The notes beneath the pieces were generated by a model that did no database searches, was not told where the DNA came from, and was given only the letters and a program-made list of their open reading frames with translations. A stretch of 64,000 bases of DNA from a virus. The position numbers were made by a program, and so were the translations under genes. The DNA lies in IMG/VR virus record IMGVR_UViG_3300045988_119718, positions 96,001 to 160,000 of that record; one strand, written 5' to 3'. Within the stretch, counting starts at the first letter, position 1. Each line of letters opens with the position of its first letter. Below, piece after piece: positions 1 to 64,000 of this stretch.

Positions 1-1008
1 ACTATTAAACAAGTTAAGCATCAAACTATAGTGCTTACTTATAGAAATAAAAAGTACTATTCTGATACTATAGTTGAAAATAATGAAGATTATACTGTAG
101 AATTAATACCAGACCCTGGATATACTGCTACTTCATTAATTATTAATGGTAAAACTATAAATAGCTTAAAGTATACTGGTAAAGCTGCTGAAGATCTAAC
201 TATAACAGCAGTACAATCACAAGCAGGTACAGATTCTAACTATTTAGAATTTATATTTAAAGAATTTGATTCTAGAATAGAAAGATTTAGTAATAGTGAT
301 GGGAAATTATTAGTAGGTACTCTACAAGAGGTTACAACCATTATTAACCCAGATAAAAACATATGTGAAATTACTATTATACAGTCTGCTAATCAGACCA
401 TCCATGTATATATACCATACAAAGGCGGTACTGACCACACATCTTCCTTTACTTGTCCGTTAGGTACAACCTATGAAGTAGAGGTTATAGCTGATAAGGG
501 ATATATAGCTGGTACACCGAATACCAAGGTAGGAACAATTAATAGCAATATGTCTATTGATGCTAGCCCTGCTGTAAAGCCTCAAATATATATAGCTAAA
601 GGTAGTAGTGGTGGATGGTATAATAAAGTAAACGAAACAATGGAGTGGAAGGATAAATCTCATGTAATTAAAGTAGATGAATCTATACCAGGACAAGCTA
701 CAGTTATCTGTGATGGTAATATAACTAATATGAAGTATATGTTCTATGCATGTAACAACCTCACTTCAATAGACTTATCTAACTTTGATACATCTAATGT
801 AACTAACATGGGCATGATGTTCTTTGGCTGTGATAATCTTACTACTATTAAAGGTGTATTCGATATGAAGTCTTGCACAAATTATGCCGGTATGTTTGCG
901 ACATGTACTAAACTTACTAATGCTAAGATTAAAAATCCGCCAAAGGATACTGATTGGTGGAAAAATGCTGGATTTAACTCTACATCTCAGTTCACTATAG
1001 TATCATAA
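1..1008 (+). CDS. Tail-fibre / receptor-binding protein (5' end truncated by the window edge). Contains a beta-sandwich repeat module (IQSANQTIHVY..GGTDHTSSFTC..GTTYEVEVIA..GY.AG) followed by C-terminal BspA-type leucine-rich repeats.
   Basis: The frame is open back to position 1 (TIKQVKHQTIV...). The repeat module is shared with at least 6 other ORFs in the window. The LRR consensus NLTSIDLSNFDTSNVTNM.. is present. The C-terminus ...KIKNPP....QFTIVS matches ORF 44919..45674. Confidence 0.6.
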   Translation, partial: TIKQVKHQTIVLTYRNKKYYSDTIVENNEDYTVELIPDPGYTATSLIINGKTINSLKYTGKAAEDLTITAVQSQAGTDSNYLEFIFKEFDSRIERFSNSDGKLLVGTLQEVTTIINPDKNICEITIIQSANQTIHVYIPYKGGTDHTSSFTCPLGTTYEVEVIADKGYIAGTPNTKVGTINSNMSIDASPAVKPQIYIAKGSSGGWYNKVNETMEWKDKSHVIKVDESIPGQATVICDGNITNMKYMFYACNNLTSIDLSNFDTSNVTNMGMMFFGCDNLTTIKGVFDMKSCTNYAGMFATCTKLTNAKIKNPPKDTDWWKNAGFNSTSQFTIVS

Positions 1009-1040
1009 GTATAGATTTTTTTTAAAAGGATTTATAAATT

Positions 1041-1838
1041 ATGGCAACAGTAAATATTAAACAACCAAAGAATGCAACTATCCACGTATATACCCCTCAG
1101 AAAAATGGAGGGGTAGATCATACCTCTACTTTTACAGTAGATGAAAATACTGCATATGAAGCAGAGGTTATTGGTGATAGTGGATACTTACCTGGGGATT
1201 TAGGCGTAGGTATTGAAAGAGAAGTTGCTTCTAAAGATTTAAAATATATTTATCTATATAAAAAAAATAAAATTAAAACTACTCCATTATTATTTGGGCA
1301 TAATGATAATTTATTTGTATCTTCATTATATGACCCGAGTAATATAATTTATAGTGGTAACACTAATAACCCAAAGCTTACCAATAATAAATTTATACAA
1401 CCTGAGATATTGAAGTATTATGGGTTTGATTATTTATTTGGATACTTTGACGAATTAGAGGGAAGTTCTATTAGTAGTGCAACTGTTCCTGTTAAAAACT
1501 CTAATTATAGGCTAACTATAAGATTATTAGGGTTTAATCTATTTAAAATGAGTAAGAATTCTAATAAGAAAACTGGTAGATGGGTTATAGGATTTAATAA
1601 AATCGATAATCTGACTATTAATTCTATAACTATGCGTATAGCTGATAGTAATGGTAATGAAATAGCTGTAATTAAAGATTTTAGATATTTAAATGCTATT
1701 CCTGGGGATACCAATAATAGTAATAGAGTACAGATATATTGCACTAGCTCATCGATAAATAATGAATTAGACCCAACCTATTTATACTTATTAGCTAATA
1801 AATCTAATATAGTTAAAGTAGGGTTAGTAGTAGAATAA
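1041..1838 (+). CDS. Putative tail-fibre protein: N-terminal copy of the repeat module joined to an unrelated C-terminal domain.
   Basis: N-terminus NATIHVYTPQKNGGVDHTSTFTV..AYEAEVIGDSGYLPG. An AAAGGA ribosome-binding site lies upstream of the ATG. Confidence 0.45.
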   Translation: MATVNIKQPKNATIHVYTPQKNGGVDHTSTFTVDENTAYEAEVIGDSGYLPGDLGVGIEREVASKDLKYIYLYKKNKIKTTPLLFGHNDNLFVSSLYDPSNIIYSGNTNNPKLTNNKFIQPEILKYYGFDYLFGYFDELEGSSISSATVPVKNSNYRLTIRLLGFNLFKMSKNSNKKTGRWVIGFNKIDNLTINSITMRIADSNGNEIAVIKDFRYLNAIPGDTNNSNRVQIYCTSSSINNELDPTYLYLLANKSNIVKVGLVVE

Positions 1839-1849
1839 AGGAGGATTAA

Positions 1850-3838
1850 ATGGCTAAAAAAGATCTATATTATAATAATAATGAATCTACTAAACAAATT
1901 ATAACAGAAGTAGAATTAGATAACCATAATACTTCTGATAATGCTCATAAAGAAAAATTTGATAAATATACATTACATACTCCTACTGGAATATGGGATG
2001 CAGTATATCAATTAGGCCCAAATTATAGATTTACTGATCAATCTACTAAAGGATTTGCTAAGTTAGGATTATTTGCATCAGTATATGATACTAAAGACGT
2101 ATTTGAATATCAACCTTCTCAGTTTGGCACTTTATTAAATTTACCTACTACTATAAAAGATAGTAATTTTATTACAGTTACCCAGTTATGGTTTGACCAA
2201 TCTGGGGATTTATTTATTAGAACTGGTACTGTAAATAATCCTATTAATAAACTTCAATTTACTAAAGTAACTTTAATGACTGATGTATTTAATAAATATG
2301 GCAATGAATTCCCAGCTACTAATTTAGTTCCTGGTATGTTATTTTATAGGGCTGATGAAAATAAATTATATGTATATGTGCCTAGTGATAGTAACTCTAA
2401 CTGGAAGATGATTTATGATTTAAATAAAGATGCTAATATAGCAGATGGCTTGTCTCATGCTTGGTATAAATTAGACAATTCTACTAATGATACCAGTATA
2501 CCTAAACTAGCAGAGTCTGAAAACATGAATACGTATATTAAACCTGGTGTATACTCATGCATTTCTGGGCAGATAGCAGGTACTTTAGTAAATAAACCAT
2601 CTGGGGCAAATAGTAACTTTAGATTAATTGTAGAAGAAAATACTCCTGGATATGGAGTACAAAAAGTATTTACTAATAATCCTTGTAAAATTTTTATAAG
2701 AGGCTTTAATACTACTAATAATAAAACTACATTTACAGATTGGAAAACTTTAGTAAATAGCACAGATACAATTTTAAATGCAGAAACAGCAACTAGAGAT
2801 AGTGCTGGTAATGTAATAAAAGATACTTATGTTAAGAAATCTGGAGATATCATGACTGGTGGTATTATCTTTAGTAAATCTGCCACTGGTAATAACTATG
2901 TAGGCCCTGGTGAAGGGGATGTAAGTGATGCTGTAGTTGCTAATCAATCTAATTTAGCAATTAATGGATGGCAGACAGTTGGTGTTAGAAAATCTAGCAG
3001 TGACCCATATACAATTAGTATGAATACTAGAACTGGTGATATCCATACTAAAGGTAGCATCAAAGGAGATAGCACCGCTACATTTACTGGTGCTGTAACT
3101 GCACCTACATTTAATGGTCATGCATCTGAAGCTAGTAAAGTATTAGCAACCAATATTTCTCAAGATACAGTATTGATGGAATCTATCCAAACTGATGGGG
3201 ATGGCTCCAGAATTGTCATAACAGGCGTTGGAGACCATCATGATGGTTGTCATTTAAAATTTCAATTAAACAACTCCGATCCTGGTAATATTGGTAGTCA
3301 AGCAAGCTTCTACCTTGAGCAGTACCATGATAATTATCATACATTAGAAAGTAGGGCTACTCTATTAGATTATGCACATAATACGTCTTTCCCAGGGGTA
3401 TTAACCGCAGCTAGAGTAGTAAATGCTCAGTATAATGACTATGCAGAATTCTTTGAACGTGGCGAAGAAACTGAAGCTGGAGATATTATAGCTTTAGATT
3501 TATCATCTGATGAAGAAAGATATGTTAAAGCTACTCCAAAGAATAGAGTTATAGTAGGAATTCACTCTGATGAATATGCCCATATCATTGGTGGTGAAAA
3601 AGATAAAACCTTAGAAGAGAACTTAAAGAATTTCATTCCTGTTGCATTAGCAGGTCGTGTACATGTTAAAGTATCTGGTGTAGTATATAAAGGGGATAGA
3701 ATTGTTATTAGTAATGGTATGCCTGGTATTGGTATAGCTCTTACTAATAATTCTACTTCTAATAAACAAGTAATTGGTATAGCATTAGAGAATAAATATA
3801 ATCTTGGTATAGGTAAGATTAGATTATTGCTGAAGTGA
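1850..3838 (+). CDS. Tail-fibre protein (662 aa) with a conserved C-terminal domain shared with ORF 29345..30418.
   Basis: Strong RBS AAGGAGG. The C-terminal ~110 aa (YNDYAEFFERGEETEAGDIIALDL...HSDEYAHIIGG..EENLKNFIPVALAGRVHVK) is nearly identical in architecture to the C-terminus of 29345..30418. Confidence 0.55.
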   Translation: MAKKDLYYNNNESTKQIITEVELDNHNTSDNAHKEKFDKYTLHTPTGIWDAVYQLGPNYRFTDQSTKGFAKLGLFASVYDTKDVFEYQPSQFGTLLNLPTTIKDSNFITVTQLWFDQSGDLFIRTGTVNNPINKLQFTKVTLMTDVFNKYGNEFPATNLVPGMLFYRADENKLYVYVPSDSNSNWKMIYDLNKDANIADGLSHAWYKLDNSTNDTSIPKLAESENMNTYIKPGVYSCISGQIAGTLVNKPSGANSNFRLIVEENTPGYGVQKVFTNNPCKIFIRGFNTTNNKTTFTDWKTLVNSTDTILNAETATRDSAGNVIKDTYVKKSGDIMTGGIIFSKSATGNNYVGPGEGDVSDAVVANQSNLAINGWQTVGVRKSSSDPYTISMNTRTGDIHTKGSIKGDSTATFTGAVTAPTFNGHASEASKVLATNISQDTVLMESIQTDGDGSRIVITGVGDHHDGCHLKFQLNNSDPGNIGSQASFYLEQYHDNYHTLESRATLLDYAHNTSFPGVLTAARVVNAQYNDYAEFFERGEETEAGDIIALDLSSDEERYVKATPKNRVIVGIHSDEYAHIIGGEKDKTLEENLKNFIPVALAGRVHVKVSGVVYKGDRIVISNGMPGIGIALTNNSTSNKQVIGIALENKYNLGIGKIRLLLK

Positions 3839-3839
3839 G

Positions 3840-5228
3840 GTGAAACTAATAATGGCTGATGATAATATTAAAAGTACTGTAATAAGAAAAGCAAGAGTAT
3901 CATTTGTTAAAGATAATACCCAGAATATTATCCATTATGAAACCGATGCTGATTGTGTTAAAAATCTTAATACGGCTATAGTAAACGGTGTAACTAATGT
4001 ATTTAATAATGATGATACTATTAGAGATATTATTACTAATATAGCTTTAGGTGGTGCTGATTTAAAATCTTATGCTAAATTAGATTCACCTAGTTTTATA
4101 GGAGAACCTAAAGCTCCTACTCCTATTACTTCTGATAACTCTCTTAAAATAGCAAATACAAAATTTGTAAATAATAAGATAGCAGAAATACGTGGTAATA
4201 CTATTGACAGAAACGATTTAAATAATTATGTAAATAAAACTGGTAATGATACTATTACTGGGTTAAAAACTTTTAATACAGATATTAATACTTCTGATAC
4301 TAGTACTATATACTGGAAAACTGGTAATACTACGGTAGCTAGTATAAATAAGACAAATTACACTGGCACAGCTGATAAAGCAGTTAAAGATCAAAATGGA
4401 AATATCATTAATTCTACATATGCTACTAAGGCTGAATTAAATAATAAACAAAATACTTTAACTTTTGATACTACTCCTAAAGCTGGGAGTACTAATCCAG
4501 TAACTAGTGGTGGTATATATAATGCTATTAAAGCATCTGGCAGTATAAGCGGTGATAGTTTAGCTGTAGTAGCTAAAACTGGTAGTTATACAGACTTAAT
4601 TAATACTCCGAGTTTAGCTACAGATTCTACATTAGGATTTACTAAGTTATATAGTTCTTCTGGTTCTAGAAGTGATGGTACTATTACACAAGCTGGTATT
4701 ACTGAGCTTTTGTCATATAAATTAGATAGAGAAAACTTATCTCCTATAGCGTTAAGTGGTGAATGGTCAGATATTTACAATGTACCTGTAGCTAGTGATA
4801 CTACCCAAGGTATTACTAAGCTCTATTCTACAACAGGTACAAACACTGACGGTGCCATATCTCAATACGGTATAAATAATATATTAGCTAATTATGCTAA
4901 GCTAACTGATATTACAGCTGCATATAGATATAAAGGAACTGTAGATAATTATAGTAATTTACCAACTGCACATAAAATAGGTGATGTATATAATATCAAA
5001 AATGCAGATGCTGCTAATAATATTAAAGCTGGGGATAATGTAGTATGGAATGGTACTGAATGGGATAATTTATCTGGTGTTGTAGATTTATCTGCATACT
5101 GTACTAAAGCTGAGTTAGATAAAAAAGCTAACATAGAATCTCCTACATTTACTGGTACTGCAACTGCAAGTAATCTTACAGTTACTAACTCTCTTAATAT
5201 TCCAGGTGGCAAAATCTGGATAGAATGA
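3840..5228 (+). CDS. Tail-fibre protein (462 aa) with Thr/Ser/Asn-rich fibre repeats and the conserved C-terminal tip ...LNIPGGKIWIE.
   Basis: The C-terminal ~25 aa are shared with minus-strand ORF 27220..28506. The low-complexity composition is typical of fibre proteins. Confidence 0.55.
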   Translation: MKLIMADDNIKSTVIRKARVSFVKDNTQNIIHYETDADCVKNLNTAIVNGVTNVFNNDDTIRDIITNIALGGADLKSYAKLDSPSFIGEPKAPTPITSDNSLKIANTKFVNNKIAEIRGNTIDRNDLNNYVNKTGNDTITGLKTFNTDINTSDTSTIYWKTGNTTVASINKTNYTGTADKAVKDQNGNIINSTYATKAELNNKQNTLTFDTTPKAGSTNPVTSGGIYNAIKASGSISGDSLAVVAKTGSYTDLINTPSLATDSTLGFTKLYSSSGSRSDGTITQAGITELLSYKLDRENLSPIALSGEWSDIYNVPVASDTTQGITKLYSTTGTNTDGAISQYGINNILANYAKLTDITAAYRYKGTVDNYSNLPTAHKIGDVYNIKNADAANNIKAGDNVVWNGTEWDNLSGVVDLSAYCTKAELDKKANIESPTFTGTATASNLTVTNSLNIPGGKIWIE

Positions 5229-5243
5229 TAAAAAATAAAATAT

Positions 5244-5275
5244 ATTCTAGATAGCTCATATGAGCTATCTAGAAT
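5244..5275. terminator. Bidirectional rho-independent terminator between convergent genes.
   Basis: Perfect hairpin ATTCTAGATAGCTCATATGAGCTATCTAGAAT with A/T runs on both sides. Confidence 0.5.
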
Positions 5276-5298
5276 ATATAAGTTCAATTAATCGGAAA

Positions 5299-5715
5299 TT
5301 ATTTTTTTACAAGTTTAAATATACCATTTCTATTTTTTAAATTATACTCTTTGCATTTTTGTGCTAGCTCATTAAATTCGTCATCATATACTTGATAATC
5401 TAGTAATATAAGTTCTGCATAAACATTGCCTAGTGTCCATGTCGCACGCCTGTTTCTAAACTGTTTCATTATCCATCTTTGCTTGTCTTTAGACTCATTC
5501 ATTCCAAAAGCATTTCTCATTCTTTCATAAAAAGATGGAAATTCTTCTACTTCTTTCTTTGACATATGATAAGCTATAGACAAATTATAATGTCTAGGCT
5601 CAATATGCCGGTCAAGTAAACGTATATAAACCTTGATGTCATTATATTCTCTTTCGGTCATTAATAATTCAAAAACATAATGCTCTTTATCATATGACTC
5701 ATCTTTAATTATCAT
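5299..5715 (-). CDS. Hypothetical protein (138 aa).
   Basis: ORF only; no motif recognised. Confidence 0.4.
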   Translation of the reverse strand: MIIKDESYDKEHYVFELLMTEREYNDIKVYIRLLDRHIEPRHYNLSIAYHMSKKEVEEFPSFYERMRNAFGMNESKDKQRWIMKQFRNRRATWTLGNVYAELILLDYQVYDDEFNELAQKCKEYNLKNRNGIFKLVKK

Positions 5716-5762
5716 AGCATACCTTCCCTATAACTTAGTAAGTTTTAGCTTGCTTAATTAGT

Positions 5763-6311
5763 TTAATCGTATTCTCGCGATAGATCTAATCTTTTAAGAT
5801 CAATACAATAAATCTGATTTTTATCTACACTTTTATCTAAAAAATAGTATAAAGATTTATTATCAATATTTAATTGAAACTCATTATTATTTTGTAATTC
5901 ACTCATCAGTTTATCCTTATCAATATATTCACTTATATTTTTGAAGCATTTAGATGATACAATATAATCAACTAGATCTCCCCAATTTTTAAAATTGCTT
6001 TCATAAATTATATTATTATTAGTATTTATATTTAAAACACCAATTATGCTTTCACAGTTATATTTGTTTACTAGTTCTTTATGGATAAAATAAAAATCTG
6101 ATAATACAAATAATCTGATGGCATCAAAACTGTTCATACACTCTAATCGCTTAATTAACTCAAAAAAGCATTCATAATTATTACTATATACAAACGATTC
6201 TATATTGCATTTTATAGTTTTATCTTTATCCTCATTAGTAATATATAGAGTATTTGGTAAACCTACATCATAATCGCCTGTTTTGATATGCAACCCATTC
6301 ATAAAATGCAA
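5763..6311 (-). CDS. Hypothetical protein (182 aa).
   Basis: ORF only. Confidence 0.4.
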   Translation of the reverse strand: MHFMNGLHIKTGDYDVGLPNTLYITNEDKDKTIKCNIESFVYSNNYECFFELIKRLECMNSFDAIRLFVLSDFYFIHKELVNKYNCESIIGVLNINTNNNIIYESNFKNWGDLVDYIVSSKCFKNISEYIDKDKLMSELQNNNEFQLNIDNKSLYYFLDKSVDKNQIYCIDLKRLDLSREYD

Positions 6312-6320
6312 ATCAATATT

Positions 6321-6418
6321 TATGATGTTATTTTTGCCTTCATCGGTATTAACTTGAGATTTTTAGCAAAAACCTTAGCTGCGATTTCCCAATGTCCTTC
6401 TTGAAAAGTAGGAATCAT
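6321..6418 (-). CDS. Small ORF (32 aa, MIPTFQEGHWEIAAKVFAKNLKLIPMKAKITS) with a strong RBS.
   Basis: AAGGAGGG lies 7 nt upstream of the ATG in an otherwise non-coding gap. It is below the ORF-track length cutoff. Confidence 0.3.
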
Positions 6419-6444
6419 TATAAACCCTCCTTTATAAAATAATA

Positions 6445-6480
6445 ATATATATGAATAGCAATATTGCTATTCATATATAT
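6445..6480. terminator. Perfect 18+18 bp palindrome (ATATATATGAATAGCAAT|ATTGCTATTCATATATAT); terminator or operator.
   Basis: It lies immediately 3' of the minus-strand gene 6511..6960, in AT-rich context. Confidence 0.4.
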
Positions 6481-6510
6481 TATATGCAAATGAAAAAATA
6501 TTTTAAGAAA

Positions 6511-6960
6511 CTATTCTACAATGTACCAATCCTTAGACAACAAATCTGCTTGAGATGCTAACCATCCTAACTGTACTCCAGAAGTACCTACAAAAGCAAT
6601 TACTTTATTACCAGAAGTATCATGCTTAGCATTAATAAGATTACCATTACCATCGATATAGCTTGCATTATGTACTAATTCAATATACTGATTCTTGCCG
6701 TTCCATGCTTTTCTAGCACAACGTTCACCTACTTCAAGAGCAGTAATTGCTTCTCCAATACTCATACCAGTAGTTTTATCTTTTAAAGGAGTATAAAGTT
6801 CTTTAAAAATATCTGGCTTACATGGATACTGTTCTCCTTTAATACCTGTAATAATATAATCCCCTACACTAGCTTTCATATCTCCTTCTAATGTATGAAT
6901 AATCTTTTCTTCAAAAGTCTGATATGCTTCAATAATAAATGGTTTCTTTTGATATTTCAT
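6511..6960 (-). CDS. Hypothetical protein (149 aa).
   Basis: ORF only. Confidence 0.4.
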   Translation of the reverse strand: MKYQKKPFIIEAYQTFEEKIIHTLEGDMKASVGDYIITGIKGEQYPCKPDIFKELYTPLKDKTTGMSIGEAITALEVGERCARKAWNGKNQYIELVHNASYIDGNGNLINAKHDTSGNKVIAFVGTSGVQLGWLASQADLLSKDWYIVE

Positions 6961-6962
6961 GA

Positions 6963-8060
6963 TTAAACTCCTTTTGATACAATATCTTTCATAATCTTAT
7001 ATACTGTATTAGTAATTCTCTTAGTGCATTTATCACTCCTTTCAGATAATGTAGGAATATTTGAAATCATATACAAATTCATATTGATGAAATATGGTTC
7101 TACTACATCACCTGTAGATAAATCCATTGTATTAGAAGCTAAAGATAATAATACTACGATAGATCTAGAAAATCTATGGTCTTTATCATTCTTAATAATC
7201 CATTCAAATATATCTTTATCTTCAGGCTTATTCTTAGCCAATAAACCAATAATTAAAGAAGTATACAATGGAATATTATCACAATTTGTAGTTTTAGATT
7301 CTTTATCTGCAACGTCTTGTTTTAAATGATGCCTAATAAGCATATTAACTCTAGATACATGTCTCTTATATCTCTTATCAGAACATTCTTTAATAAGTTT
7401 ACTAAGAGTTATCTTTTTGACTTGTTCAATGAGAGATTCTAAAGTTAAAGCTCTCTTATAAGCTTCTCTACCAATAGAATATTCATTCTTTTCTTTTTCT
7501 TCCAAAAATTCCAAGTCTTCAGTAATACCAAATAAATCATTGTTATGATTAAACCAAGTTCTAAGAATTTCATCAGTATCTACATCGGTGGAAATATCTT
7601 TTACTTTATTAGCAAATTCCATGTTTTCATACATCATATAGGTACTATAAGCTCTAAATAAGATATAAGACTTAATAGCTTTATTTCTTTCTTTCTTATC
7701 TTTAATATCAGAAATATTAAGTTCTTCAGCAAGTATCTTAGCTAAGAAATCTTTATCAATATAATTTTCTACATCTAACTTATCTTCTTTATCATATTCT
7801 AGTTCTCTAGCAATTTTATAAACCTTAATGTCATCTTCGGTAGCTTCTACTTCTTTTAATTGCTCATCACTTAATTCTGGAATAGTAAAGTTTTCAATAT
7901 CTTTTTCAGTTAATGTTTTCTTAATAAGTTCATCAATTTCATCAGCATATTGAATTTTAACATCTTCTATTTCTTTATTACCCGCTTCAATAACATCTTT
8001 AATAGATTTGGTTTTAGTTACTTCTTCTTCCATAATAGTCTCCTTATAACTGTTTATCAA
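6963..8060 (-). CDS. Hypothetical acidic protein (365 aa).
   Basis: ORF, Glu/Asp/Lys-rich. It overlaps the stop of the upstream gene, consistent with translational coupling. Confidence 0.4.
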   Translation of the reverse strand: MINSYKETIMEEEVTKTKSIKDVIEAGNKEIEDVKIQYADEIDELIKKTLTEKDIENFTIPELSDEQLKEVEATEDDIKVYKIARELEYDKEDKLDVENYIDKDFLAKILAEELNISDIKDKKERNKAIKSYILFRAYSTYMMYENMEFANKVKDISTDVDTDEILRTWFNHNNDLFGITEDLEFLEEKEKNEYSIGREAYKRALTLESLIEQVKKITLSKLIKECSDKRYKRHVSRVNMLIRHHLKQDVADKESKTTNCDNIPLYTSLIIGLLAKNKPEDKDIFEWIIKNDKDHRFSRSIVVLLSLASNTMDLSTGDVVEPYFINMNLYMISNIPTLSERSDKCTKRITNTVYKIMKDIVSKGV

Positions 8061-8856
8061 AAATATTAGCTTTATTTATGGTGAAATTCTTTTGTAATTC
8101 CATTTTTACAGAGTTTACTAAGGATGGTGAAATTAAATCATTAGTAAGAATTGGTAGAATTAAAATTCTAAATAAATCAGCGGATGAATCAATATACTGA
8201 AGAAGATAATTCATTCTTACAATTTCATCAGCTGAAGTATAGATATAACTTAATGTAGTTCTAGAATCAAAATCTAACGCTGTAATAAAATCAATACAAG
8301 AATACAATTTAGCACTAATAATGGCTAAAGTATCATTAGAATAATATTGTCTATTATACATAGTAGATATATCTTTAGATTTCTTGTTCTTAATAAGATC
8401 TAATTGATTATAGATAAAATCTTTCTGATTTACAATAAAATTATATAAGAACTTGAATACATATTCATTATAATTAGAAATAAACAAATCAAAGATAATA
8501 GAGGCTAAATATCTTATGTCTACAGAATCTGTATCTTCAATAGTAAACTGAACTCCAGAATTATTAGAAATTCTACTAATAATTTCTAAATAAGTTTTAT
8601 TTCTAGTATAAATAATATTGTCTTTATCAGAAGGAAATTGATCTAATAGTTGTTTGAATGAATACTCTAATTCATCTATAAAATTAGGCTTAGAGATTAA
8701 AGAAAAAGAATTATATCTTTCTCTCATAAGATCATCAACCACATCATAAGTATATGATGAATTAAAATTCGACAGAATAGTAGACAGCTCGCCTTCTGCT
8801 ACTAATGAATATGCTTTATCGACACCATTGACTTCCATAATAAACCTCCATGCCAT
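8044..8856 (-). CDS. Hypothetical protein (270 aa).
   Basis: ORF only. Confidence 0.4.
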   Translation of the reverse strand: MAWRFIMEVNGVDKAYSLVAEGELSTILSNFNSSYTYDVVDDLMRERYNSFSLISKPNFIDELEYSFKQLLDQFPSDKDNIIYTRNKTYLEIISRISNNSGVQFTIEDTDSVDIRYLASIIFDLFISNYNEYVFKFLYNFIVNQKDFIYNQLDLIKNKKSKDISTMYNRQYYSNDTLAIISAKLYSCIDFITALDFDSRTTLSYIYTSADEIVRMNYLLQYIDSSADLFRILILPILTNDLISPSLVNSVKMELQKNFTINKANIFDKQL

Positions 8857-8940
8857 GTAAAGAAATCCTTCCCATTATAATATAGTAAAATAATGAATTA
8901 AAATGAATATAGAGATACCTCTATATGAGGTATCTCTAAT

Positions 8941-11220
8941 TTATCTTTCACCTTTAAAATTTTTAAAATTCATGTTTTTAGCTATTTGCTTCTTAGCTAT
9001 TTCCTCTGGGTCTTCTCCAAAGTTAGTAAACACTGAGTCTGGTATTTTAAACTTGTTAGCTTTATTAGTGGATATTAATTGTTCCTCTGGAATCTGAGAA
9101 TATTCAGCATATGCTTTTCTTACTGCTTTATTTTGAATCATATCCATAAGCATTTGTTCTTCTTGATTTCTTTGTTTTTTCATAAACTCAGAGAACATAG
9201 TACCCATACCAATCTTTAAAGTTTTTAAACACTCATCTACTTCTTTTCTAGTACTGTTTTCATCTTCTATAGGAATTTTAAACTCTTCTACTATTTCAGT
9301 GTACTTTTGTTCTAGGTCTTTACCTATATTATCATCAACAGAATCTTCTGTTTTAATTACACCTTTATCAATATTAAAGTTTTCTTTTAAATACTTACCT
9401 TCATACCAAACATATAATGCCATTAAATATGAGAATACTAAATCATCGTGAGAATTATCAGAGTGTTCTACTTTACCATTTTTCTTAACTACCATTTTAG
9501 ATAGTTCATCATACATAGTAGGAGAAGGCATTTTATCTTTATGCCTTTCCATTCTTTCTCTAAGTATTTCTATAAGTAAATCACGAGAACCTTTAGATGA
9601 ATCTAATCCATATACTTTAGTTTTTCTCTTTACTCTAATTGGTCTTCCTAATTCATCTGAAGTTTCTTCCATTACTCTTTCTTTGATTTCATAATAAAGA
9701 TTATCTTTAATTCCACCTGGTTCTTTTAATTTAGCAATAAGAGATGCTCCAAATCCTCCATTACGCTCGATATTTACTACCGCATTAGGCATCATTGCTT
9801 TAACCATCCAGATTAAAGTTCTTGCTAAATCAGGTATAGTCATATAGTTGCATTTTAAACCAGCGATAAATTGTGTAGTTTTAGAATCTATTACAGATAT
9901 TGCAGTATAGTCTCGTCTATATCCACCAGATACATCGACACCTATTATAGGAGGATTTATAGGTAACCCTGTAATAGATAATGGTATAGTATTATATATT
10001 TTGAATGGGTATTTATTTAATATTAATACTTCTCTTATAGGCTCATGTATCATACCTCTAAGAGTTTCTAAATCATCTTGACTAAATGGAGAATTTTCTG
10101 GAGTATCTATCCATTCGAGTAAAATTTCTCGACGTATATCTACCATCTTCCACATCATGTTTTTACATTGATCATAGAACCATTTTTCTCCCAATCCAAG
10201 TTGTTTATAAGAATACTTTATATATACAAATATGGAATTCATATTATTATTTATGATATCCATAATTTGTTCGTAAGTTAAGTCATACCATCGTTCATTA
10301 AATGGTGTAGCATTTTGTATCATATCATACGCAAATTGACCTTCAAAAGTAGACAATCTGCCTGGGGTAGTAGTTATAGTAATACCATATGGTACATTAG
10401 CTCTTTTAGCATTAATAAATGCTTTATTTAATGCTGGCATAGAGTTTACATAGATAGTAGAGTTAAATGCCGTGAATGCCCATTCGTCAGCCCACCACAT
10501 AGTAATGGTTTGACCTCTTAATAGGTTAGCTGCTGCTGTTTCATTTCTAGCACCAGGAACAGTTCTAATGATATTATGGTTTACTGGATGCTGTATAGTC
10601 TGTACAGTAGAAGGTAATTTCTTCTTTTTACCATTTATCACAGAGAACTCTTGAGATAATTGTAACCATGATGGTAATAAATCTCTAACAGCTTTAAATG
10701 ATTCCAAGTTTCGCTTAGCATCTTGATTCTGCTTATTCATAAATGTAATATTAGAATTAGCAGAAGCAAAGTTATATACATAAAGATATCTTACTATCGC
10801 TGCCATGGTTTTACCAACCTGACGAGGCATTTCAAAAAATAAATTCATATTATACATAGAGCAAAAATTAAAGGCTAAGTTGCCTCTATTAAGCTCATAT
10901 CTAACACCTCTAGGGTTACCATTAGCAGTTACTCTAACTACTTCTCTTAAGAAATACCAATAGTTTCTCTGTACTTCTCTATATATCTTCATTTTCATTT
11001 CCAAAGATAAGCTAGGATCATATGGATCTACACCAGCTAAATCTGGGTCAAATAAAGACAGCATAAATTTATTATTCTTAATACCAATACTCTTCAAATA
11101 ATAATGCATATTAATAAATGACTTATTAGCTGTAGACATTTGGTAATATATCTTTTGGGGAGCATATTGTATTTGCCTAGGTTGTTGCTGAGCAATTAAA
11201 TTAGATATTAAATCCGCCAA
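8941..11220 (-). CDS. Terminase large subunit, T4 gp17-like (759 aa).
   Basis: Walker A RQVGKT (compare T4 gp17 SRQLGKT). A Walker B-like hydrophobic stretch ends in ADEW. The C-terminal region has the character of an RNase-H-fold nuclease (GVDVSGG...D...). Confidence 0.65.
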   Translation of the reverse strand: MADLISNLIAQQQPRQIQYAPQKIYYQMSTANKSFINMHYYLKSIGIKNNKFMLSLFDPDLAGVDPYDPSLSLEMKMKIYREVQRNYWYFLREVVRVTANGNPRGVRYELNRGNLAFNFCSMYNMNLFFEMPRQVGKTMAAIVRYLYVYNFASANSNITFMNKQNQDAKRNLESFKAVRDLLPSWLQLSQEFSVINGKKKKLPSTVQTIQHPVNHNIIRTVPGARNETAAANLLRGQTITMWWADEWAFTAFNSTIYVNSMPALNKAFINAKRANVPYGITITTTPGRLSTFEGQFAYDMIQNATPFNERWYDLTYEQIMDIINNNMNSIFVYIKYSYKQLGLGEKWFYDQCKNMMWKMVDIRREILLEWIDTPENSPFSQDDLETLRGMIHEPIREVLILNKYPFKIYNTIPLSITGLPINPPIIGVDVSGGYRRDYTAISVIDSKTTQFIAGLKCNYMTIPDLARTLIWMVKAMMPNAVVNIERNGGFGASLIAKLKEPGGIKDNLYYEIKERVMEETSDELGRPIRVKRKTKVYGLDSSKGSRDLLIEILRERMERHKDKMPSPTMYDELSKMVVKKNGKVEHSDNSHDDLVFSYLMALYVWYEGKYLKENFNIDKGVIKTEDSVDDNIGKDLEQKYTEIVEEFKIPIEDENSTRKEVDECLKTLKIGMGTMFSEFMKKQRNQEEQMLMDMIQNKAVRKAYAEYSQIPEEQLISTNKANKFKIPDSVFTNFGEDPEEIAKKQIAKNMNFKNFKGER

Positions 11221-11261
11221 TATTGTTTCCTCCTTTCCTCTAAATTAATAAAATGTTTTAA

Positions 11262-11295
11262 ATAAAAAAAAAGAGAGGTCTAAACCTCTCTTTAT
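11262..11295 (-). terminator. Rho-independent terminator (hairpin AGAGAGGTCTAAACCTCTCT plus a U-run on the minus strand).
   Basis: Hairpin followed by T9 on the minus strand, 3' of gene 11340..11645. A near-identical copy lies at 11684..11713. Confidence 0.5.
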
Positions 11296-11339
11296 AAACG
11301 GCAGTTAATTATTGCCGTAAAAATAATTGAACACTTTTA

Positions 11340-11645
11340 CTAATTCTTTTTAGCACAAGCACTCTTAATAATGTTGAATGCTTCATGTGCTTTAGCACTA
11401 GATACATGATCTCTCTTACAGAGGAATTCACCATCATTAATAGCGTTGAATTCGATAGTATCATGAAACAGATTAACCGAAATCCAATATCCGTTACTAT
11501 TGATACTAAAGAATACTTCGCATATACCAAAATTAACAAAGAGAATTTTAGTACCCTCTCTACTAATTACTTGTTTGAGCAAGATAATCGTTTTATCCGC
11601 ACTGCTCAAATTATTTGGCGTTGCTTTCGGTAGTGTTTCTTTCAT
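11340..11645 (-). CDS. Hypothetical protein (101 aa).
   Basis: ORF bracketed by two near-identical terminator hairpins. Confidence 0.4.
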   Translation of the reverse strand: MKETLPKATPNNLSSADKTIILLKQVISREGTKILFVNFGICEVFFSINSNGYWISVNLFHDTIEFNAINDGEFLCKRDHVSSAKAHEAFNIIKSACAKKN

Positions 11646-11683
11646 AGTATTTTCCTCCTTCTAATAACATAGTAAATTATAGC

Positions 11684-11713
11684 AAAAAAAGAGAGATCTA
11701 AACCTCTCTTTAG
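11684..11713 (-). terminator. Rho-independent terminator; duplicate of the 11262..11295 hairpin.
   Basis: AGAGAGATCTAAACCTCTCT plus a U-run on the minus strand, 3' of the GC-rich ORF. Confidence 0.5.
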
Positions 11714-11718
11714 AATTG

Positions 11719-12042
11719 TCAGTCAATGACCGACAGTCCACGGCAGCCACATGGTCTGCCGTCCTCGCCACGAATCATCGGGCCAGGAACTAAAAGGTCT
11801 TTACGACCTTTTGCAGCCGACGCTACCAGTCGGCTGACAACCAGAAATGTTTCTGGCTGTGCTTCAGGGAGATTAATTACCTCCCCGAAGACTTGCTTAG
11901 TAACGGCAATGCCGTTAATAGAAGCTACATGAGCTTCTGTCTGAGTGCATCTAGGAACAATCCCAGATGCCTCAATAGTGAGGATGGTTCCATCCTCACA
12001 AACTACATCTAACTGATGAGGCGTGCAATTTACGATTTTCAT
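11719..12042 (-). CDS. Hypothetical protein (107 aa) encoded in a strongly GC-rich island (moron-like).
   Basis: Local GC is roughly 50% or more, against about 28-30% for its surroundings. The codon usage is foreign. It has its own RBS (GGAGGAAATCATTATG on the minus strand). Confidence 0.5.
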   Translation of the reverse strand: MKIVNCTPHQLDVVCEDGTILTIEASGIVPRCTQTEAHVASINGIAVTKQVFGEVINLPEAQPETFLVVSRLVASAAKGRKDLLVPGPMIRGEDGRPCGCRGLSVID

Positions 12043-12110
12043 AATGATTTCCTCCTTTGGAAAACTATATACATTATCATAGTTATAATATATAATACAA
12101 AAAATAAAAT

Positions 12111-12140
12111 ATTACACTACTCCATATGGAGTAGTGTAAT
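12111..12140 (-). terminator. Terminator hairpin ATTACACTACTCCATATGGAGTAGTGTAAT.
   Basis: Perfect inverted repeat 3' of the minus-strand gene 12156..12515. Confidence 0.45.
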
Positions 12141-12155
12141 ATTTATTATAACTTA

Positions 12156-12515
12156 TTATCTATCTACATAAACCATAGCTCGCTGAACACCAAATTCATA
12201 GCATTCAGCAAGACTATTCATATAGATATCAATAGCACCATCTGTACCACAGATATCATTCACTACATACCAATTATCATTAATCATAACTCTAGTTCCT
12301 AATGGTAAGAAGTTTGCTGCAACTCCTCCTACATAAGGAACCTCTCCTGTAGCAGTAAGCCCACTTGGTGAAGAATCTAACGTATACGCATATAATTCTA
12401 CTTCAATCCATTCAGCTGAAGTAGTATTATAATTCCCAAATAAACTAATAATCGTAAATAAAATAATCAAATACAATTTCTTCATCATAAAGCTTCCTTC
12501 CAATAAAATACACAA
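12156..12515 (-). CDS. Secreted 3D-domain (MltA/RlpA-like, Asp-Asp-Asp) protein; putative cell-wall-active protein.
   Basis: N-terminal signal peptide (MKKLYLIILFTIISLF). The 3D-domain consensus is present (...LPLGTRVMIND.WYVVNDICGTDGAIDIY). Confidence 0.55.
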   Translation of the reverse strand: MCILLEGSFMMKKLYLIILFTIISLFGNYNTTSAEWIEVELYAYTLDSSPSGLTATGEVPYVGGVAANFLPLGTRVMINDNWYVVNDICGTDGAIDIYMNSLAECYEFGVQRAMVYVDR

Positions 12516-12605
12516 AACAAAAACTTTTGAATAACTGATTACTGTAGTGTTATTAAAACTTTGATATCTATACCTACCTATACAGATAGGTATAGAGCAG
12601 CATTA

Positions 12606-13097
12606 TTATTCTAAAACACCATTATAGCAATACTCTTTAATACCCTTAATATAGTAATCATCCTTCACATCTAAAACTAAGAATCCATATTCTTTAAATA
12701 TTTTATCGTAGATTTCAAAGTATTTGCATTTACTAGATAAAGTAACTAAAGGCATATCTACCTTTAATTCAGTAATAGCCTTATCTATTAAAGCTCTTAT
12801 AATATCATCATACTCATTTTTGAACTTAGTATTTACCCAAATAGTGCAAATCTTTTTTTCACCTTGATAGTCTTTAATGATTAGACATCCTTTTTTAATA
12901 GTTTTTGTATCATCCATTAAAAATATAATTTTTCTTTTTCTTGAATTAACTTCAGGAATTACTTTCTCAAATAACCATTTTCTACTTTTAGGATATAATG
13001 ATACTAAAGAATTTATCATTTCTTTAGGCAAAATTTTATCTTTACCTCTTTCAGTAATTTTAATAAGTTCAACAAACAGTGTATTCTTATACTTCAT
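12606..13097 (-). CDS. Hypothetical protein (163 aa).
   Basis: ORF only. Confidence 0.4.
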   Translation of the reverse strand: MKYKNTLFVELIKITERGKDKILPKEMINSLVSLYPKSRKWLFEKVIPEVNSRKRKIIFLMDDTKTIKKGCLIIKDYQGEKKICTIWVNTKFKNEYDDIIRALIDKAITELKVDMPLVTLSSKCKYFEIYDKIFKEYGFLVLDVKDDYYIKGIKEYCYNGVLE

Positions 13098-14698
13098 CTC
13101 ATTCTACTCTCTCTTTCATTTTTAGTTTGTAATGCTGCCTGATAGTTTTCTTCTAGTACAGAATCATCGATGATATACTTTTCATTATCATCATCCCATA
13201 CAAACTTACTAAAATATGTTTCTTCTACAGAAGTAGCATATTTTTCAAATATAGATTTTTTGGATTCATAGCATCCTTTGCATGCATCAAATCCAATATC
13301 TACAAATTCCATATAAGTAGTATCACTATCTCTAGTTCTACCTAACGATTGTCTGGCTAATACTTTAGACTTAAATGGTTCAGCTAATACTACAGTCATT
13401 TTAAGACCTTTAATATCAATAGCTGCACCACAAGATTTAGTAGTAGATAAAATAATCATCTTATCTAATTGCTGTTCTTTGATAAACTTATTCTTCTCGA
13501 TAGAAGTATAAATACCAATATTATTACTCATATATGGATAATTAGCTACAATATAATCATAGACTATTTTAATAGCAGCATTAGTACCAATATATATTAA
13601 AGTCTTACTATTGGTACTAATAATGATTTCCATTAAGATAGTAATGATTTTAAACAAGTAGTCTTTACCTTGTTTAGTAGTAATAAAACTACAGTATTTG
13701 TTTCTATCGAATCCATATCTATTAGTACACCATCTCTGTTGACCTGGTGTAGGATGAGAGTTAAATAATACAGATACATATCTTGTATGAGGATCTGTTT
13801 CTTCATTAAATAAATCTATCTTAGGCATACATCTAAAAGTTTCTTGATATACAGCATCTTCTCCTCTATCAGATCTAGCAGGAGTAGCAGTTAGATATAA
13901 AGTCTTTCTAGTATTAGTATAGAAATCAGTCTTCCAAATATCATCAAACAATAAATGAGCTTCATCATAAATCTTTAAACCAACTCTAAGTTTCTTAAAT
14001 AATTCTGTAATCTTAGTCCAGTCTTCAGATTTACCATTTTCAGTAGCATATGCATGAATAGTTTGATGAGATGCTAAAAAGTATTTAATCTTAGAAATAT
14101 CTACCATACCATTTAAAATCATAGCAATACTAGTTCTACCAGTAATAATATAAATTTCAGATGGTTTGGTATCAGTATATTCTAAAATTCTATCTTTCCA
14201 CTGTTTAATCCACCCAGTAGAAGAAGTAATCATAATACTTCTCATACCAAAGTATGCAGATGAAAATATAGTTACAAAGGTTTTACCTGCACCAGTATTA
14301 AGATTAACTCCTAACTGAGTGAATCTAGCAGTATCAGCATATTCATCTTTACCTAAAATAAACTTAATAGCTTTAAGCTGTGTTTCATTTCTTGGTTGGT
14401 ATTTAAGATTAATCTGTAATCCATCATCATATGGATCCCATGATGTATGAAAGTTAGGAGCAGTATTAAGTTTATCCGCTAACCAAGCAATATCCATTGA
14501 TCTAGGCAAAGTAAGAATCTTATTCTTAGCATCATACCACATAGCTTTATTAGTATACTGATTTAAAGTTTTATCAAATACACTAAACATTTCTTGTACT
14601 TCAGGGCAATCATTTACTTCATAACCAATAAGTTGTATACAAGTATTATAAACCTCTATAGATACATTATGTGATAAAAACATAACTTCTCCTTTCAC
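13094..14698 (-). CDS. Superfamily-2 DNA/RNA helicase (DEAD/DEAH-box type).
   Basis: Motif I GAGKTF, motif II DEAH (KIYDEAHLL) and motif III TATP (LYLTATPARSD). Confidence 0.65.
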   Translation of the reverse strand: MKGEVMFLSHNVSIEVYNTCIQLIGYEVNDCPEVQEMFSVFDKTLNQYTNKAMWYDAKNKILTLPRSMDIAWLADKLNTAPNFHTSWDPYDDGLQINLKYQPRNETQLKAIKFILGKDEYADTARFTQLGVNLNTGAGKTFVTIFSSAYFGMRSIMITSSTGWIKQWKDRILEYTDTKPSEIYIITGRTSIAMILNGMVDISKIKYFLASHQTIHAYATENGKSEDWTKITELFKKLRVGLKIYDEAHLLFDDIWKTDFYTNTRKTLYLTATPARSDRGEDAVYQETFRCMPKIDLFNEETDPHTRYVSVLFNSHPTPGQQRWCTNRYGFDRNKYCSFITTKQGKDYLFKIITILMEIIISTNSKTLIYIGTNAAIKIVYDYIVANYPYMSNNIGIYTSIEKNKFIKEQQLDKMIILSTTKSCGAAIDIKGLKMTVVLAEPFKSKVLARQSLGRTRDSDTTYMEFVDIGFDACKGCYESKKSIFEKYATSVEETYFSKFVWDDDNEKYIIDDSVLEENYQAALQTKNERESRMR

Positions 14699-14964
14699 TA
14701 TTTAAGAATACTGTTTAACCAAATTACGAAATAATCATCTGCTGGAGAATTAATGAATCCTATAGTATAAAGAACACCTTTACAACTATTAAGAATCACT
14801 AGTGCAGCACATAACGCAATATACCATTTAGCTCCCAGCATAAACAAAGCATAGAATACAGAATCATTTTTATGCTTTGGATTTACTGGGGTATAAATAG
14901 TTACTTTAAAGAAAAGATAAGTAACCACAAATACAATCAAACCTTCAAGTACAATATATAGCAT
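14698..14964 (-). CDS. Small membrane protein (88 aa, 2-3 TM helices).
   Basis: Hydrophobic segments. It is translationally coupled to the helicase gene. Confidence 0.35.
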   Translation of the reverse strand: MLYIVLEGLIVFVVTYLFFKVTIYTPVNPKHKNDSVFYALFMLGAKWYIALCAALVILNSCKGVLYTIGFINSPADDYFVIWLNSILK

Positions 14965-14979
14965 ATTTTTTATCCTCTA

Positions 14980-17139
14980 TTAAGACTTAAAAATCGGTGT
15001 AATGAATTCTGGTTTCTTAGGCGCTTTTACTTCATTACTTAAAAATTCTTGTGGTTGTACCATAAAGAACATATCCATTCTAGATGATTCATCCTTAGCA
15101 TAAGTAATTGGATTAGTTAATGTGGATTTAAGATTCTTATATAAGAGACTAATAATAACTGATGGATTATTAGTAAGCGACTGATCTAATGAGAGAATCT
15201 GATATTCTTCATTATCATGCTCCCATTCTGGTAATTTCAATTTAGAATGCACACTTCTAATCTGATTCATAAGCATGCATTCTAGATGAACAGATTGAAT
15301 GGTAATCTTACCTTTAATAATCAGATTAATAAATTTCTTTAATAAAGAATCTTTATCCAAACCAATCAATTCATCTTTCTTGTTAATGAGACTTTCAATA
15401 TCTTTCAAGTTCTTATCGATATCGTTATTAATAATCTGGATATAGAATAATGCATTATCATTCAAAGTATTAATGAGATCTTCAATATCGATATGATACA
15501 TTCTATCACTAGCTAATGATAATCTTTTAAGATAATCAATAAAGTCTTCAGAGAAAAACATTTCAGTCATATTCTCAGAATGAATATCATATTTCTTACC
15601 ATTCGTATCTTCAAATACAAATGAAGTAATATAATTTGTAAACTGAGAAGAATCTGAGAAGGATGATTCCATATTATCTTCTTCATCAGAATCAGATTCT
15701 GTATTCTCCGTATTATCCATAATACTATTTGGATCGATAATAATATGACCAGCTTCAATATTATCATTGACATAGATCATATTTACATTATCTACATAGA
15801 AGAATTTATTAAAATTATCATTCCAATTAATCTTTTCAATTACAGTTTCAAGAAGATGTTTAGCTGACAACTGTTTCTGTGTAGTCTGTGAAGTCAACTG
15901 TTCTACCGCAAACTTACCTACTTTAAGATTAGAATTAATATAAGCAAGTTCTCCATAACATCTCTTACAAATACCATGACCATGTGCAGCGGATGCACAA
16001 GTCATTGGAGAGAAAAGATAAATTGTTTTACCAATAAGAAATGTATCAGTAGGATGAATTAAATAATCAATTCCATCTGGATTGGTTCTATAATATCTTC
16101 CTGTAAGCATACTAAGGATTTTGCTATTATCGATAGTAATCACAATAGGATTATGAGTATTACACTTATAATCCAAATCAGTGTTTAATACAGTATCAAT
16201 ATTATTAATACCCATGATACGAGCAAAGTTACCAGAAGATGATGTATTGTGCTTAACAATAATCTGTGCAACTCTAGAAGATGCAGAGTCTACAAACTGG
16301 TCTGCTACATGCTGTAAACCGCCCATAAGATAAGATCTATCAATGATATGAGGATGTACACCACCAGTACCATCTGGTTTAGAACCAATATGAATCGCAA
16401 ATTCTTTATACTGTCTAGGGCTAACACCTTCTCCAGTTTCAAAAGAATTCTTTAAACAATGATCGTATCCTAAAACAGATTTAGAATTCTTGATAATTTC
16501 GATGCTTCTATCTGCTTTATCCATACCAATATCTTTTACATCTTCGATACTTTTATCAATAAGTGATGTATGAACAAGATTATTGAATTCTGGAATATTA
16601 TTCATCAAATCGATAGTATCTTTAAGATTAATAGTATTAGCCAAGAAGAATGAAAAAGAATCTACATCAGAAAACTTAGATAAGGTATCATCGATAATAT
16701 TATTGAGAGAAATAGTGATTCTTTTCACATCCTGTTTATAGATATGACTAAACCTCTCTACAATAATAGGAATATATCTATCAAAATATTTTTTAATGCA
16801 TTTTCTATTAATTACTTTAGGACAGAATAGTGCTCTTCCATCCAAGGTAATACCACTCTTAACAACCAAATACCACATAATAATATTAAAATACAAATCG
16901 AAGATGGTTAAATCAACTACATCATTATTACCAAAATCTACAGTAATAATGAATCGTTTAATCTCTTCGGTTTCAATATTATCTTTAAGAATATTTAAGA
17001 TACCATCATAATATTCTTGCCAATTAGAACTAGTAATATCACTAGTTCTTAAATAGAATTTCCCAGTTCTAACTAAGTCTGCAAACATATAATAGTTTTG
17101 ATAGTTATTTAACATCTTACTCCTCCTTTTAAACAACAA
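14980..17139 (-). CDS. Large hypothetical protein (719 aa) with a Cys/His cluster (MTCASAAHGHGICKRCYGE) and an acidic Ser/Asp/Glu-rich linker.
   Basis: ORF; a possible zinc-binding motif. No confident family assignment. Confidence 0.4.
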   Translation of the reverse strand: MLFKRRSKMLNNYQNYYMFADLVRTGKFYLRTSDITSSNWQEYYDGILNILKDNIETEEIKRFIITVDFGNNDVVDLTIFDLYFNIIMWYLVVKSGITLDGRALFCPKVINRKCIKKYFDRYIPIIVERFSHIYKQDVKRITISLNNIIDDTLSKFSDVDSFSFFLANTINLKDTIDLMNNIPEFNNLVHTSLIDKSIEDVKDIGMDKADRSIEIIKNSKSVLGYDHCLKNSFETGEGVSPRQYKEFAIHIGSKPDGTGGVHPHIIDRSYLMGGLQHVADQFVDSASSRVAQIIVKHNTSSSGNFARIMGINNIDTVLNTDLDYKCNTHNPIVITIDNSKILSMLTGRYYRTNPDGIDYLIHPTDTFLIGKTIYLFSPMTCASAAHGHGICKRCYGELAYINSNLKVGKFAVEQLTSQTTQKQLSAKHLLETVIEKINWNDNFNKFFYVDNVNMIYVNDNIEAGHIIIDPNSIMDNTENTESDSDEEDNMESSFSDSSQFTNYITSFVFEDTNGKKYDIHSENMTEMFFSEDFIDYLKRLSLASDRMYHIDIEDLINTLNDNALFYIQIINNDIDKNLKDIESLINKKDELIGLDKDSLLKKFINLIIKGKITIQSVHLECMLMNQIRSVHSKLKLPEWEHDNEEYQILSLDQSLTNNPSVIISLLYKNLKSTLTNPITYAKDESSRMDMFFMVQPQEFLSNEVKAPKKPEFITPIFKS

Positions 17140-17368
17140 GGTTAAAAACCTTAATATGAAGTTCCCATGAACTTCATTATCAATTATATAATATATATTT
17201 GAGTAATACTTTTATTTGTAATTTATCTATGTTACCTTAGCGAAAGAAAGGAGAAATAAAGTGAATACCAAAAAGAGAGAGCGAGAGCCATATGACTCTC
17301 GCCAAAAAGTTTTATACTCGATAGCAATAATAAATTTTAAAATAGAGAGATAAAAATAAGAGATAAAA

Positions 17369-17788
17369 TTAATTGTTACCAAAAGTCGTTTTGGTATAAT
17401 AACGCGGATTAGTTTTAAGAATAGCTTTCTGTGCTTTAACAACATCACGCTTAACATTGTTACCATAACGCTTAACGATGTTAGCAATAGCAAGTTTCTT
17501 AAGCATATGAGCTTTCTTAAGTCTCTTCCAGTCAGAAGAATTCTGTTCTTTAGCTTTCTGCATAGCTGCAAGAGTAATACGTCTATTATAATCATCCTGT
17601 TTAGAAAGACGAACAATGGTTCTACGACCAATAGCTTTGGCTTCTACGAGAGCATTTACCTCATCAGATTCAAGGTACTGCTTACGTTCTTCATCGTCCA
17701 TATGGTTGACATAATCGACAAAAAAGGATTCAAATAAAGCGGTAGCATCTTGAATGCCAGCTTCTTGAGTATCATCAATATATGACAC
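17369..17788 (-). CDS. Hypothetical basic protein (139 aa).
   Basis: ORF. The overlapping hydrophobic minus-strand ORF 17227..17631 is judged spurious. Confidence 0.35.
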   Translation of the reverse strand: MSYIDDTQEAGIQDATALFESFFVDYVNHMDDEERKQYLESDEVNALVEAKAIGRRTIVRLSKQDDYNRRITLAAMQKAKEQNSSDWKRLKKAHMLKKLAIANIVKRYGNNVKRDVVKAQKAILKTNPRYYTKTTFGNN

Positions 17789-17937
17789 GATTATTCACCT
17801 CCATAATAATTTGGTTTTATCAGTTATTCATATACCACAAATAGATGTAGTTTATTTAGATGTTATAATATTAAAGTTAAAAATAAGTTTCGTAAGTACC
17901 TTAAAATAAGTATATTTAGGAAAGAGAGGAGAAAAAT

Positions 17938-20115
17938 ATGAACGAAAATTATGCAAAGATATTTAAAAAGTACAAAGATTCTATGAAAAGAAATATGAAA
18001 ATTTTAATGCCAGAATTAGGAGATAGTGAACTGGATAGAGCTATTGATTGGAGTATTAATAGAAGAATTAAAGACCATCAAATAGAGATTGATGATAACT
18101 ATCATAATCAAAGAACTAATATTAACCTAATCAAGTTGTATGAATATATTCAAGAGCGTAAACCAATATTAACATCTTACGGATGTTTATTTACACAACA
18201 TGGAGAAAGACCTAATCCATTATATGAAATGATTCAAGAATTTGCAGATAGACGAAACAACTTTAAAAAGAAGATGCTTCAATATCCAAAAGGGTCTGAA
18301 GAATATAATAGATATAATTTAAATCAGCTAGTTGCCAAAGTAGATACAAACGCAATTTATGGTTGTCTTGGAGCAGCATCTAGTGTATTCTATAATGTAT
18401 ATGTAGCTACATCTATTACCAGACAAGGTAGAAGTAGTATTACAGCATCCATTATGCTATTTGAATCATTCTTAGCCAATAATATTAAATTTGGTTCTTT
18501 AAATCAAATCATTGCTTTTATTGACCATGTACTACAGGAGAAACCAAATAGAAAATTTAGTGATAATGATATCTTAGATAATAGTGTATCTAAAGAATCT
18601 GTATTTGCAAAGCTTATGCTTAGTTGTGGATATAGATGGTTGCCTAATGATGAAGATATGGAAATCATTTGGAGAATGGTACAAAGATTAGATCAAGAAG
18701 ATTTAAATAGATTATATTATAAAAATAATCTATATAGCTTCTTTGATAATGAAGTACCGTTAGAAATAGTAACCGACATTCTAAAAGAATTAGATAGTCC
18801 ATTTATTGATCCTAATAATCCGCCTTCTAATATTCAAGATAAATTAGATGTATTAGTAGATATAGTAAAAGAATACGTTTATTATAGATACCAAATTATC
18901 GATAAGATTGAACGGGTAGAAACATTAATTAGACAAGTAGACTTAACTACTGATACTGATTCATGCATTATTACTCTTAATCCATGGTATACCTTTATTG
19001 CAGATAAAGTCAAAAATGAAGATATGAAAATTAAGCATTTTGATATTGATGCAGTAAAACTAATGGAAAAAGAAAATCTTAATGAAGCTGGAGATATTTT
19101 AAAGAAAGATGATAGCGAATTTATTTATGATTTTAAAAATGATGAAATTATTAAAAGAAAGAGAATGAGAAATCCATTAATGGTTATTCCAGAAGATAGT
19201 CTTAGACATTCTATTATTAATATCTTAGCATATGTAATTGGTAAATTGCTTAGAGATTACTTTGATAGAATTTCTATCATGAATAATGTAACTAATGAAG
19301 CTCATCCATTCTGTTTAATGAATATGAAAAATGAATTTTTATTTATGAAAATGCTTCTTAGTGATGCTAAGAAGCATTATGCTACCTTAGTAGAAGTACA
19401 GGAAGGTCATGTTATTCCAAATGACCCATCTAAACAATTAGACATTAAAGGGTTGGAAATGGATAAGTCTGTAATTCCTAAATCTACTAAAGAAGTATTA
19501 AGTAAGATTCTATATGAAGATATTCTAAAGTCTAAAAATATTGATCAGCTTAAAATCATTAATAAATTAGCAGTATTGGAAAAACAGATTAAAGAAGCCA
19601 TTGTTAATGGTAGTACAGAATACTTTAAACCAATGAAAGTAAAAAGTATTAGAAGTTACAAAAATCCTATGTCTACTCAGCAAGTTAAAGGAAGTATTAT
19701 ATATGATCTTCTTAGAGATAAAAATGAACCATATATAAACTTAGATGAGCAATGCCCAGTACTTGTGGTAAAGACTAAGATTAATAAAAGTATACTAGAA
19801 AGTAGTAGATTTAAAGATGAATACCCAGATAAATATAATCTCTTAATTAAAGCATTTTATGATAATAATAGCATAGTCTTTAAAGTCAGAGATCAAGAAT
19901 ATTTATTTAACTTCTTTAAAGCTACTACACCTAATAATGCTAGAGAAATAACTAGTGTAGCTATTCCATATACTATCCCTACACCAAAATGGCTAATTGA
20001 ATTTATTGATTATGATTCTATTATTAAAGAAAACATAGGAGCATTCCCATTAGAAAGTATTGGTATCACAAAGTTAGATACTAATAGTGCATATAGTGGA
20101 ATCATTCAGTTATAA
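17938..20115 (+). CDS. Family-B DNA polymerase, C-terminal portion only (fingers, palm motifs B and C, thumb). The N-terminal exonuclease and motif A are not encoded upstream.
   Basis: Fingers basic residues, then motif B KVDTNAIYG (Kx3NSxYG). Then ATSITRQGR (compare RB69 ATAITTFGQ). Then motif C LTTDTDS (YGDTDS). About 190 aa are inserted between motifs B and C. RBS GAGAGGAG. Confidence 0.55.
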   Translation: MNENYAKIFKKYKDSMKRNMKILMPELGDSELDRAIDWSINRRIKDHQIEIDDNYHNQRTNINLIKLYEYIQERKPILTSYGCLFTQHGERPNPLYEMIQEFADRRNNFKKKMLQYPKGSEEYNRYNLNQLVAKVDTNAIYGCLGAASSVFYNVYVATSITRQGRSSITASIMLFESFLANNIKFGSLNQIIAFIDHVLQEKPNRKFSDNDILDNSVSKESVFAKLMLSCGYRWLPNDEDMEIIWRMVQRLDQEDLNRLYYKNNLYSFFDNEVPLEIVTDILKELDSPFIDPNNPPSNIQDKLDVLVDIVKEYVYYRYQIIDKIERVETLIRQVDLTTDTDSCIITLNPWYTFIADKVKNEDMKIKHFDIDAVKLMEKENLNEAGDILKKDDSEFIYDFKNDEIIKRKRMRNPLMVIPEDSLRHSIINILAYVIGKLLRDYFDRISIMNNVTNEAHPFCLMNMKNEFLFMKMLLSDAKKHYATLVEVQEGHVIPNDPSKQLDIKGLEMDKSVIPKSTKEVLSKILYEDILKSKNIDQLKIINKLAVLEKQIKEAIVNGSTEYFKPMKVKSIRSYKNPMSTQQVKGSIIYDLLRDKNEPYINLDEQCPVLVVKTKINKSILESSRFKDEYPDKYNLLIKAFYDNNSIVFKVRDQEYLFNFFKATTPNNAREITSVAIPYTIPTPKWLIEFIDYDSIIKENIGAFPLESIGITKLDTNSAYSGIIQL

Positions 20116-20130
20116 TTAAGGAGGATTAAA

Positions 20131-20499
20131 ATGGTTATTTGTAAACAACAGAATGAGAAAAAAGAAAGGTTAATTGAGTTATTCAATACATCTGCTGAAA
20201 AAGCAAGGAAAGCTAAAGTTCCAGTCACTACAATTACTTTAGGTGGTAAATATAATTGTAAGGTTTTCGGATTTAGCTTAAAAGATAAATATTTTCAAAC
20301 ACATTTCATTGGAGTATGTGCAGATGACCATTGCATCTATTTTATAAGTGGTTCACTGAGTAGCGAGTTAGCAATTAAAAGCCAACTTAATAAAAATGAG
20401 TGGAAAGAAGTAATACAACGCATTATGTTTGAAGCGTTTATAAATGATAAATTAATCAACGCATTTGATAGTACGCCTACAACTGAGTTTAATATGTAA
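20131..20499 (+). CDS. Hypothetical protein (122 aa); tandem paralog of 20528..20902.
   Basis: MVICKQQNEKKERLIELFN.../...DHCIYFI is conserved in both copies. RBS AAGGAGGA. Confidence 0.45.
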   Translation: MVICKQQNEKKERLIELFNTSAEKARKAKVPVTTITLGGKYNCKVFGFSLKDKYFQTHFIGVCADDHCIYFISGSLSSELAIKSQLNKNEWKEVIQRIMFEAFINDKLINAFDSTPTTEFNM

Positions 20500-20527
20500 T
20501 ATGAATATTTTTAAAGGAGGATAAAAA

Positions 20528-20902
20528 ATGATTATTTGCAGACAGTGTGACGAGAAAAAAGAAAAATTAATTGAGTTGTTTAATGAAGCTGCTAAAAAAT
20601 CAGAGAAAACCAAGGTTCCATGTATTGTTTATCCTTTAAATAAAGGAAAATATAATCGCGAGGTTTCAGGATTTGCTTTAAAAGATACATATGGTAAAAC
20701 ACATATCATTGGAGGATGCATGGAAGACCATTGTATCTATTTTATAACTGATTTACTGGGTATTAAAAAAATAATTAAAAGTCAACTTAGTAAGAAAGAA
20801 TGGGAAACAGTGAGATATATTATTTTTAAAGCATATATGGATAAAGAAATAAACCACGCATTTGATGGTACACCTGTAACTTCCTTCTATAATAACAGAT
20901 AA
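20528..20902 (+). CDS. Hypothetical protein (124 aa); tandem paralog of 20131..20499.
   Basis: Same as the preceding gene. RBS AAGGAGGA. Confidence 0.45.
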   Translation: MIICRQCDEKKEKLIELFNEAAKKSEKTKVPCIVYPLNKGKYNREVSGFALKDTYGKTHIIGGCMEDHCIYFITDLLGIKKIIKSQLSKKEWETVRYIIFKAYMDKEINHAFDGTPVTSFYNNR

Positions 20903-20935
20903 TTGGTAATGTAAAAAAAAAGAATTGTATATTAT

Positions 20936-20976
20936 TGTATTGAAGCTAGATATCTAGCTTCAATACATTTTTATTT
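20936..20976 (+). terminator. Rho-independent terminator.
   Basis: Hairpin TTGAAGCTAGATATCTAGCTTCAA followed by a T-run. Confidence 0.45.
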
Positions 20977-21001
20977 ATATTTCTTAAGGAGGAAATATAC
21001 C

Positions 21002-21577
21002 ATGGCAACATCTCTTAGAAACGTTATTGAAAACTTCAAAATTAGCATGGACGAAATTGATAATCATCTTAATGCACAGGATGAATATATCAATGATCTG
21101 GCAAGGAAAGCTAAACAGGTTAGCTCTGCACTGAAACTGCTTAAAATTGCAGTAAGATCTAATGCAGATAAAATTGACGGATACTACTATGTGGATGAAA
21201 GGGATAAAGATGCATTTTTGAAAGATGATGATGTGTCTGGGCTTTATAATACCATAGCCGCTGAAGGAACGTATTCTATCATCATTCTTGATGATGAATC
21301 TCCATTGTTCCTTCAGGAGATTCCAGTCACGATTTCTCATGAGTACGATACGGCTAATGATGCTATGACGGCAAGAATTATCTCTTTCTATGCTGATGAA
21401 GAAGAGCATAACTACGTCAATAATACACTTGGCGAATACAAAGAAAACGCTTTCCCACCAATCGATGATACCATTATGATGTTTATCGAAGATACCAAAA
21501 AGAGAGCTAAAGAAATTGAAGATATTCGCAAAGCTACCAGTATTGAGAACCATCCTATTGGTAAAGAAGAAAAATAA
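21002..21577 (+). CDS. Hypothetical acidic protein (191 aa).
   Basis: Strong RBS TAAGGAGGA. The antisense ORF 20984..21607 is judged spurious. Confidence 0.45.
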   Translation: MATSLRNVIENFKISMDEIDNHLNAQDEYINDLARKAKQVSSALKLLKIAVRSNADKIDGYYYVDERDKDAFLKDDDVSGLYNTIAAEGTYSIIILDDESPLFLQEIPVTISHEYDTANDAMTARIISFYADEEEHNYVNNTLGEYKENAFPPIDDTIMMFIEDTKKRAKEIEDIRKATSIENHPIGKEEK

Positions 21578-21593
21578 CAAGGAAGGGTGAAAA

Positions 21594-21632
21594 TAAAAGG
21601 TACTCATATGAGTACCTTTTATTTTTTTTTTG
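21594..21632. terminator. Bidirectional terminator.
   Basis: Hairpin AAAGGTACTCATATGAGTACCTTT followed by T11. Confidence 0.5.
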
Positions 21633-21639
21633 CTATTTT

Positions 21640-21730
21640 CTATGATATTATAGTATATTGAGAAGAAGATAATCCAGCACCATTAAATCTTGATGGAGGA
21701 TTCTTAATCTTAACATTTTTAAGTTTATGG
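21640..21730 (-). pseudogene. Orphan 3' fragment of an LRR receptor-binding-protein gene. It encodes ...HKLKNVKIKNPPSRFNGAGLSSSQYTIIS*.
   Basis: About 90 nt are homologous at the DNA level to the 3' end of ORF 44919..45674. The remainder of the gene is absent. Confidence 0.5.
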
Positions 21731-21850
21731 TATTAGTATTTAACCATTACCATCATGTATACAAAATTATCAAATCTTATAGATTATAATTAAGGTACTA
21801 CAGTAAGCTTAAGCTTACTGTAGTTTTTCAGAATTAGAATTAAAGAAAAA

Positions 21851-22630
21851 TTAATATTTTATCAATAAATAAACTCCATCATCAGGAATATTTGTATTAG
21901 GATAGTATATAGTAATAGTACCAGCTCCACATACGGTTTTTAATATTTTATAGTTATCTAAATCACAAGCTGCGGCTTTATCGGAAGAAGTAATGTCCTT
22001 ATCATCTGTATATACATAATGTGCTGTCGTACCTTCTATTACCCAATCAGCTTTATCTGTACCTGTTCTAATACTACTTCCGCCGCATAAAAGAATCATT
22101 AATGATTGCTCATCAATAGATGATGATGAACCAGCGTTTTTTAAATCATCTTTTGTAGCTAATTCGCTACCTTTATAAGTGATAGTCTCACCTTCACCCA
22201 TATCCAATAATGTCTTAGTACCACTCTCTGTTATAGAGTTTACCTGTAAACCACCATTCATAATGATTTTAGACTGATTGGTCTGTTCTCCATGAGTGAT
22301 TACGGTTTCATTGTTGACCACAGGATGATTAAAAGTTGTATCAGAGTTTACCTGTATTTCTTTTACGTTAAAATCTAAAGCACCATTGAATTCGGTATGT
22401 CCGTTAAATGTTACTTGACCATCGAACTCTGCTAAACCTTCAGCAAATACATTATTACCATTTAAAGTATTATCACCAATTAAGTTTACTTTCTTGTCTA
22501 ATTCAGCTTTAATTACTTTATTTTGTACAGCATTAAGGCTGGTATCAGATAAAGATTCATCTAATTGTGTTGTTGGAGAGGAGTAAATATTCCCCCCCCC
22601 CACAATAACTCCAGATATTGTTTGTGACAT
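21851..22630 (-). CDS. Tail-fibre-like protein (259 aa) whose N-terminus belongs to the polyG family (MSQTISGVIVGGGN...). It is in frame (ON) as sequenced.
   Basis: A G10 tract sits at codons 10-14. The N-terminal motif is shared with the small paralog family. Confidence 0.5.
   Translation of the reverse strand: MSQTISGVIVGGGNIYSSPTTQLDESLSDTSLNAVQNKVIKAELDKKVNLIGDNTLNGNNVFAEGLAEFDGQVTFNGHTEFNGALDFNVKEIQVNSDTTFNHPVVNNETVITHGEQTNQSKIIMNGGLQVNSITESGTKTLLDMGEGETITYKGSELATKDDLKNAGSSSSIDEQSLMILLCGGSSIRTGTDKADWVIEGTTAHYVYTDDKDITSSDKAAACDLDNYKILKTVCGAGTITIYYPNTNIPDDGVYLLIKY
22592..22601 (-). repeat. Homopolymeric G10 tract (C10 on the plus strand) inside the 5' end of gene 21851..22630.
   Basis: Read directly from the sequence. 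Confidence 0.9.
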
Positions 22631-22667
22631 AATATTTCCTCCTTATTAAAAATATATTATATACTAA

Positions 22668-22904
22668 TTATATAGAACAATCAATGAACACAGAAGAATC
22701 CATAATACTGCTTACATCAGAACTATCAAAAATAGCTAAATCTGTAGAACTTATATTAGAACTGTCACTAAATATAGAATCTGCATCAGTTATTTCGGAA
22801 GAATCAAGGTAAAATGGATATATAGAAGCAGTATCAGTTACATTATCATCACATAAAATTTGGCCTTTAAATACATTTACTCGAGGTTTTAAAGTTGGGT
22901 TCAT
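22668..22904 (-). CDS. Hypothetical Ser/Asp-rich protein (78 aa).
   Basis: ORF only. Confidence 0.3.
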   Translation of the reverse strand: MNPTLKPRVNVFKGQILCDDNVTDTASIYPFYLDSSEITDADSIFSDSSNISSTDLAIFDSSDVSSIMDSSVFIDCSI

Positions 22905-22924
22905 AATTGATCTCTCCTATTTAC

Positions 22925-23356
22925 TTAATAATCAGTAACTGTTGGGGTATGAGTATTAATTTCAGGAGACCATGAAATTGTGAAACTGAGCCGATCGGCA
23001 CCATCTGCATTATACTCAGTCTCCCCGATCCAGTATACCAACTTATTTGTACCAGTAACTACGTTATACAAAACTGCATCCATATAGAATGATTCTTGTT
23101 CATCTTGCATTTTGTATTGCAATTCACCAGTAAGCCTATATTCACGGGAAGGTGTTACCCCCACGAAAGTGGTTTCATCAATTTCATTACCATAATAATC
23201 AATACCATACAACCTTGCTTTAACAACTTTTACATTTGGGAGGGGGTAAATACACCCATATGATTAAAATTAGTAGACCCAGTAGGTATACTTACAGTTG
23301 CTGGAGAGGCACTAAATACTACCCCCCCCCACTACTCCCTTAATCGTTGTTGCCAT
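22925..23356 (-). pseudogene. PolyG-family small protein (MATTIKGVVGGG...SPEINTHTPTVTDY) disrupted by two frame changes as sequenced.
   Basis: The true ATG at 23356 has RBS GGAGGAA. Frame is lost at the G9 tract (a G8 or G11 would be needed). It is lost again at CCCCCTCCC (23238-23246), where +1 C is needed. The annotated 95-aa ORF is only the 3' two-thirds, starting at TTG. Confidence 0.5.
23322..23330 (-). repeat. Homopolymeric G9 tract at the 5' end of the disrupted family gene.
   Basis: Read directly from the sequence. Confidence 0.9.
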
Positions 23357-23385
23357 AATAATATTCCTCCTATTATCTTCTATTA

Positions 23386-24750
23386 TTATTTAACACTTAA
23401 ATCACCTGGTAAGTATCCACTAGCAGCTACAACTTCTGCTTCGTAGGTAGTTCCTATTGGGCAGGTAAATGTGGACGTATGGTCTGTACCACCAGATTTT
23501 TGTGGAGTATAAACGTGAATAGTCTGGTTAGCAGACTGAACAATAGTTACAGTTGCTGTAGCTACTGTTGCTGCATTATGAGATACCGTAGTATTACCAT
23601 TTACAGTACCAGACTTTGCAGAACCTGGGTTATATCCACTATCAGCGGTATAGCTAATACTATAAGTAGTTCCGTAAGGAACACTTAAAGTTTGTGAACT
23701 CTTAGTAGCTGTTGTAGTATAAGACGGTAAGGTACCACCATATGAACTATTAGTTGCTAATCTAAGATTATAAGACTGATTTGCAGTAGCCGGAACAGTT
23801 AAAGTATAGTATCTTAATGAAGCACTAGCAGATTTAGCTGGGATAGATGTAGTATTTGTTACTGTACCACTTACTGAATTAGAAGCTGTATATGTATATG
23901 CATTTGTAGCACTATTAGCCGTATAAGCTACAGAGTACGTAGTACCATAATTTACGGTATAAGATGTAGCACTAGCAGTAGCTGCTTTAGCAACTCCATC
24001 TACAGTAGCTACATAAGTCTGGTTAGTAGTTGCTCCAAATGACAAGGTAAAGGTCTTAATAGCAGCAGCTGTAGCAGCTATAGTTACAGAATCAGTAATA
24101 GTACCACTAGTAGATGTTAATGTACCGGCATTATATCCAGTATCTGGAGTTATAGTAGCAGTCCATTTATCGCCATATGTAGCAGTAAATGTAGAAGTAT
24201 GTGCTACACCATTGCATGTTACAGTAATAGTCTGATGATCTGATTGATTAATATAAAATGTAAAAGTCTGTTTAGCAGCAGCGGTACAAGATAATGTAAA
24301 GCTACCAGCTTCAATATTAGCTTGAGTAATTCTATATGGGTTAGATACAGTAGTACCATTAATAGTTGGAGAAGATGCTTTATATCCTGTAGCTGGAGTA
24401 CAAGTAATAGTTAAAGCAGTATTCATTGGTAATAAAGTACCTGTAGATACAGCAGTACCAGAAGCATTAGTGACTCTAATAGTTTGGTTAGCTACTTGAG
24501 TAATATTCATAGCAGCTTGAGTCCATTTTAATATTGCATACTTAGTAGAAGAACCATTCTTCTGAATTCTAATACCAGAAGCATTATTAGCTGTAAGAGA
24601 AGTACCTAAACCAGCATATACATTAGCACCATCTACTTCTAAATTAATAGTAGAATATCCTGCACAGTCAGCTTTAGAAGTATATAAAGCACAAGTTCCT
24701 GAAGTACCATTTGTTTTCTGATAATGAAGAGATTTAGTTATCTTACTCAT
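23386..24750 (-). CDS. Ser/Thr/Ala-rich fibre or structural protein (454 aa) with a C-terminal copy of the repeat module.
   Basis: C-terminus IVQSANQTIHVYTPQKSGGTDHTSTFTCPIGTTYEAEVVAASGYLPG. Confidence 0.5.
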   Translation of the reverse strand: MSKITKSLHYQKTNGTSGTCALYTSKADCAGYSTINLEVDGANVYAGLGTSLTANNASGIRIQKNGSSTKYAILKWTQAAMNITQVANQTIRVTNASGTAVSTGTLLPMNTALTITCTPATGYKASSPTINGTTVSNPYRITQANIEAGSFTLSCTAAAKQTFTFYINQSDHQTITVTCNGVAHTSTFTATYGDKWTATITPDTGYNAGTLTSTSGTITDSVTIAATAAAIKTFTLSFGATTNQTYVATVDGVAKAATASATSYTVNYGTTYSVAYTANSATNAYTYTASNSVSGTVTNTTSIPAKSASASLRYYTLTVPATANQSYNLRLATNSSYGGTLPSYTTTATKSSQTLSVPYGTTYSISYTADSGYNPGSAKSGTVNGNTTVSHNAATVATATVTIVQSANQTIHVYTPQKSGGTDHTSTFTCPIGTTYEAEVVAASGYLPGDLSVK

Positions 24751-25003
24751 TTTCTATCCAAACCTTTCCACCATCTACATGGATAATAAATGAATCCTTT
24801 AGTTTAGATAAAGAATCCACTTGTGATTGTAATTTATTTATTTTTTCTGATAAATCAGTACTTTCTTTTTTAAGATGATCTATTTCATTATTCTTAGCAG
24901 CTAAGATATTATTAAGAGAATCTATCTCTAATGAAAGTTGATTATACTCAGATGAAGTATAACCACCTAATAAGTGTATTAAAAACTTAAACATAGTAAA
25001 CAC
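24743..25003 (-). CDS. Small coiled-coil protein (86 aa).
   Basis: Heptad-like Leu/Lys/Glu-rich sequence. Confidence 0.35.
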   Translation of the reverse strand: MFTMFKFLIHLLGGYTSSEYNQLSLEIDSLNNILAAKNNEIDHLKKESTDLSEKINKLQSQVDSLSKLKDSFIIHVDGGKVWIENE

Positions 25004-25011
25004 CTCCTATG

Positions 25012-25275
25012 TTAGATTGACACACCATCAATCTTTTGGTTTTCAAACTTCTTGTATGCGTCAAGGTATACTTCTTTCTTATCTCCGTTGTATGTAACCT
25101 CGTAGTACATACCATCGGGCAAGGTAGTTGACACCAATGCTTTCCAATTCTGCAAGGTTTTACAGAACCAAACAACGTAAACATTATCTAACGTAATCTG
25201 TACGTTGTCTGTTTTATCAATATGCTTGTTAGCGTAGTTCAAAACAATTTCTTTTGCAATTTCCTGATAGTTCAT
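25012..25275 (-). CDS. Hypothetical protein (87 aa).
   Basis: ORF only. Confidence 0.35.
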   Translation of the reverse strand: MNYQEIAKEIVLNYANKHIDKTDNVQITLDNVYVVWFCKTLQNWKALVSTTLPDGMYYEVTYNGDKKEVYLDAYKKFENQKIDGVSI

Positions 25276-25295
25276 AAATTATTCTCCTTATCTTG

Positions 25296-25698
25296 TTAAT
25301 AATCTGTTATTGTAGGTGTTTTTTTGTTAATTTCTGGTGACCATGATATACGATAGGTAAAGCTATTAAATTCTCTAAGCGGTACTCCATGCACCATCCA
25401 ACTCATATTATCATGTGTGCTGCATTGCACGCCAAAAACCATTGTCTGCCCCTGTCCATGAAAAAAACTTTTGGGTTTATGATATGATCCAGGAGTAACC
25501 CCTATATAAACAGGGTCTAAAGTAAAGATGCCACCACTAACATCCATTGTTAGGCTTAATGCAAGTATGTGAACATTAGCTGGGATAACAAAATTAGGTA
25601 AATCACCTTCATAACTCCCAGTAGGTACACTCACGGTAGCAGGACTAGCACTAAACGTCGTCCCCCCCCCCAATTATACCTTTTAATGTTGTAGCCAT
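25296..25698 (-). CDS. PolyG-family small protein (MATTLKGIIGGG|TTFSASPATVSVPTG...SPEINKKTPTITDY); phase-OFF as sequenced (G10).
   Basis: An upstream ATG with an RBS gives MATTLKGIIGGGDDV* at G10. G9 restores the full 134-aa protein. The ORF-track model starts at a TTG immediately 5' of the tract. Confidence 0.5.
25662..25671 (-). repeat. Homopolymeric G10 tract.
   Basis: Read directly from the sequence. Confidence 0.9.
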
Positions 25699-25719
25699 AT
25701 ACAACTACCTTCTTTCTTT

Positions 25720-26105
25720 TTAATAATCAGTATCGTCTGGTGTGTGAGTATTAATTTCAGGAGAATAATATATAGTTACCCCTTCTATATCATTTTCATC
25801 ATTAACATCCTCAATTTTCCAACTAGTAATTTGATGTATATTATGGGTAAAACAATAAATACCATATACCATAGTATGATGAGGTGGTATATAATCTGTT
25901 TGAAGTCCCCATACATGTGTTGAGCCAGGGGTAACACCCACGTAAAATCCACGTACATAAAGTACCTTTATTCCATTTGGAACTGTAAATCTTTCTGAGC
26001 TATCTGGGCCTATATATATGCTTCCACTCGGTATACTTGCAGTTGCTGGGGTGACACTAATAGTTACCCCCCCCCCCATATAGTTCCTTTTAAAGATTGT
26101 GACAT
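25720..26105 (-). CDS. PolyG-family small protein (MSQSLKGTIWGGG|VTISVTPATASIPSG...SPEINTHTPDDTDY); phase-OFF as sequenced (G11).
   Basis: The RBS-proximal ATG at 26105 reads MSQSLKGTIWGGG* at G11. G12 or G9 restores the frame. The ORF-track model starts at an internal ATG embedded in the tract. Confidence 0.5.
26067..26077 (-). repeat. Homopolymeric G11 tract.
   Basis: Read directly from the sequence. Confidence 0.9.
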
Positions 26106-26123
26106 AATATGATTCCTTTCTTT

Positions 26124-26544
26124 TTAATGATCAGTTACGGTAGGAGTTTGCTTATTTATTTCAGGAGAGTATTTTATATAAAATCTATCTATTTTGCAAT
26201 CTTCGCCTTCTCTGGTTTCAGCATTTACATAAGTATAGTATTTTTTATTTGGAATTACTCCAACGTATACTGTGTGACTAGTAATGCCTTCGCCAGTACT
26301 ATAGATCCATTGACCGCTACTACTATCTACGGTTAGAACTACAATATGTTCTGTACCACTACTAATATAGGCAGATGCATAAACTTCAATCACTTTTACA
26401 CCATTAGGAATTATAAAGTCATCATTAAGGCCGTTTTCATCATTAGATCTATCCACTAAATATCCAGTTGATACAACTATTTCAGTAGCGGGACTAGCTG
26501 TGAATGTTAGCCCCCCCGATTGTTCCCTTCATCGTTGTAGCCAT
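26124..26544 (-). CDS. PolyG-family small protein (MATTMKGTIGG...LTFTASPATEIVVSTGYLVDRSNDENG...SPEINKQTPTVTDH); phase-OFF as sequenced (G7).
   Basis: The upstream ATG at 26544 has RBS AGGAGA. G7 gives MATTMKGTIGGANIHS*. G9 or G6 restores the frame. Confidence 0.5.
26511..26517 (-). repeat. Homopolymeric G7 tract.
   Basis: Read directly from the sequence. Confidence 0.9.
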
Positions 26545-26557
26545 AATAAATCTCCTA

Positions 26558-26734
26558 TTAGTATAACATTACGTATACCACAATTAAACTAATTAAAGAA
26601 ATTATAGAATACTTAACAGAATTTTTAAGATATTCTTTGTAGTTTTCTTTTACGCTTTGTAAAGAAATAGTCTGCCCTACAAATGTTAATACAGCAGCCA
26701 CTACAAGAAATAAAACAAACGTTAATAAAGTCAT
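26558..26734 (-). CDS. Small two-TM membrane protein (58 aa, MTLLTFVLFLVVAAVLTFVGQTISLQSVKENYKEYLKNSVKYSIISLISLIVVYVMLY); holin-like.
   Basis: Strong RBS AAGGAGAT. Two hydrophobic helices. It is below the ORF-track cutoff. Confidence 0.35.
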   Translation of the reverse strand: MTLLTFVLFLVVAAVLTFVGQTISLQSVKENYKEYLKNSVKYSIISLISLIVVYVMLY

Positions 26735-26755
26735 TTTTTATCTCCTTATTATTTT

Positions 26756-27232
26756 CTACTTAGCAATCTTAGAAGCTGATTTCTCAGCTTCTGATTCTAT
26801 TTTTGATCTATTCATAATTACATATTCTTTATCATATTTACTTTGCTGCCATTTATGAACTAATTCATGACAAAGTATTTCTTTTTGTTTATTTATAGAT
26901 AATCCTGATTTATTAAGAAAAATCTTATTAGTATTCCATATTCCACATGCATATGAAGTTCTTACTAATCTATTAGCCATATCTTTAGAAAGTTTATTTT
27001 CTATTAATATTTCTCTATATTCTTTATCTGTATTGGAATAGTATACTTCTAAATCTTCAAATTTATAATTTAAACATGACTCAGTATTTGCAATACACCA
27101 TTCAAAAATAGCTTTATCTTGTGTATTAGCATTTATTAGATTATGAGCACTTATAGATATAAATTGCAAATTTAGTAGTAGAAATACTAATAAGATAATT
27201 CTAATAATTATAAATCTCATTATTCTATCCAA
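26756..27232 (-). CDS. Secreted or membrane-anchored putative zinc metallopeptidase (158 aa) with an HExxH motif.
   Basis: N-terminal hydrophobic signal or anchor. HELVH motif (CHELVHKWQQ). Confidence 0.45.
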   Translation of the reverse strand: MDRIMRFIIIRIILLVFLLLNLQFISISAHNLINANTQDKAIFEWCIANTESCLNYKFEDLEVYYSNTDKEYREILIENKLSKDMANRLVRTSYACGIWNTNKIFLNKSGLSINKQKEILCHELVHKWQQSKYDKEYVIMNRSKIESEAEKSASKIAK

Positions 27233-28506
27233 ATCTTACCACCAGGAATATTTAAAGTGGTAGTAGCAGTTACAGTAGCTGCACTAATTCCTGTGCAAGC
27301 AGTTGGTACACCATTAGTAAAGTATACAGGTTGAGTAGTGCTACCAGCATTAGAAGTTAATTTATTAGCAGCTGCTGCATTAGCAGTCTTACCTAAGTAA
27401 GTATTTGATGCGTCTGTTTTGGTTAAATATCCACTTAAGTCTAATTTCTGTGTTCCTAGCTGTTCCCATTTACTATTTACATAGATATATTCAGTATACA
27501 GGTTTTGAGTATCATTACCTGTCTTTTTCAAATAAATAGTAGTATCAGAAATATTAGTAGTTGGTAAATCATTTACTACAGCAATAGCAAATTTAGGAAT
27601 AGAAGAAATCTGAGCATTAACTTCACCCTTAGTATAGTAATTGCTTAAAGATTGATGGGAAGTAAGTGGAGTAATGCTATTAGCACCAAGAGTAATTACA
27701 CCATTAGCAATCTTAGCATCGGTAATACCATAACCAGATAATGTAGTAGGATTAGTACCAGCAGTTACATGCCCTTGAGCATTAACTGTTACAGATTTAT
27801 ATGTACCCGCAGTTACACCAGAATTAGGGTGAGTATATACTGTGTTAGTATCTGTACTTGAAATAGTAATTACACCATTAGCATCAGATGTAACTGTAGT
27901 AGCACCAGTACCTACAATCTTATGGGAATCTCTTACAGTGCAATTATCTAATACATTAAGGTATACATTGCCATTGCTAGCAATAGCATTAGATGTAGCG
28001 GAAGCAGTTGCACCTACTTTTAAACCAGTAGTATAATGGGTAAGATGAGCAGGAGGGGTATATCCTAAAGCACCAATTACATTATCCGCAGTAAGACTAA
28101 TAGTACCTGTATCTACAGTAATATTAGAGCCTACTTTAACACCACCCTTAGTAGTGGTGTTAGCATCAGGAAGAGAATATACTGTATCTGTAAATTTAGC
28201 ATTAGCTGGTACATTGCTTAATACAGTATGACCATTTACTGTACTAGCATTACCGCCATTAGCAGGTAGCGAAGTAGGAATAGCTACTGATACACTTTTA
28301 CTACCATCATAACTAGCTGTAGAACCACCAGTAAATGAAATAGCATTAGGATTTTTAAGTGAAGTAGGAGTTCCTTTTAAATCAGAGTAATTACCAGTTG
28401 TAGCTACTTTAGATAGTGAATCTTTGGTTGCATATTTGCTATCAGAATTAGTTACCAAACGCTTCAGTGTTTCTATAGTAGCAACAGGTTTAGATAATCT
28501 TGTCAT
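27220..28506 (-). CDS. Tail-fibre protein (428 aa) with a Thr/Gly/Asn-rich shaft and C-terminal ...TLNIPGGKIWIE.
   Basis: Shares its C-terminal tip with 3840..5228. Confidence 0.55.
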   Translation of the reverse strand: MTRLSKPVATIETLKRLVTNSDSKYATKDSLSKVATTGNYSDLKGTPTSLKNPNAISFTGGSTASYDGSKSVSVAIPTSLPANGGNASTVNGHTVLSNVPANAKFTDTVYSLPDANTTTKGGVKVGSNITVDTGTISLTADNVIGALGYTPPAHLTHYTTGLKVGATASATSNAIASNGNVYLNVLDNCTVRDSHKIVGTGATTVTSDANGVITISSTDTNTVYTHPNSGVTAGTYKSVTVNAQGHVTAGTNPTTLSGYGITDAKIANGVITLGANSITPLTSHQSLSNYYTKGEVNAQISSIPKFAIAVVNDLPTTNISDTTIYLKKTGNDTQNLYTEYIYVNSKWEQLGTQKLDLSGYLTKTDASNTYLGKTANAAAANKLTSNAGSTTQPVYFTNGVPTACTGISAATVTATTTLNIPGGKIWIE

Positions 28507-28639
28507 TATTTGTTTCCTTTCTTTTATAAAAAATTAAAAGTTGAAACTTTTATAGTATTGTTATCATTATTGAGTACGCTTATAAAAACAATATAGTAAT
28601 TTTATTTCCTATATTTTTATAGAAAGAGTTGATATTGTA

Positions 28640-29326
28640 ATGAATAAGCGTACCTCTATTTCTGATATTTATTCATCATCGTTAGTCATTAATAGTAAAG
28701 AATTAGACAGAGCTTACAAGAAATTAGATAAAGACCAATTAGATTATTTTAATTCTTTTTCTAATCATATCATCACTTGTGTAAATGCTGCATCTGGTTC
28801 TGGTAAAACGTTTGTAGCTGTGTTAGCAGCATTACAAGCATTTAACCAAGGAGAAGTGAATAAGATTTACTATATTAGAATACCAGATGATAGGTCATTA
28901 AGATTAGGATATCTTCCAGGGTCTTCAGATGATAAACAGTCTATTTATACAACTCCATTCTATAATGCATGTACTAGTTTAGGATTAAGAGAAGAAGATA
29001 TAGATATAGCAAGAGATAATAATGAAATAGTTCTATGTACTGATATAGTACTTAGAGGTACTAATATCTGTAATGCATTTGTTATTATAGATGAAGCACA
29101 AAATGGTAGATTATCTGATTTAAAACTTATATTAACTAGAATATCAGATAACTGTAAAGTAGCATTAATAGGTCACTCAGCTCAGTATGATAACTTTAAA
29201 GGAACTAATGAAAAAGCTTTTGAAAAATATATAGAGCATTTAACTAAGAAATCATGGGCTATAGAATGTAAACTTACTAAAAATTATAGAGGTAAACTTT
29301 CTTCATGGGCTGATGAATTATATTGA
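28640..29326 (+). CDS. phoH: PhoH-like P-loop ATPase.
   Basis: Walker A GSGKTF. Walker B / PhoH signature VIIDEAQN ... LIGHSAQYD. Confidence 0.65.
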   Translation: MNKRTSISDIYSSSLVINSKELDRAYKKLDKDQLDYFNSFSNHIITCVNAASGSGKTFVAVLAALQAFNQGEVNKIYYIRIPDDRSLRLGYLPGSSDDKQSIYTTPFYNACTSLGLREEDIDIARDNNEIVLCTDIVLRGTNICNAFVIIDEAQNGRLSDLKLILTRISDNCKVALIGHSAQYDNFKGTNEKAFEKYIEHLTKKSWAIECKLTKNYRGKLSSWADELY

Positions 29327-29344
29327 TAGAAAGAAGGAATATAG

Positions 29345-30418
29345 ATGGATCAAAACTCTACAGATTGGCGTTCACAACAATTCTTTGTTACTAAGAATGG
29401 TAAAAAAGAATTAATACATATAGAAACTGATACTAAAAATATTGTAGACTTCTATACAGGAGTAATAGCAATTATTAATAAATTAAAAGGCATAGCTAAT
29501 GGCTTAGCTACATTGGATGCAAATGGTCATGTACCGCAAGACCAATTAAACAATATTGAACAGCAATTAAAAGATTTAGAGAAAAAACTCACCAATCTTA
29601 TCAATAACAACAATACTAAGCTAAATACAGATTTAGCAAATGCAGTTAAAGAATTAAAAGGCTTAATATCTGCATTAGATGCAAAGTCTGATGGAGCTTA
29701 TGTTAAAAAAGTAGGGGATACAATGACTGGTTCATTAACATCCACTGTACAATCCACTACTTGGGTTAATGGTATGAAAAATGCGGCTTTAAATTGTAAC
29801 TTTAGTTCTTATTCTGCTATAGCTAATTCTCCTTCTAAAAATGGTAGATTTTCTATTTCTTCTTATCCTGACCAAAATAATAATTTCTATATTTCTTATA
29901 TGACGCAGGATAAAATAAATGCTGATACTAATGCTACTGATAAGCAATTAATTTGGAGTGGTGATACTGGTGTATTGACTTGTACTAAAGTAGTCAATTC
30001 AGTATATAACGACTATGCCGAATTATTCCCTAAAGGTGAAGAAACTGAACCAGGGGATTTAATTGTATTAGACTTAGATTCTAAAGAAGAAAAGTATGTT
30101 AAATCTAGTGCTAAAAATACTAGAGTAGTGGGTGTTCATTCAGATGAATATGCTCAACTTATTGGTGGAGATAATGTTTCATTAGAAGAAAATCTTAAAA
30201 ACTATATTCCTGTATCTTTAGCAGGACGTATTAGGGTTAAATTTATTGGTATATCAAAAAAGAATGAATATGTAGTAGCTGATACTCATAATCCTGGTGT
30301 AGCTAGATTATATTATAAGGATTTAAATAAACCAGAAGATATTATTGGAATACTTGTAGAGGAAGATTCTAATACCAATCCAAATGAAATTAGAAGATTA
30401 AAAATAAAACTTAAATAA
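29345..30418 (+). CDS. Tail-fibre-like protein (357 aa) with an N-terminal coiled coil and the conserved C-terminal domain shared with 1850..3838.
   Basis: C-terminus YNDYAELFPKGEETEPGDLIVLDL...HSDEYAQLIGG...EENLKNYIPVSLAGRIRVK. Confidence 0.5.
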   Translation: MDQNSTDWRSQQFFVTKNGKKELIHIETDTKNIVDFYTGVIAIINKLKGIANGLATLDANGHVPQDQLNNIEQQLKDLEKKLTNLINNNNTKLNTDLANAVKELKGLISALDAKSDGAYVKKVGDTMTGSLTSTVQSTTWVNGMKNAALNCNFSSYSAIANSPSKNGRFSISSYPDQNNNFYISYMTQDKINADTNATDKQLIWSGDTGVLTCTKVVNSVYNDYAELFPKGEETEPGDLIVLDLDSKEEKYVKSSAKNTRVVGVHSDEYAQLIGGDNVSLEENLKNYIPVSLAGRIRVKFIGISKKNEYVVADTHNPGVARLYYKDLNKPEDIIGILVEEDSNTNPNEIRRLKIKLK

Positions 30419-30420
30419 AA

Positions 30421-30458
30421 AAAATAAAGGTCTAGGCTATTTAGTCTAGACCTTTACT
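30421..30458. terminator. Bidirectional terminator.
   Basis: Hairpin AAAGGTCTAGGCTATTTAGTCTAGACCTTT between convergent genes. Confidence 0.5.
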
Positions 30459-30459
30459 A

Positions 30460-31248
30460 TTACTTCTTTTTCTTATTGTTATCAATTCTTACATACTGTA
30501 AAACTGAAATGAATACAATAGTAAGAATTGCAGAAGCAACAACCATTGGATAGCATTTAGTAATTCCATTGTAATATACTTCTGTTGCTATAATAGCAGC
30601 AGTTGCAATGAATACTAAAACACAAAGCACATTATAAAAGAAATCATTGTTGCACAAGAACAATTTCATTGGAATGGTAGTAGCAGGCTTTCTTTTGCTA
30701 ACCTTTTCTTTAGATGTAGTTCTTTTATAATTAGCTTCCGATTCTACAGCAGGATAGAGTTCTTCCTTATAGAAACTAATATTAACTATTCTAGATAATT
30801 TCTTTTTCTCATCTAAAGAAGAATAAACTGCTTTAGCTTCAGCAGTTGCAATATTGTAAGAAATCTTGTTAGATTTATTAGATACAAACAAAATATTCTT
30901 CATTAGTGTATCAATATCAGAAATAGTACTATCAGTTCTTTCCGCAATAACTAAGTAATCAATCTTTTCCAGATTGATATGCTTTAGCTTTTCAATATCT
31001 TCAATAGAGATATATGAATTGGTTGGAATAAACTTATTGCTAACAACTTTATCATTTTTAGCTGAATGATACAGAGAAATAATATATACAATAGATGGAT
31101 AACTCATAAGCATCTTAGCAGAAGTACCAAATTGTGTATCTGCAAAGATTAAAGAGTTATTCGCATTAATCTTAGTCTTATGGATAAGATTATAGTTGTA
31201 AAAGCTTAAAAAATCTACAATACTATTTTCGAGTAATTTAATATGCAT
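30460..31248 (-). CDS. Hypothetical protein (262 aa) with C-terminal transmembrane helices.
   Basis: Hydrophobic C-terminus (VLCVLVFIATAAIIATEVYY...VVASAILTIVFISVL). Confidence 0.4.
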   Translation of the reverse strand: MHIKLLENSIVDFLSFYNYNLIHKTKINANNSLIFADTQFGTSAKMLMSYPSIVYIISLYHSAKNDKVVSNKFIPTNSYISIEDIEKLKHINLEKIDYLVIAERTDSTISDIDTLMKNILFVSNKSNKISYNIATAEAKAVYSSLDEKKKLSRIVNISFYKEELYPAVESEANYKRTTSKEKVSKRKPATTIPMKLFLCNNDFFYNVLCVLVFIATAAIIATEVYYNGITKCYPMVVASAILTIVFISVLQYVRIDNNKKKK

Positions 31249-31280
31249 AATTTACCTCGTTTCGTATATAAATATCATCA

Positions 31281-31868
31281 TCAGTTGGTTTTAGCATGAC
31301 TCTTCTCTTCTTTAATAATCTCCTCTGTTTTTTTAGTATAAGCAGCATTATCATTTTTAATGAGTTTATCTATAGTTTCTGGAGAGATATTAAAACTAAG
31401 ATAAATAGAGTTTTTTTCTCTAATTACCTTTACATAAACAGAATTCTTATAAAAGCAAAAATAGCGATTATTGTCAATACCGATATTATACATGCTATTT
31501 GGCAGCAAAATAAAAGTATTATTTTGTGTAGTACCATTATCAGTACCAAATTCTTTAGAGATTAGTTTCTCGTAATGAGATCCATCATAAGAAGGGCTGG
31601 TAGTGTCTAATGCTTTAACAAAACGAATTTTGTTAGTATTACTTTTAAGTTTATAAGCCATTATACAGTCTTTAATCCATGCCAGCTGATATAATACTTC
31701 TAAACTAGTAGTTTCAAAATAACAATATTCTCCATCAACTTCTAACTCAACTGTAGCTTTATCTTTCTTAGACTTCATATACTCAGTAATACGAAAATCA
31801 GTAATTCTAATATCCTTACCTACCAATTCTCTCATCGTAACTTTTTTCATAATAACTTCTCCTTTCAA
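31281..31868 (-). CDS. Hypothetical protein (195 aa).
   Basis: ORF only. Confidence 0.4.
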   Translation of the reverse strand: MKGEVIMKKVTMRELVGKDIRITDFRITEYMKSKKDKATVELEVDGEYCYFETTSLEVLYQLAWIKDCIMAYKLKSNTNKIRFVKALDTTSPSYDGSHYEKLISKEFGTDNGTTQNNTFILLPNSMYNIGIDNNRYFCFYKNSVYVKVIREKNSIYLSFNISPETIDKLIKNDNAAYTKKTEEIIKEEKSHAKTN

Positions 31869-31979
31869 AATAAATAATATATTAAATCTGTCATAAATAT
31901 AGTATATCTTTAAAAATGAATTTGTAATTATCTATTTTAACTTTATTATAAGTATAATATTTCATATAGGAGGTTTATT

Positions 31980-32618
31980 ATGAAATGGAAACACTCAAAA
32001 ACTTTATTAAAAGTATCCCTAGGCGTATTATTACTATTACCATTATCTGCCTCATCATCATTGGCATCGGATGGTACTACACAAACAACGTCAACTATGA
32101 TGATAGCACAACAGTTAGAGATGAAATTAAATCAGCAGAGTCAACAGTTGATACAGTTCAAGGAGAGGTATCAGACTCTCTTGACACAATTCGAGATGCT
32201 GGAAGCACAGCTACAAGCATCGCAAACACAAATAGAGAATTACAAGCAGAAGGACACAGAACAGCAGAAGGAATTTCAAAACTTGGTGAATCAATACAAT
32301 CAGCTAAAGGAACAGTTGATAGTATGGGAGACAGTATATCAAGAATTGACCAACTCCAATCAGACAAGTCAGAACTTATTGACTCAGCAACAAAGTCAAA
32401 TAACGACGCTTCAATCACTGCTGAAAACATCAGAGAAGAGCTTGCAGCAAGCAAATCTGAACTTGATCAACTTACAACTACAGATGAAGAAATTAGAGGA
32501 CTCCTTCAACAGCTACGTGAAACATGCAAAGAGAACTGAACGTAGATTAAAAAGACAAAAAGTTACAACTGGTATTGTAGCTGGTTTATTTGGATACGAA
32601 GTGGGTAAACATATATGA
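31980..32618 (+). CDS. Signal-peptide protein (212 aa) with a Gln/Leu-rich coiled coil. It overlaps an alternative +1-frame ORF.
   Basis: N-terminal signal MKWKHSKTLLKVSLGVLLLLPLSASS. It has no Cys. RBS GGAGG. Confidence 0.35.
   Translation: MKWKHSKTLLKVSLGVLLLLPLSASSSLASDGTTQTTSTMMIAQQLEMKLNQQSQQLIQFKERYQTLLTQFEMLEAQLQASQTQIENYKQKDTEQQKEFQNLVNQYNQLKEQLIVWETVYQELTNSNQTSQNLLTQQQSQITTLQSLLKTSEKSLQQANLNLINLQLQMKKLEDSFNSYVKHAKRTERRLKRQKVTTGIVAGLFGYEVGKHI
31985..32539 (+). CDS. Alternative-frame ORF (184 aa) with an N-terminal TM anchor plus coiled coil. It is fully embedded in 31980..32618.
   Basis: TM segment IITITIICLIIIGIGWYY followed by Ser/Thr/Asp/Glu-rich coiled coil. Which frame is expressed cannot be decided from the sequence alone. 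Confidence 0.3.
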   Translation: METLKNFIKSIPRRIITITIICLIIIGIGWYYTNNVNYDDSTTVRDEIKSAESTVDTVQGEVSDSLDTIRDAGSTATSIANTNRELQAEGHRTAEGISKLGESIQSAKGTVDSMGDSISRIDQLQSDKSELIDSATKSNNDASITAENIREELAASKSELDQLTTTDEEIRGLLQQLRETCKEN

Positions 32619-33136
32619 GTACAGAAATTATAAACAAAGCTTTATATAGCTTTCCTGTAAAAAATGATTGTACTATTACCCCTATAGTAAAACCTATACC
32701 AACCTTTCAAACTTTAGAATGGCCATTATCTATGCATACTGATATGGATGGTAATAATACATATTTATTTCAAAAAAGCTATGATATAATATTCCCTACT
32801 TGGTGCGAATACGTAAAAATAGAGATGCCTATAATAAAAATAAATGGAGTTGATACTCCATTAAGCACTATTAGTATTACATCAGATTCTAATGTAGTAT
32901 GGTTTGATAATATAACAGAAACAAATAAATTAGTATCTTATGTTAGAGTAACCAGTTATATCGAAAGACCTGATTCTAATAATGTCAATGTTCAATATTC
33001 GTTGATGATTAGTCCTATATCTATTCTTTCTTCTGATAAATATACTATAAAATTTACTATAGGAAATGATATTAACACATATTGTAGAACTAGTCTTTCT
33101 AGTAAAGATATAATCTCAGATATCAAAAATGCATAA
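32615..33136 (+). CDS. Hypothetical protein (173 aa).
   Basis: ORF only. Confidence 0.4.
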   Translation: MSTEIINKALYSFPVKNDCTITPIVKPIPTFQTLEWPLSMHTDMDGNNTYLFQKSYDIIFPTWCEYVKIEMPIIKINGVDTPLSTISITSDSNVVWFDNITETNKLVSYVRVTSYIERPDSNNVNVQYSLMISPISILSSDKYTIKFTIGNDINTYCRTSLSSKDIISDIKNA

Positions 33137-33140
33137 AATA

Positions 33141-33172
33141 TTAGACTAGCTCTTTAATAGAGCTAGTCTAAT
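33141..33172. terminator. Bidirectional terminator.
   Basis: Hairpin TTAGACTAGCTCTTTAATAGAGCTAGTCTAA. Confidence 0.5.
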
Positions 33173-33243
33173 AAGTTGTTGTTAATGTCTTTGATTGAGT
33201 ATATTGCTTCTCTATTTATAGTAGTTTTAAAAATGATTGATTA

Positions 33244-33642
33244 TTAATTCAAAGTAAGGTATTTATAACCTGGATGGAGTTTAGAATTACGCTGTACTAC
33301 TGTAGCTTTGCAAGGGAATACAAGGTTATCACCTTTGTTTTCGATTGCAGAACGAATACCAGAAGAGCCTGTAGAAGTATAGCATTCTTCACCATTTTCA
33401 TCAGTGTATTCAAGAACAAGATATTCTTTATTATCGCCGTAGTTAGACTTTCTATAGTTTACTGCGGTAATAGTAATCGGCTGATCAATAATTTCATCAA
33501 TACGATTTTTCTTCTTATTGTTGTAATTTTTGTTCTGCTGAGCTGGTTCACTACCATCTTTGTTTTTAAAGCTAGAGAAGCTTGGAATAGAAGAAGTTGT
33601 AGTAGTTTCGTTAGAATTATTGAAGTTAAAATTTTCGCTCAT
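33244..33642 (-). CDS. Hypothetical protein (132 aa) with a low-complexity N-terminus.
   Basis: ORF only. Confidence 0.4.
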   Translation of the reverse strand: MSENFNFNNSNETTTTSSIPSFSSFKNKDGSEPAQQNKNYNNKKKNRIDEIIDQPITITAVNYRKSNYGDNKEYLVLEYTDENGEECYTSTGSSGIRSAIENKGDNLVFPCKATVVQRNSKLHPGYKYLTLN

Positions 33643-33735
33643 AATTAAGCACCTAGTTACCTTTCATTTTAAGAGATATAAATATTAGTGTATAAAAAGT
33701 ACTATAAATAGATTACATATAAGTTGTACTATAAA

Positions 33736-36573
33736 TCATTTTTTATTTTTATACTCTATCTCATAATGATCGAAATAGTAACCAGCTTTAGGCTTAGTTG
33801 AGATATTAGCTATTCTATTTCTGATAATAGAATACTTAGTATCAGATACTTTATCTACATTAGTTACGTCTATCTTAGCTTCATTAGCTTCAGAATTATC
33901 TATAGTAATATATACAACATCTGGAACAACTTTAGTAGCACCTATAGTAATATCCTCTGTAACTTGAATAGAAGATACTATATCATGCTTAACTCCATCT
34001 TTACCATAATAATACAAGCTACCAGCTATATAACCATCTTTAATAGATTTAACCGATACTCTGCAATATTTATTATAACCAATAGTAAATTTATTAATAC
34101 CTTTGCTATTAGTTCTAGGAATACCTTCAGCAGTAACTGTAATCAATTCATCTATGGTAGCTTCAATGGTAATATTATATCTTATATCAGTAATCTTAGT
34201 AGAATATATTATAGTATCTTCAGTTACATCTGCTTCAGTTATATTCAATACCCCTTTATTAAACCCTTCTGCAATATAAGTTATTTCAGCTCTTATATGA
34301 GGATATCTAGAGTTTACTACAAATGAGGCTGTATGCGATTCTTCTACACCATCCTTTAAATTATAGACAGTAATAATCTGATTTTGTACCTGATTAATAA
34401 TTACATTGTATTCTTTATAAGATGCAGGAGTAGCAGTTAAAGTAGTATTGCTAGTAATAACTGCTTTAGTAACACTAGGTGTACCTGGAGTATATTTATA
34501 CTTTCCATCTATAGCTTCAGTTCTTACTGTAATTAATGAATACTCAGGTACTTCAAAAGATTCAGTATAAGTTTTACCATTACATTCTACTATAATTCTC
34601 TGATTTGTGTATTTAGTTATATTTACTTTATAAATAGGGATATTAGAGTAGTCTATATCTAAAGAACGTTCTTTATGGGTTAGTATTAATCCATTATTTT
34701 CTTTTCTAATAAGTTCGTTTAATTCATTCATTCCATCAGTATCGAATTCAAAATAATGAGCATAGAAGTCATCTACATTATTGTTTGATAATATCATATC
34801 ATTCAAACCTTCATATTTAACATCTACGACTCTATTTATATTTAGATATGAATCTATAAACTTACTTACTATCTTTTCAGCGTTAATATTTACAGTACAA
34901 TTTAAATCCTTAGATATAATTCTTCTTTTATCTACAGTATAAAAGTCATATAAACTTTTATAACCTTTTGGAATTTTACTATCAAACTTAGATTCTCCAA
35001 AATTAAATGTGCCTGTTACTTTATTATTAAATACACCTTCATCGTGTATAAAGAAATATGGATATTGTATTTTACCATTATCATCTTTATTAAAATCAGA
35101 GAAGTCTATATTCTCTTTGGTGTACTTTAAATTTAGAGAAGCTAGTTTAATACCTTCTATATAAATATCCATAAGATTATTACCTAAATCTAAAGCTACT
35201 CCTATAGTATTCCCTTGTTCTGGAGATATAGAAGTTTCTACATTCTCTAGATAATGTAAATCGTTCTTATCAGAATTTTGCGTAGAATGTCTTACTAAAT
35301 GAAATAAATAAAATCCACCAGAATTATCCAATCCATTAGGAATAAAACAATTACCTCTATATAGATTTACTCTAATAGATTCAGTCATTATAGTATTAGG
35401 ATTAGTAACTTTTTCTTGACTAGGTTCACCTACTAAAGGAACACTAGTTATACCCATAGCAATAGGTATACCTACTATTCTATCCTTTAATTCCCCTTCT
35501 TTAACTGTATATTCAAAGTATACTTTATCTGTAGTAGGTATAGGATAATTTATATATACATTACCACCTACTTTATAAGAGTTCGTAATACCATACTTAT
35601 TATCTTCACCTGTTTCAAAATCATAATCAGCTTTGATATAAGTATTAGCATTCATATTATATTTATTACTTTTAGTAGTAATAAATTCTGGATCATCTGT
35701 TACTAAAGTTAAATTATCTGTATCTGGTTCTAATTCATTTTCTACAGATAATTCTCCATCCCATTGGATACTATAGGGGTTAAATATATCACCACTTATA
35801 TAAACATAGCATGGATTATCATCTGACCCTAATTCTGCATGTATTTCTTGGTCAGCCATACGTTCATAATATGCTTTATATAATGAATCATATCCTGGTA
35901 CTGGATGGGTTAATCCATTCTTACCAAAATTTACATATCCTGAAATATGTTTTAAATCATCCATAGAAGCTATTCTAAAATTATAATCTTCTTCTATATA
36001 TTTATAATTTATATTACTATATATACAAAAATACATATTAGGTTGTTCAGCTAAGTTAAATGGAGGTGTATATGAATAAAATGGTTTATCATATTCTCCA
36101 TCATAAGGATACTCATTGTTATAGTTTACAAACAGTTTAATTTTATTAGTATGATAATCTACTGCTACTCCTATAGTGTCTCCGATACCAGGTTTTCTTG
36201 TTCCTATAACACTATTACCATCAGCATCTATGCTGCTACCATCTATATACAGTACATTATCTGGTATTTCATTAGACAGTATTTCATATCTAGGGTCAGT
36301 TACATCATAGAATAAAGATGATATAGCATAATCTGCTATTAATACACCCAATGAAGGCTCTCTACTAATTCCTACATATAACGGAATGTGTTGTATTTTA
36401 TTTATAGGGTAATAATCAGTTATATTTATTTCAAACATTGTTTTATTTTTAATAGGGAGATTAGCTATTAAAAAGAATGGTTTATCATAATCAAAGTGTA
36501 ACCCATCACTAGATAAAACATTATCTAATGGAGAGCTATTTAAATCATATGACTTCATTAATATATTATTCAT
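33736..36573 (-). CDS. Large structural protein (945 aa) with C-terminal tandem divergent copies of the repeat module; a baseplate or fibre candidate.
   Basis: C-terminal NQIITVYNLKDGVEESHTASFVVNS...AEITYIAEGFNKG and further degenerate copies. Confidence 0.5.
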   Translation of the reverse strand: MNNILMKSYDLNSSPLDNVLSSDGLHFDYDKPFFLIANLPIKNKTMFEINITDYYPINKIQHIPLYVGISREPSLGVLIADYAISSLFYDVTDPRYEILSNEIPDNVLYIDGSSIDADGNSVIGTRKPGIGDTIGVAVDYHTNKIKLFVNYNNEYPYDGEYDKPFYSYTPPFNLAEQPNMYFCIYSNINYKYIEEDYNFRIASMDDLKHISGYVNFGKNGLTHPVPGYDSLYKAYYERMADQEIHAELGSDDNPCYVYISGDIFNPYSIQWDGELSVENELEPDTDNLTLVTDDPEFITTKSNKYNMNANTYIKADYDFETGEDNKYGITNSYKVGGNVYINYPIPTTDKVYFEYTVKEGELKDRIVGIPIAMGITSVPLVGEPSQEKVTNPNTIMTESIRVNLYRGNCFIPNGLDNSGGFYLFHLVRHSTQNSDKNDLHYLENVETSISPEQGNTIGVALDLGNNLMDIYIEGIKLASLNLKYTKENIDFSDFNKDDNGKIQYPYFFIHDEGVFNNKVTGTFNFGESKFDSKIPKGYKSLYDFYTVDKRRIISKDLNCTVNINAEKIVSKFIDSYLNINRVVDVKYEGLNDMILSNNNVDDFYAHYFEFDTDGMNELNELIRKENNGLILTHKERSLDIDYSNIPIYKVNITKYTNQRIIVECNGKTYTESFEVPEYSLITVRTEAIDGKYKYTPGTPSVTKAVITSNTTLTATPASYKEYNVIINQVQNQIITVYNLKDGVEESHTASFVVNSRYPHIRAEITYIAEGFNKGVLNITEADVTEDTIIYSTKITDIRYNITIEATIDELITVTAEGIPRTNSKGINKFTIGYNKYCRVSVKSIKDGYIAGSLYYYGKDGVKHDIVSSIQVTEDITIGATKVVPDVVYITIDNSEANEAKIDVTNVDKVSDTKYSIIRNRIANISTKPKAGYYFDHYEIEYKNKK

Positions 36574-36610
36574 TCGATACCCTCCTTTTTAAGATAATGT
36601 TAAAATACGC

Positions 36611-36640
36611 AATATAACCATGTATGGTTATCCATACATG
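36611..36640 (-). terminator. Terminator hairpin AACCATGTATGGTTATCCATACATGGTT.
   Basis: Inverted repeat 3' of the minus-strand gene 36652..37812. Confidence 0.4.
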
Positions 36641-36651
36641 GTTAATGCACA

Positions 36652-37812
36652 TCATAAAGCTAAATTCTGATTACCTGATAAGAATCTTTTAGAATAGTAA
36701 TCTAAATTAAATTCTCTAGTATCTTTATCTAAATATTCTCTACTAATATACTTATCAAAACATTCTTTTTCAATATCATAGATGACTTTTCTAGATATAC
36801 ATTTATTGTATGAGTTAAATATGTATCTAGTTTCTAATGGGCATTCTGTGCAATATGAAACATGATTACACTGAATACATCTATCAATGTTTTCATTTAA
36901 AAGATTAGTATATAGATTAGTAAAATTAGACATTGATTTAGAATCAAACCCAGTAGAAATATTTCCTAGTACTAAATCATTATTATTATCTAATAATCCA
37001 TCTATTTCTTTTAAAAGTAAACATGGATAAATATCCCCATTAGGCACTACCATAAACATCTTTCCGATATATCTGCATTTATGGTCATAAATAAAATCAG
37101 GGTTTATAAATTTATTATAAATCATATATGTAAGATTATCCAAATCAAAATCATACTGATTATACAGCATATATATTTTATGCAGCTGATGTATAAAGAT
37201 AGTTTTAAACTCTTCAGTATTATAATATTTAGAGTATTCATCATTAAAAATAAAATAGTAAGATAACTTCTTACACCCTTGTTCTAGTGCATATTGAATA
37301 GAGTCAGCTAAATAACAAATATTGTCTTTAGTAACTGCTATAGCTATCATAACTTCATTATTATACTTAGAACAGCCTACTTTATCAACAATAGTAGACA
37401 ACTGTTTATCAGTAAGATGAGTTTGGGCTATTTCAGAAGCATGAATACCATCCCATGATATTTTAACTGATTCAGGAGAAATTATCTTTATTAAATCATT
37501 CATAATAAAGTTGTGATTAGTACCATTAGATACTATACCAATCTTAACTGTTGTATCTTTATATCGCTCAATCTTTTTTAACTCTTTGCATAGATTATAA
37601 AGCTCATTAGGATATATAGTTATCTCTCCCCCTAATAAGTTTATATATAACTTAGGGCCGATATTTAAGGTCTTTAAAAACTCTACCAGCTCTTTGCCTT
37701 TATTGAATACATTGTGCCTAGACCTAGAGTTATTAGTCTCAAAGCAATATTTACAATTCAAATTACAATAGTCATTAAATTTTATCCCTAAGAAATCAAT
37801 TTGCTCATACAT
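36652..37812 (-). CDS. Radical SAM / SPASM-domain enzyme (386 aa), putative peptide maturase number 3.
   Basis: Radical-SAM cluster motif CNLNCKYC (CxxxCxxC). C-terminal SPASM-like cysteines: C..GDIYPC ... CIQCNHVSYCTECP. Confidence 0.7.
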   Translation of the reverse strand: MYEQIDFLGIKFNDYCNLNCKYCFETNNSRSRHNVFNKGKELVEFLKTLNIGPKLYINLLGGEITIYPNELYNLCKELKKIERYKDTTVKIGIVSNGTNHNFIMNDLIKIISPESVKISWDGIHASEIAQTHLTDKQLSTIVDKVGCSKYNNEVMIAIAVTKDNICYLADSIQYALEQGCKKLSYYFIFNDEYSKYYNTEEFKTIFIHQLHKIYMLYNQYDFDLDNLTYMIYNKFINPDFIYDHKCRYIGKMFMVVPNGDIYPCLLLKEIDGLLDNNNDLVLGNISTGFDSKSMSNFTNLYTNLLNENIDRCIQCNHVSYCTECPLETRYIFNSYNKCISRKVIYDIEKECFDKYISREYLDKDTREFNLDYYSKRFLSGNQNLAL

Positions 37813-38992
37813 TTTTCATACCTAATAGCTTAATAAAATTGCTTACTAATTCGGCTTCTTCATCATTTTTCTGTATTGCTTCTATATTATTAATTCTATT
37901 AAAAGTATAATTATCCATCTTAGTAGTGGAGATATCAGTAGATAATGCAAACTTCAAATCTTCTGGTGAAGTATTAATAATCTTACCATTTAAAATTTTT
38001 TCATTATTAATTGCAATAGTAGCATATTTTCTTAACAATACTGCATACTTAATAACTTTAGATCTATCATAATAAGATAATCCTCTAAGAAGAGTCGGCA
38101 TATTGGTAAGACCATCATTGAACAAGTCGATGATCTTGTTCAATAATTTTTTACAAGTTGTAATTCTTTCTGCTCTATTTGTATTACTGATAGAAAATAA
38201 TAAGTACATCAGCATAGTATCACAGAATCTGAGATAACCATAGTTATACTTCTTATATTGATAATCTCCTATTTCACTATATAAGAAATTATCAAGCTTA
38301 TTATACAAATCCTGAAGATCTATTTTAATTCTATTATCTTCTAAAAGTTGATTGATATTATGAATATAGAAGCATACCCAATCACAGAATTGGGAGTTAA
38401 TATTATCTTTATCACTAGAATACTCTAAAGTCTTATTATAATACTTTTTAATAGTATTCATGCATTTGGATGTAATATCTTCTTCTGACATAGAATTTGT
38501 AATAAAGTCTTTAGAGATACTGTCTATAAGAATCTTGTAAGCAATATAGTTATAATAAATAAATTTACTATAGTTTTTAGATTCATGAGATTCAAAATAT
38601 TTAATAAAGGTTTTCATATAAGAGAAATAAACATCTTTTTTATTAGAATCATTAAAATCTATAAATGCAATTAATAATGCTAAATAGTTTTCATCATCTA
38701 ATGCTTTAGTATTATGAATATATTCTTCTCCAATAAAATCTTTACTAATTATTTCAAATTCTTGAAGTAAAATTGGTTCATTTTTTAATGATTCTTCAAT
38801 AGAAGATTTAATATCAGAGTATACTTTCTTATTATCTTCATTTTCTATAAACAAAGAAGAATATTTAATATATTCTTCAAATGTAGTAAAAGAATTATAT
38901 TTATCAGATAGAGCGTTAAGTTTATCTATTACATCAGATACTTTATTCTCTAATATATAATTATAAATTCTTTCTGGTAAAAAATATATCAT
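37805..38992 (-). CDS. Hypothetical protein (395 aa) embedded in the radical-SAM cluster.
   Basis: ORF. Translationally coupled to its neighbours. Confidence 0.4.
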   Translation of the reverse strand: MIYFLPERIYNYILENKVSDVIDKLNALSDKYNSFTTFEEYIKYSSLFIENEDNKKVYSDIKSSIEESLKNEPILLQEFEIISKDFIGEEYIHNTKALDDENYLALLIAFIDFNDSNKKDVYFSYMKTFIKYFESHESKNYSKFIYYNYIAYKILIDSISKDFITNSMSEEDITSKCMNTIKKYYNKTLEYSSDKDNINSQFCDWVCFYIHNINQLLEDNRIKIDLQDLYNKLDNFLYSEIGDYQYKKYNYGYLRFCDTMLMYLLFSISNTNRAERITTCKKLLNKIIDLFNDGLTNMPTLLRGLSYYDRSKVIKYAVLLRKYATIAINNEKILNGKIINTSPEDLKFALSTDISTTKMDNYTFNRINNIEAIQKNDEEAELVSNFIKLLGMKNV

Positions 38993-38993
38993 A

Positions 38994-40046
38994 TTAAACC
39001 TCCATATCTACATTATTAACCTTATATAACCAATTCTTATATCGCATAATTATTTTATAAAGTTCTGCTAATTCTTCATGATTAAGACTTGCTAAATATT
39101 TAGTAATAAGATTATCATAAACTTTCATAAGTTTACATGTTTCTGGTAAATAATTATCTAACCATTTATCACCAAACTTTAGCATTCTTTCATATCTACA
39201 TCCACCATCGCAAAGGTAAAAATATTTACAATTTTCTATCTGACAATCTTTACTGGTACAACGCTTCTGTATTTTATCAAAGTCTTCATATTTCTGTTCA
39301 GTAAATGCGATAGAAGTGCATGATGACATAGTTTTATCTGTAAGATAAGACTGTTCTTTACCTGCTGCGCATGACTGCATTGGTGCTCTATTAATATATG
39401 CCATTATCTTATTAAGATTTTCTGTATATGGATGCTCTAATGTACCTTCAAAAGTACAATAAAGATTCTCTTCTAAATCTTTAAACCATTGATCGTCATG
39501 GTCTTCACCTCTAGCAATACAGTATTGACCATTAATATGAAACTCTTTATCTAATCTATGGAATAACTTATTAAGTCTAGGTATATCTTTTACATTAGCA
39601 TTATTAATTACAGTCTTAATATCAAAGTGGTCTAGTCCTTCAGATATAGCATAATTAATATTATTCAATACTCTATCGGCAATACTTCTACCAGAAGTAT
39701 CTACTCTAGAATCTTTAAATCCATCCCAAGAAATTTGTAATTCTATATGCCATTTCTTTTGGAACTTAATAAACTCTTTCCAATTAGCCATACTAGAAGT
39801 TATAACTTGAAAGTTCATTTGATCGTGATACTTTTCTAAGGTGTATTCCATTAAGTCTAATCTCATTAATGGTTCTCCACCAAAGAATACCACTCTATTT
39901 GGTTTATTTTGCTCTATACACTCATCTATATCTTTTTCTGTAAGACAATCATTATTATACTTGATATAACAATAATGGCATCTATTAGGACATTGATTGG
40001 TTAAAAATAAATATATTTCTTTATACATTAGAATCCACCACCACAT
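38994..40046 (-). CDS. Radical SAM / SPASM-domain enzyme, putative peptide maturase number 2. The start is probably MYKEIYLF at 40031.
   Basis: CPNRCHYC (CxxxCxxC), FFGGEPL, and a C-terminal Cys cluster: CAAG...C...CTSKDCQIENCKYFYLCDGGC. Confidence 0.7.
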   Translation of the reverse strand: MWWWILMYKEIYLFLTNQCPNRCHYCYIKYNNDCLTEKDIDECIEQNKPNRVVFFGGEPLMRLDLMEYTLEKYHDQMNFQVITSSMANWKEFIKFQKKWHIELQISWDGFKDSRVDTSGRSIADRVLNNINYAISEGLDHFDIKTVINNANVKDIPRLNKLFHRLDKEFHINGQYCIARGEDHDDQWFKDLEENLYCTFEGTLEHPYTENLNKIMAYINRAPMQSCAAGKEQSYLTDKTMSSCTSIAFTEQKYEDFDKIQKRCTSKDCQIENCKYFYLCDGGCRYERMLKFGDKWLDNYLPETCKLMKVYDNLITKYLASLNHEELAELYKIIMRYKNWLYKVNNVDMEV

Positions 40047-40519
40047 TTCTTATCATGACATGTACCACCATGGCATGATTGGCAAGATATTTGGCAAGTA
40101 GACTGACAAGATGCTTGACATACAAGTTTGCATGGGCCTGCCCAATAATCATCAGACTTAGAATTCATTTGCTGTAGTAAAAGTTTTGCTATATTATAAA
40201 TAATACCTATATCATTAGCTGTAATTATTTTTTGTTTTTGAACTTTATTGTTGATATCTTTTAATTGATTATAGTTTGCTGAAGTAGTTCTAGAAAGCTG
40301 TGTAATAGTTTTACTATAACCATTACCACCTTTTCTACTTATTTCGTTATCAGTAACAGCATTAATAGAATCTAATTCTGTAATATTTGTAAGCAAACAA
40401 TTTATCGTATTATTAAAGAAATCATTTGTAATGAAATGATCTTTAGCAGGAGAATCTGGTAAATAATATTTTACAGATTGTCTAATTACTTCTGTAGCCA
40501 TTAGAAACCACCCCCACAT
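40028..40519 (-). CDS. Cys-rich precursor protein B (about 157 aa from MATEV...) with a SCIFF/ranthipeptide-like C-terminal core, LVCQASCQSTCQISCQSCHGGTCHDKKCGGGF.
   Basis: Seven Cys with C-x3-C spacing at the extreme C-terminus. The core is identical to that of precursor A. It lies immediately upstream of a radical-SAM/SPASM gene. Confidence 0.65.
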   Translation of the reverse strand: MWGWFLMATEVIRQSVKYYLPDSPAKDHFITNDFFNNTINCLLTNITELDSINAVTDNEISRKGGNGYSKTITQLSRTTSANYNQLKDINNKVQKQKIITANDIGIIYNIAKLLLQQMNSKSDDYWAGPCKLVCQASCQSTCQISCQSCHGGTCHDKKCGGGF

Positions 40520-40911
40520 TTCTTATCATGACATGTACCACCATGGCATGATTGGCAAGATATTTGGCAAGTAGACTGACAAGATGCTTGACAGACTAAT
40601 CCACATGTACCATTGTTATTCCAATATTTCCAAGAATGTTCTTGCAATACATTGGAAATAGATTTACATAAATTATATATAGCTTTAGCATCATCTGCTT
40701 TAATAACATCACCTTGACTGATTAAGCTAATAATAGAATGAACAGTTTTAGGAACACCAATTCTAGAATATTCTATAATCTGTTTCTTTCTATATTCGTC
40801 TTTCTCTAATTCATCTATATTAGATAACATAGTCTCAATCATGTTATCATAAATAGTCTTACTAGAATTGACTAAATTATAGTGTATACCATTATTTACT
40901 ATCTTTTCCAT
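40501..40911 (-). CDS. Cys-rich precursor protein A (136 aa) with the identical C-terminal core, LVCQASCQSTCQISCQSCHGGTCHDKKCGGGF.
   Basis: Same as precursor B. The N-terminal roughly 100 aa are unrelated to precursor B. Confidence 0.65.
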   Translation of the reverse strand: MEKIVNNGIHYNLVNSSKTIYDNMIETMLSNIDELEKDEYRKKQIIEYSRIGVPKTVHSIISLISQGDVIKADDAKAIYNLCKSISNVLQEHSWKYWNNNGTCGLVCQASCQSTCQISCQSCHGGTCHDKKCGGGF

Positions 40912-42322
40912 TATCTTCTACACCACCTTTATTATTCAATGAATATAAAATCATAGTCATAAGAATTTCAGATTTCTTTCTAAAGTATTCTTCAAATGTA
41001 GGGAATACATTATCAGAACCCAAATTATTAATCATTTCTTTAAGATGAATCAATCTAAGCTTTAATGCAAAAGTATTAGATAAATCCGCAGTATCCATAA
41101 TCATATCGATATACTTCTTAATCTCTAAATTAGTCTTAAGAATATTTAAGTATCTACTTCTAATATTAGTAGCATTAAGAATCTCAGCTTGCTTAATAAT
41201 AATTACATCGGTCATAATCTTATGAAGATCACAATAAGATTGTAAGACTTTATTCTCATCACCATTTTCTCTAAGGTTTTCTTCAGGGCAACCATTCTTA
41301 CAATTTCCTTTAGCTTTACAAGTTTCACATTCTTCTTTTTGATATACTGCTTGTTTTTCTTTTCTATCAGTATGGACTTTGGTTTCATCTACGTCAGTAT
41401 AGATATTACCAATCTTCTGTACTAATTTAATTTCATCCTTAGAAGTTGGTAATTGATGGCATGGATAGATATCCCCATTATAATCAATAGTACACCATTT
41501 ATTCAATCCAATAGGGCAAAGTAAATCATCAGATACTTCTGGTTCCATAACCTGTCTCATAAAGTCATCTATATTCTTAATAGCTATATTTCTCTTAGAA
41601 CCTTCTTCATTAAGTTTATCGACATACATATCCACTAATTCAATATAGTTTTCTTTATAGTCATTCAGTTGTTCTTCTGTCCACTCTACATCAGTTACTG
41701 GCATAGGACAAATAGAATCTATTCCTAAAGTATTTACTAAGTAATCTACACCATCATACATATACTTTGCATCTTCTGGTAAGATAGTCATTCTAGCTTC
41801 AATAAATACTTTCAATCCATTAGTAATAAGAATCTTTAAGTTCTTTACTACTTGATTCCATGAATTAGAACGGTTCTTATCATGAACATGTTTAATACCA
41901 TCAATAGATACTAATAAACCAATATTATTATCATCTACGTATTGAATGAAGTCTTTTGGCAAGAATGATAAGTTAGTAGTCATACCATAATCTACTAATC
42001 TATGATGCTTATTATTATCATCTATAACTGCTTTAATACATTCCCAATTCAATAATGGCTCTCCACCAAAGAAATTGACTTGGAACCTTCTATTAAAACC
42101 AGATAAATCATTATATGCCAGTCTCATAGCATCTACTGCTACTTCTGGCTTCATATATTTTTTATTTTTATCTTTTTCAAAACAATAGATACATTTAAAA
42201 TTACAATCATTAGTAATATCCAATGTGATAGAATCACAATCATAGACTTCTCTAAATGGTTTCATAATTATTCCTCCTAAAAAATAAATTATTATAATGT
42301 AAAAAAGATTATTAGTAGCCAT
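40892..42322 (-). CDS. Radical SAM / SPASM-domain enzyme, putative peptide maturase number 1. The start is probably MKPFREVY.
   Basis: CNFKCIYC (CxxxCxxC), FFGGEPLL, and a SPASM cluster: CPIGLNKWCTIDYNGDIYPCHQL...CETCKAKGNCKNGCP. Confidence 0.7.
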   Translation of the reverse strand: MATNNLFYIIIIYFLGGIIMKPFREVYDCDSITLDITNDCNFKCIYCFEKDKNKKYMKPEVAVDAMRLAYNDLSGFNRRFQVNFFGGEPLLNWECIKAVIDDNNKHHRLVDYGMTTNLSFLPKDFIQYVDDNNIGLLVSIDGIKHVHDKNRSNSWNQVVKNLKILITNGLKVFIEARMTILPEDAKYMYDGVDYLVNTLGIDSICPMPVTDVEWTEEQLNDYKENYIELVDMYVDKLNEEGSKRNIAIKNIDDFMRQVMEPEVSDDLLCPIGLNKWCTIDYNGDIYPCHQLPTSKDEIKLVQKIGNIYTDVDETKVHTDRKEKQAVYQKEECETCKAKGNCKNGCPEENLRENGDENKVLQSYCDLHKIMTDVIIIKQAEILNATNIRSRYLNILKTNLEIKKYIDMIMDTADLSNTFALKLRLIHLKEMINNLGSDNVFPTFEEYFRKKSEILMTMILYSLNNKGGVEDNGKDSK

Positions 42323-42350
42323 ATAAACGGCTACTAATATTTTCTACTAA

Positions 42351-42962
42351 TTATTCTTCATCATCATCATCTTTATGCTCACGAATATAAATAGCATTCC
42401 CTCTGATGGTATCTCCACCAGAACGCCATTCATCTCCATCTTTAAGAATAGCTAAATCCCATCTAGTAATACCATCACTAGGCTGTGGATCAGACCATAC
42501 TGCATATGGTTCATGAAGATACAATCCATCTTCATTATCAGCAGCTTCACCATGAGTCATAATTCTATCTAAATCAATAGTTAAATCTAAAGCATCTGCT
42601 GCTGCTTCAGTCAATGCACATAAAGACCAAATCTGAGCATCAGTTGGGGGGTATGGCCCTAAGTCATATCTACCATCTGGCCAGCACATAGCATTATAAG
42701 CACAACAAAGAGCTATTGCAATAGATCCAGAGTTTCTCTTATATGTAGCAGCTACAGGCTCATTTACATCGCCAGTATAATGAATATTACCTTCACCATC
42801 AATACAGAAATTATAGTCATCATAAACGTTCGTATAATTATCAGCAGTCCAGTGTAAATAAATTTTTGCGTCTCTATCATACGCTTTAGCGTTTTCCCAA
42901 ATATAAGAATATGCATCAGAAATAATTTGCTTAGCTTCTTCTATAGATACTATTCTATCCAT
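42351..42962 (-). CDS. N-acetylmuramoyl-L-alanine amidase (Amidase_2 / T7-lysozyme-like); an endolysin or virion lysin candidate.
   Basis: IYLHWTAD, NSGSIAIALC and THGEAAD align to the T7 lysozyme motifs IFVHCSAT, NHNSIGVCLVGG and AHHEVAP. Confidence 0.65.
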   Translation of the reverse strand: MDRIVSIEEAKQIISDAYSYIWENAKAYDRDAKIYLHWTADNYTNVYDDYNFCIDGEGNIHYTGDVNEPVAATYKRNSGSIAIALCCAYNAMCWPDGRYDLGPYPPTDAQIWSLCALTEAAADALDLTIDLDRIMTHGEAADNEDGLYLHEPYAVWSDPQPSDGITRWDLAILKDGDEWRSGGDTIRGNAIYIREHKDDDDEE

Positions 42963-43297
42963 TCTTTTCCCTTTCTTTTTGTTAATAGATTATATAAAGC
43001 ATTTTTCATAGCAGAATAAGAAGAATAAGTTTGTGTATAGATAGCATCTTTGTTTTCAACTGTAATAGTACTAATTTTAGACTTTTTATTGTAAGTTTTA
43101 TATTCAGTATTATTTACTTTTTTGAATAATGCATTAGGATAATTAAAGAATACATCACATGGATTCGTATTAATAATAAATTGATTTAGTGATAAAACGA
43201 TGTCATTTAGTGTAAGTTCATTATACTTAGATAGTATAAACTTAACCCAAACATAGTTATCATTATCATTCTTTACTTCAATATAGAAATATTTCAT
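42950..43297 (-). CDS. Hypothetical protein (115 aa).
   Basis: ORF only. Confidence 0.35.
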   Translation of the reverse strand: MKYFYIEVKNDNDNYVWVKFILSKYNELTLNDIVLSLNQFIINTNPCDVFFNYPNALFKKVNNTEYKTYNKKSKISTITVENKDAIYTQTYSSYSAMKNALYNLLTKRKGKEWIE

Positions 43298-43337
43298 TAT
43301 TATTTATACCCCTAATCTATACACAAACTAAAATAAA

Positions 43338-44444
43338 TTATCTCATATTATTCATATCTAAAATATAGTTAATCACTGGAGCAATAGCAGCAGCTTTAGC
43401 TTCTGCTTTCTCTTCTTCTTCTTTTTTAACGTATTCTTCTGTTTTCCAGTTCTGAGGAATTGTAGTATCTTTATAAACTTCGTTTACAAATTTACCACCA
43501 TTGATAGTAATAGAAGCTGTATCTTTATTGGTTACACCAGAAAGTTCAATATCGAAAGTACCATTCTCAATCGTAATCTTAGCTGATTCAGTCCATTTAG
43601 TACTTGTTCCTGGAAGAGTTTCAGGAGCTGAGGAAGATTTATCATATTCTACAGCACCTACTACTTTACCAGTGAAGTCCTTACCAAAAGTAATTACTGG
43701 AGCAGCATTATAATACTTCTTTAATAATCCATAATAGCAGTCAAATGCTACTCTACGGAATCCATCAGTATTAGGTGCATTGATAATTGTATTACCTTTG
43801 CAAGTTAATCCACCATAGTTATTGGATACTGCATATGCACACTGAGTTCCTTTAGAAATATCTACAGTTACATCTTCTAATACTAATTCAGAATAGTTCT
43901 GAATAAACATTTTGCAATTTGCAAAGTTAGTAGTAAGAGTACCATTCTTAAAAGTAACTTTACAACCTTCCATAAGTCTAAATGCAATAGTCTGATATTT
44001 AACACTAGCACCTACTAATGGAAGTTTAGAAACATTTACGGTATGACCATTTAAATCAAATGTAATGTATCTATCTTGAGTATGGTCATTTTCTACACCA
44101 ACTTGAGTACCACAAGTATCAATATCTTCTAAAAGAGTAATTGTAGTTTCAGTCTTAGGTTTAGCTGCATTTACTGCTTCTTGGAAAGTAGCATATTTTA
44201 CACCATTAGATTCAATTACATATTTTACAGCTTCAGTAGCACTAAATTCAACAGTAGTATCTGATTCTGCTACAGTATAAGTCTCTTTATTTAAAGTACC
44301 AGCTTTATAGCCTTCACTAGCTACAATAGAAGCAATGAGTTCTTTACCAGTTTCTACAGTATCACCATCATGATAAGTTTTAGAATCTAAATCTGAAACT
44401 GTAATAACCTGATTAGCAGATTGAATAATTTTTAAAGTTGCCAT
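43338..44444 (-). CDS. Tail-fibre-like protein (368 aa) with an N-terminal repeat module.
   Basis: LKIIQSANQVITVSDLDSKTYHDGDTVETGKELIASIVASEGYKAGTLN. The C-terminus is acidic and Ala-rich. Confidence 0.45.
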   Translation of the reverse strand: MATLKIIQSANQVITVSDLDSKTYHDGDTVETGKELIASIVASEGYKAGTLNKETYTVAESDTTVEFSATEAVKYVIESNGVKYATFQEAVNAAKPKTETTITLLEDIDTCGTQVGVENDHTQDRYITFDLNGHTVNVSKLPLVGASVKYQTIAFRLMEGCKVTFKNGTLTTNFANCKMFIQNYSELVLEDVTVDISKGTQCAYAVSNNYGGLTCKGNTIINAPNTDGFRRVAFDCYYGLLKKYYNAAPVITFGKDFTGKVVGAVEYDKSSSAPETLPGTSTKWTESAKITIENGTFDIELSGVTNKDTASITINGGKFVNEVYKDTTIPQNWKTEEYVKKEEEEKAEAKAAAIAPVINYILDMNNMR

Positions 44445-44464
44445 AATTTATAAATCCTTTCTTT

Positions 44465-44893
44465 TTAATAATCGGTTAAAGTAGGAGTTTTATTATTTAT
44501 TTCAGGAGAATATTTTATATAAAATCTGTCTATATAAGATTCACCACCACGAACACCAACGTACACCCTAATAGAGTATCGCTTATTCGGAGTTACACCA
44601 ATATATCCTAGAAATGAAATCGTCTCGCCATAATCACCACCACGGTACCATTGTTTGTTATTACTAAATACAGTCATACAAACTGGGTAATCCTCCTCGT
44701 GAGACGAACTAGCACTTGCATATACTTCAATCACATGTATACCATTAGGAATTGTGATAGTTCTAGTAATATCATCATTATAAGTATTTTGTTCATTTAC
44801 CAAATACCCTGTTGGTATGCTTACGGTTGCTGGGCTAGCCGTGAATGTTAGCCCCCCCCCAATTATACCTTTCATTGTTGTAGCCATATACAA
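44465..44893 (-). CDS. PolyG-family small protein (142 aa, MYMATTMKGIIGGGLTFTASPATVSIPTG...YSPEINNKTPTLTDY); phase-ON as sequenced (G9).
   Basis: Intact ORF with the family N- and C-terminal motifs. Confidence 0.55.
   Translation of the reverse strand: MYMATTMKGIIGGGLTFTASPATVSIPTGYLVNEQNTYNDDITRTITIPNGIHVIEVYASASSSHEEDYPVCMTVFSNNKQWYRGGDYGETISFLGYIGVTPNKRYSIRVYVGVRGGESYIDRFYIKYSPEINNKTPTLTDY
44852..44860 (-). repeat. Homopolymeric G9 tract.
   Basis: Read directly from the sequence. Confidence 0.9.
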
Positions 44894-44918
44894 CTACCTT
44901 CTTTCTTTTTAATCGTAT

Positions 44919-45674
44919 TTATGATACTATAGTGTATTGTGATGCAGATAATCCAGCACCATCGAATCCTGCTGGTGGATTCTTAATCTTAACATTTCTA
45001 AGTTTATGAGAATAGTTAAACATTTCATTCCAATGCTTGCATGATTTCATATCAATTACACCTTTAATGGTAGTAAGATTATAGCATTTATAGAACATCA
45101 AGACCATATCAGTTACTTTAGAAGTATCAAAATTAGATATGTTCAATGTGGTAAGATTATCACAGTTAGAGAACATAGAGGCCATACTTTCTACATTAGA
45201 AGTATCGAAGTTGGATAAGTCTAACGATGTAAGATTACGACAATCCCAAAACATACCTTCCATAGTATACACATTAGAAGTATCAAAGCTAGATACATCT
45301 AATGAAATAAGTTTAGAGCAGTTAGAGAACATAAATTCCATATCTATTGCATTAGAAGTATCGAAATTAGATACGTTTATTGAAGTGAGTTTAGGGTGAC
45401 CATAGGCATTTTTAAACATACCTTCCATAGTATATACTTTAGAAGTACTAAAATTAGATAAGTCTAATGAAGTAAGATTATCAGTGCAGTGACCAAACAT
45501 ATAGCTCATACTCATTACAAAACCATCACATGTAACTGTAGCTTGACCTGGGACTGATGTATCTATTTTATCCACACAGGATTTATCATCCCAATTATCA
45601 TTATACCATGGACTAGAACCTTTAGCTATAAAAATTTGATCTTTGAAGGCTGCATAGCTAACAGTAATAGTCAT
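44919..45674 (-). CDS. BspA-type leucine-rich-repeat receptor-binding module (251 aa). As sequenced it is a separate ORF lacking an N-terminal anchor domain.
   Basis: Tandem LRRs (LTSLDLSNFDTSNV..M..MF). Collinear with the C-terminal half of ORF 1..1008. There is no Shine-Dalgarno site other than the G-tract itself. Confidence 0.55.
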   Translation of the reverse strand: MTITVSYAAFKDQIFIAKGSSPWYNDNWDDKSCVDKIDTSVPGQATVTCDGFVMSMSYMFGHCTDNLTSLDLSNFSTSKVYTMEGMFKNAYGHPKLTSINVSNFDTSNAIDMEFMFSNCSKLISLDVSSFDTSNVYTMEGMFWDCRNLTSLDLSNFDTSNVESMASMFSNCDNLTTLNISNFDTSKVTDMVLMFYKCYNLTTIKGVIDMKSCKHWNEMFNYSHKLRNVKIKNPPAGFDGAGLSASQYTIVS

Positions 45675-45685
45675 ATCACTATTAA

Positions 45686-46708
45686 TTACCCCCCCCCACT
45701 AACGTTCAATGCTCCTGGTTTATACCCACTATCAGCTATAACTTCAGCTTCATATGTAGTTCCCCTTGGACAAGTAAAGGTAGAAGTATGATCGGTTCCT
45801 CCATTCTTTTGAGGTGTATAAACGTGAATAGTCTGGTTAGCAGACTGAACAATAGTTACTGTAGCATTAGCTACTGTTGCAGCTTTAGCACTAATAATCA
45901 TATTGCTATTAAATGTACCACCCTTGGTATTTGGTGTACCTGCTATATAATTATTAGCAGCTATAACTTCTACTTCATAAGTAGTACCTACAGAGCAGGT
46001 GAATGATGAAGTGTGGTCAGTACCACCAGATTTTCTAGGTGTATATACATGGATAGTCTGATTATCACTTTGAACTATAGTTATTTTAGCATAGGATATA
46101 GCAGGGTTAGCATTAATAGACATATCACTATTAATTGTACCATTCTCATTAACATTTAATGACCCTGCTGTATAACCATTTTCAGCTATAACTTCAGCTT
46201 CATATGTAGTTCCCCTTGGACAAGTAAATGTAGAGGTATGATCTGTTCCACCAGACTTCTTAGGAGTATACACATGAATAGTTTGATTAGCAGATTGGGT
46301 AATAGTTACAGTAGCATTAGATTTTGTAGCAGAAGTAGCATTGATAGTTTTATTTTTAGTAAATGTACCACTTCTGCTAATATTTAGTGTTCCTGCCTTA
46401 TAACTATTTTCAGCTATAACTTCAGCTTCATAAGTAGTTCCTGCTAGACAGGTAAAGGTAGAAGTATAATCTATACCACCAATCTTTTTCGGTACATATA
46501 CATGAATAGTTTGATTATCTGACTGATTAATAGTAATTGTAATATTCTTTTTTTCATTATGAGTTTTCTTATAAAGGTCATCTATTAGATCTTGTAATTT
46601 CTTCCAAGTAGGGTCATCTTTAGAGATTCTTTTTAGAAGAATATTTTGAAGAGAAGCATCTAAATCTTCTAATCTTATTCTTCTAATTTCCTTTTTGTTA
46701 TCATTCAT
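45686..46708 (-). CDS. Protein with four tandem ~68-aa repeat modules (340 aa). It ends ...LNVSGGG* directly in a G9 tract.
   Basis: Four near-identical repeats: QSxNQTIHVYTPxKxGGTDHTSTFTC.xGTTYEAEVIAxxGYxAG. Confidence 0.55.
   Translation of the reverse strand: MNDNKKEIRRIRLEDLDASLQNILLKRISKDDPTWKKLQDLIDDLYKKTHNEKKNITITINQSDNQTIHVYVPKKIGGIDYTSTFTCLAGTTYEAEVIAENSYKAGTLNISRSGTFTKNKTINATSATKSNATVTITQSANQTIHVYTPKKSGGTDHTSTFTCPRGTTYEAEVIAENGYTAGSLNVNENGTINSDMSINANPAISYAKITIVQSDNQTIHVYTPRKSGGTDHTSSFTCSVGTTYEVEVIAANNYIAGTPNTKGGTFNSNMIISAKAATVANATVTIVQSANQTIHVYTPQKNGGTDHTSTFTCPRGTTYEAEVIADSGYKPGALNVSGGG
45689..45697 (-). repeat. Homopolymeric G9 tract at the junction of ORFs 45686..46708 and 44919..45674.
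   Basis: Read directly from the sequence. A +1 or -2 shift fuses the two ORFs. Confidence 0.9.
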
Positions 46709-46719
46709 AATATCACCTA

Positions 46720-47742
46720 TTATGAAACTCTATACCAAGCTGCTAATACTGCACCATATGGATTATTTGGTAATGGAGTAGATTTACAATTTGGTGATAA
46801 AGTTGAAGAGATAGTATGTCTATGAGCACCATCAGTAGATGTATTAGGTAAAACATCATCCTTGTCAGATTTTCCGCAGCCTAAATTTTTATTACTACTG
46901 TCATACACCCCCCATTTGCATCTATCAGGCCAATGCTCACCAAATACGGTTCCATGATGATGATCGCCGGTTGTATTAGTTGAACTACCGTTATGACTAT
47001 GCGGAGGCAAATTAGCCTCTGTAAACTTTAATGTGCTACTACCAGTCTTAGTAGTTATATCTGAAGTAGAATTCTTAATATTAACTTCCTCTACACTAGG
47101 ACTACCAATCTTTACATATGCATCACTAATTCTTACCCAATGTGTTCCTGGATATTCTGTACTAGGATTTACATTATAAGCATAGAATATAACTCTGCCT
47201 ACAGCTGGTACACCACTTACATCATCACTAGTCATTACTCTCTTAAATTTGGTATTATTTATATTACCATTACTAGCTCGAATGTATAATTTTCCATCTG
47301 GTTGAGAGATAAATAATTGTGTAGAATAATTTGTGTCTTTATCATAAGGCATATTTATTAATTGACCAGAACTAGCAGGTTGATTAGAAATAGTAGGTCT
47401 ATTGTAATTTGAAATATACATGCCTTGACTATTCCAATCAGCATCACTTGTTCCAGGATTATAGTTATCTTCTAATTTATGGAATGCTTCCCATACTTCA
47501 GTTTTCTTAACAAATTGATCAGTTATATTACCTAAATTATCTGCAATAAAATTTAGCTTTTTTACTAATTCATCATAACTATCTTTAGTTACTGTATTCT
47601 TAAATAGCTCTTGTAATGATGGAGCTAATTCTTCAAAGGTGATCTTATTTTCATTATCAACTTCAGCCATTAAAAAACCTCCAATCTTATTGATTCTAAT
47701 AGGTTTACGCCTATAGGTTACTAGTATGTTAATGTGCTCCAT
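46720..47742 (-). CDS. Tail-fibre protein with a phage tail-collar-type C-terminal domain and His-rich (HxH) motifs.
   Basis: VIFYAYNVNPSTEYPGTHWVRISDAYVKIG (tail-collar-like), LPPHSHNG...GDHHHG...GAHRHT. Confidence 0.5.
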   Translation of the reverse strand: MEHINILVTYRRKPIRINKIGGFLMAEVDNENKITFEELAPSLQELFKNTVTKDSYDELVKKLNFIADNLGNITDQFVKKTEVWEAFHKLEDNYNPGTSDADWNSQGMYISNYNRPTISNQPASSGQLINMPYDKDTNYSTQLFISQPDGKLYIRASNGNINNTKFKRVMTSDDVSGVPAVGRVIFYAYNVNPSTEYPGTHWVRISDAYVKIGSPSVEEVNIKNSTSDITTKTGSSTLKFTEANLPPHSHNGSSTNTTGDHHHGTVFGEHWPDRCKWGVYDSSNKNLGCGKSDKDDVLPNTSTDGAHRHTISSTLSPNCKSTPLPNNPYGAVLAAWYRVS

Positions 47743-47795
47743 TTTGCTTCGACATTACATTAAATATTATAAATACAAAATGGGGTGTTAAAAAA

Positions 47796-48752
47796 ATGAA
47801 TAAAGATAGTAAAAAATTTCATCTTTTATTAGTTCTGATTCCTATTTTTTGCTTTATTATAATTTCAGATATATTTGTATCTGATATAAGAGCTATAAAA
47901 CAAGATACATCAGAAAATATACAGACACTAGAAGAAAAGAAAACTGAATCTATCCATTATATAGTTGATAATAGAATTAGACAAGCCAGATTGCAAAATG
48001 CTTATATAGAAAGTGCTTTTAAATCTTATATAGCAGATTATGATACATCTCAATTACAAAAAGAAATGAACTCTGATGTATTGGATAATAAAATTATAAA
48101 TATACTTTCTAATATAATCATTTATGATACAAAAATAACAAGTATTTTTGAAACACATTATTCGGATCATATCTTGTTTATTAGTAATAAGAATGGTATA
48201 ATTAATATATGCAATTTATCTTCTAATAATCCAGAGATAATGTTTACTAATTGGGATGATTATATTGCTAAGAAGAATAATACCCAACTTACTTCTTCTG
48301 CTATAGATAAGCTTATTAATAAAGAAGAATCTGTTTTAGTATGGGAATCTAGTATAGCTACTAAAAATAATATACTCAATACAGAGTATACTACTTCTTC
48401 TGAAGAAACTATAGATAAGATTATACAGACTGATAATAGTTTTGAATATAGATATTATAATATTCTTGTACCTACTTATGTAAATATAAATAACCAAGAT
48501 GATACTTATGATTTCATAATAGTAAGAGAAATAAACTTATATAAAACTTTAGAACCACTTAGCTATAATATAAATAAGTATGATACGATAATAGAAGATT
48601 ATAAACATGAAATGAGTAACTTGCTATACATAACTATTCTTTTCTCTATTTCAATTACCATCTCGTTGTCTATCAGTATAATCATTGGGGTTCTTAAAAC
48701 CAATAATTATATAAAATATAAATTTAAGTTTAAGAAAGATGGTGATAAATAA
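47796..48752 (+). CDS. Membrane-anchored hypothetical protein (318 aa).
   Basis: N-terminal TM (LLLVLIPIFCFIIISDIFV) and a C-terminal TM. Confidence 0.4.
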   Translation: MNKDSKKFHLLLVLIPIFCFIIISDIFVSDIRAIKQDTSENIQTLEEKKTESIHYIVDNRIRQARLQNAYIESAFKSYIADYDTSQLQKEMNSDVLDNKIINILSNIIIYDTKITSIFETHYSDHILFISNKNGIINICNLSSNNPEIMFTNWDDYIAKKNNTQLTSSAIDKLINKEESVLVWESSIATKNNILNTEYTTSSEETIDKIIQTDNSFEYRYYNILVPTYVNINNQDDTYDFIIVREINLYKTLEPLSYNINKYDTIIEDYKHEMSNLLYITILFSISITISLSISIIIGVLKTNNYIKYKFKFKKDGDK

Positions 48753-49183
48753 TGCTAAAAGATGTGGTATTAGATGAAGAATTATTATTAATTCTTATAA
48801 TAATTACCATATCATTGATTGGAAGCCTAGTAAAAAATTATTATGAATTATTATATCATCATAAACGTATGAAGGTTGGACTTATAATTTTATCCACGGT
48901 ATCAACTTCTATACTAGATTATTCCATAAGCTCCCATCTATTAAAATTTTTAGGGTATAGACCTTTCATAGGAGTAACTTTCTTTTTAGGGTTAATAAGT
49001 ATGGAGCTTTTAGGAAAGCTTTCAAACCTAAATGATGTGTTTTTAATTATAAAAGTTATAATTTTTCGAGATAAAGATGACATAAAAAAATTACTAGATG
49101 ATAAAACTAGCAAAGATAAAAACAATCAAAACCACACCGATAATAGCACGAATAACAACATAAATATCACTATTAAGAAATAA
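48752..49183 (+). CDS. Small membrane protein (143 aa).
   Basis: Multiple hydrophobic helices. Overlaps the stop of the upstream gene. Confidence 0.35.
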   Translation: MLKDVVLDEELLLILIIITISLIGSLVKNYYELLYHHKRMKVGLIILSTVSTSILDYSISSHLLKFLGYRPFIGVTFFLGLISMELLGKLSNLNDVFLIIKVIIFRDKDDIKKLLDDKTSKDKNNQNHTDNSTNNNINITIKK

Positions 49184-49224
49184 ACATTATTATAATATTT
49201 TAAAAAGGAGGAGCTAATATTCCA

Positions 49225-50529
49225 ATGGCATACTTAAAGACATTGTGGCTTGTTGACGGTATTAGAAATAAACTGTACAAATATGAAGATAATGAATTAC
49301 AGCAAGAAAGTTATACCATTCCTGTTGTAAATACATGTGTACCAGTTGGTGATTGTAAGGTCTTAGTTTCAACTGACCAATCCAATGTATACATCTTATC
49401 TCCTACTGGATATTTATTTAAGTTTAATACCAAAGCAGAAACCTTCGTTAAAACTATTCGTCTTACTGATGGTTCTTCTGGTATAGCTCAAGGTGTTTTA
49501 CATGAGTGTAACACTTCACCTATTTTCGTCTCTAACTATAACGAAAATACAGTATCTGTAATCATGGATGACACTATTAAATATGATATTCCAGTTGGTT
49601 TAGGCCCTACAAATATCATAGTAGATAGTAATGGGTCAGCATATGTTTGTAATAGTATCGAAAATACTATTTCCATTATTTCTTACCAAAACTGTAAATA
49701 TATATGCTATAAAAAGATTAGATTACTTTCTAATCCTATAGACGTATGTGTTGATAAGCATAATACTTTATATGTATTATGCAAAGATTCTAAGATATAC
49801 AAACTTATGGCTAATGATAAATCATGCAAACGTTTATCATTTGACGTAGGAGAACAGCCTAGTGCTATTACTGTAGATAATCAAAATAATATTATCGTTA
49901 CAAACTATGGTGAAGGAACTATTACTATTATTGATCCAAACTCTATTATTAAAACAGTTGGATTACAAGAATTCCATCCTATAGCGGTAGATGGTGATAT
50001 TGACGATAATATCTTTGTAATTACTTCTCATAATATTATCATTGAGATCAATCAGGCTGGTAGAATTATTAATAAATTCTATGCTAATATTCCAGCATCT
50101 ATTACTACATTAAATGACTTTACTGGTATGAAAACCAGTAAGGCATTATATGCTGCTAACAATCCTGGTGGCAAACCAACTACCAAAGATGACCTTGATG
50201 AATTAAAAAAACAACTTGATAATAAAATTCAGAATTATCCTAATAAGGATGCATTCCCATATCCATCATCTAATCCAGACAGTAAAGCTCTGTATATTGA
50301 TGATGAAAATGGAACTATTTATAGATTCGATAAAGATAAAAAAGAATACAAAGTTCTATACGGAACTAGTATAGTAAATGCTAGATATGATGATAGTTCT
50401 GAAACATCATTGTCATTAGTATCAGTTAATGGCACTGTAAAACCATTAGAACTCAAGGATATTACTAATACCGTTTTATCTAAATATAATACAATCTTGG
50501 ATTCTGAGATTGATAAGGTGTTTGAATAA
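49225..50529 (+). CDS. YVTN/NHL-type beta-propeller repeat protein (434 aa); a receptor-binding or fibre-associated candidate.
   Basis: Repeated ~40-aa units (..YVCNSIENTISIIS.., ..IIVTNYGEGTITIIDPNS..). RBS AAGGAGG. Confidence 0.5.
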   Translation: MAYLKTLWLVDGIRNKLYKYEDNELQQESYTIPVVNTCVPVGDCKVLVSTDQSNVYILSPTGYLFKFNTKAETFVKTIRLTDGSSGIAQGVLHECNTSPIFVSNYNENTVSVIMDDTIKYDIPVGLGPTNIIVDSNGSAYVCNSIENTISIISYQNCKYICYKKIRLLSNPIDVCVDKHNTLYVLCKDSKIYKLMANDKSCKRLSFDVGEQPSAITVDNQNNIIVTNYGEGTITIIDPNSIIKTVGLQEFHPIAVDGDIDDNIFVITSHNIIIEINQAGRIINKFYANIPASITTLNDFTGMKTSKALYAANNPGGKPTTKDDLDELKKQLDNKIQNYPNKDAFPYPSSNPDSKALYIDDENGTIYRFDKDKKEYKVLYGTSIVNARYDDSSETSLSLVSVNGTVKPLELKDITNTVLSKYNTILDSEIDKVFE

Positions 50530-50530
50530 A

Positions 50531-50570
50531 ATGGTTATTATTAATATATATACATAACCATATTTTTTTA
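50531..50570 (+). terminator. Rho-independent terminator.
   Basis: Hairpin ATGGTTAT...ATAACCAT followed by T8. Confidence 0.4.
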
Positions 50571-50589
50571 TAAAAGGGGACATACAATT

Positions 50590-51831
50590 ATGCCAGAAAC
50601 TAAATATTTTCTTGATGCGGCTGGTTTAGCTCGTTTTAAAACAAAGCAGGATGCAGCTAATGAAGGCAAATTCTTAGGTATTAATGCTAAAGCTAAGACT
50701 GCTGGTGCAGCAGATACCGCTGCAAAGCTTGCTGCTGCTGTAGCTATCAACGGTGTACTCTTTGATGGTTCTAAGGCTATTACTATTGAAGATGGCACTA
50801 AGCTTTCTCTCGCTGATGCTGAAAAGCTTTATCTCAAGAAGGCTACTGCTGATACCACCTATCTTCCGCTCCATGGTACTGCCGATAAAGCAACCAAGCT
50901 TGCTAATCAGGTAAAGATCAATGGTGTACTCTTTGATGGCTCTGCTGATATCACTGTAGAAGATGCTACCAAGTTACCGCTCCATGGTAAGGCTGATACC
51001 GCTGGTACTGCTGACACTGCTGCTGAAGCTACTCATGCTGCTGCCGCAGATACTGCAACCAAACTTGCAGCTGCTGTAACGATTAACGGTGTTGACTTCG
51101 ATGGTTCTAAAGCTATCACTATCAATGCTGTAGATTCAACTGCTCGTATCGCTGAATCTGAGAAGGGTGTTGCAAACGGTGTTGCTACCCTTGATACTGC
51201 TGGTAAGGTTCCGGCTGCTCAGTTACCGTCTTACGTTGATGACGTAAAAGAATATGAAAACAAGGCTGCTTTCCCTGAAACTGGTGAAGCTGATAAGATT
51301 TATGTAGATATTGATACCGGTAGCATTTATCGTTGGTCTGGTACGCAGTATATTCAGATTAATACTTCTGTAGCATCTGCTGATACTGCTGTCAAACTTG
51401 CAACGGCTCGCAAGATTGCTGGTGTTCCGTTTGATGGTTCTGCTGATATCACCATTCCGGCTGGTAACGTCGGTGCTTTCACCAAAGAAGAAACCACTAC
51501 TACCTTCCTTTCCAAAGCTGATGCTACGACTACTTATGTTGCTATTACTCCAGGCAAAGACCTCTCTGATAACAACTTCACGACTGAACTTCTCACCAAA
51601 CTTAACGGTATTGAAGAAGGTGCTAACAAGTATGATCTTCCGCAGGCTTCCTCTACCACCCTCGGCGGTGTAACGGTTGGCAGCAACATTACCGTAAAGA
51701 CTGGTACTATTTCTTTAGCTAAGGAAAATGTAATTGCAGCTCTCGGTTATACTCCGTCTGATTCCGCAGCAGAAGTACCGGTAGAAGCTATTTCCGATAC
51801 CGAAATCGATAAGCTCTTTGCTACTGAATAA
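50590..51831 (+). CDS. Tail-fibre protein (413 aa) with classical phage tail-fibre repeats (ATKLA..V.INGV.FDGS..ITI).
   Basis: At least 5 copies of the K(L)A..V.INGV.FDGSA.IT motif. GC content and codon usage are noticeably different from neighbouring genes. Confidence 0.55.
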   Translation: MPETKYFLDAAGLARFKTKQDAANEGKFLGINAKAKTAGAADTAAKLAAAVAINGVLFDGSKAITIEDGTKLSLADAEKLYLKKATADTTYLPLHGTADKATKLANQVKINGVLFDGSADITVEDATKLPLHGKADTAGTADTAAEATHAAAADTATKLAAAVTINGVDFDGSKAITINAVDSTARIAESEKGVANGVATLDTAGKVPAAQLPSYVDDVKEYENKAAFPETGEADKIYVDIDTGSIYRWSGTQYIQINTSVASADTAVKLATARKIAGVPFDGSADITIPAGNVGAFTKEETTTTFLSKADATTTYVAITPGKDLSDNNFTTELLTKLNGIEEGANKYDLPQASSTTLGGVTVGSNITVKTGTISLAKENVIAALGYTPSDSAAEVPVEAISDTEIDKLFATE

Positions 51832-51868
51832 TAAATAATTATATTTATGAACTAGCAAAGGAGGATAT

Positions 51869-52375
51869 ATGGCAAGTGCTACACCAATTATCACTATTTG
51901 TGATAGGGATGATAGAGAAATCAGTTCTCCTTGGGGAGTAGGAACCTTAGATGTAAATAATGGCTCTGCTGTACCTCAGTCCGAAACTAAGGAAATCCAT
52001 ATATGGAATAATAAGGGTGGCATTGAAAGTGCAGCTGACTTAGTAAGTTCTTATATCACCACTAAGAATATTAATGGTGATAACTTGAATGAACAGTTAG
52101 TTACTGATAAATGGGTACAAGCTAATTATAAGAATGAATCTATCTCAGCTCTTAACGGCTTCCATGCTATTGGTGGGGATGATATATTAGAAATTTGCTC
52201 TGATAGTGCTACTGGTATAGACAAAGAAAATCATGTAATTTCTGGTACTGCTAACTCCGGTTCTACAACTGATATGTCTAACTTTGCTACTGTTCGTTTA
52301 AAAGTAGTTCCTAAAATAAATGCATTAAAAGGTCTACATCAGTTTAAAGTAAGAATATCAGGGTATTATACTTAA
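51869..52375 (+). CDS. Hypothetical protein (168 aa).
   Basis: ORF with RBS AAGGAGG. Confidence 0.4.
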   Translation: MASATPIITICDRDDREISSPWGVGTLDVNNGSAVPQSETKEIHIWNNKGGIESAADLVSSYITTKNINGDNLNEQLVTDKWVQANYKNESISALNGFHAIGGDDILEICSDSATGIDKENHVISGTANSGSTTDMSNFATVRLKVVPKINALKGLHQFKVRISGYYT

Positions 52376-53025
52376 TGATGGTATATGAATTAAAATCTAT
52401 TCCATTATATACTAATTCATCTGAACAATCTTATGGTTGGTTTATTATTTACAATAATCATTCCATTGTATATGAGCATACTAGCTATGCTCATATACAA
52501 TATTCAACTATTTCTAAAGATAATATCAATCTATTTGGATTATATGGGAATGATTTTAAATTAGTTTCCAACTTCTCAGATGGATCTATGTATATTTATT
52601 GGAAAGATAATCTGATTACTAAATTTAATTTTCTATTGTCAAATAAAGCAATAGAAACGAATTTAAACTCACATGTATACCATTGTAGACCATTTCATTT
52701 AAAAAGTTTTATTTATGATTTCAATATGTTTAATGCCATTAATTCTAATGGATATATGACTAATAAATATTACTCTGGGTATAATGGGTTGATTTTAGCC
52801 AATAATTATCCATTAAAAGTAAAGCAGTACTTCTCTATAGACTTAATGGATCATCCTAAGGAGTTAGCTATAATAACTAAATTAGAAAAAATAAAAGATA
52901 TTGAATATCCAAAAGATAATTTTATATTCTCAGTAATTAAGAATGATAAAATTTCTAAAGACAATTCTCAATTAAACTTATTAAATGATAATGTATTTAA
53001 ACATAAAACTATTTTTAAACTCTAA
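52375..53025 (+). CDS. Hypothetical protein (216 aa).
   Basis: ORF. Overlaps the upstream stop (ATGA). Confidence 0.4.
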   Translation: MMVYELKSIPLYTNSSEQSYGWFIIYNNHSIVYEHTSYAHIQYSTISKDNINLFGLYGNDFKLVSNFSDGSMYIYWKDNLITKFNFLLSNKAIETNLNSHVYHCRPFHLKSFIYDFNMFNAINSNGYMTNKYYSGYNGLILANNYPLKVKQYFSIDLMDHPKELAIITKLEKIKDIEYPKDNFIFSVIKNDKISKDNSQLNLLNDNVFKHKTIFKL

Positions 53026-53068
53026 AGATAGGTGGTGTGCTTAAATTCATATAAGATCATCAGTATAT

Positions 53069-53350
53069 ATGCACATTTTCTATGCATTAATGGCTATTTC
53101 ACTGTTACTAATATCATTATATAAGCTTCAATATAGTAATATAAATGATAGCTTAAAGGAAAATGCTTCTATTAGAGGAAATGCAAATTTATTATATCTT
53201 CAATCCAGCATAAAAAAAGAAAATAGTGTATTAACGTCCATCTATTCTAATAATACTAATAGTAACTTTGATAAAGCCGCTATACAAGCTATTATCAATG
53301 AGCCTAAGATCGTTGGTAATGTGATAGAAACAAAAATATTAGCAAGATAA
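53069..53350 (+). CDS. Small protein with an N-terminal signal or TM segment (93 aa).
   Basis: ORF only. Confidence 0.35.
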   Translation: MHIFYALMAISLLLISLYKLQYSNINDSLKENASIRGNANLLYLQSSIKKENSVLTSIYSNNTNSNFDKAAIQAIINEPKIVGNVIETKILAR

Positions 53351-53378
53351 TTGGATAGCTCTTTATAGAGCTATCCAA
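53351..53378. terminator. Bidirectional terminator.
   Basis: Hairpin TTGGATAGCTCTTTATAGAGCTATCCAA. Confidence 0.5.
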
Positions 53379-53380
53379 TT

Positions 53381-54715
53381 CTATATATTGTTATTTTGGT
53401 CTTTTACTCTATTAGAATATCCTTTTTGAGTATTAATAGCATAGTTATTAATAAACTCTAAGTCTATATAGAATACTAGCTCTGAAGTTCTTTCTACTAA
53501 TGGTTGGTTAGTACTAATTGTATAGGTATTCCAATCTATTTGTATAGGAACTTCTGATAATCCATTAAATAGTTTTACATCCATAAATACTGATGGAGAT
53601 ATAAATATAGACTTAGTGTATTCAGCTATGTCAAATAATGAATTTTCATTTCTAGATTGTATGAGTTCTTTAAAGTGAATTGTAGAAGGTTTATGTTGCT
53701 CATATATATCGTTATCTTCTATATAATCAGTAGTCATATACTGATTCCAGCCTTTATCATTCTTAAATGGTATTGCTCCAATATAGAGATTATAAATAGT
53801 ACATTTTAATGCTTTATCTATTAAAGCAAAATCATGTTTATCTTTAGCATAATAAGCATAGAATTTAGGAGCTGGGAATAAACATTCTATCTGAGTAGAT
53901 ACAACAAAGTTATTGTCTGTTTGACCTTCTCTTTCTCCTTCATCTACTTCTATATCACCACATCTAAGATGTACATACATATCTGTAAGCTTAATAAAGT
54001 ATTCATATTCTCCTTTAGTTCCTCTAAACTTACAAACAAATGGTAATCTAGAGTTCTTATTTAAGAATGATAAGAATTTACAATTATCAACTACCTGTTC
54101 ATTTCTTATCTCGAATCCAGAATCTTTAGCTATAGCCAGCATCAATGCTTTAGGAACATTAAAGTCTATTTCTGCATATCTAGTTTCAGTAGCATTAGCT
54201 CTACATGCAATTTGCATAAACTTGTATAAATCCATAGCGGTATTAAATGAAGATACTTTAATTCTAAATTCAAAATCTACTTTCCATTGTTCTAAAGTAA
54301 GAGAAACCATATTCTTATTAGTAGGGTTTACAAAGAAACAATCTTTAAATCTAGTTCTATTATTAATGATATTTCTTCCTAGTAAGTATAAATCAGTATT
54401 TTCTCTATTAAAAGTATAATCCATTCTAGGTCTAATAGCTAAAGCTGGTTTATTCTTTCTAATATTATTAATCATATCATTAGATAAAAAATCTCTAAGT
54501 ATATTTCTACCAGCTATATATTCTGATTTAAAGAAATCAGGTTGAAATTTATTTTTAAACCATTTTCTCATATATTCTACACAAATAGAATATGATGAAG
54601 AAACCGATGGAATACATAATGACATAGCATATTCATTCTTAAATCGCTTTAAATCTTTTATTGGAGAATCATGAGTAGTTACTAAATATTGAGGGTTATC
54701 ATGATTAAATCCCAT
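53381..54715 (-). CDS. Hypothetical protein (444 aa).
   Basis: ORF only. Confidence 0.4.
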   Translation of the reverse strand: MGFNHDNPQYLVTTHDSPIKDLKRFKNEYAMSLCIPSVSSSYSICVEYMRKWFKNKFQPDFFKSEYIAGRNILRDFLSNDMINNIRKNKPALAIRPRMDYTFNRENTDLYLLGRNIINNRTRFKDCFFVNPTNKNMVSLTLEQWKVDFEFRIKVSSFNTAMDLYKFMQIACRANATETRYAEIDFNVPKALMLAIAKDSGFEIRNEQVVDNCKFLSFLNKNSRLPFVCKFRGTKGEYEYFIKLTDMYVHLRCGDIEVDEGEREGQTDNNFVVSTQIECLFPAPKFYAYYAKDKHDFALIDKALKCTIYNLYIGAIPFKNDKGWNQYMTTDYIEDNDIYEQHKPSTIHFKELIQSRNENSLFDIAEYTKSIFISPSVFMDVKLFNGLSEVPIQIDWNTYTISTNQPLVERTSELVFYIDLEFINNYAINTQKGYSNRVKDQNNNI

Positions 54716-54750
54716 ATTAACTCCTCCTTTCTAAAATTAATGATATGTCC

Positions 54751-54790
54751 AAAAAATAAAGAGATGCTGAATAATCAGCATCTCTTTATA
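54751..54790 (-). terminator. Rho-independent terminator 3' of RNAP beta-prime exon 2.
   Basis: Hairpin AAAGAGATGCTGAATAATCAGCATCTCTTT plus T-run on the minus strand. Confidence 0.5.
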
Positions 54791-54792
54791 GA

Positions 54793-55032
54793 TTAATCAA
54801 TATGGTATTTTTCTTTCAACTGTTGTATCTTCTGTTTCTGCCCTATAGAATAATTATCTCTTCCAATATTGATTAAACCATTAGCATTAATAATCATATC
54901 TTTAAAAATATTCATATCATTGTTAAAGGTTCCATCATTTCTAGAAATCATCATAGAATTTCTTGGATTAAATACTTCCATAGCAGATTCCCAAAACTTT
55001 TTATTTGGCACATAGATAATATTCAAGCAATC
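54793..55032 (-). CDS. rpoC: RNA polymerase beta-prime subunit (N-terminal-half gene), exon 2. It resumes at D of NADFDG|D, then CLNIIYVP...PRNSMMISRNDGTF.
   Basis: After removal of the intron the junction reads AADFDG|DCLNIIYVP. Downstream, NSMMISRNDGTF matches E. coli ALMMSTNNILSPANGEP. The ORF-track entry 54793..55095 extends spuriously into the intron. Confidence 0.6.
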   Translation of the reverse strand, partial: DCLNIIYVPNKKFWESAMEVFNPRNSMMISRNDGTFNNDMNIFKDMIINANGLINIGRDNYSIGQKQKIQQLKEKYHID

Positions 55033-55399
55033 CTTTTTCTTTACATAGGTCGTTAGTCTATGCAGTTCTCTTAAGAACGTCTTATGCGTTAGCATAAGTA
55101 GAGACTATATCTACATCTCATAGAGATGATACGCACTTCGGATACACTTGTATCCTACTCCTTACGGATAGTCGTTGAACAGAATTAGAAATTCATATTT
55201 CTAAAACTTGCTGCTGATTGTACATTGCATATACTTTTAGGATTTCTCCATGAGTAATCTTATAGATTTTTTCTGTATTTCTACTGCATTCACACTTATA
55301 CTTTCTATCGTATTATGTTGTAGCTCTATAAGCTTTAGCACTTTCCAGCAATTCACGTATTTTAAATTACACTATCGCTAGTATAATTGGCAATTATTT
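55033..55399 (-). mobile_element. Group I self-splicing intron (367 nt, no internal ORF) inserted in the NADFDGD codons of the RNAP beta-prime gene.
   Basis: On the minus strand: P AATTGCTGGAAA, Q AATCAGCAGC, R GTTCAACGACTA, S TAGATATAGTC. P7 pairs GACTA with TAGTC. The exon ends in U (GGU) and pairs with the IGS GCCA. The intron ends in G before GAT. Splicing restores an in-frame DFDGD. Confidence 0.7.
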
Positions 55400-56773
55400 A
55401 CCATCGAAGTCTGCTGCCATAGTTGCAAGAATCTGTAAAGGCATACCCATTGTGTAGTCATCATTAATAGCTACACATTGTACTGCCAGAATAGAACCAT
55501 AATTAATTGTAGGATTACGATTAATCAATACATTAATACCAGAAGTATCGATGATATTTTGAATAATATCTCTAATACGTTTATCCTCTTTCAGTAATCC
55601 TTGCTTATATCTCATATATGCTGTATTATATGAAATATTATAAGTTCTTACTAAAATATTAATTACAGTCTGTTGAAGTAATTCCAATAATGTAAAATAA
55701 GATAATGTAACCTGATCTACTCTAAGTTTAGGGTCGGGAACAATAACTGATCTAGATGTAAATCCACATCTACCACCAATCAGTCTTTTAATAACACCAT
55801 TCTTATCTTTGCAGATATTAATTACTTCAGTATACAGCTCCAGATATCTCTGTTGAAGATTCCACAATAGTACATTTCTATGTTTTGGAATTCTGTAAAT
55901 AGACAATGTGTCATCATTAATCTTAGCTGCTAACTTAGCCATCATATTATAGATACCATTGGTTTTTTCATATGTAAATCTACCATCTCTTCTATCAAAT
56001 GGTCTAAGAGCTGTAGAATACACTGGAATACTATGAATAAAGATTTTATCTCTATTCTCTAAGATATCTTGATAATAATCAGGTTTCTTATTTTTATTCT
56101 TCTTATGAAAATATTCTAGGATTTCATCAAATCTATGATAAAATTCAATCAATCCAATTCCTTTATACTTTTCATCTAACTTAGTCTTTCTAGTAGACCT
56201 CTTAGCTGTAGATTTAATAATTTTAGAAGAATACTTTTGTACTGGTTTACCATTTTCATCGAGATCAATAATTGGTTCTACAATAGAAGCAAACTGATCT
56301 TTACCAATATAGCTTTCCAATACATAGAATAAATTCGGATGAATAATTGGATATCCTTCTTTAAGAGTAATCCAACCAGTCATCTCAAAATCTTCACCTA
56401 CATAGATTACTCTGGAATGACAATATGGGCAGATCATTCCTTCATAATTCTTCCCTTGTGTTCTTTTGCATTTACAAGAATATCTATCTGTAAATGCATC
56501 AGGGTCTTGCATAGTTTTTGTAAACTTGGATGAGAAAATAGAATTATCGCTTTTTAATCCTACATCAATAGCTTTCTTATCATCCTCAGGTTCATCAATA
56601 ATAAACCCTTTTCCCGATATCAGGTCTTTTGCTTTCTCTTCATCTAGATTTAATCGTAACAACCTAGTTTGGAAAGTAAACTTCTTTGATACTGGATAAT
56701 TAACGGTTAAGTTTAATTCCATATTACTCTCCTTCTCTTTAAAAACAAATAAAAAAGAATGAGTCAAGCTCAT
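55400..56773 (-). CDS. rpoC: RNA polymerase beta-prime subunit (N-terminal-half gene), exon 1 (458 aa, ending ...AADFDG).
   Basis: Zn-finger CKCKRTQGKNYEGMICPYCHSRV (E. coli [23 protein letters not shown]). VLINRNPTINYGSILAV aligns with VLLNRAPTLHRLGIQAF. The ORF stops one codon after DFDG. Confidence 0.7.
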
Positions 56774-56784
56774 TCTTTTTTATA
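56741..56784. terminator. Bidirectional terminator.
   Basis: Hairpin AAGAATGAGTCAAGCTCATTCTT with A/T runs on both sides. Confidence 0.45.
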
Positions 56785-56788
56785 TTAT

Positions 56789-57085
56789 CTACTTGTTTTT
56801 ATCTTTGTCAATCTTAATATGAATACCGCTATCATCTTTTTTAAATTTTATTTTAAGATCAAACAGTATATTTGCAATATCACTAAGTACTCCAGCTACA
56901 CCACTACTTTCTGTTGGGCTATCATCTGGATAATAGTTTCTCTTAATTCTATGAGTATTGGATTTATCAATACGATTAACGACATGTCTCAATTCTTTCT
57001 TTTCATCTGTCATAATAAACATCCTTCCCATAAAAATAATTGTTACTGAATATGATGAGGCATGGTATTCATAGCAAAAATACAA
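56789..57085 (-). CDS. Hypothetical protein (98 aa).
   Basis: ORF only. Confidence 0.35.
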   Translation of the reverse strand: MYFCYEYHASSYSVTIIFMGRMFIMTDEKKELRHVVNRIDKSNTHRIKRNYYPDDSPTESSGVAGVLSDIANILFDLKIKFKKDDSGIHIKIDKDKNK

Positions 57086-57351
57086 CCGTCATCATATGAG
57101 CACTCAGGTATTCCTTTAAGATTGATATCTACATGAGTTAAAGCTTCATTGAAAATATCAAATAAATGCATAATTTTACCGTCTGGATATTTGATTTTCC
57201 AATCCAGCATTCGTCTTATATCAACATTCATCTCGATATCATTATCATTATATAAGGTATATACTTCTTTACCTTTCTCATCGATAATCTTTAACTCATA
57301 ATCAGTATTGTTTTGTATCATCATTATTATCACCTTCTTTACTAACAACAA
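57043..57351 (-). CDS. Hypothetical protein (102 aa).
   Basis: ORF only. Confidence 0.35.
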   Translation of the reverse strand: MLLVKKVIIMMIQNNTDYELKIIDEKGKEVYTLYNDNDIEMNVDIRRMLDWKIKYPDGKIMHLFDIFNEALTHVDINLKGIPECSYDDGCIFAMNTMPHHIQ

Positions 57352-57754
57352 TAGACTGATTATGCCACAACTTAATCATTCTTTTATAAAGCAAATTAAG
57401 CCTTCTTACTTTGTTATACCTTTTAGAAAAAGTATAGTACAAACTAAGAATACAAATATTAGATGGCTTAGGAATGGCAGCAAAATCACTTTCTTGTTTC
57501 GCATCACGTACCATATTCATAATAACCTCAGAATTCCAAACAAGATTTCCATGATTATCGTAAATGTCACTCATTGGATTATCAATAATTTGTTTATCGA
57601 AATCATACAACGCATTATAAACCTCAGGTTTATAATTACCATTAGCATCTTTACATACGCTAAAGAAATACCTTTCAATAGCTGTTGTAGGAATAGCGAT
57701 AACGTTTGTAGGCAAACGATCATTAGAACCTTTTTTATCAAATACTAATTTCAT
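57302..57754 (-). CDS. Hypothetical protein (150 aa); paralog of 57941..58378.
   Basis: Shared core ..PTT..E...F......GN.KP.VYN.LY.....I.DN...D.Y. Confidence 0.4.
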   Translation of the reverse strand: MKLVFDKKGSNDRLPTNVIAIPTTAIERYFFSVCKDANGNYKPEVYNALYDFDKQIIDNPMSDIYDNHGNLVWNSEVIMNMVRDAKQESDFAAIPKPSNICILSLYYTFSKRYNKVRRLNLLYKRMIKLWHNQSIVVSKEGDNNDDTKQY

Positions 57755-57797
57755 TTTAATTACTCCTTTACTTCATACAAAATAAGTGCTACAAAAT

Positions 57798-57953
57798 TCA
57801 TATACACATGATCCCCAGTAGATGAAGTTTTATATCAATAATTTTACCTTTATCCTCTGCTTGAATTTCTGTAATACGTTCATTAATTAAACTTTCTATA
57901 GAATAATCACGATCAGTTACAGTATTATATTTAACGCACGCTACTTGTACCAT
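57798..57953 (-). CDS. Small ORF (51 aa, MVQVACVKYNTVTDRDYSIESLINERITEIQAEDKGKIIDIKLHLLGIMCI) with a strong RBS.
   Basis: GGAGGAAG lies 6 nt upstream of the ATG in an unannotated gap. Confidence 0.3.
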   Translation of the reverse strand: MVQVACVKYNTVTDRDYSIESLINERITEIQAEDKGKIIDIKLHLLGIMCI

Positions 57954-58378
57954 TTTTCTTCCTCCGTATCTTTGAGTAAAATATCTATACCAGCCTTAAT
58001 AATTTTATCTGTCATTTCACGATTATTATTAATAGTATAGAATAAGTCGATCAAGCACAAAGTACTAGGCTTTAGAAATGGTAATTTTTTTATAGTCCAC
58101 TTATCTTCTTCTTTATCACGCAACCTTTCTACTTCATCCTTAATAATTTGGGATGCAATATATGCATCCCTATTGTCATCACCATAACTATCATGAAAAA
58201 TATTATCAACAATACCATCTCTGTAATTGTATAACATATTATACACAGATGGTTTAATATTTCCATGCTCATCAGTGGACTTCTTAATAAATTCTTTCTC
58301 CTCTTCTGTTGTTGGAACACAACAGATTCGATTTTTTTCAAATAATAAGCATTCATCATCATCAACACGAATTATCAT
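57941..58378 (-). CDS. Hypothetical protein (145 aa); paralog of 57302..57754.
   Basis: See above. Confidence 0.4.
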   Translation of the reverse strand: MIIRVDDDECLLFEKNRICCVPTTEEEKEFIKKSTDEHGNIKPSVYNMLYNYRDGIVDNIFHDSYGDDNRDAYIASQIIKDEVERLRDKEEDKWTIKKLPFLKPSTLCLIDLFYTINNNREMTDKIIKAGIDILLKDTEEEKWYK

Positions 58379-58460
58379 TTAATATTACTCCTTTCTTAAA
58401 TACAATCTGAAGATTTCAGATTATTATACATTCAATAATATAATATACAATTATTTTTAA

Positions 58461-58488
58461 TTTTTAAAATATACTGAGCCTAATATTA
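58461..58488 (-). terminator. Terminator hairpin ATACTGAGCCTAATATTAGGCTCAGTAT.
   Basis: Perfect inverted repeat 3' of gene 58503..58751. Confidence 0.45.
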
Positions 58489-58502
58489 GGCTCAGTATAG
58501 TA

Positions 58503-58751
58503 TTATCTATTTTTATATTTAACCATCAAGATATTACCAATTCTTATAGGCAATACATTAGCATATACTCTAGATTCAGCATCTATAGATATATTAAGTT
58601 TAACCCCTCTAGGGCCTATCATTTTATAGTCTGACTGTTTTACTCTAGTACCATTAATATCTATTGATATAATACGTGCATTCATTCTATACTTATAGTT
58701 ATTAGAGAAGTAAAATTCATTACCGTTCTTTCTTACTAGTTCTATTCTCAT
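58503..58751 (-). CDS. Hypothetical protein (82 aa).
   Basis: ORF only. Confidence 0.35.
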   Translation of the reverse strand: MRIELVRKNGNEFYFSNNYKYRMNARIISIDINGTRVKQSDYKMIGPRGVKLNISIDAESRVYANVLPIRIGNILMVKYKNR

Positions 58752-58755
58752 AATA

Positions 58756-60012
58756 TCACTTCTTTAATCCGAATGCTTTCCATACATCTATTTCATGAAG
58801 TTTAACTGTAGAGTCATGGAATGCCTTTAATGCTTTAAGCTTTAATGCTGATGCTACTTGTGGCATAGCAACACCAATATCTTTAAATCCCGCTCTATAG
58901 AATAGATTTCCTGCACATACATTACAAATCTTATTAGGTTCTTTATATTCACATAAAGAAGAGAATCTCATTCTAACTGTTTTACCTAAATATTTATCTT
59001 TATTAGTAGAATTCAATTCTATAAGTTTATTTCCTTCTACTATATAAGAATACATCATAAGTTTAATATTATACTTATCTAATGTAATTTCTATAGTTCT
59101 CTTAGTACCACAATCAGTTCCTTTAGGAGCTAAAGTAAGATGCTGAAATGCTCTTAATAATAGTTTTTCATTGTACCCGCCTTCAGGGGTCTTCTTAGAT
59201 CTAGAATATGGGCCAGCTGCTAATGCTTTAGCTAATTTAGAATAATCATCTCTAGAAATACCATCAATGTAACTTGACATAGCTACGTCATAACCCTTAG
59301 TAGGGTCTGGGTCTTTAATAGCACCTTTCATTACAAAGATATTTTTAAAGTTATTAGCAAAAGAACCTTTAGCTTTGGAATCATACATATCCATAGATAT
59401 ATCATCTTTAAGTTCTTTTTTAGCATAGTCTAATAATTCTTTTTCTATCTTATCCGCAGCATACATATTTCTTTCTGGATCTGCTAATTCATCTGCATAT
59501 TTCTTTTCTAATTGTTTTTTCATTTTATCAATCTTATAAGAAATAGTAAGCATGTTTGTAGTAAATCCAGAGCATAGTATATTACAATAAGGCTGGAATT
59601 TCTGCTGTCTCATTAAATATCTTTTTAATGCAGACAATGGTAATCTATCTTCCATAATAGCATATGAAATCTGATCATTCATATCGCCTAATACATCTTT
59701 ATTTATAGGCTTATTGATATAATGGAATAAATCAAATAAGTCTTGTTCTATAAAACACTTATTGAACCACCATCTACCTAAAGTAGTAGTAAAAGTATTT
59801 TTATTCTTCTTATTACCAATACCATAAGAATTAGGTGGAATAGTAATAATATCATATGTATTATACTTTGGTGCTTTACCATTTAAAGTACCAAAAGTTT
59901 CCATAAGTTTAGAAAGAGATTCTACATCTTTTTGAGATAAATTTAAAAAATAATCTACTTCATCTTTGTTTGTAATCTTTCTAGCAACACGTTTGTTAGT
60001 AGATACTGCCAT
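58756..60012 (-). CDS. Hypothetical protein (418 aa).
   Basis: ORF with its own RBS AAGGTGG inside the 3' end of the HNH gene. Confidence 0.4.
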   Translation of the reverse strand: MAVSTNKRVARKITNKDEVDYFLNLSQKDVESLSKLMETFGTLNGKAPKYNTYDIITIPPNSYGIGNKKNKNTFTTTLGRWWFNKCFIEQDLFDLFHYINKPINKDVLGDMNDQISYAIMEDRLPLSALKRYLMRQQKFQPYCNILCSGFTTNMLTISYKIDKMKKQLEKKYADELADPERNMYAADKIEKELLDYAKKELKDDISMDMYDSKAKGSFANNFKNIFVMKGAIKDPDPTKGYDVAMSSYIDGISRDDYSKLAKALAAGPYSRSKKTPEGGYNEKLLLRAFQHLTLAPKGTDCGTKRTIEITLDKYNIKLMMYSYIVEGNKLIELNSTNKDKYLGKTVRMRFSSLCEYKEPNKICNVCAGNLFYRAGFKDIGVAMPQVASALKLKALKAFHDSTVKLHEIDVWKAFGLKK

Positions 60013-60015
60013 TTA

Positions 60016-61068
60016 TTAGCTCACCACCTTTTTATATATTCTACCTTTATAAACATTAGAGGCAACTATACCATTTAATCTATTTTTTATATTGCCTCTA
60101 TCTTTTTCAACATAATTATTAGCTCTAAGATATTTATTTAACCCTCTATATTTTCCTATAAATTCATTAGTGGCTTCGTCATATACTTCAAATTCAAGAT
60201 TATACCTTCTATTATTAGATTGCTCTTCTTGTGTTGCCCATGTACAATTTTCAGGAGAATAGTCTTTATTTACATCTATTCTATCCATAGTTGTATTTAT
60301 TAATCCATGTTTATCAGCAAATTCTTTAAAAGAGTTCCAATTATCTAAAAAATAATTATGGAAATCATGCCATCTATCACAAACTTTTATACCTCTCCCG
60401 CCATATAACTTGTAACGATTATTAGATGGATTATAACGTTGCATCATACCTCTCCATCTTTTATAAAAAGCTCTATATGAAGGATCAGTTCTATCCTCGA
60501 TTTCGTTGTAAATTAAATGAGAATATTCATCATGCTTAGTTCCATGCCTTTTACAAAAATTACTGTAATATATTTCTTTTGTATATCCGCAAATTTTACA
60601 TTTAGCTAAAAATCTAGGCATATTATTTTTATATCCTAAAAATTTAATTAATACCATATCTTCAATAGTTTCTCCGACTTTTTCTTTATAATAATCTTCT
60701 TCACAATTTAGCCTATTGTGAAAATAATTATATTTTATAAAATTACTTTTTAATACTTTTTTTATATGCCCACATTTAGTGCATTGAATATTGCAGTATT
60801 GCTCATTACGATCTGTATACTCATCTAAAAGCTCTTTAAACTTATAATCAGTTCTAACTACATTTTTCAAAAAATCTTCATTGCAAGTATCTAGCGAATG
60901 CTTATAATGATATAACGTAATACTCTGCTTTGTTATATGTTTAATATGACCGCATTTAGTGCATTGAATAGTATAAACAGGGGCATAATGTTTATTTCTT
61001 CCATCATACGATATAATTTGGTAATCACCGATTATTTCTCCGACTAAATCTGAATAATTAGTTTTCAT
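60016..61068 (-). CDS. HNH homing endonuclease (350 aa) with three N-terminal Zn-ribbon-like repeats (C.KCGHIK).
   Basis: HNH_3-type motif: FYKRWRGMMQRY...GGRGIKVCDRWHDF...DRIDVNKDYSPENCTWATQEEQSNN. Strong RBS AAAAGGAG. Confidence 0.7.
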   Translation of the reverse strand: MKTNYSDLVGEIIGDYQIISYDGRNKHYAPVYTIQCTKCGHIKHITKQSITLYHYKHSLDTCNEDFLKNVVRTDYKFKELLDEYTDRNEQYCNIQCTKCGHIKKVLKSNFIKYNYFHNRLNCEEDYYKEKVGETIEDMVLIKFLGYKNNMPRFLAKCKICGYTKEIYYSNFCKRHGTKHDEYSHLIYNEIEDRTDPSYRAFYKRWRGMMQRYNPSNNRYKLYGGRGIKVCDRWHDFHNYFLDNWNSFKEFADKHGLINTTMDRIDVNKDYSPENCTWATQEEQSNNRRYNLEFEVYDEATNEFIGKYRGLNKYLRANNYVEKDRGNIKNRLNGIVASNVYKGRIYKKVVS

Positions 61069-61557
61069 ATGCTAATATCTCCTTTTATTTTTATATTAAT
61101 ATAAGTGCTATAAAAACTAATTATTAATTTTTGGTTTTATTGTATTTTTAGAAGTAAATACTATAGTTAATAGTTATTGACTTACGTAAATCGATCAATG
61201 CATTTTTATTCGCTTAGAGTCGTTAATTCTAAACCGCTTATTTAAAGCCGCTTTATGTCTCCATAAAGAGTAGATCATATCATAATCTCTATTAAAGAGA
61301 TTTCTCCCATTTCCACCCACTTGGATGTACGTCATAAAGACTGATCGTTGAACCTTCTCTATAAAAGAGCTTGGCTGCTGATTGTGCATTGTTTATACCT
61401 TTTAGGTTTTAGCCATGAGGCATCATAAAGATTGTTTCTGTTTTTCAACAACCTATGTTTAAAATATAGGTTCTTTATGCTTTAGCAGTTTCCAGCAATT
61501 AAGGAGATTTGCAAATCTATATCGCTATAGACTGGAACCATTGAATAATAATATAGC
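61069..61557 (-). mobile_element. Second group I intron-like element, homologous to 55033..55399. Its boundaries and exons are not resolved.
   Basis: P AATTGCTGGAAA, Q AATCAGCAGC, R GTTCAACGATCA, S TATGATATGATC. The P7 pairing has co-varied to GATCA/TGATC. The embedded ORF 61195..61389 is probably spurious. Confidence 0.5.
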
Positions 61558-62394
61558 TTAACGCTTGTTATTATCGCTTAATTCATTTGGTATGTTTAAC
61601 CTAGTTACAGGTCTGATATTCATATATTCAGCATTATCCACTGTATCAGACAATTTACCATCTGTTTTTACATAACCAGTACAAAGAGAGATAGAGTTAA
61701 TTCTAGCATCATTCAATCCTGTACCATAAAAGAAAAAGTCTCTACAATCGTCTTTGGTAATAGACATCTGCATTGAAACTATAGATTCTACTTCCATATC
61801 AGTAGACTCTTGTGTTGTATATACATTAGCGTCTATAGGAGTACCATCTGTAAATTGCTGTGTAAATACTGGATTAGAATCAAACTTCTTAAAGTAATAT
61901 GCGATTCTATCTGATTTCTCTTTTCTACCAAAGTAAGTACCAGTCTTAGTATAGTCTCTCTGTACTGGGGTTAAATCAGTATCTGGAGTGGTGTATCTAA
62001 ATGGAACAATACCACCATAAGTATCTGTATAAGCTGGATTAATCCATGAAGCATATTTAGCTGCATATACTTGTGAATTTTCTCTACCGCAGCCATCTGT
62101 ACCTACACAGAACAAGCATACTTTTTCTAGTTTATTTTCAGTATTAGATTCTTCAGAATTAGCAAAAGTAAAATCAAGCATAGAATTATAGTTCGGTGTC
62201 TTTTCAGGTTCATCAATATCAAATAACAACCTAGCTATAAATCCACCACCAGCTAATGTCATAATATTATGAGTTGTGAATAATACTTCCCCAGTATCAG
62301 TATACCATGCTTTAATAACTGTTTTAAAATTAGTACGTTCACCAGTTATACCCATGGTATCTTTTAGAGATAAAGGTTTATTTATAATAGACAT
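61558..62394 (-). CDS. Hypothetical protein (278 aa). It lies immediately 5' of the intron-like element, so its 3' end may be misdefined.
   Basis: ORF only. Confidence 0.4.
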   Translation of the reverse strand: MSIINKPLSLKDTMGITGERTNFKTVIKAWYTDTGEVLFTTHNIMTLAGGGFIARLLFDIDEPEKTPNYNSMLDFTFANSEESNTENKLEKVCLFCVGTDGCGRENSQVYAAKYASWINPAYTDTYGGIVPFRYTTPDTDLTPVQRDYTKTGTYFGRKEKSDRIAYYFKKFDSNPVFTQQFTDGTPIDANVYTTQESTDMEVESIVSMQMSITKDDCRDFFFYGTGLNDARINSISLCTGYVKTDGKLSDTVDNAEYMNIRPVTRLNIPNELSDNNKR

Positions 62395-62448
62395 AAAATC
62401 CTCCTTTTTATCAATACAATATTATAGTAAAGTTGGAGGTTATAAATA

Positions 62449-62490
62449 CAAAAAAAAATAAAAGGTCGTAAGACCTTTTATTTTTAAATG
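62449..62490 (-). terminator. Rho-independent terminator (AAAGGTCGTAAGACCTTT flanked by A9 and T9).
   Basis: 3' of gene 62503..62970. A near-duplicate lies at 63057..63092. Confidence 0.55.
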
Positions 62491-62502
62491 ATGAATCAAA
62501 GC

Positions 62503-62970
62503 TTAATATAGTTTTGTTGCATTCAGAAGTTGTTTCAACAGGTCTTTCTGCTGCTGCATATCATCCTGTAGGTGTTGCAGATCCATAGTAACCTCATCTC
62601 TCATATTGCTAATATGCTGATATATCGCATTTAATGCAGCAATACCAGGATGTGCTGCGTCACTAGAGAATTTATCTCTAGTAGAAGAACAAAAAGTTTC
62701 ATAGGGGTAAAGTTTTTCCCATTTATTTTCTACGAATGCATAAACCCTTTTCGTTACAAATTTCATCTCATCGAATGAGATTACATGGTTCCACCATAAA
62801 TCGGTGGCAACCTGAGTGACTTTCACCCAAGCTTTAGTTAAAAGTTCTTCGGCTTCTGAGTAGTGACCTTCTTTAATCGTTTTTTCAAACTCCGCATCTA
62901 ACCGATTAATTACTACATTGATTACGTCTGCAATTAATTCTTTCTGTTCACTATTGTTATTGTTTTCCAT
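62503..62970 (-). CDS. Hypothetical protein (155 aa); paralog of 63101..63628.
   Basis: Shared ...LW(W/I)(N/H)(H/N)(V/H)ISF(D/A)(E/K)M... core and duplicated flanking regulatory sequence. Confidence 0.45.
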   Translation of the reverse strand: MENNNNSEQKELIADVINVVINRLDAEFEKTIKEGHYSEAEELLTKAWVKVTQVATDLWWNHVISFDEMKFVTKRVYAFVENKWEKLYPYETFCSSTRDKFSSDAAHPGIAALNAIYQHISNMRDEVTMDLQHLQDDMQQQKDLLKQLLNATKLY

Positions 62971-63056
62971 GATGTTCCTCCTTTAGGAAAATGGTAGAAT
63001 TATAGTCCACCTTGATTCACTATTATATTATATAGCTAAGTATTATTTTAAGAATT

Positions 63057-63092
63057 ACAAAAAATAAAAGGTCTTATGACCTTTTATTTCTA
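63057..63092 (-). terminator. Rho-independent terminator (AAAGGTCTTATGACCTTT).
   Basis: 3' of gene 63101..63628. Confidence 0.55.
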
Positions 63093-63100
63093 ACGATGCA

Positions 63101-63628
63101 TTACTTCATAATGATAATGATTGTGGAAAGTTTAGAAGACTTCATGCTCTTCTGCATTTCATCATACTCACGATATATCTCCTGAAGCTTCTCATTGATA
63201 TGACGATCAAATTCATCATAGTCAATGGATTCATGTTCTTTTACGCTTCTCTGATAGGTACCTTCAAACTCATGCCTTCTCTGTTCAGCTTCTCTATTGA
63301 ATTCTTCATCATCCTTTCTAGAAGCTTTATCCCAAAGCTCATCTCTCTTTACCTCTGCAAAACTGTGAAATCGATTTTTTAATTCTATCATTTTCGCAAA
63401 TGAGATATGGTTGTGGATCCACAACGAATCCACAAACGTAATAACAGTTGCCTCAAGTCGAGAAACAACTGTACGAGCTTTTCTAAACTCACCTTCATCG
63501 ATGAGTTCATAAAACTCTTCAGCTAATCTTCTCATGCTCTTTTCAAACATGGGAACATCAGGATGATTTGCAAGACCTAATTTGGCAACTTCGTTCATCA
63601 CTGCATTTACTAAATTTTCGCTTTTCAT
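63101..63628 (-). CDS. Hypothetical protein (175 aa); paralog of 62503..62970.
   Basis: See above. Confidence 0.45.
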   Translation of the reverse strand: MKSENLVNAVMNEVAKLGLANHPDVPMFEKSMRRLAEEFYELIDEGEFRKARTVVSRLEATVITFVDSLWIHNHISFAKMIELKNRFHSFAEVKRDELWDKASRKDDEEFNREAEQRRHEFEGTYQRSVKEHESIDYDEFDRHINEKLQEIYREYDEMQKSMKSSKLSTIIIIMK

Positions 63629-63753
63629 GATTGTTTTCCTCCTTTAGGAAACTGACTGGAGTAATCTTCTCCAGTAACATAGATAAATGAATACACTTAT
63701 ATATGTATTCATTGTTATAGTACATAAGTATAGATTATAAGTATTACAAAATA

Positions 63754-63779
63754 TACCCTACCTAATATTAGGTAGGGTA
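63754..63779 (-). terminator. Terminator hairpin TACCCTACCTAATATTAGGTAGGGTA.
   Basis: Perfect inverted repeat 3' of the partial gene at the window end. Confidence 0.45.
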
Positions 63780-63795
63780 ATATAATAAATTAATA

Positions 63796-64000
63796 ATCTG
63801 TAACAGTAGGAGGTATTTTATTTATTTCAGAAGACCAAGACATAACGACACTAACACCACCAACTTCTTCACCAAAGTCGGATTCGTATGTAAGTTGTAA
63901 CTCATATGTTTTTTTAGGTGTCACACCAACATAGCTAATACTAGTAGCTGAGTCACCATAACCAGTAACAGATGCCCAGATATTACTAGAACCACCAAGC
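63796..64000 (-). CDS. 3' portion of another polyG-family small protein (...MSWSSEINKIPPTVTDY*); its 5' end lies beyond the window.
   Basis: C-terminal family motif S.EIN...PT.TDY. Confidence 0.45.

Follow-up and report, generated by a model that had tools for sequence, protein, structure and literature searches.

A putative group I intron between catalytic aspartate codons of a non-virion RNA polymerase gene in an uncultured jumbo phage

The split gene and its insertion

The window (the whole 64-kb stretch of DNA that was analysed) carries on its minus strand two open reading frames that appear to belong to a single RNA polymerase gene. The first, of 459 aa (56773..55394), is listed with the C-terminal end ...AADFDGK followed by a stop codon, and the second, of 100 aa, lies at 55095..54793. 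The longer ORF has a match to the Pfam domain RNA_pol_Rpb1_2 over residues 333–458, which runs up to the end of the ORF (E 4.3e-9, 37.3 bits against a cutoff of 25.3).

Exon 1 of the gene, which is annotated here as the N-terminal beta-prime subunit of a non-virion RNA polymerase, is placed at 56722..55400 on the minus strand (441 codons with a start at M18), and its final codons are GCA GCA GAC TTC GAT GGT (AADFDG). Exon 2 is placed at 55032..54793 on the same strand (79 codons plus stop) and aligns to exon 2 of gp270 of Bacillus phage AR9 (DVLNIIPVFDN...). It opens with GAT, the codon for the third catalytic Asp, and continues with CLNIIYVPN.... Direct reading of the sequence across the junction gives ...AADFDG|DCLNIIYVPN..., so that the catalytic motif AADFDG|D is rebuilt by splicing. 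Counted from the first in-frame ATG (56773), the joined product has 537 aa, close to the roughly 540 aa from two exons put forward in an earlier sequence-only reading of this DNA. The same reading described the product as a beta-prime-like N-terminal half ending just past the active site, and this too is borne out: the protein ends about 77 aa after the catalytic motif.

The true start is probably not the first ATG but M18, at 56722, which would give a mature protein of 520 aa. M18 is favoured because a ribosome-binding site (AAGGAG) precedes it, while the first ATG falls within a terminator-like hairpin (56783..56749). Gene calls of 442 aa and 520 aa on related contigs also begin at M18. This hairpin and its T-run (56749..56783, minus strand) are directly 5' of the ribosome-binding site. 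A sigma-70-like sequence, TTGACA-16-GATAAT, is found at 56811..56784 on the minus strand; it and the hairpin are pattern matches only. A second terminator-like hairpin with a T-run (54756..54789, minus strand) is just 3' of the stop codon.

The exons are separated by 367 nt without an ORF (55399..55033, minus strand). On the evidence of its sequence elements, this insertion is a group I intron with a complete core, situated at DFDG|D between the second and third Asp codons of the Mg-binding motif. The 5' splice site falls after U55400, with a U.G pair in the P1 stem; P1 also appears in the predicted energy fold of the intron, which has a z-score of -2.9. The 3' splice site falls after G55033, the terminal nucleotide of the intron being G. 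A motif scan located exact matches to all four core elements together, namely P (AATTGCTGGAAA), Q (AATCAGCAGC), R (GTTCAACGACTA) and S (AGATATAGTC), and hairpins P9, P9.1 and P9.2 are also present. A possible P10 pairing can be read between GAUU at the start of exon 2 and AAUU just 5' of the guide G.

When a 601-nt slice was searched, the Rfam group I intron family RF00028 was matched over 55409..55081 with 50.0 bits (E 9.3e-12), for a gathering threshold of 50. Rfam scans of the whole window, run with gathering and with E-value thresholds, and a four-locus scan reported no intron. These negative results are uninformative, because the speed filters of the search drop AT-rich introns such as this one unless the slices are shorter than 1 kb.

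The polymerase family and its partner subunits

The joined protein matches chain d of the AR9 non-virion polymerase (7S01 and 7S00) with E 7e-43, and phiKZ gp55 (7OGP_A) with E 1.3e-22 over residues 60–461, which upholds its proposed membership of the jumbo-phage multisubunit polymerases. Matches to bacterial beta-prime reach E of about 1e-8, and the match to the cyanobacterial gamma subunit 8H3V_E has E 1e-11. The gamma-like split suggested previously is thus supported, and the split site is indeed common to cyanobacterial RpoC1 and the phage subunits (PMC7598289). A tblastn search gave one match per jumbo-phage genome, these being AR9 g270 (annotated as a non-virion subunit), PHIKZ055 of phiKZ and g274 of phiR1-37.

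The reading that we favour, with a probability of about 0.9, is that the locus encodes the beta-prime-N subunit of a non-virion multisubunit RNA polymerase of the AR9/phiKZ type, and that the gene is split at DFDG|D by the ORF-less 367-nt group I intron. It is very unlikely that the protein is instead the beta-prime-N of the virion-packaged polymerase. The double-psi beta-barrel (DPBB) domain and the split site are common to both paralogues (PMC7598289), and a virion-polymerase subunit gene lies only 2 kb upstream. However, the protein scores 194.5 bits (E 5.6e-57) against PHROG 2987, which is also the best family for AR9 gp270 and phiR1-37 g274, compared with 22.8 bits (E 4.7e-5) against the paralogous PHROG 2986, and its only AR9 or phiKZ matches at E <1e-5 are AR9 g270 and phiKZ gp55, the latter being present in the 7OGP structure.

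The sequence-only reading had seen no C-terminal beta-prime half in the window, but one is present. A 719-aa ORF at 17139..14980 (minus strand), 38 kb from the beta-prime-N gene, is the partner non-virion beta-prime-C: it matches AR9 gp154 (7S00_D) with E 2.3e-41 and PHROG 3015 with E 2.8e-48, and tblastn leads to AR9 g154. The gene adjoins PolB and helicase genes, as in the AR9 g152–g156 region. The virion-polymerase gene mentioned above is a 418-aa ORF at 60012..58756 (minus strand), a beta-prime C-like subunit homologous to AR9 gp264. It matches PHROG 2962 (E 2.4e-65), into which AR9 gp264 also falls, and tblastn leads to AR9 g264 and to Staphylococcus jumbo phages.

Within the 64-kb window, which covers part of a genome of ~250 kb, tblastn gave no homologue of AR9 g089, g105 or g226. 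Three other ORFs were considered as polymerase components and rejected. The 444-aa ORF just downstream of the gene (54715..53381) was considered as a gp226-like fifth subunit, but has no similarity to AR9 gp226 and no PDB or phage-database match. The 278-aa ORF upstream of the virion-polymerase gene, considered as an intron-joined RNA polymerase fragment, has no PHROG or phage match, and is part of an unrelated 288-aa gene with an intron of its own, the second in the window. The 945-aa ORF at 36573..33736 gave no matches. The 13-mer of the AR9 early promoter occurs in a single exact copy, at 17200..17188, upstream of the beta-prime-C gene; across the window as a whole the motif shows no enrichment, with 47 matches for an expectation of 52.9.

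The co-occurrence of a split multisubunit polymerase with a T4-like terminase, a split family-B DNA polymerase and PhoH had been regarded as unusual. It is not, since AR9 itself has PhoH (g075), a large terminase (g121) and a split PolB (g152), as well as the two split polymerases; this gene set is rather a hallmark of AR9/phiKZ-type jumbo phages. The suggestion of an under-described lineage holds in part. Among the phages of the reference collection, protein identity reaches about 35% at most, but in metagenome catalogues the clade is abundant, with 931 homologues and with contigs of 150–308 kb. The names of the source record and samples point to human-gut cohorts, and the phage is uncultured.

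Alleles with and without the intron

Sixteen alleles of the gene were examined. In five contigs (L011, L152, L154, L159 and L163), with 95–98% DNA identity, there are 0 nt between the exons, exactly these 367 nt being absent. The contiguous 520-aa protein P0001 is 98% identical and reads through the junction. The predicted splice junction is well supported, and is independently confirmed by the empty-site genomes.

The AADFDGD motif and the 520-aa frame are intact in 16/16 alleles. Exon 1 is 95% to 100% identical to the window in DNA and 96.7–100% in protein, and 11 of the 16 alleles differ from the window by one residue only, despite about 2% DNA divergence. Most of the DNA differences among the alleles are synonymous.

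The insert at this single site measures 0, 367/377 or 1060/1061 nt. The additional ~695 nt of the long alleles constitute an HNH_3 ORF, which lies between nucleotides 204 and 207 of the intron. In L161 the intron HNH protein has 229 aa (6841..7530). The intron-borne HNH of these sister alleles is 47% identical to AR9 g271 over 53 aa (E 2e-11). The intron itself is 96–100% conserved, and exon 2 is in frame and conserved in all 11 intron-containing alleles. Compensatory changes are seen in P9, where CUUAUGC/GCAUAAG in the window corresponds to CUCAUU/AAUGAG in L005, with two pairs altered on both sides; these come from one divergent copy only. Two further intron sites occur nearby in distant relatives, so that the sites overall are NRN|P, NAD|FDGD and DFDG|D.

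These data bear on whether the insertion splices at all. Were it not to do so, the locus would be a pseudogene, or would produce a truncated 442-aa protein without the third Asp together with a separate small protein, and indeed gene callers annotate ORFs of 442 aa and 62 aa, and the Rfam score is borderline. We consider this very improbable: the core elements of a group I intron are all present, as are the U.G pair, the terminal G and the P10 pairing, and to these are added the conservation of the intron, with its compensatory changes, and that of exon 2. Furthermore, the AR9 homologue is annotated as a spliced join, and its mature protein is found in the solved enzyme, where chain d of 7S00 reads ...GDYDGDVLNIIPV....

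How the intron moves is a separate matter. One proposal is collaborative homing, in which the ORF-less intron would be mobilised in trans by the product of a free-standing HNH gene located 4.6 kb upstream (61068..60016). The first three genomes were concordant with this, as intron and HNH gene are both present in the window and in L005 and both absent in L011. Among the 16 genomes, however, all four combinations occur, and for this reason collaborative homing is rejected as having very little chance of being correct: eight genomes have both, three have the intron without the HNH gene (L157, L161 and L162), two have the HNH gene without the intron (L159 and L163), and two have neither, as does L152, in which the site is empty and two short ORFs replace the HNH gene. 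In addition, the free-standing gene encodes an HNH unrelated to the one that the AR9 intron carries.

The scenario that the sequence-only reading had named as its own refutation, capture of a fragment of host rpoC as a non-functional moron, can be dismissed as scarcely credible: it has in its favour the weak bacterial beta-prime similarity, but phage non-virion subunits match better by at least 30 orders of magnitude, all related contigs have the gene, conserved and in a syntenic position, its motif and frame are intact in every allele with mostly synonymous DNA differences, and the partner beta-prime-C is present.

Proposed function and comparison with known systems

On the favoured reading of an intron-split non-virion subunit, the pre-mRNA would splice itself by guanosine-initiated, two-step transesterification. 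Only the spliced mRNA would yield a protein with a competent active site, because the unspliced message stops after DFDGK. The beta-prime-N so produced would assemble with the 719-aa beta-prime-C and with three further subunits, beta-N, beta-C and a specificity subunit, whose genes would lie elsewhere in the ~250-kb genome. That the phage possesses the whole enzyme is inferred from its family, because the window yielded no beta-N, beta-C or fifth subunit. The assembled enzyme would then transcribe the late genes of the phage, its timing and role being carried over from AR9 and phiKZ. The intron is best viewed as a selfish homing element, the sister copies of which carry the HNH endonuclease gene in the P6 loop, and the copy in the window has presumably either lost this gene or never gained one. 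The intron HNH would be expected to spare both the intron-containing allele and the GATTGTCTCAAC haplotype, which would amount to target-site immunity.

A wider picture can be sketched, although as a whole it is speculative and rather unlikely to hold. It would describe a widespread jumbo phage of ~250 kb, with labels that point to the human gut, in which the ~40 codons around the polymerase active site form a hot spot for group I introns with three independent insertion sites, and in which empty, HNH-carrying and HNH-less alleles co-circulate. The introns might serve as weapons between co-infecting strains, and the phage might use uracil-DNA together with an AR9-like recognition of promoters on the template strand. 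By similarity of RNA polymerase subunits, the closest cultured relatives are AR9/PBS1, Staphylococcus phage S6 and phiR1-37. In these phages, uracil takes the place of thymine in the DNA.

The polymerase family and the AR9-type intron are both already known from Bacillus phage AR9, and the locus is one more, ordinary instance of them in an uncultured phage. It widens the range of the family, and of the intron with its position at the catalytic aspartates, to an abundant phage that is apparently from the human gut, and leaves the current understanding of these enzymes unchanged. For annotation, it means that what looks like an rpoC cut short is a whole polymerase subunit gene split by an intron. 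The modest added value here lies in the population data on intron states: empty sites, introns that carry an endonuclease and introns that lack one form a clean natural series, in which homing or intron-mediated competition among gut phages could be studied.

The closest comparison is with AR9, whose non-virion beta-prime-N gene has been described as disrupted by an intron (bioRxiv 10.1101/2020.12.14.422802). In the AR9 annotation, g270 consists of two pieces joined at DYDG|D, with the HNH gene g271 lying inside. The two proteins belong to the same family and have the same C-terminal end point, and the introns occupy the same place, after the Gly codon of D(F/Y)DG|D. The intron cores are related in sequence (GTTCAACGACTAT, AGATATAGTCT), the endonuclease ORF follows the Q element in AR9 as it does in the sister alleles of the window, and the partner beta-prime-C gene is in both cases beside PolB and helicase. 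The differences are that protein identity to gp270 is only about 30%, that the motif is AADFDGD in the window but GDYDGD in AR9, that the window protein has an additional N-terminal ~110 aa outside the gp270 alignment, and that the ORF-less intron has 367 nt compared with 897 nt in AR9.

The phiKZ gp55 protein is a more distant member of the same subunit family (about 25% identity), and the database records examined report no intron at the DFDG|D site for it. Cyanobacterial RpoC1 (gamma) is likewise a beta-prime N-terminal half ending after the DPBB active-site domain; it differs in being part of a cellular enzyme with alpha, omega and sigma, and the similarity is limited to ~150 residues around the active site.

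The introns of the SPO1/SP82 DNA polymerase gene, with its nicking endonuclease, and of a PhiPA3 RNA polymerase subunit gene are likewise group I introns at codons for enzyme active sites. Some of their alleles also encode an HNH-family endonuclease within a peripheral loop, and the introns differ in presence or absence between close relatives. The copy in the window differs from them in being without an endonuclease. The PhiPA3 intron, which has been shown to act as a weapon in the competition of PhiPA3 against PhiKZ, is located in a virion-polymerase gene (PMC12908238).

The interrupted beta-prime-N gene and its product

Two minus-strand ORFs lie between positions 56773 and 54793, one of 459 aa ending ...MAADFDGK and a stop, the other of 100 aa some 300 nt downstream. 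The Pfam RNA_pol_Rpb1_2 domain matches residues 333-458 of the longer ORF, which takes it to the ORF's very end (E 4.3e-9, over the curated cutoff), and PHROG 2987 ('RNA polymerase beta subunit') matches the same ORF at 5.6e-57. A beta-prime-like active-site domain is therefore interrupted partway through its Mg-binding motif. Read from the sequence, joining the exons gives ...AADFDG/DCLNIIYVPN... and restores the third aspartate. The first ATG (56773) sits within a terminator-like hairpin, while an AAGGAG ribosome-binding site precedes the one at 56722, and the mature protein is therefore taken to be 520 aa long. It is worth adding that the region's best sigma-70-like match (TTGACA-16-GATAAT, 11/12, at 56784..56811, minus strand) abuts this hairpin (56783..56749), just ahead of the ribosome-binding site; such sites are not enriched overall (30 vs 29.7 expected).

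Among solved structures, the spliced protein matches chain d of the non-virion RNA polymerase of the Bacillus jumbo phage AR9 (7S01/7S00, E 7e-43), followed by phiKZ gp55 (7OGP_A, 1.3e-22), cyanobacterial gamma (1e-11) and bacterial beta-prime (about 1e-8). A tblastn search of 50,697 phage records gave a single match per jumbo-phage genome, all at <35% identity: phiKZ PHIKZ055, phiR1-37 g274 and AR9 g270, the last annotated as the N-terminus of the non-virion beta-prime. PHROG 2987 is also the best family of AR9 gp270 and of phiR1-37 g274. On the basis of these matches, the 520-aa protein is confidently predicted to be the non-virion beta-prime-N subunit, rather than its virion-polymerase paralogue or a fragment of host rpoC.

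A polymorphic group I intron

The Rfam group I model (RF00028), run against a 601-nt slice, matches 55409..55081 (50.0 bits, right at the gathering score of 50; E 9.3e-12). Scans of the whole window did not report it, because the speed filters become stricter as the input lengthens. Exon 1 ends ...GAC TTC GAT GGT, with its last U (55400) in the U.G pair of the P1 stem, a stem also predicted by energy folding (z = -2.9, 0/100 shuffles equally stable). The conserved elements P, Q, R and S are all found as exact matches, two further hairpins (P9.1 and P9.2) lie past the Rfam match, and the last base of the intron is G55033. As read from the sequence, a P10 could form between the exon-2 start GAUU and the AAUU adjoining the guide sequence. 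The splice-site and core features thus place the intron at 55399..55033 (minus strand), 367 nt long and without an ORF. The copy in L005, a more divergent contig, carries two compensatory pair changes in P9.

Alleles from sister genomes confirm the junction. A large protein database includes an uninterrupted 520-aa protein (P0001), 98% identical and continuous across it; the contig that encodes it, L011, aligns colinearly with window positions 52000-64000 at 94-95% DNA identity, with exactly those 367 nt missing. Fifteen more loci of the same phage were retrieved, using the neighbouring 418-aa and 444-aa proteins as anchors. Five contigs (L011, L152, L154, L159, L163) have the two exons directly abutting, with 0 nt between them; in the window and six further contigs (L005, L155, L156, L157, L160, L164) they are separated by 367 nt, in L153 by 377 nt, and in three (L158, L161, L162) by 1060-1061 nt. 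The long form differs from the short one by an insert of about 695 nt in the P6 loop, between intron nucleotides 204 and 207, that encodes an HNH_3 endonuclease of 229-244 aa. The original observation is borne out, and the sequence-only reading of a split, spliced beta-prime-N was right at its core.

All 16 alleles encode an intact 520-aa product with AADFDGD, and 11 of them are one residue off the window protein, yet differ by about 2% in exon DNA. This points to strong purifying selection both with and without the intron. Next to the insertion site, a group of four synonymous changes (GATTGTCTCAAC) occurs in 6/11 intron-containing vs 0/5 empty alleles (Fisher p about 0.06, the genomes being non-independent samples). 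The pattern would be compatible with target-site immunity or co-conversion, but is only suggestive.

The intron core is intact, its presence or absence is precise, and the spliced frame is conserved. The pre-mRNA would undergo guanosine-initiated self-splicing, after which the 520-aa subunit would be translated. The intron may have spread by HNH-mediated homing, the endonuclease gene later being lost from the window's copy.

Neighbouring elements and other insertion sites

A second group I intron, of 380 nt (61201..61580, minus strand; RF00028 64 bits, E 5.6e-16), interrupts an unknown gene (62394..61581 + 61200..61148) close to the 3' end. Its removal leaves a product of 288 aa, with the junction ...NIPNE/SLIDLRK... 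established by L153, where the allele has 288 aa and no intron. This second intron has P4-P6 and P9.2 sequence in common with the one in beta-prime-N and, like it, is polymorphic across the sister genomes. Between its host gene's stop and the start codon of the virion beta-prime-C-like gene lies a free-standing HNH endonuclease gene (60016..61068, minus strand; 350 aa; PHROG 374, 5e-36). About 1.1 kb is missing here in L011, L154, L157, L161 and L162, and the gene is thus a separate mobile element. A tie between this gene and the beta-prime-N intron, which it precedes by 4.6 kb on the upstream side, was rejected: all four presence/absence combinations occur. No relation was found between this HNH and that of the AR9 intron.

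More distant relatives, at about 50% protein identity, have group I introns at two other beta-prime-N sites, NRN/P and NAD/FDGD (L006 5199..5516 and 5655..6020; also L007, L008 and L010; RF00028 28-29 bits, E 3e-5 to 5e-5). With the window site, this makes three insertion sites within about 40 codons at the catalytic loop, a region that thus appears to be an intron hot spot.

Gene set, lineage and comparison with AR9

The sequence-only reading saw no C-terminal beta-prime half in the window, but the 719-aa ORF at 17139..14980 is a homologue of AR9 gp154, the non-virion beta-prime-C (7S00_D, E 2.3e-41; PHROG 3015, 2.8e-48). Its neighbours are the catalytic PolB gene and a helicase gene, an arrangement also seen in AR9 g152-g156. 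The AR9 early-promoter 13-mer AAATATATATTAT has an exact copy at 17188..17200 (minus strand), about 49 nt upstream, paralleling the promoter before AR9 g154; across the window the motif is not enriched (47 vs 52.9 expected, up to 2 mismatches). The 418-aa neighbour (60012..58756) is a virion-polymerase beta-prime-C-like subunit, homologous to AR9 gp264 (PHROG 2962, 2.4e-65). No beta-N, beta-C or gp226 homologues were found within the window; they would be expected in the remainder of the genome, which is roughly 250 kb long. The 444-aa downstream ORF (53381..54715, minus strand) was rejected as a gp226-like subunit, having no detectable likeness to gp226; its sole PHROG match is 21946 (unknown function, 1.7e-12), and it resembles nothing in the reference phage collection or among solved structures. 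Beta-prime-N has a structurally characterised homologue, and its partner subunit is present. It may form part of a non-virion polymerase of four or five subunits that would transcribe late genes, the role of such enzymes in AR9 and phiKZ.

Nor is the gene combination unusual, as had been supposed: AR9 has PhoH (g075), the large terminase (g121), PolB (g152) and both split polymerases, and the large terminase and split family-B polymerase are core genes of polymerase-encoding jumbo phages (review PMC7598289). In the window, PhoH (29326..28640; Pfam E 2.7e-31) and a divergent PolB (PF20286, 1.5e-35) are in keeping with this set. Terminase PHROG profiles cover only residues 22-188 and 468-603 of the 759-aa large terminase ORF (8941..11220, minus strand), and the roughly 280 unmatched residues between are possibly an insertion or intein; the AR9 terminase gene, unlike this single ORF, is split by four introns.

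Elsewhere in the window, a sub-threshold cow-rumen-4 RNA motif (RF02948, 20937..20998, plus strand; 44.8 bits vs gathering 48.5, E 2.9e-4) lies directly 3' of AATTGTATATTAT (20923..20935), a 13-mer that recurs ahead of a block of small ORFs (58452..58440, minus strand). The stretch 36652..42322 (minus strand) contains a cluster of three or more radical-SAM-like ORFs, two matching PHROG 1802 (36652-37812, 8e-23; 40892-42322, 7e-32) and one weakly (38994-40046). For a 945-aa ORF (33736..36573, minus strand), the reference phage collection gave no match.

No close relative was found among reference phages, the nearest (about 25-35% protein identity) being AR9/PBS1, Staphylococcus S6-like phages, phiR1-37, Listeria LPJP1 and Fusobacterium JD-Fnp. 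In metagenomes the clade is abundant (931 homologues, and contigs of 150-308 kb); identical copies of the neighbouring proteins turn up in 53 and, for the 444-aa protein, 143 metagenome index blocks, and the same phage is present in one NCBI assembly (GCA_902731155.1, 266,626 bp). Cohort labels in the record names suggest a human-gut origin.

Intron disruption is known for the AR9 non-virion beta-prime-N gene and for many jumbo-phage polymerase genes (bioRxiv 10.1101/2020.12.14.422802). In the AR9 annotation, g270 is joined from two pieces, and the gene for an HNH homing endonuclease, g271, lies between them. The g270 intron follows GAC GGT of GDYDG/D, the same position as in the window, and the core sequences are related, as are the AR9 HNH and that of the window's sister alleles (47% identity over 53 aa, E 2e-11). 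The window gene is a divergent new addition to an established family, and both its type of intron and the intron's position are already known.

Follow-up and report, generated by a model that had tools for sequence, protein, structure and literature searches.

Trans homing of the T4 mobE/nrdB kind involves a free-standing HNH-family gene adjacent to one whose intron has no working endonuclease; when the free-standing enzyme starts gene conversion, the intron can be transferred as well (Wilson & Edgell 2009, PMC2790892). In the known cases of collaborative homing the target of the enzyme coincides with the insertion site of the intron; two phage systems have been reviewed (PMC3984707), one of them involving psbA in a cyanophage (Zeng et al. 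2009), and further cases come from T3/T7-like phages and from the ICP1 terminase intron with its adjacent T5orf172 gene (PMC10448857). Introns resembling the one described here are carried by Twort-like (Herelleviridae) phages such as Staphylococcus phage 110, in which two introns annotated as Intron_gpI adjoin a virion structural protein gene. AR9-type phages also have introns in polymerase genes; the annotation of AR9 g270 joins it across an HNH gene.

The window analysed here is a 64,000-nt stretch of the IMG/VR record IMGVR_UViG_3300045988_119718 (record positions 96,001 to 160,000), and all coordinates refer to it. The relevant genes all lie on the (-) strand, in the transcription order 278-aa ORF (62394..61558), flagged region, 350-aa ORF (61068..60016) and 418-aa ORF (60012..58756). 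The initial annotation had assigned the whole of 61069..61557 to a second intron-like element; the actual limits of the intron are 61580..61201, and the rest of the flagged region consists of exon 2 (61200..61148) and an intergenic spacer (61147..61069). The last seven codons and the stop of the 278-aa ORF (61580..61558) are thus intron sequence, and this ORF is exon 1 reading through into the intron. The element is a genuine, intact and ordinary ORF-less group I intron near the 3' end of a gp139-like gene, and from its architecture we take it to belong to subgroup IA2. It adds to a well-known kind and nothing in it challenges current models. For the locus as a whole, the reading that we hold to be very probably correct is that of an ORF-less IA2 intron in the mRNA of a gp139-like baseplate protein, 17 codons before the stop, accompanied by a separate, free-standing endonuclease-like gene.

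Recognition of the intron began with its conserved core. The 12-mer AATTGCTGGAAA of the P element occurs exactly twice in the window, at 61500..61489(-) and 55353..55342(-), as does the exact 10-mer AATCAGCAGC of the Q element (61383..61374(-) and 55219..55210(-)), and exact matches to GTTCAACGAYYA are found in the window only at 61353..61342 and 55180..55169. The initial annotation had described P and Q as identical to those of the rpoC-like intron and had noticed that R and S changed together, from GACTA/TAGTC to GATCA/TGATC, with preservation of the P7 pairing; both observations hold, with R at 61346..61342 and S at 61277..61273. In the alignment of the window's two introns, which have 70% column identity, the S element appears as GATATGATCT at 61281..61272; a second TGATC at 61197..61193 was rejected as S, being exon sequence. 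The covariance-model scan that had been proposed was run with RF00028, for which the curated gathering threshold is 50 bits, on the 421-nt slice 61180..61600 and returned 64.0 bits (E=4.3e-16) over the full model (1-253) at 61556..61251(-); the two annotated introns of Staphylococcus phage 110, used as a positive control, scored 106 and 69 bits. The sequence identity, this match and the covariation described below bear out the claim of a second, homologous group I element with a maintained RNA structure. A default Rfam gathering scan of the whole window and a 2.5-kb Rfam E-value scan each gave no group I intron match, apparently an artefact of the speed filter on long sequence. The absence of a covariance-model score had been put forward as grounds for abandoning the intron, and the blank from the whole window would have been a false negative in that respect. 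Both introns of the window were missed by the whole-window and 2.5-kb scans and recovered only from slices of about 400 nt, and phage introns with large peripheral insertions carry a general risk of false negatives in long-sequence Rfam scans. By blastn the P6-P8 core of the intron was found in 61 phage records, the best matches having 69-75% identity and including the annotated Intron_gpI of Staphylococcus phage 110.

The splice sites were located by comparison with intron-less alleles, as the initial annotation had recommended. A back-translated IMG/VR search produced 50 loci with homologs of the 278-aa ORF, all 50 of which are uninterrupted and continue in frame for about 17 codons past residue 271, where the similarity to the window ends. 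The closest intron-less relative terminates in ...NFPNE-SLIDLRKSITISYAIYF followed by the stop, and more distant homologs have variants of that tail. In the DNA alignment with intron-less alleles a 380-nt insertion lies exactly between GAAT and CATTG, and the 93-95% DNA identity of exon 1 to the intron-less L004 reaches exactly as far as 61582. Exon 1 (61581..62394, (-)) comprises 271 codons and the first base of Ser 272 and ends in ...CCA AAT GAA T, the intron (61201..61580, (-)) starts after a U that is paired to G (GAAU/GUUC) and ends in G61201, and exon 2 (61148..61200, (-)) comprises CA, 16 codons and TAA, giving in the joined translation the product (S)LIDLRKSITINYSIYF and a stop. Joining U61581 to C61200, with the predicted exon junction ...CCAAATGAAT joined to CATTGATCGAT..., yields a 288-aa protein that reads ...IPNE/SLIDLRKSITINYSIYF across the junction, that is, ending ...IPNESLIDLRKSITINYSIYF before the stop; the intron-less protein P0001, 98% identical overall, has exactly the same C-terminus. 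The spliced product ends in ...NESLIDLRKSITINYSIYF, whereas unspliced read-through would end in ...NELSDNNKR. Ligation yields GAA-UCA-UUG, so that removal of the intron restores the uninterrupted conserved reading frame, and the junction is unambiguous, since a shift by one base in either direction alters Ser 272. An alternative 5' splice site at UAUU/AUUCAAUGG, suggested by homology to the first intron and lying after the stop codon, was rejected because only GAAU/...G/CAUUG gives the conserved Ser-Leu-Ile-Asp. A 64-aa ATG ORF at 61195..61389 (-), which overlaps the ribozyme core (P6-P9.2) together with 6 nt of exon 2, was treated as spurious, and there is no endonuclease gene inside the intron. 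Of the options listed in the initial annotation, the correct one is that in which the intron interrupts the upstream gene close to its 3' end, and the 5' splice site, guide sequence and 3' exon that had been left undefined are now in place.

The host gene is a conserved 288-aa gene whose product is structurally homologous to gp139 (DUF7208) of phiKZ, a baseplate protein that forms a band tying the outer baseplate platform to the wedges (PMC13250141). Its identity was obtained only through profiles and the predicted fold; a tblastn search of the 278-aa product against GenBank phages returned nothing, nor did searches of the host protein of the window against Pfam, PHROGs and NCBIfam. A confident AlphaFold model built from 42 sequences (pLDDT 83, pTM 0.80) was compared with the PDB by Foldseek, and ranks 1-8 were all phiKZ gp139 chains (E 6e-10 to 6e-7, TM 0.51-0.61), the best of them with about 280 aligned columns and TM 0.58-0.61, whereas the next match had an E-value of 0.7. 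A profile search against PDB sequences also retrieved gp139 (E 9e-4), and DUF7208 matches six of the seven members of the host family examined. In the model, exon 2 supplies what is predicted to be the last β-strand of the fold (residues 280-287). The gene is called as a truncated protein of 273-278 aa both here and in dozens of metagenomic contigs, with this last β-strand missing, and the genes that group I introns have invaded in jumbo phages now include a structural baseplate gene.

The secondary structure derived by hand comprises P1, an extended P1, P2, P3, P4, P5, P5a-e, P6, P7, P7.1, P7.2, P8, P9, P9.1, P9.2 and P10, and the unconstrained minimum-free-energy fold (z=-3.3) recovers P1ext, P2, P3, P4, P5, P5a-c, P6, P7.2, P8 and P9-P9.2. 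The internal guide sequence CAAUGGUUC (61535..61543, (-)) provides one strand of both P1 and P10. In P1 the guide GUUC (61538..61535) pairs with exon GAAU (61584..61581), placing the wobble U61581-G61538 at the splice site, and this helix is invariant in seven alleles that share the insertion site. In P10 the CAAUG immediately 5' of the guide (61543..61539) pairs with CAUUG of exon 2 (61200..61196); 88.6% of its pairs are kept across the same-site alleles and there is one compensatory C-G to U-A change. P1 has only four exon-side base pairs, and the distance from the 5' splice site to the guide is about 42 nt as compared with about 8 nt in the sister intron (55399..55033). The intervening stretch contains the extended P1, a stem-loop AUAAUAA/UUAUUAU at 61544..61574 (-) where the intron varies. 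Its stem was found in the minimum-free-energy fold and keeps 89.6% pairing across alleles, and its loop is hypervariable in L089 and L108.

The helices of the core are supported by covariation. The P element AAUUGCUGGAAA (61489..61500, (-)) forms the 5' strand of P4 and the Q element AAUCAGCAGC (61374..61383, (-)), placed by exact-motif search and family covariation, forms its 3' strand; P4 is 100% paired across the family with four covarying pairs. The 5' strand of P3, UCUCCU (61502..61507, (-)), pairs with GGGAGA (61308..61303), and this helix is found in twelve mutually complementary versions across related introns, with a compensatory U-A to C-G change among the same-site alleles. P7, which forms a pseudoknot with P3, pairs GAUCA (R, 61342..61346, (-)) with UGAUC (S, 61277..61273), and across seven related IA2 introns its two variable pairs are U-A in five and C-G in two, and C-G in five and U-A in two, respectively, with no broken pair. 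Several unrelated phage introns have the GATCA/TGATC variant as well, and L063 has a third one, GACCA/TGGTC. Two extra hairpins between P7 and P3', P7.1 (GUC-UUUAU-GAC) and P7.2 (CAUCC-AAGU-GGGUG), fold in isolation and covary. When the P5 domain is left out of the seven IA2 introns, standard pairs fill 89.3% of the pair cells as opposed to about 40% with partners slid by 1-3 columns; double changes occur in 33 of 54 pairs, and none of 500 shuffles reached the observed values. Among the seven same-site alleles the 104-pair structure is 98.8% paired, compensatory double changes are seen in P10, P3, P5d, P6a and P7.2, no disruptions occur in P2-P9.2, and the variation falls mostly in the P1 loop and other loops. 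Covariation in these alignments thus supports P2-P9 of the predicted structure, including the change in P7.

The Twort-like IA2 introns have the same core, including P7.1 and P7.2 between P7 and P3', and share with the window intron the stretch GCCAAGCUCU...AGAGAAGGU(U/G)CAACGA and 75% DNA identity over the P6-P8 region. Another shared feature is that the window intron, too, interrupts a virion structural gene and lacks an ORF. It differs from them in host gene and in phage lineage (AR9/phiKZ-related jumbo phage), in having P7 GAUCA/UGAUC in place of GACUA/UAGUC, in its large P5 extension, which is also present in the rpoC-like intron of the window, and in its unusually long P1 loop. The first intron of the window (55399..55033) and its family (L054-L067) have P and Q elements identical to those of the baseplate intron and the same P2 and P5 domain plan, but another insertion site and host gene. 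The P3, P7 and P7.2 sequences are all altered in a compensating way between the two, and the 3' half of the baseplate intron (P6-P8) is nearer to the Twort type.

Splicing would be expected to follow the standard group I mechanism, in which exogenous guanosine attacks after U61581. P1 (GUUC x GAAU) would set the 5' splice site and P10 (CAAUG/CAUUG) would align exon 2, after which the terminal G61201 would be exchanged and the exons ligated to restore the 288-aa protein. If splicing failed, translation would end seven codons into the intron and the final β-strand would be lost. The comparisons establish the splice junctions, the conserved structure and the selection on exon 2; the catalysis itself we infer, and the intron is almost certainly functional.

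The 350-aa ORF (60016..61068, (-)) starts 79 nt after the stop of exon 2 and lies outside the intron. The AT-rich spacer between them (61069..61147, (-)) contains its ribosome-binding site, AAAGGAG, in agreement with the initial view that the gene has a ribosome-binding site of its own; the spacers of L089 and L090 are nearly the same, and that of L004 is unrelated. The label of HNH endonuclease given to the product earlier draws on PHROG families: the ORF matches PHROG 'HNH endonuclease' families with E-values down to 5e-36 and more than 1000 phage loci, many annotated as HNH, but the Pfam HNH families had no match to the protein even at E<=10, the only Pfam matches being to the CapR Zn-ribbon. 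NCBIfam gave nothing relevant, and a Foldseek search with the whole model returned nothing significant. The protein features three tandem CxxC Zn-ribbon (CapR-like) repeats and a conserved C-terminal domain, in which Arg 263 of a 'DRID' motif is invariant in a 47-sequence alignment. By our reading, this arginine may occupy the position of the first histidine in HNH_3 proteins. The protein is best described as HNH-like and endonuclease-like, a putative nuclease. Compared with that of L004 it shows mosaic divergence, the N-terminal third and residues ~173-220 being diverged and the rest 85-95% identical. The gene is free-standing in that it has its own start and ribosome-binding site and is sporadically present, absent or decayed between the same conserved neighbours.

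Close relatives of the window were found among metagenome contigs, and none among GenBank phages. In two ENA metagenome contigs (L089 and L090) the intron is present along with the downstream ORF, with 95-97% identity. Protein-cluster look-ups added four contigs (L092-95) with the intron 100% identical and the ORF 99.6-100% identical, as well as two more diverged lineages (L103-107 and L108-111) in which the introns are 88% identical. Intron and ORF are thus both present in the window, L089, L090 and L092-95; in L103-107 (ENA ERZ156100xx/ERZ156105xx) the ORF has been cut into three fragments by deletions while the intron is intact, and in L108-111 there is an intron without the ORF. L004 and L091 have an intact ORF (72-74% aa identity) without the intron, and L096-102, which represent the most abundant allele and include one record named pig gut metagenome, have neither. 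Truncated gene calls that suggest the intron make up about one third of the contigs among the cluster members listed, and the intron was confirmed for three of these proteins. L103-L107 look like a decaying homing-endonuclease gene beside a persisting intron. One of the four look-up contigs, L093 (ERZ28568765 scaffold_3078), matches the window exactly as far as nt 205 of the beta-C gene, after which it continues into MatE and GHMP-kinase genes, and looks like a chimeric assembly.

The intron and the ORF thus assort independently, the ORF with the pattern of invasion and decay that is typical of homing endonuclease genes, and the persistence of the intron needs no ORF. Relative to L004 and L091, DNA identity is about 94% in exon 1 and drops to 45-65% exactly at the intron site; the low identity extends over exon 2 and the spacer into the ORF, of which it takes in the first third, with a mosaic beyond. 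Judged from these alignments the break fits one conversion tract that would reach from the intron through exon 2 into the 5' part of the ORF, although ordinary recombination between haplotypes, as opposed to endonuclease-driven conversion, could give the same break. The AGC-type allele cannot form P1 or P10, and therefore flanking exon bases must travel with the intron. Co-mobilisation of intron and ORF is plausible: the ORF lies only ~130 nt from the intron site, and a gene conversion that it triggered would probably carry the intron along, which by analogy would be trans homing of the T4 mobE kind. The haplotype block of intron, exon 2 and 5' part of the ORF adds to this likeness with mobE/nrdB, whereas the present ORF lies downstream of the intron-bearing gene and is without a recognisable Pfam HNH motif. 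These combinations among relatives, with a breakpoint exactly at the intron site, constitute a natural data set on how ORF-less introns persist and spread.

Collaborative homing in the strict sense, one of the options of the initial annotation, would go further, with the HNH-like protein cutting the intact insertion site AATGAATCATTRATCGAT in intron-less genomes, the intron protecting its own genome, and intron and endonuclease gene spreading together as a unit. The layout fits, an ORF-less intron and a free-standing endonuclease-like gene ~130 nt apart being the arrangement described for the two-phage systems (PMC3984707) and for T3/T7-like phages, cyanophage and ICP1 (PMC10448857). The divergent haplotype block that begins exactly at the intron site and extends into the ORF is in keeping with such a process, as is the intron-less and ORF-less L096, which has a nearly identical uninterrupted site (17/18 nt). 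However, all combinations occur among close relatives, including the ORF alone (L004, L091) and the intron alone (L108-111), so that the link is not obligatory and an obligate pair is not supported. The TCA-TTG to AGC-CTN recoding, tried as a mark of immunity in genomes with the ORF and no intron, was rejected because genomes that lack both elements (L098-102) likewise have the AGC-type site as their commonest allele, and the nuclease activity of the HNH-like protein is only putative. We therefore regard strict collaborative homing as unlikely, and rate as more doubtful still the specific claim that the HNH-like protein, with its invariant Arg seemingly at the place of the first His of HNH_3, is an active nicking enzyme targeting the baseplate intron site. 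If collaborative homing were true, it would have been caught in jumbo phages at every stage of invasion, fixation, decay and loss, and public gut metagenomes could be used to reconstruct the homing cycle quantitatively.

The sequences of exon 2 bear on whether the intron is removed. The intron-bearing genomes have five distinct exon-2 sequences in which 23 of 54 nt positions vary but only one amino acid does, an N/S polymorphism that is present in intron-less alleles too, and it follows that exon 2 is translated in frame with exon 1 and that the intron is removed in vivo. Exon 2 is thus under purifying selection at the protein level, which lends indirect support to self-splicing. In all intron-bearing alleles the Ser 272 codon is T/CA or T/CG, as the U-G requirement predicts, whereas intron-less alleles mostly have AGC. 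It is very improbable, on this evidence, that the element is a decayed and splicing-incompetent remnant with the baseplate protein made in the truncated 278-aa form, even though P1 is short and many contigs have truncated products of 273-278 aa as called by gene finders. The helices are all undisrupted in seven alleles that differ by ~12%, exon 2 holds its frame and residues despite the 23 variable nucleotides, the C-terminal strand is kept in all homologs, and the read-through tails (LSDNNKR, SV, LSIKASA...) differ between alleles and are not conserved; the degenerate intron, one of the options of the initial annotation, is accordingly rejected in favour of an intact one. Within exon 2, an 18-nt patch (61172..61189, (-)) differs at ten positions when the window, L089 and L090 are compared, while the flanking 100+ nt are nearly identical. 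Every one of these changes is synonymous, and they include codon switches for Ser (TCA/AGC) and Arg (CGT/AGA/AGG). The patch may represent a mosaic of old alleles or a site recognised by a protein.

There is next to no chance that the endonuclease ORF is encoded by the intron in a long 3' extension, also an option of the initial annotation, with the 418-aa RNA polymerase subunit gene as the true 3' exon, as its stop 3 nt before the ATG of that gene might suggest, because the comparative data already refute it: the terminal G of the intron, the conserved 53-nt exon 2 with its stop codon and the 79-nt spacer precede the ORF, the 418-aa protein and the stand-alone AR9 gp264 align collinearly starting at their N-termini, and in relatives the genes of the 278-aa and 418-aa types are neighbours, with no intron and no ORF separating them. 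The idea that these two ORFs are exons around an HNH-bearing intron was likewise rejected, the genes being adjacent but separate in relatives and the 418-aa protein a complete homolog of AR9 gp264. The gene at 58756..60012 (-) is a complete, stand-alone gene for the C-terminal part of the virion RNA polymerase beta subunit; its product is 33% identical to AR9 gp264 (C-terminal half of that subunit), with collinear N-termini, and matches PHROG 2962, and its counterpart is stand-alone in AR9 and in Staphylococcus jumbo phages. As a complete gp264 homolog it indicates that the window comes from an AR9/phiKZ-related jumbo phage. A scan of the region for sigma-70 promoters and terminators gave no enrichment over shuffles and is uninformative for a phage with its own polymerases. 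The only terminator-like hairpin of the region (62454..62485, (-)) is located between a 155-aa ORF and the baseplate gene, close upstream of the latter.

The first intron of the window (55033..55399, (-)) splits a beta'-like RNA polymerase gene inside the catalytic AADFDG/D motif. Its exons are 56773..55400 and from 55032 onwards, corresponding to the ORFs 55394..56773 and 54793..55095, and it reaches exactly 50.0 bits with RF00028, only when a 431-nt slice is scanned. Three related jumbo phages from IMG/VR (L054, L063 and L064) carry homologous introns elsewhere in the same beta' gene, after ...LINRN/PT. The L054 intron has the GAUCA/UGAUC variant of P7, as in the baseplate intron, and that of L064 apparently has a long insertion after P6.
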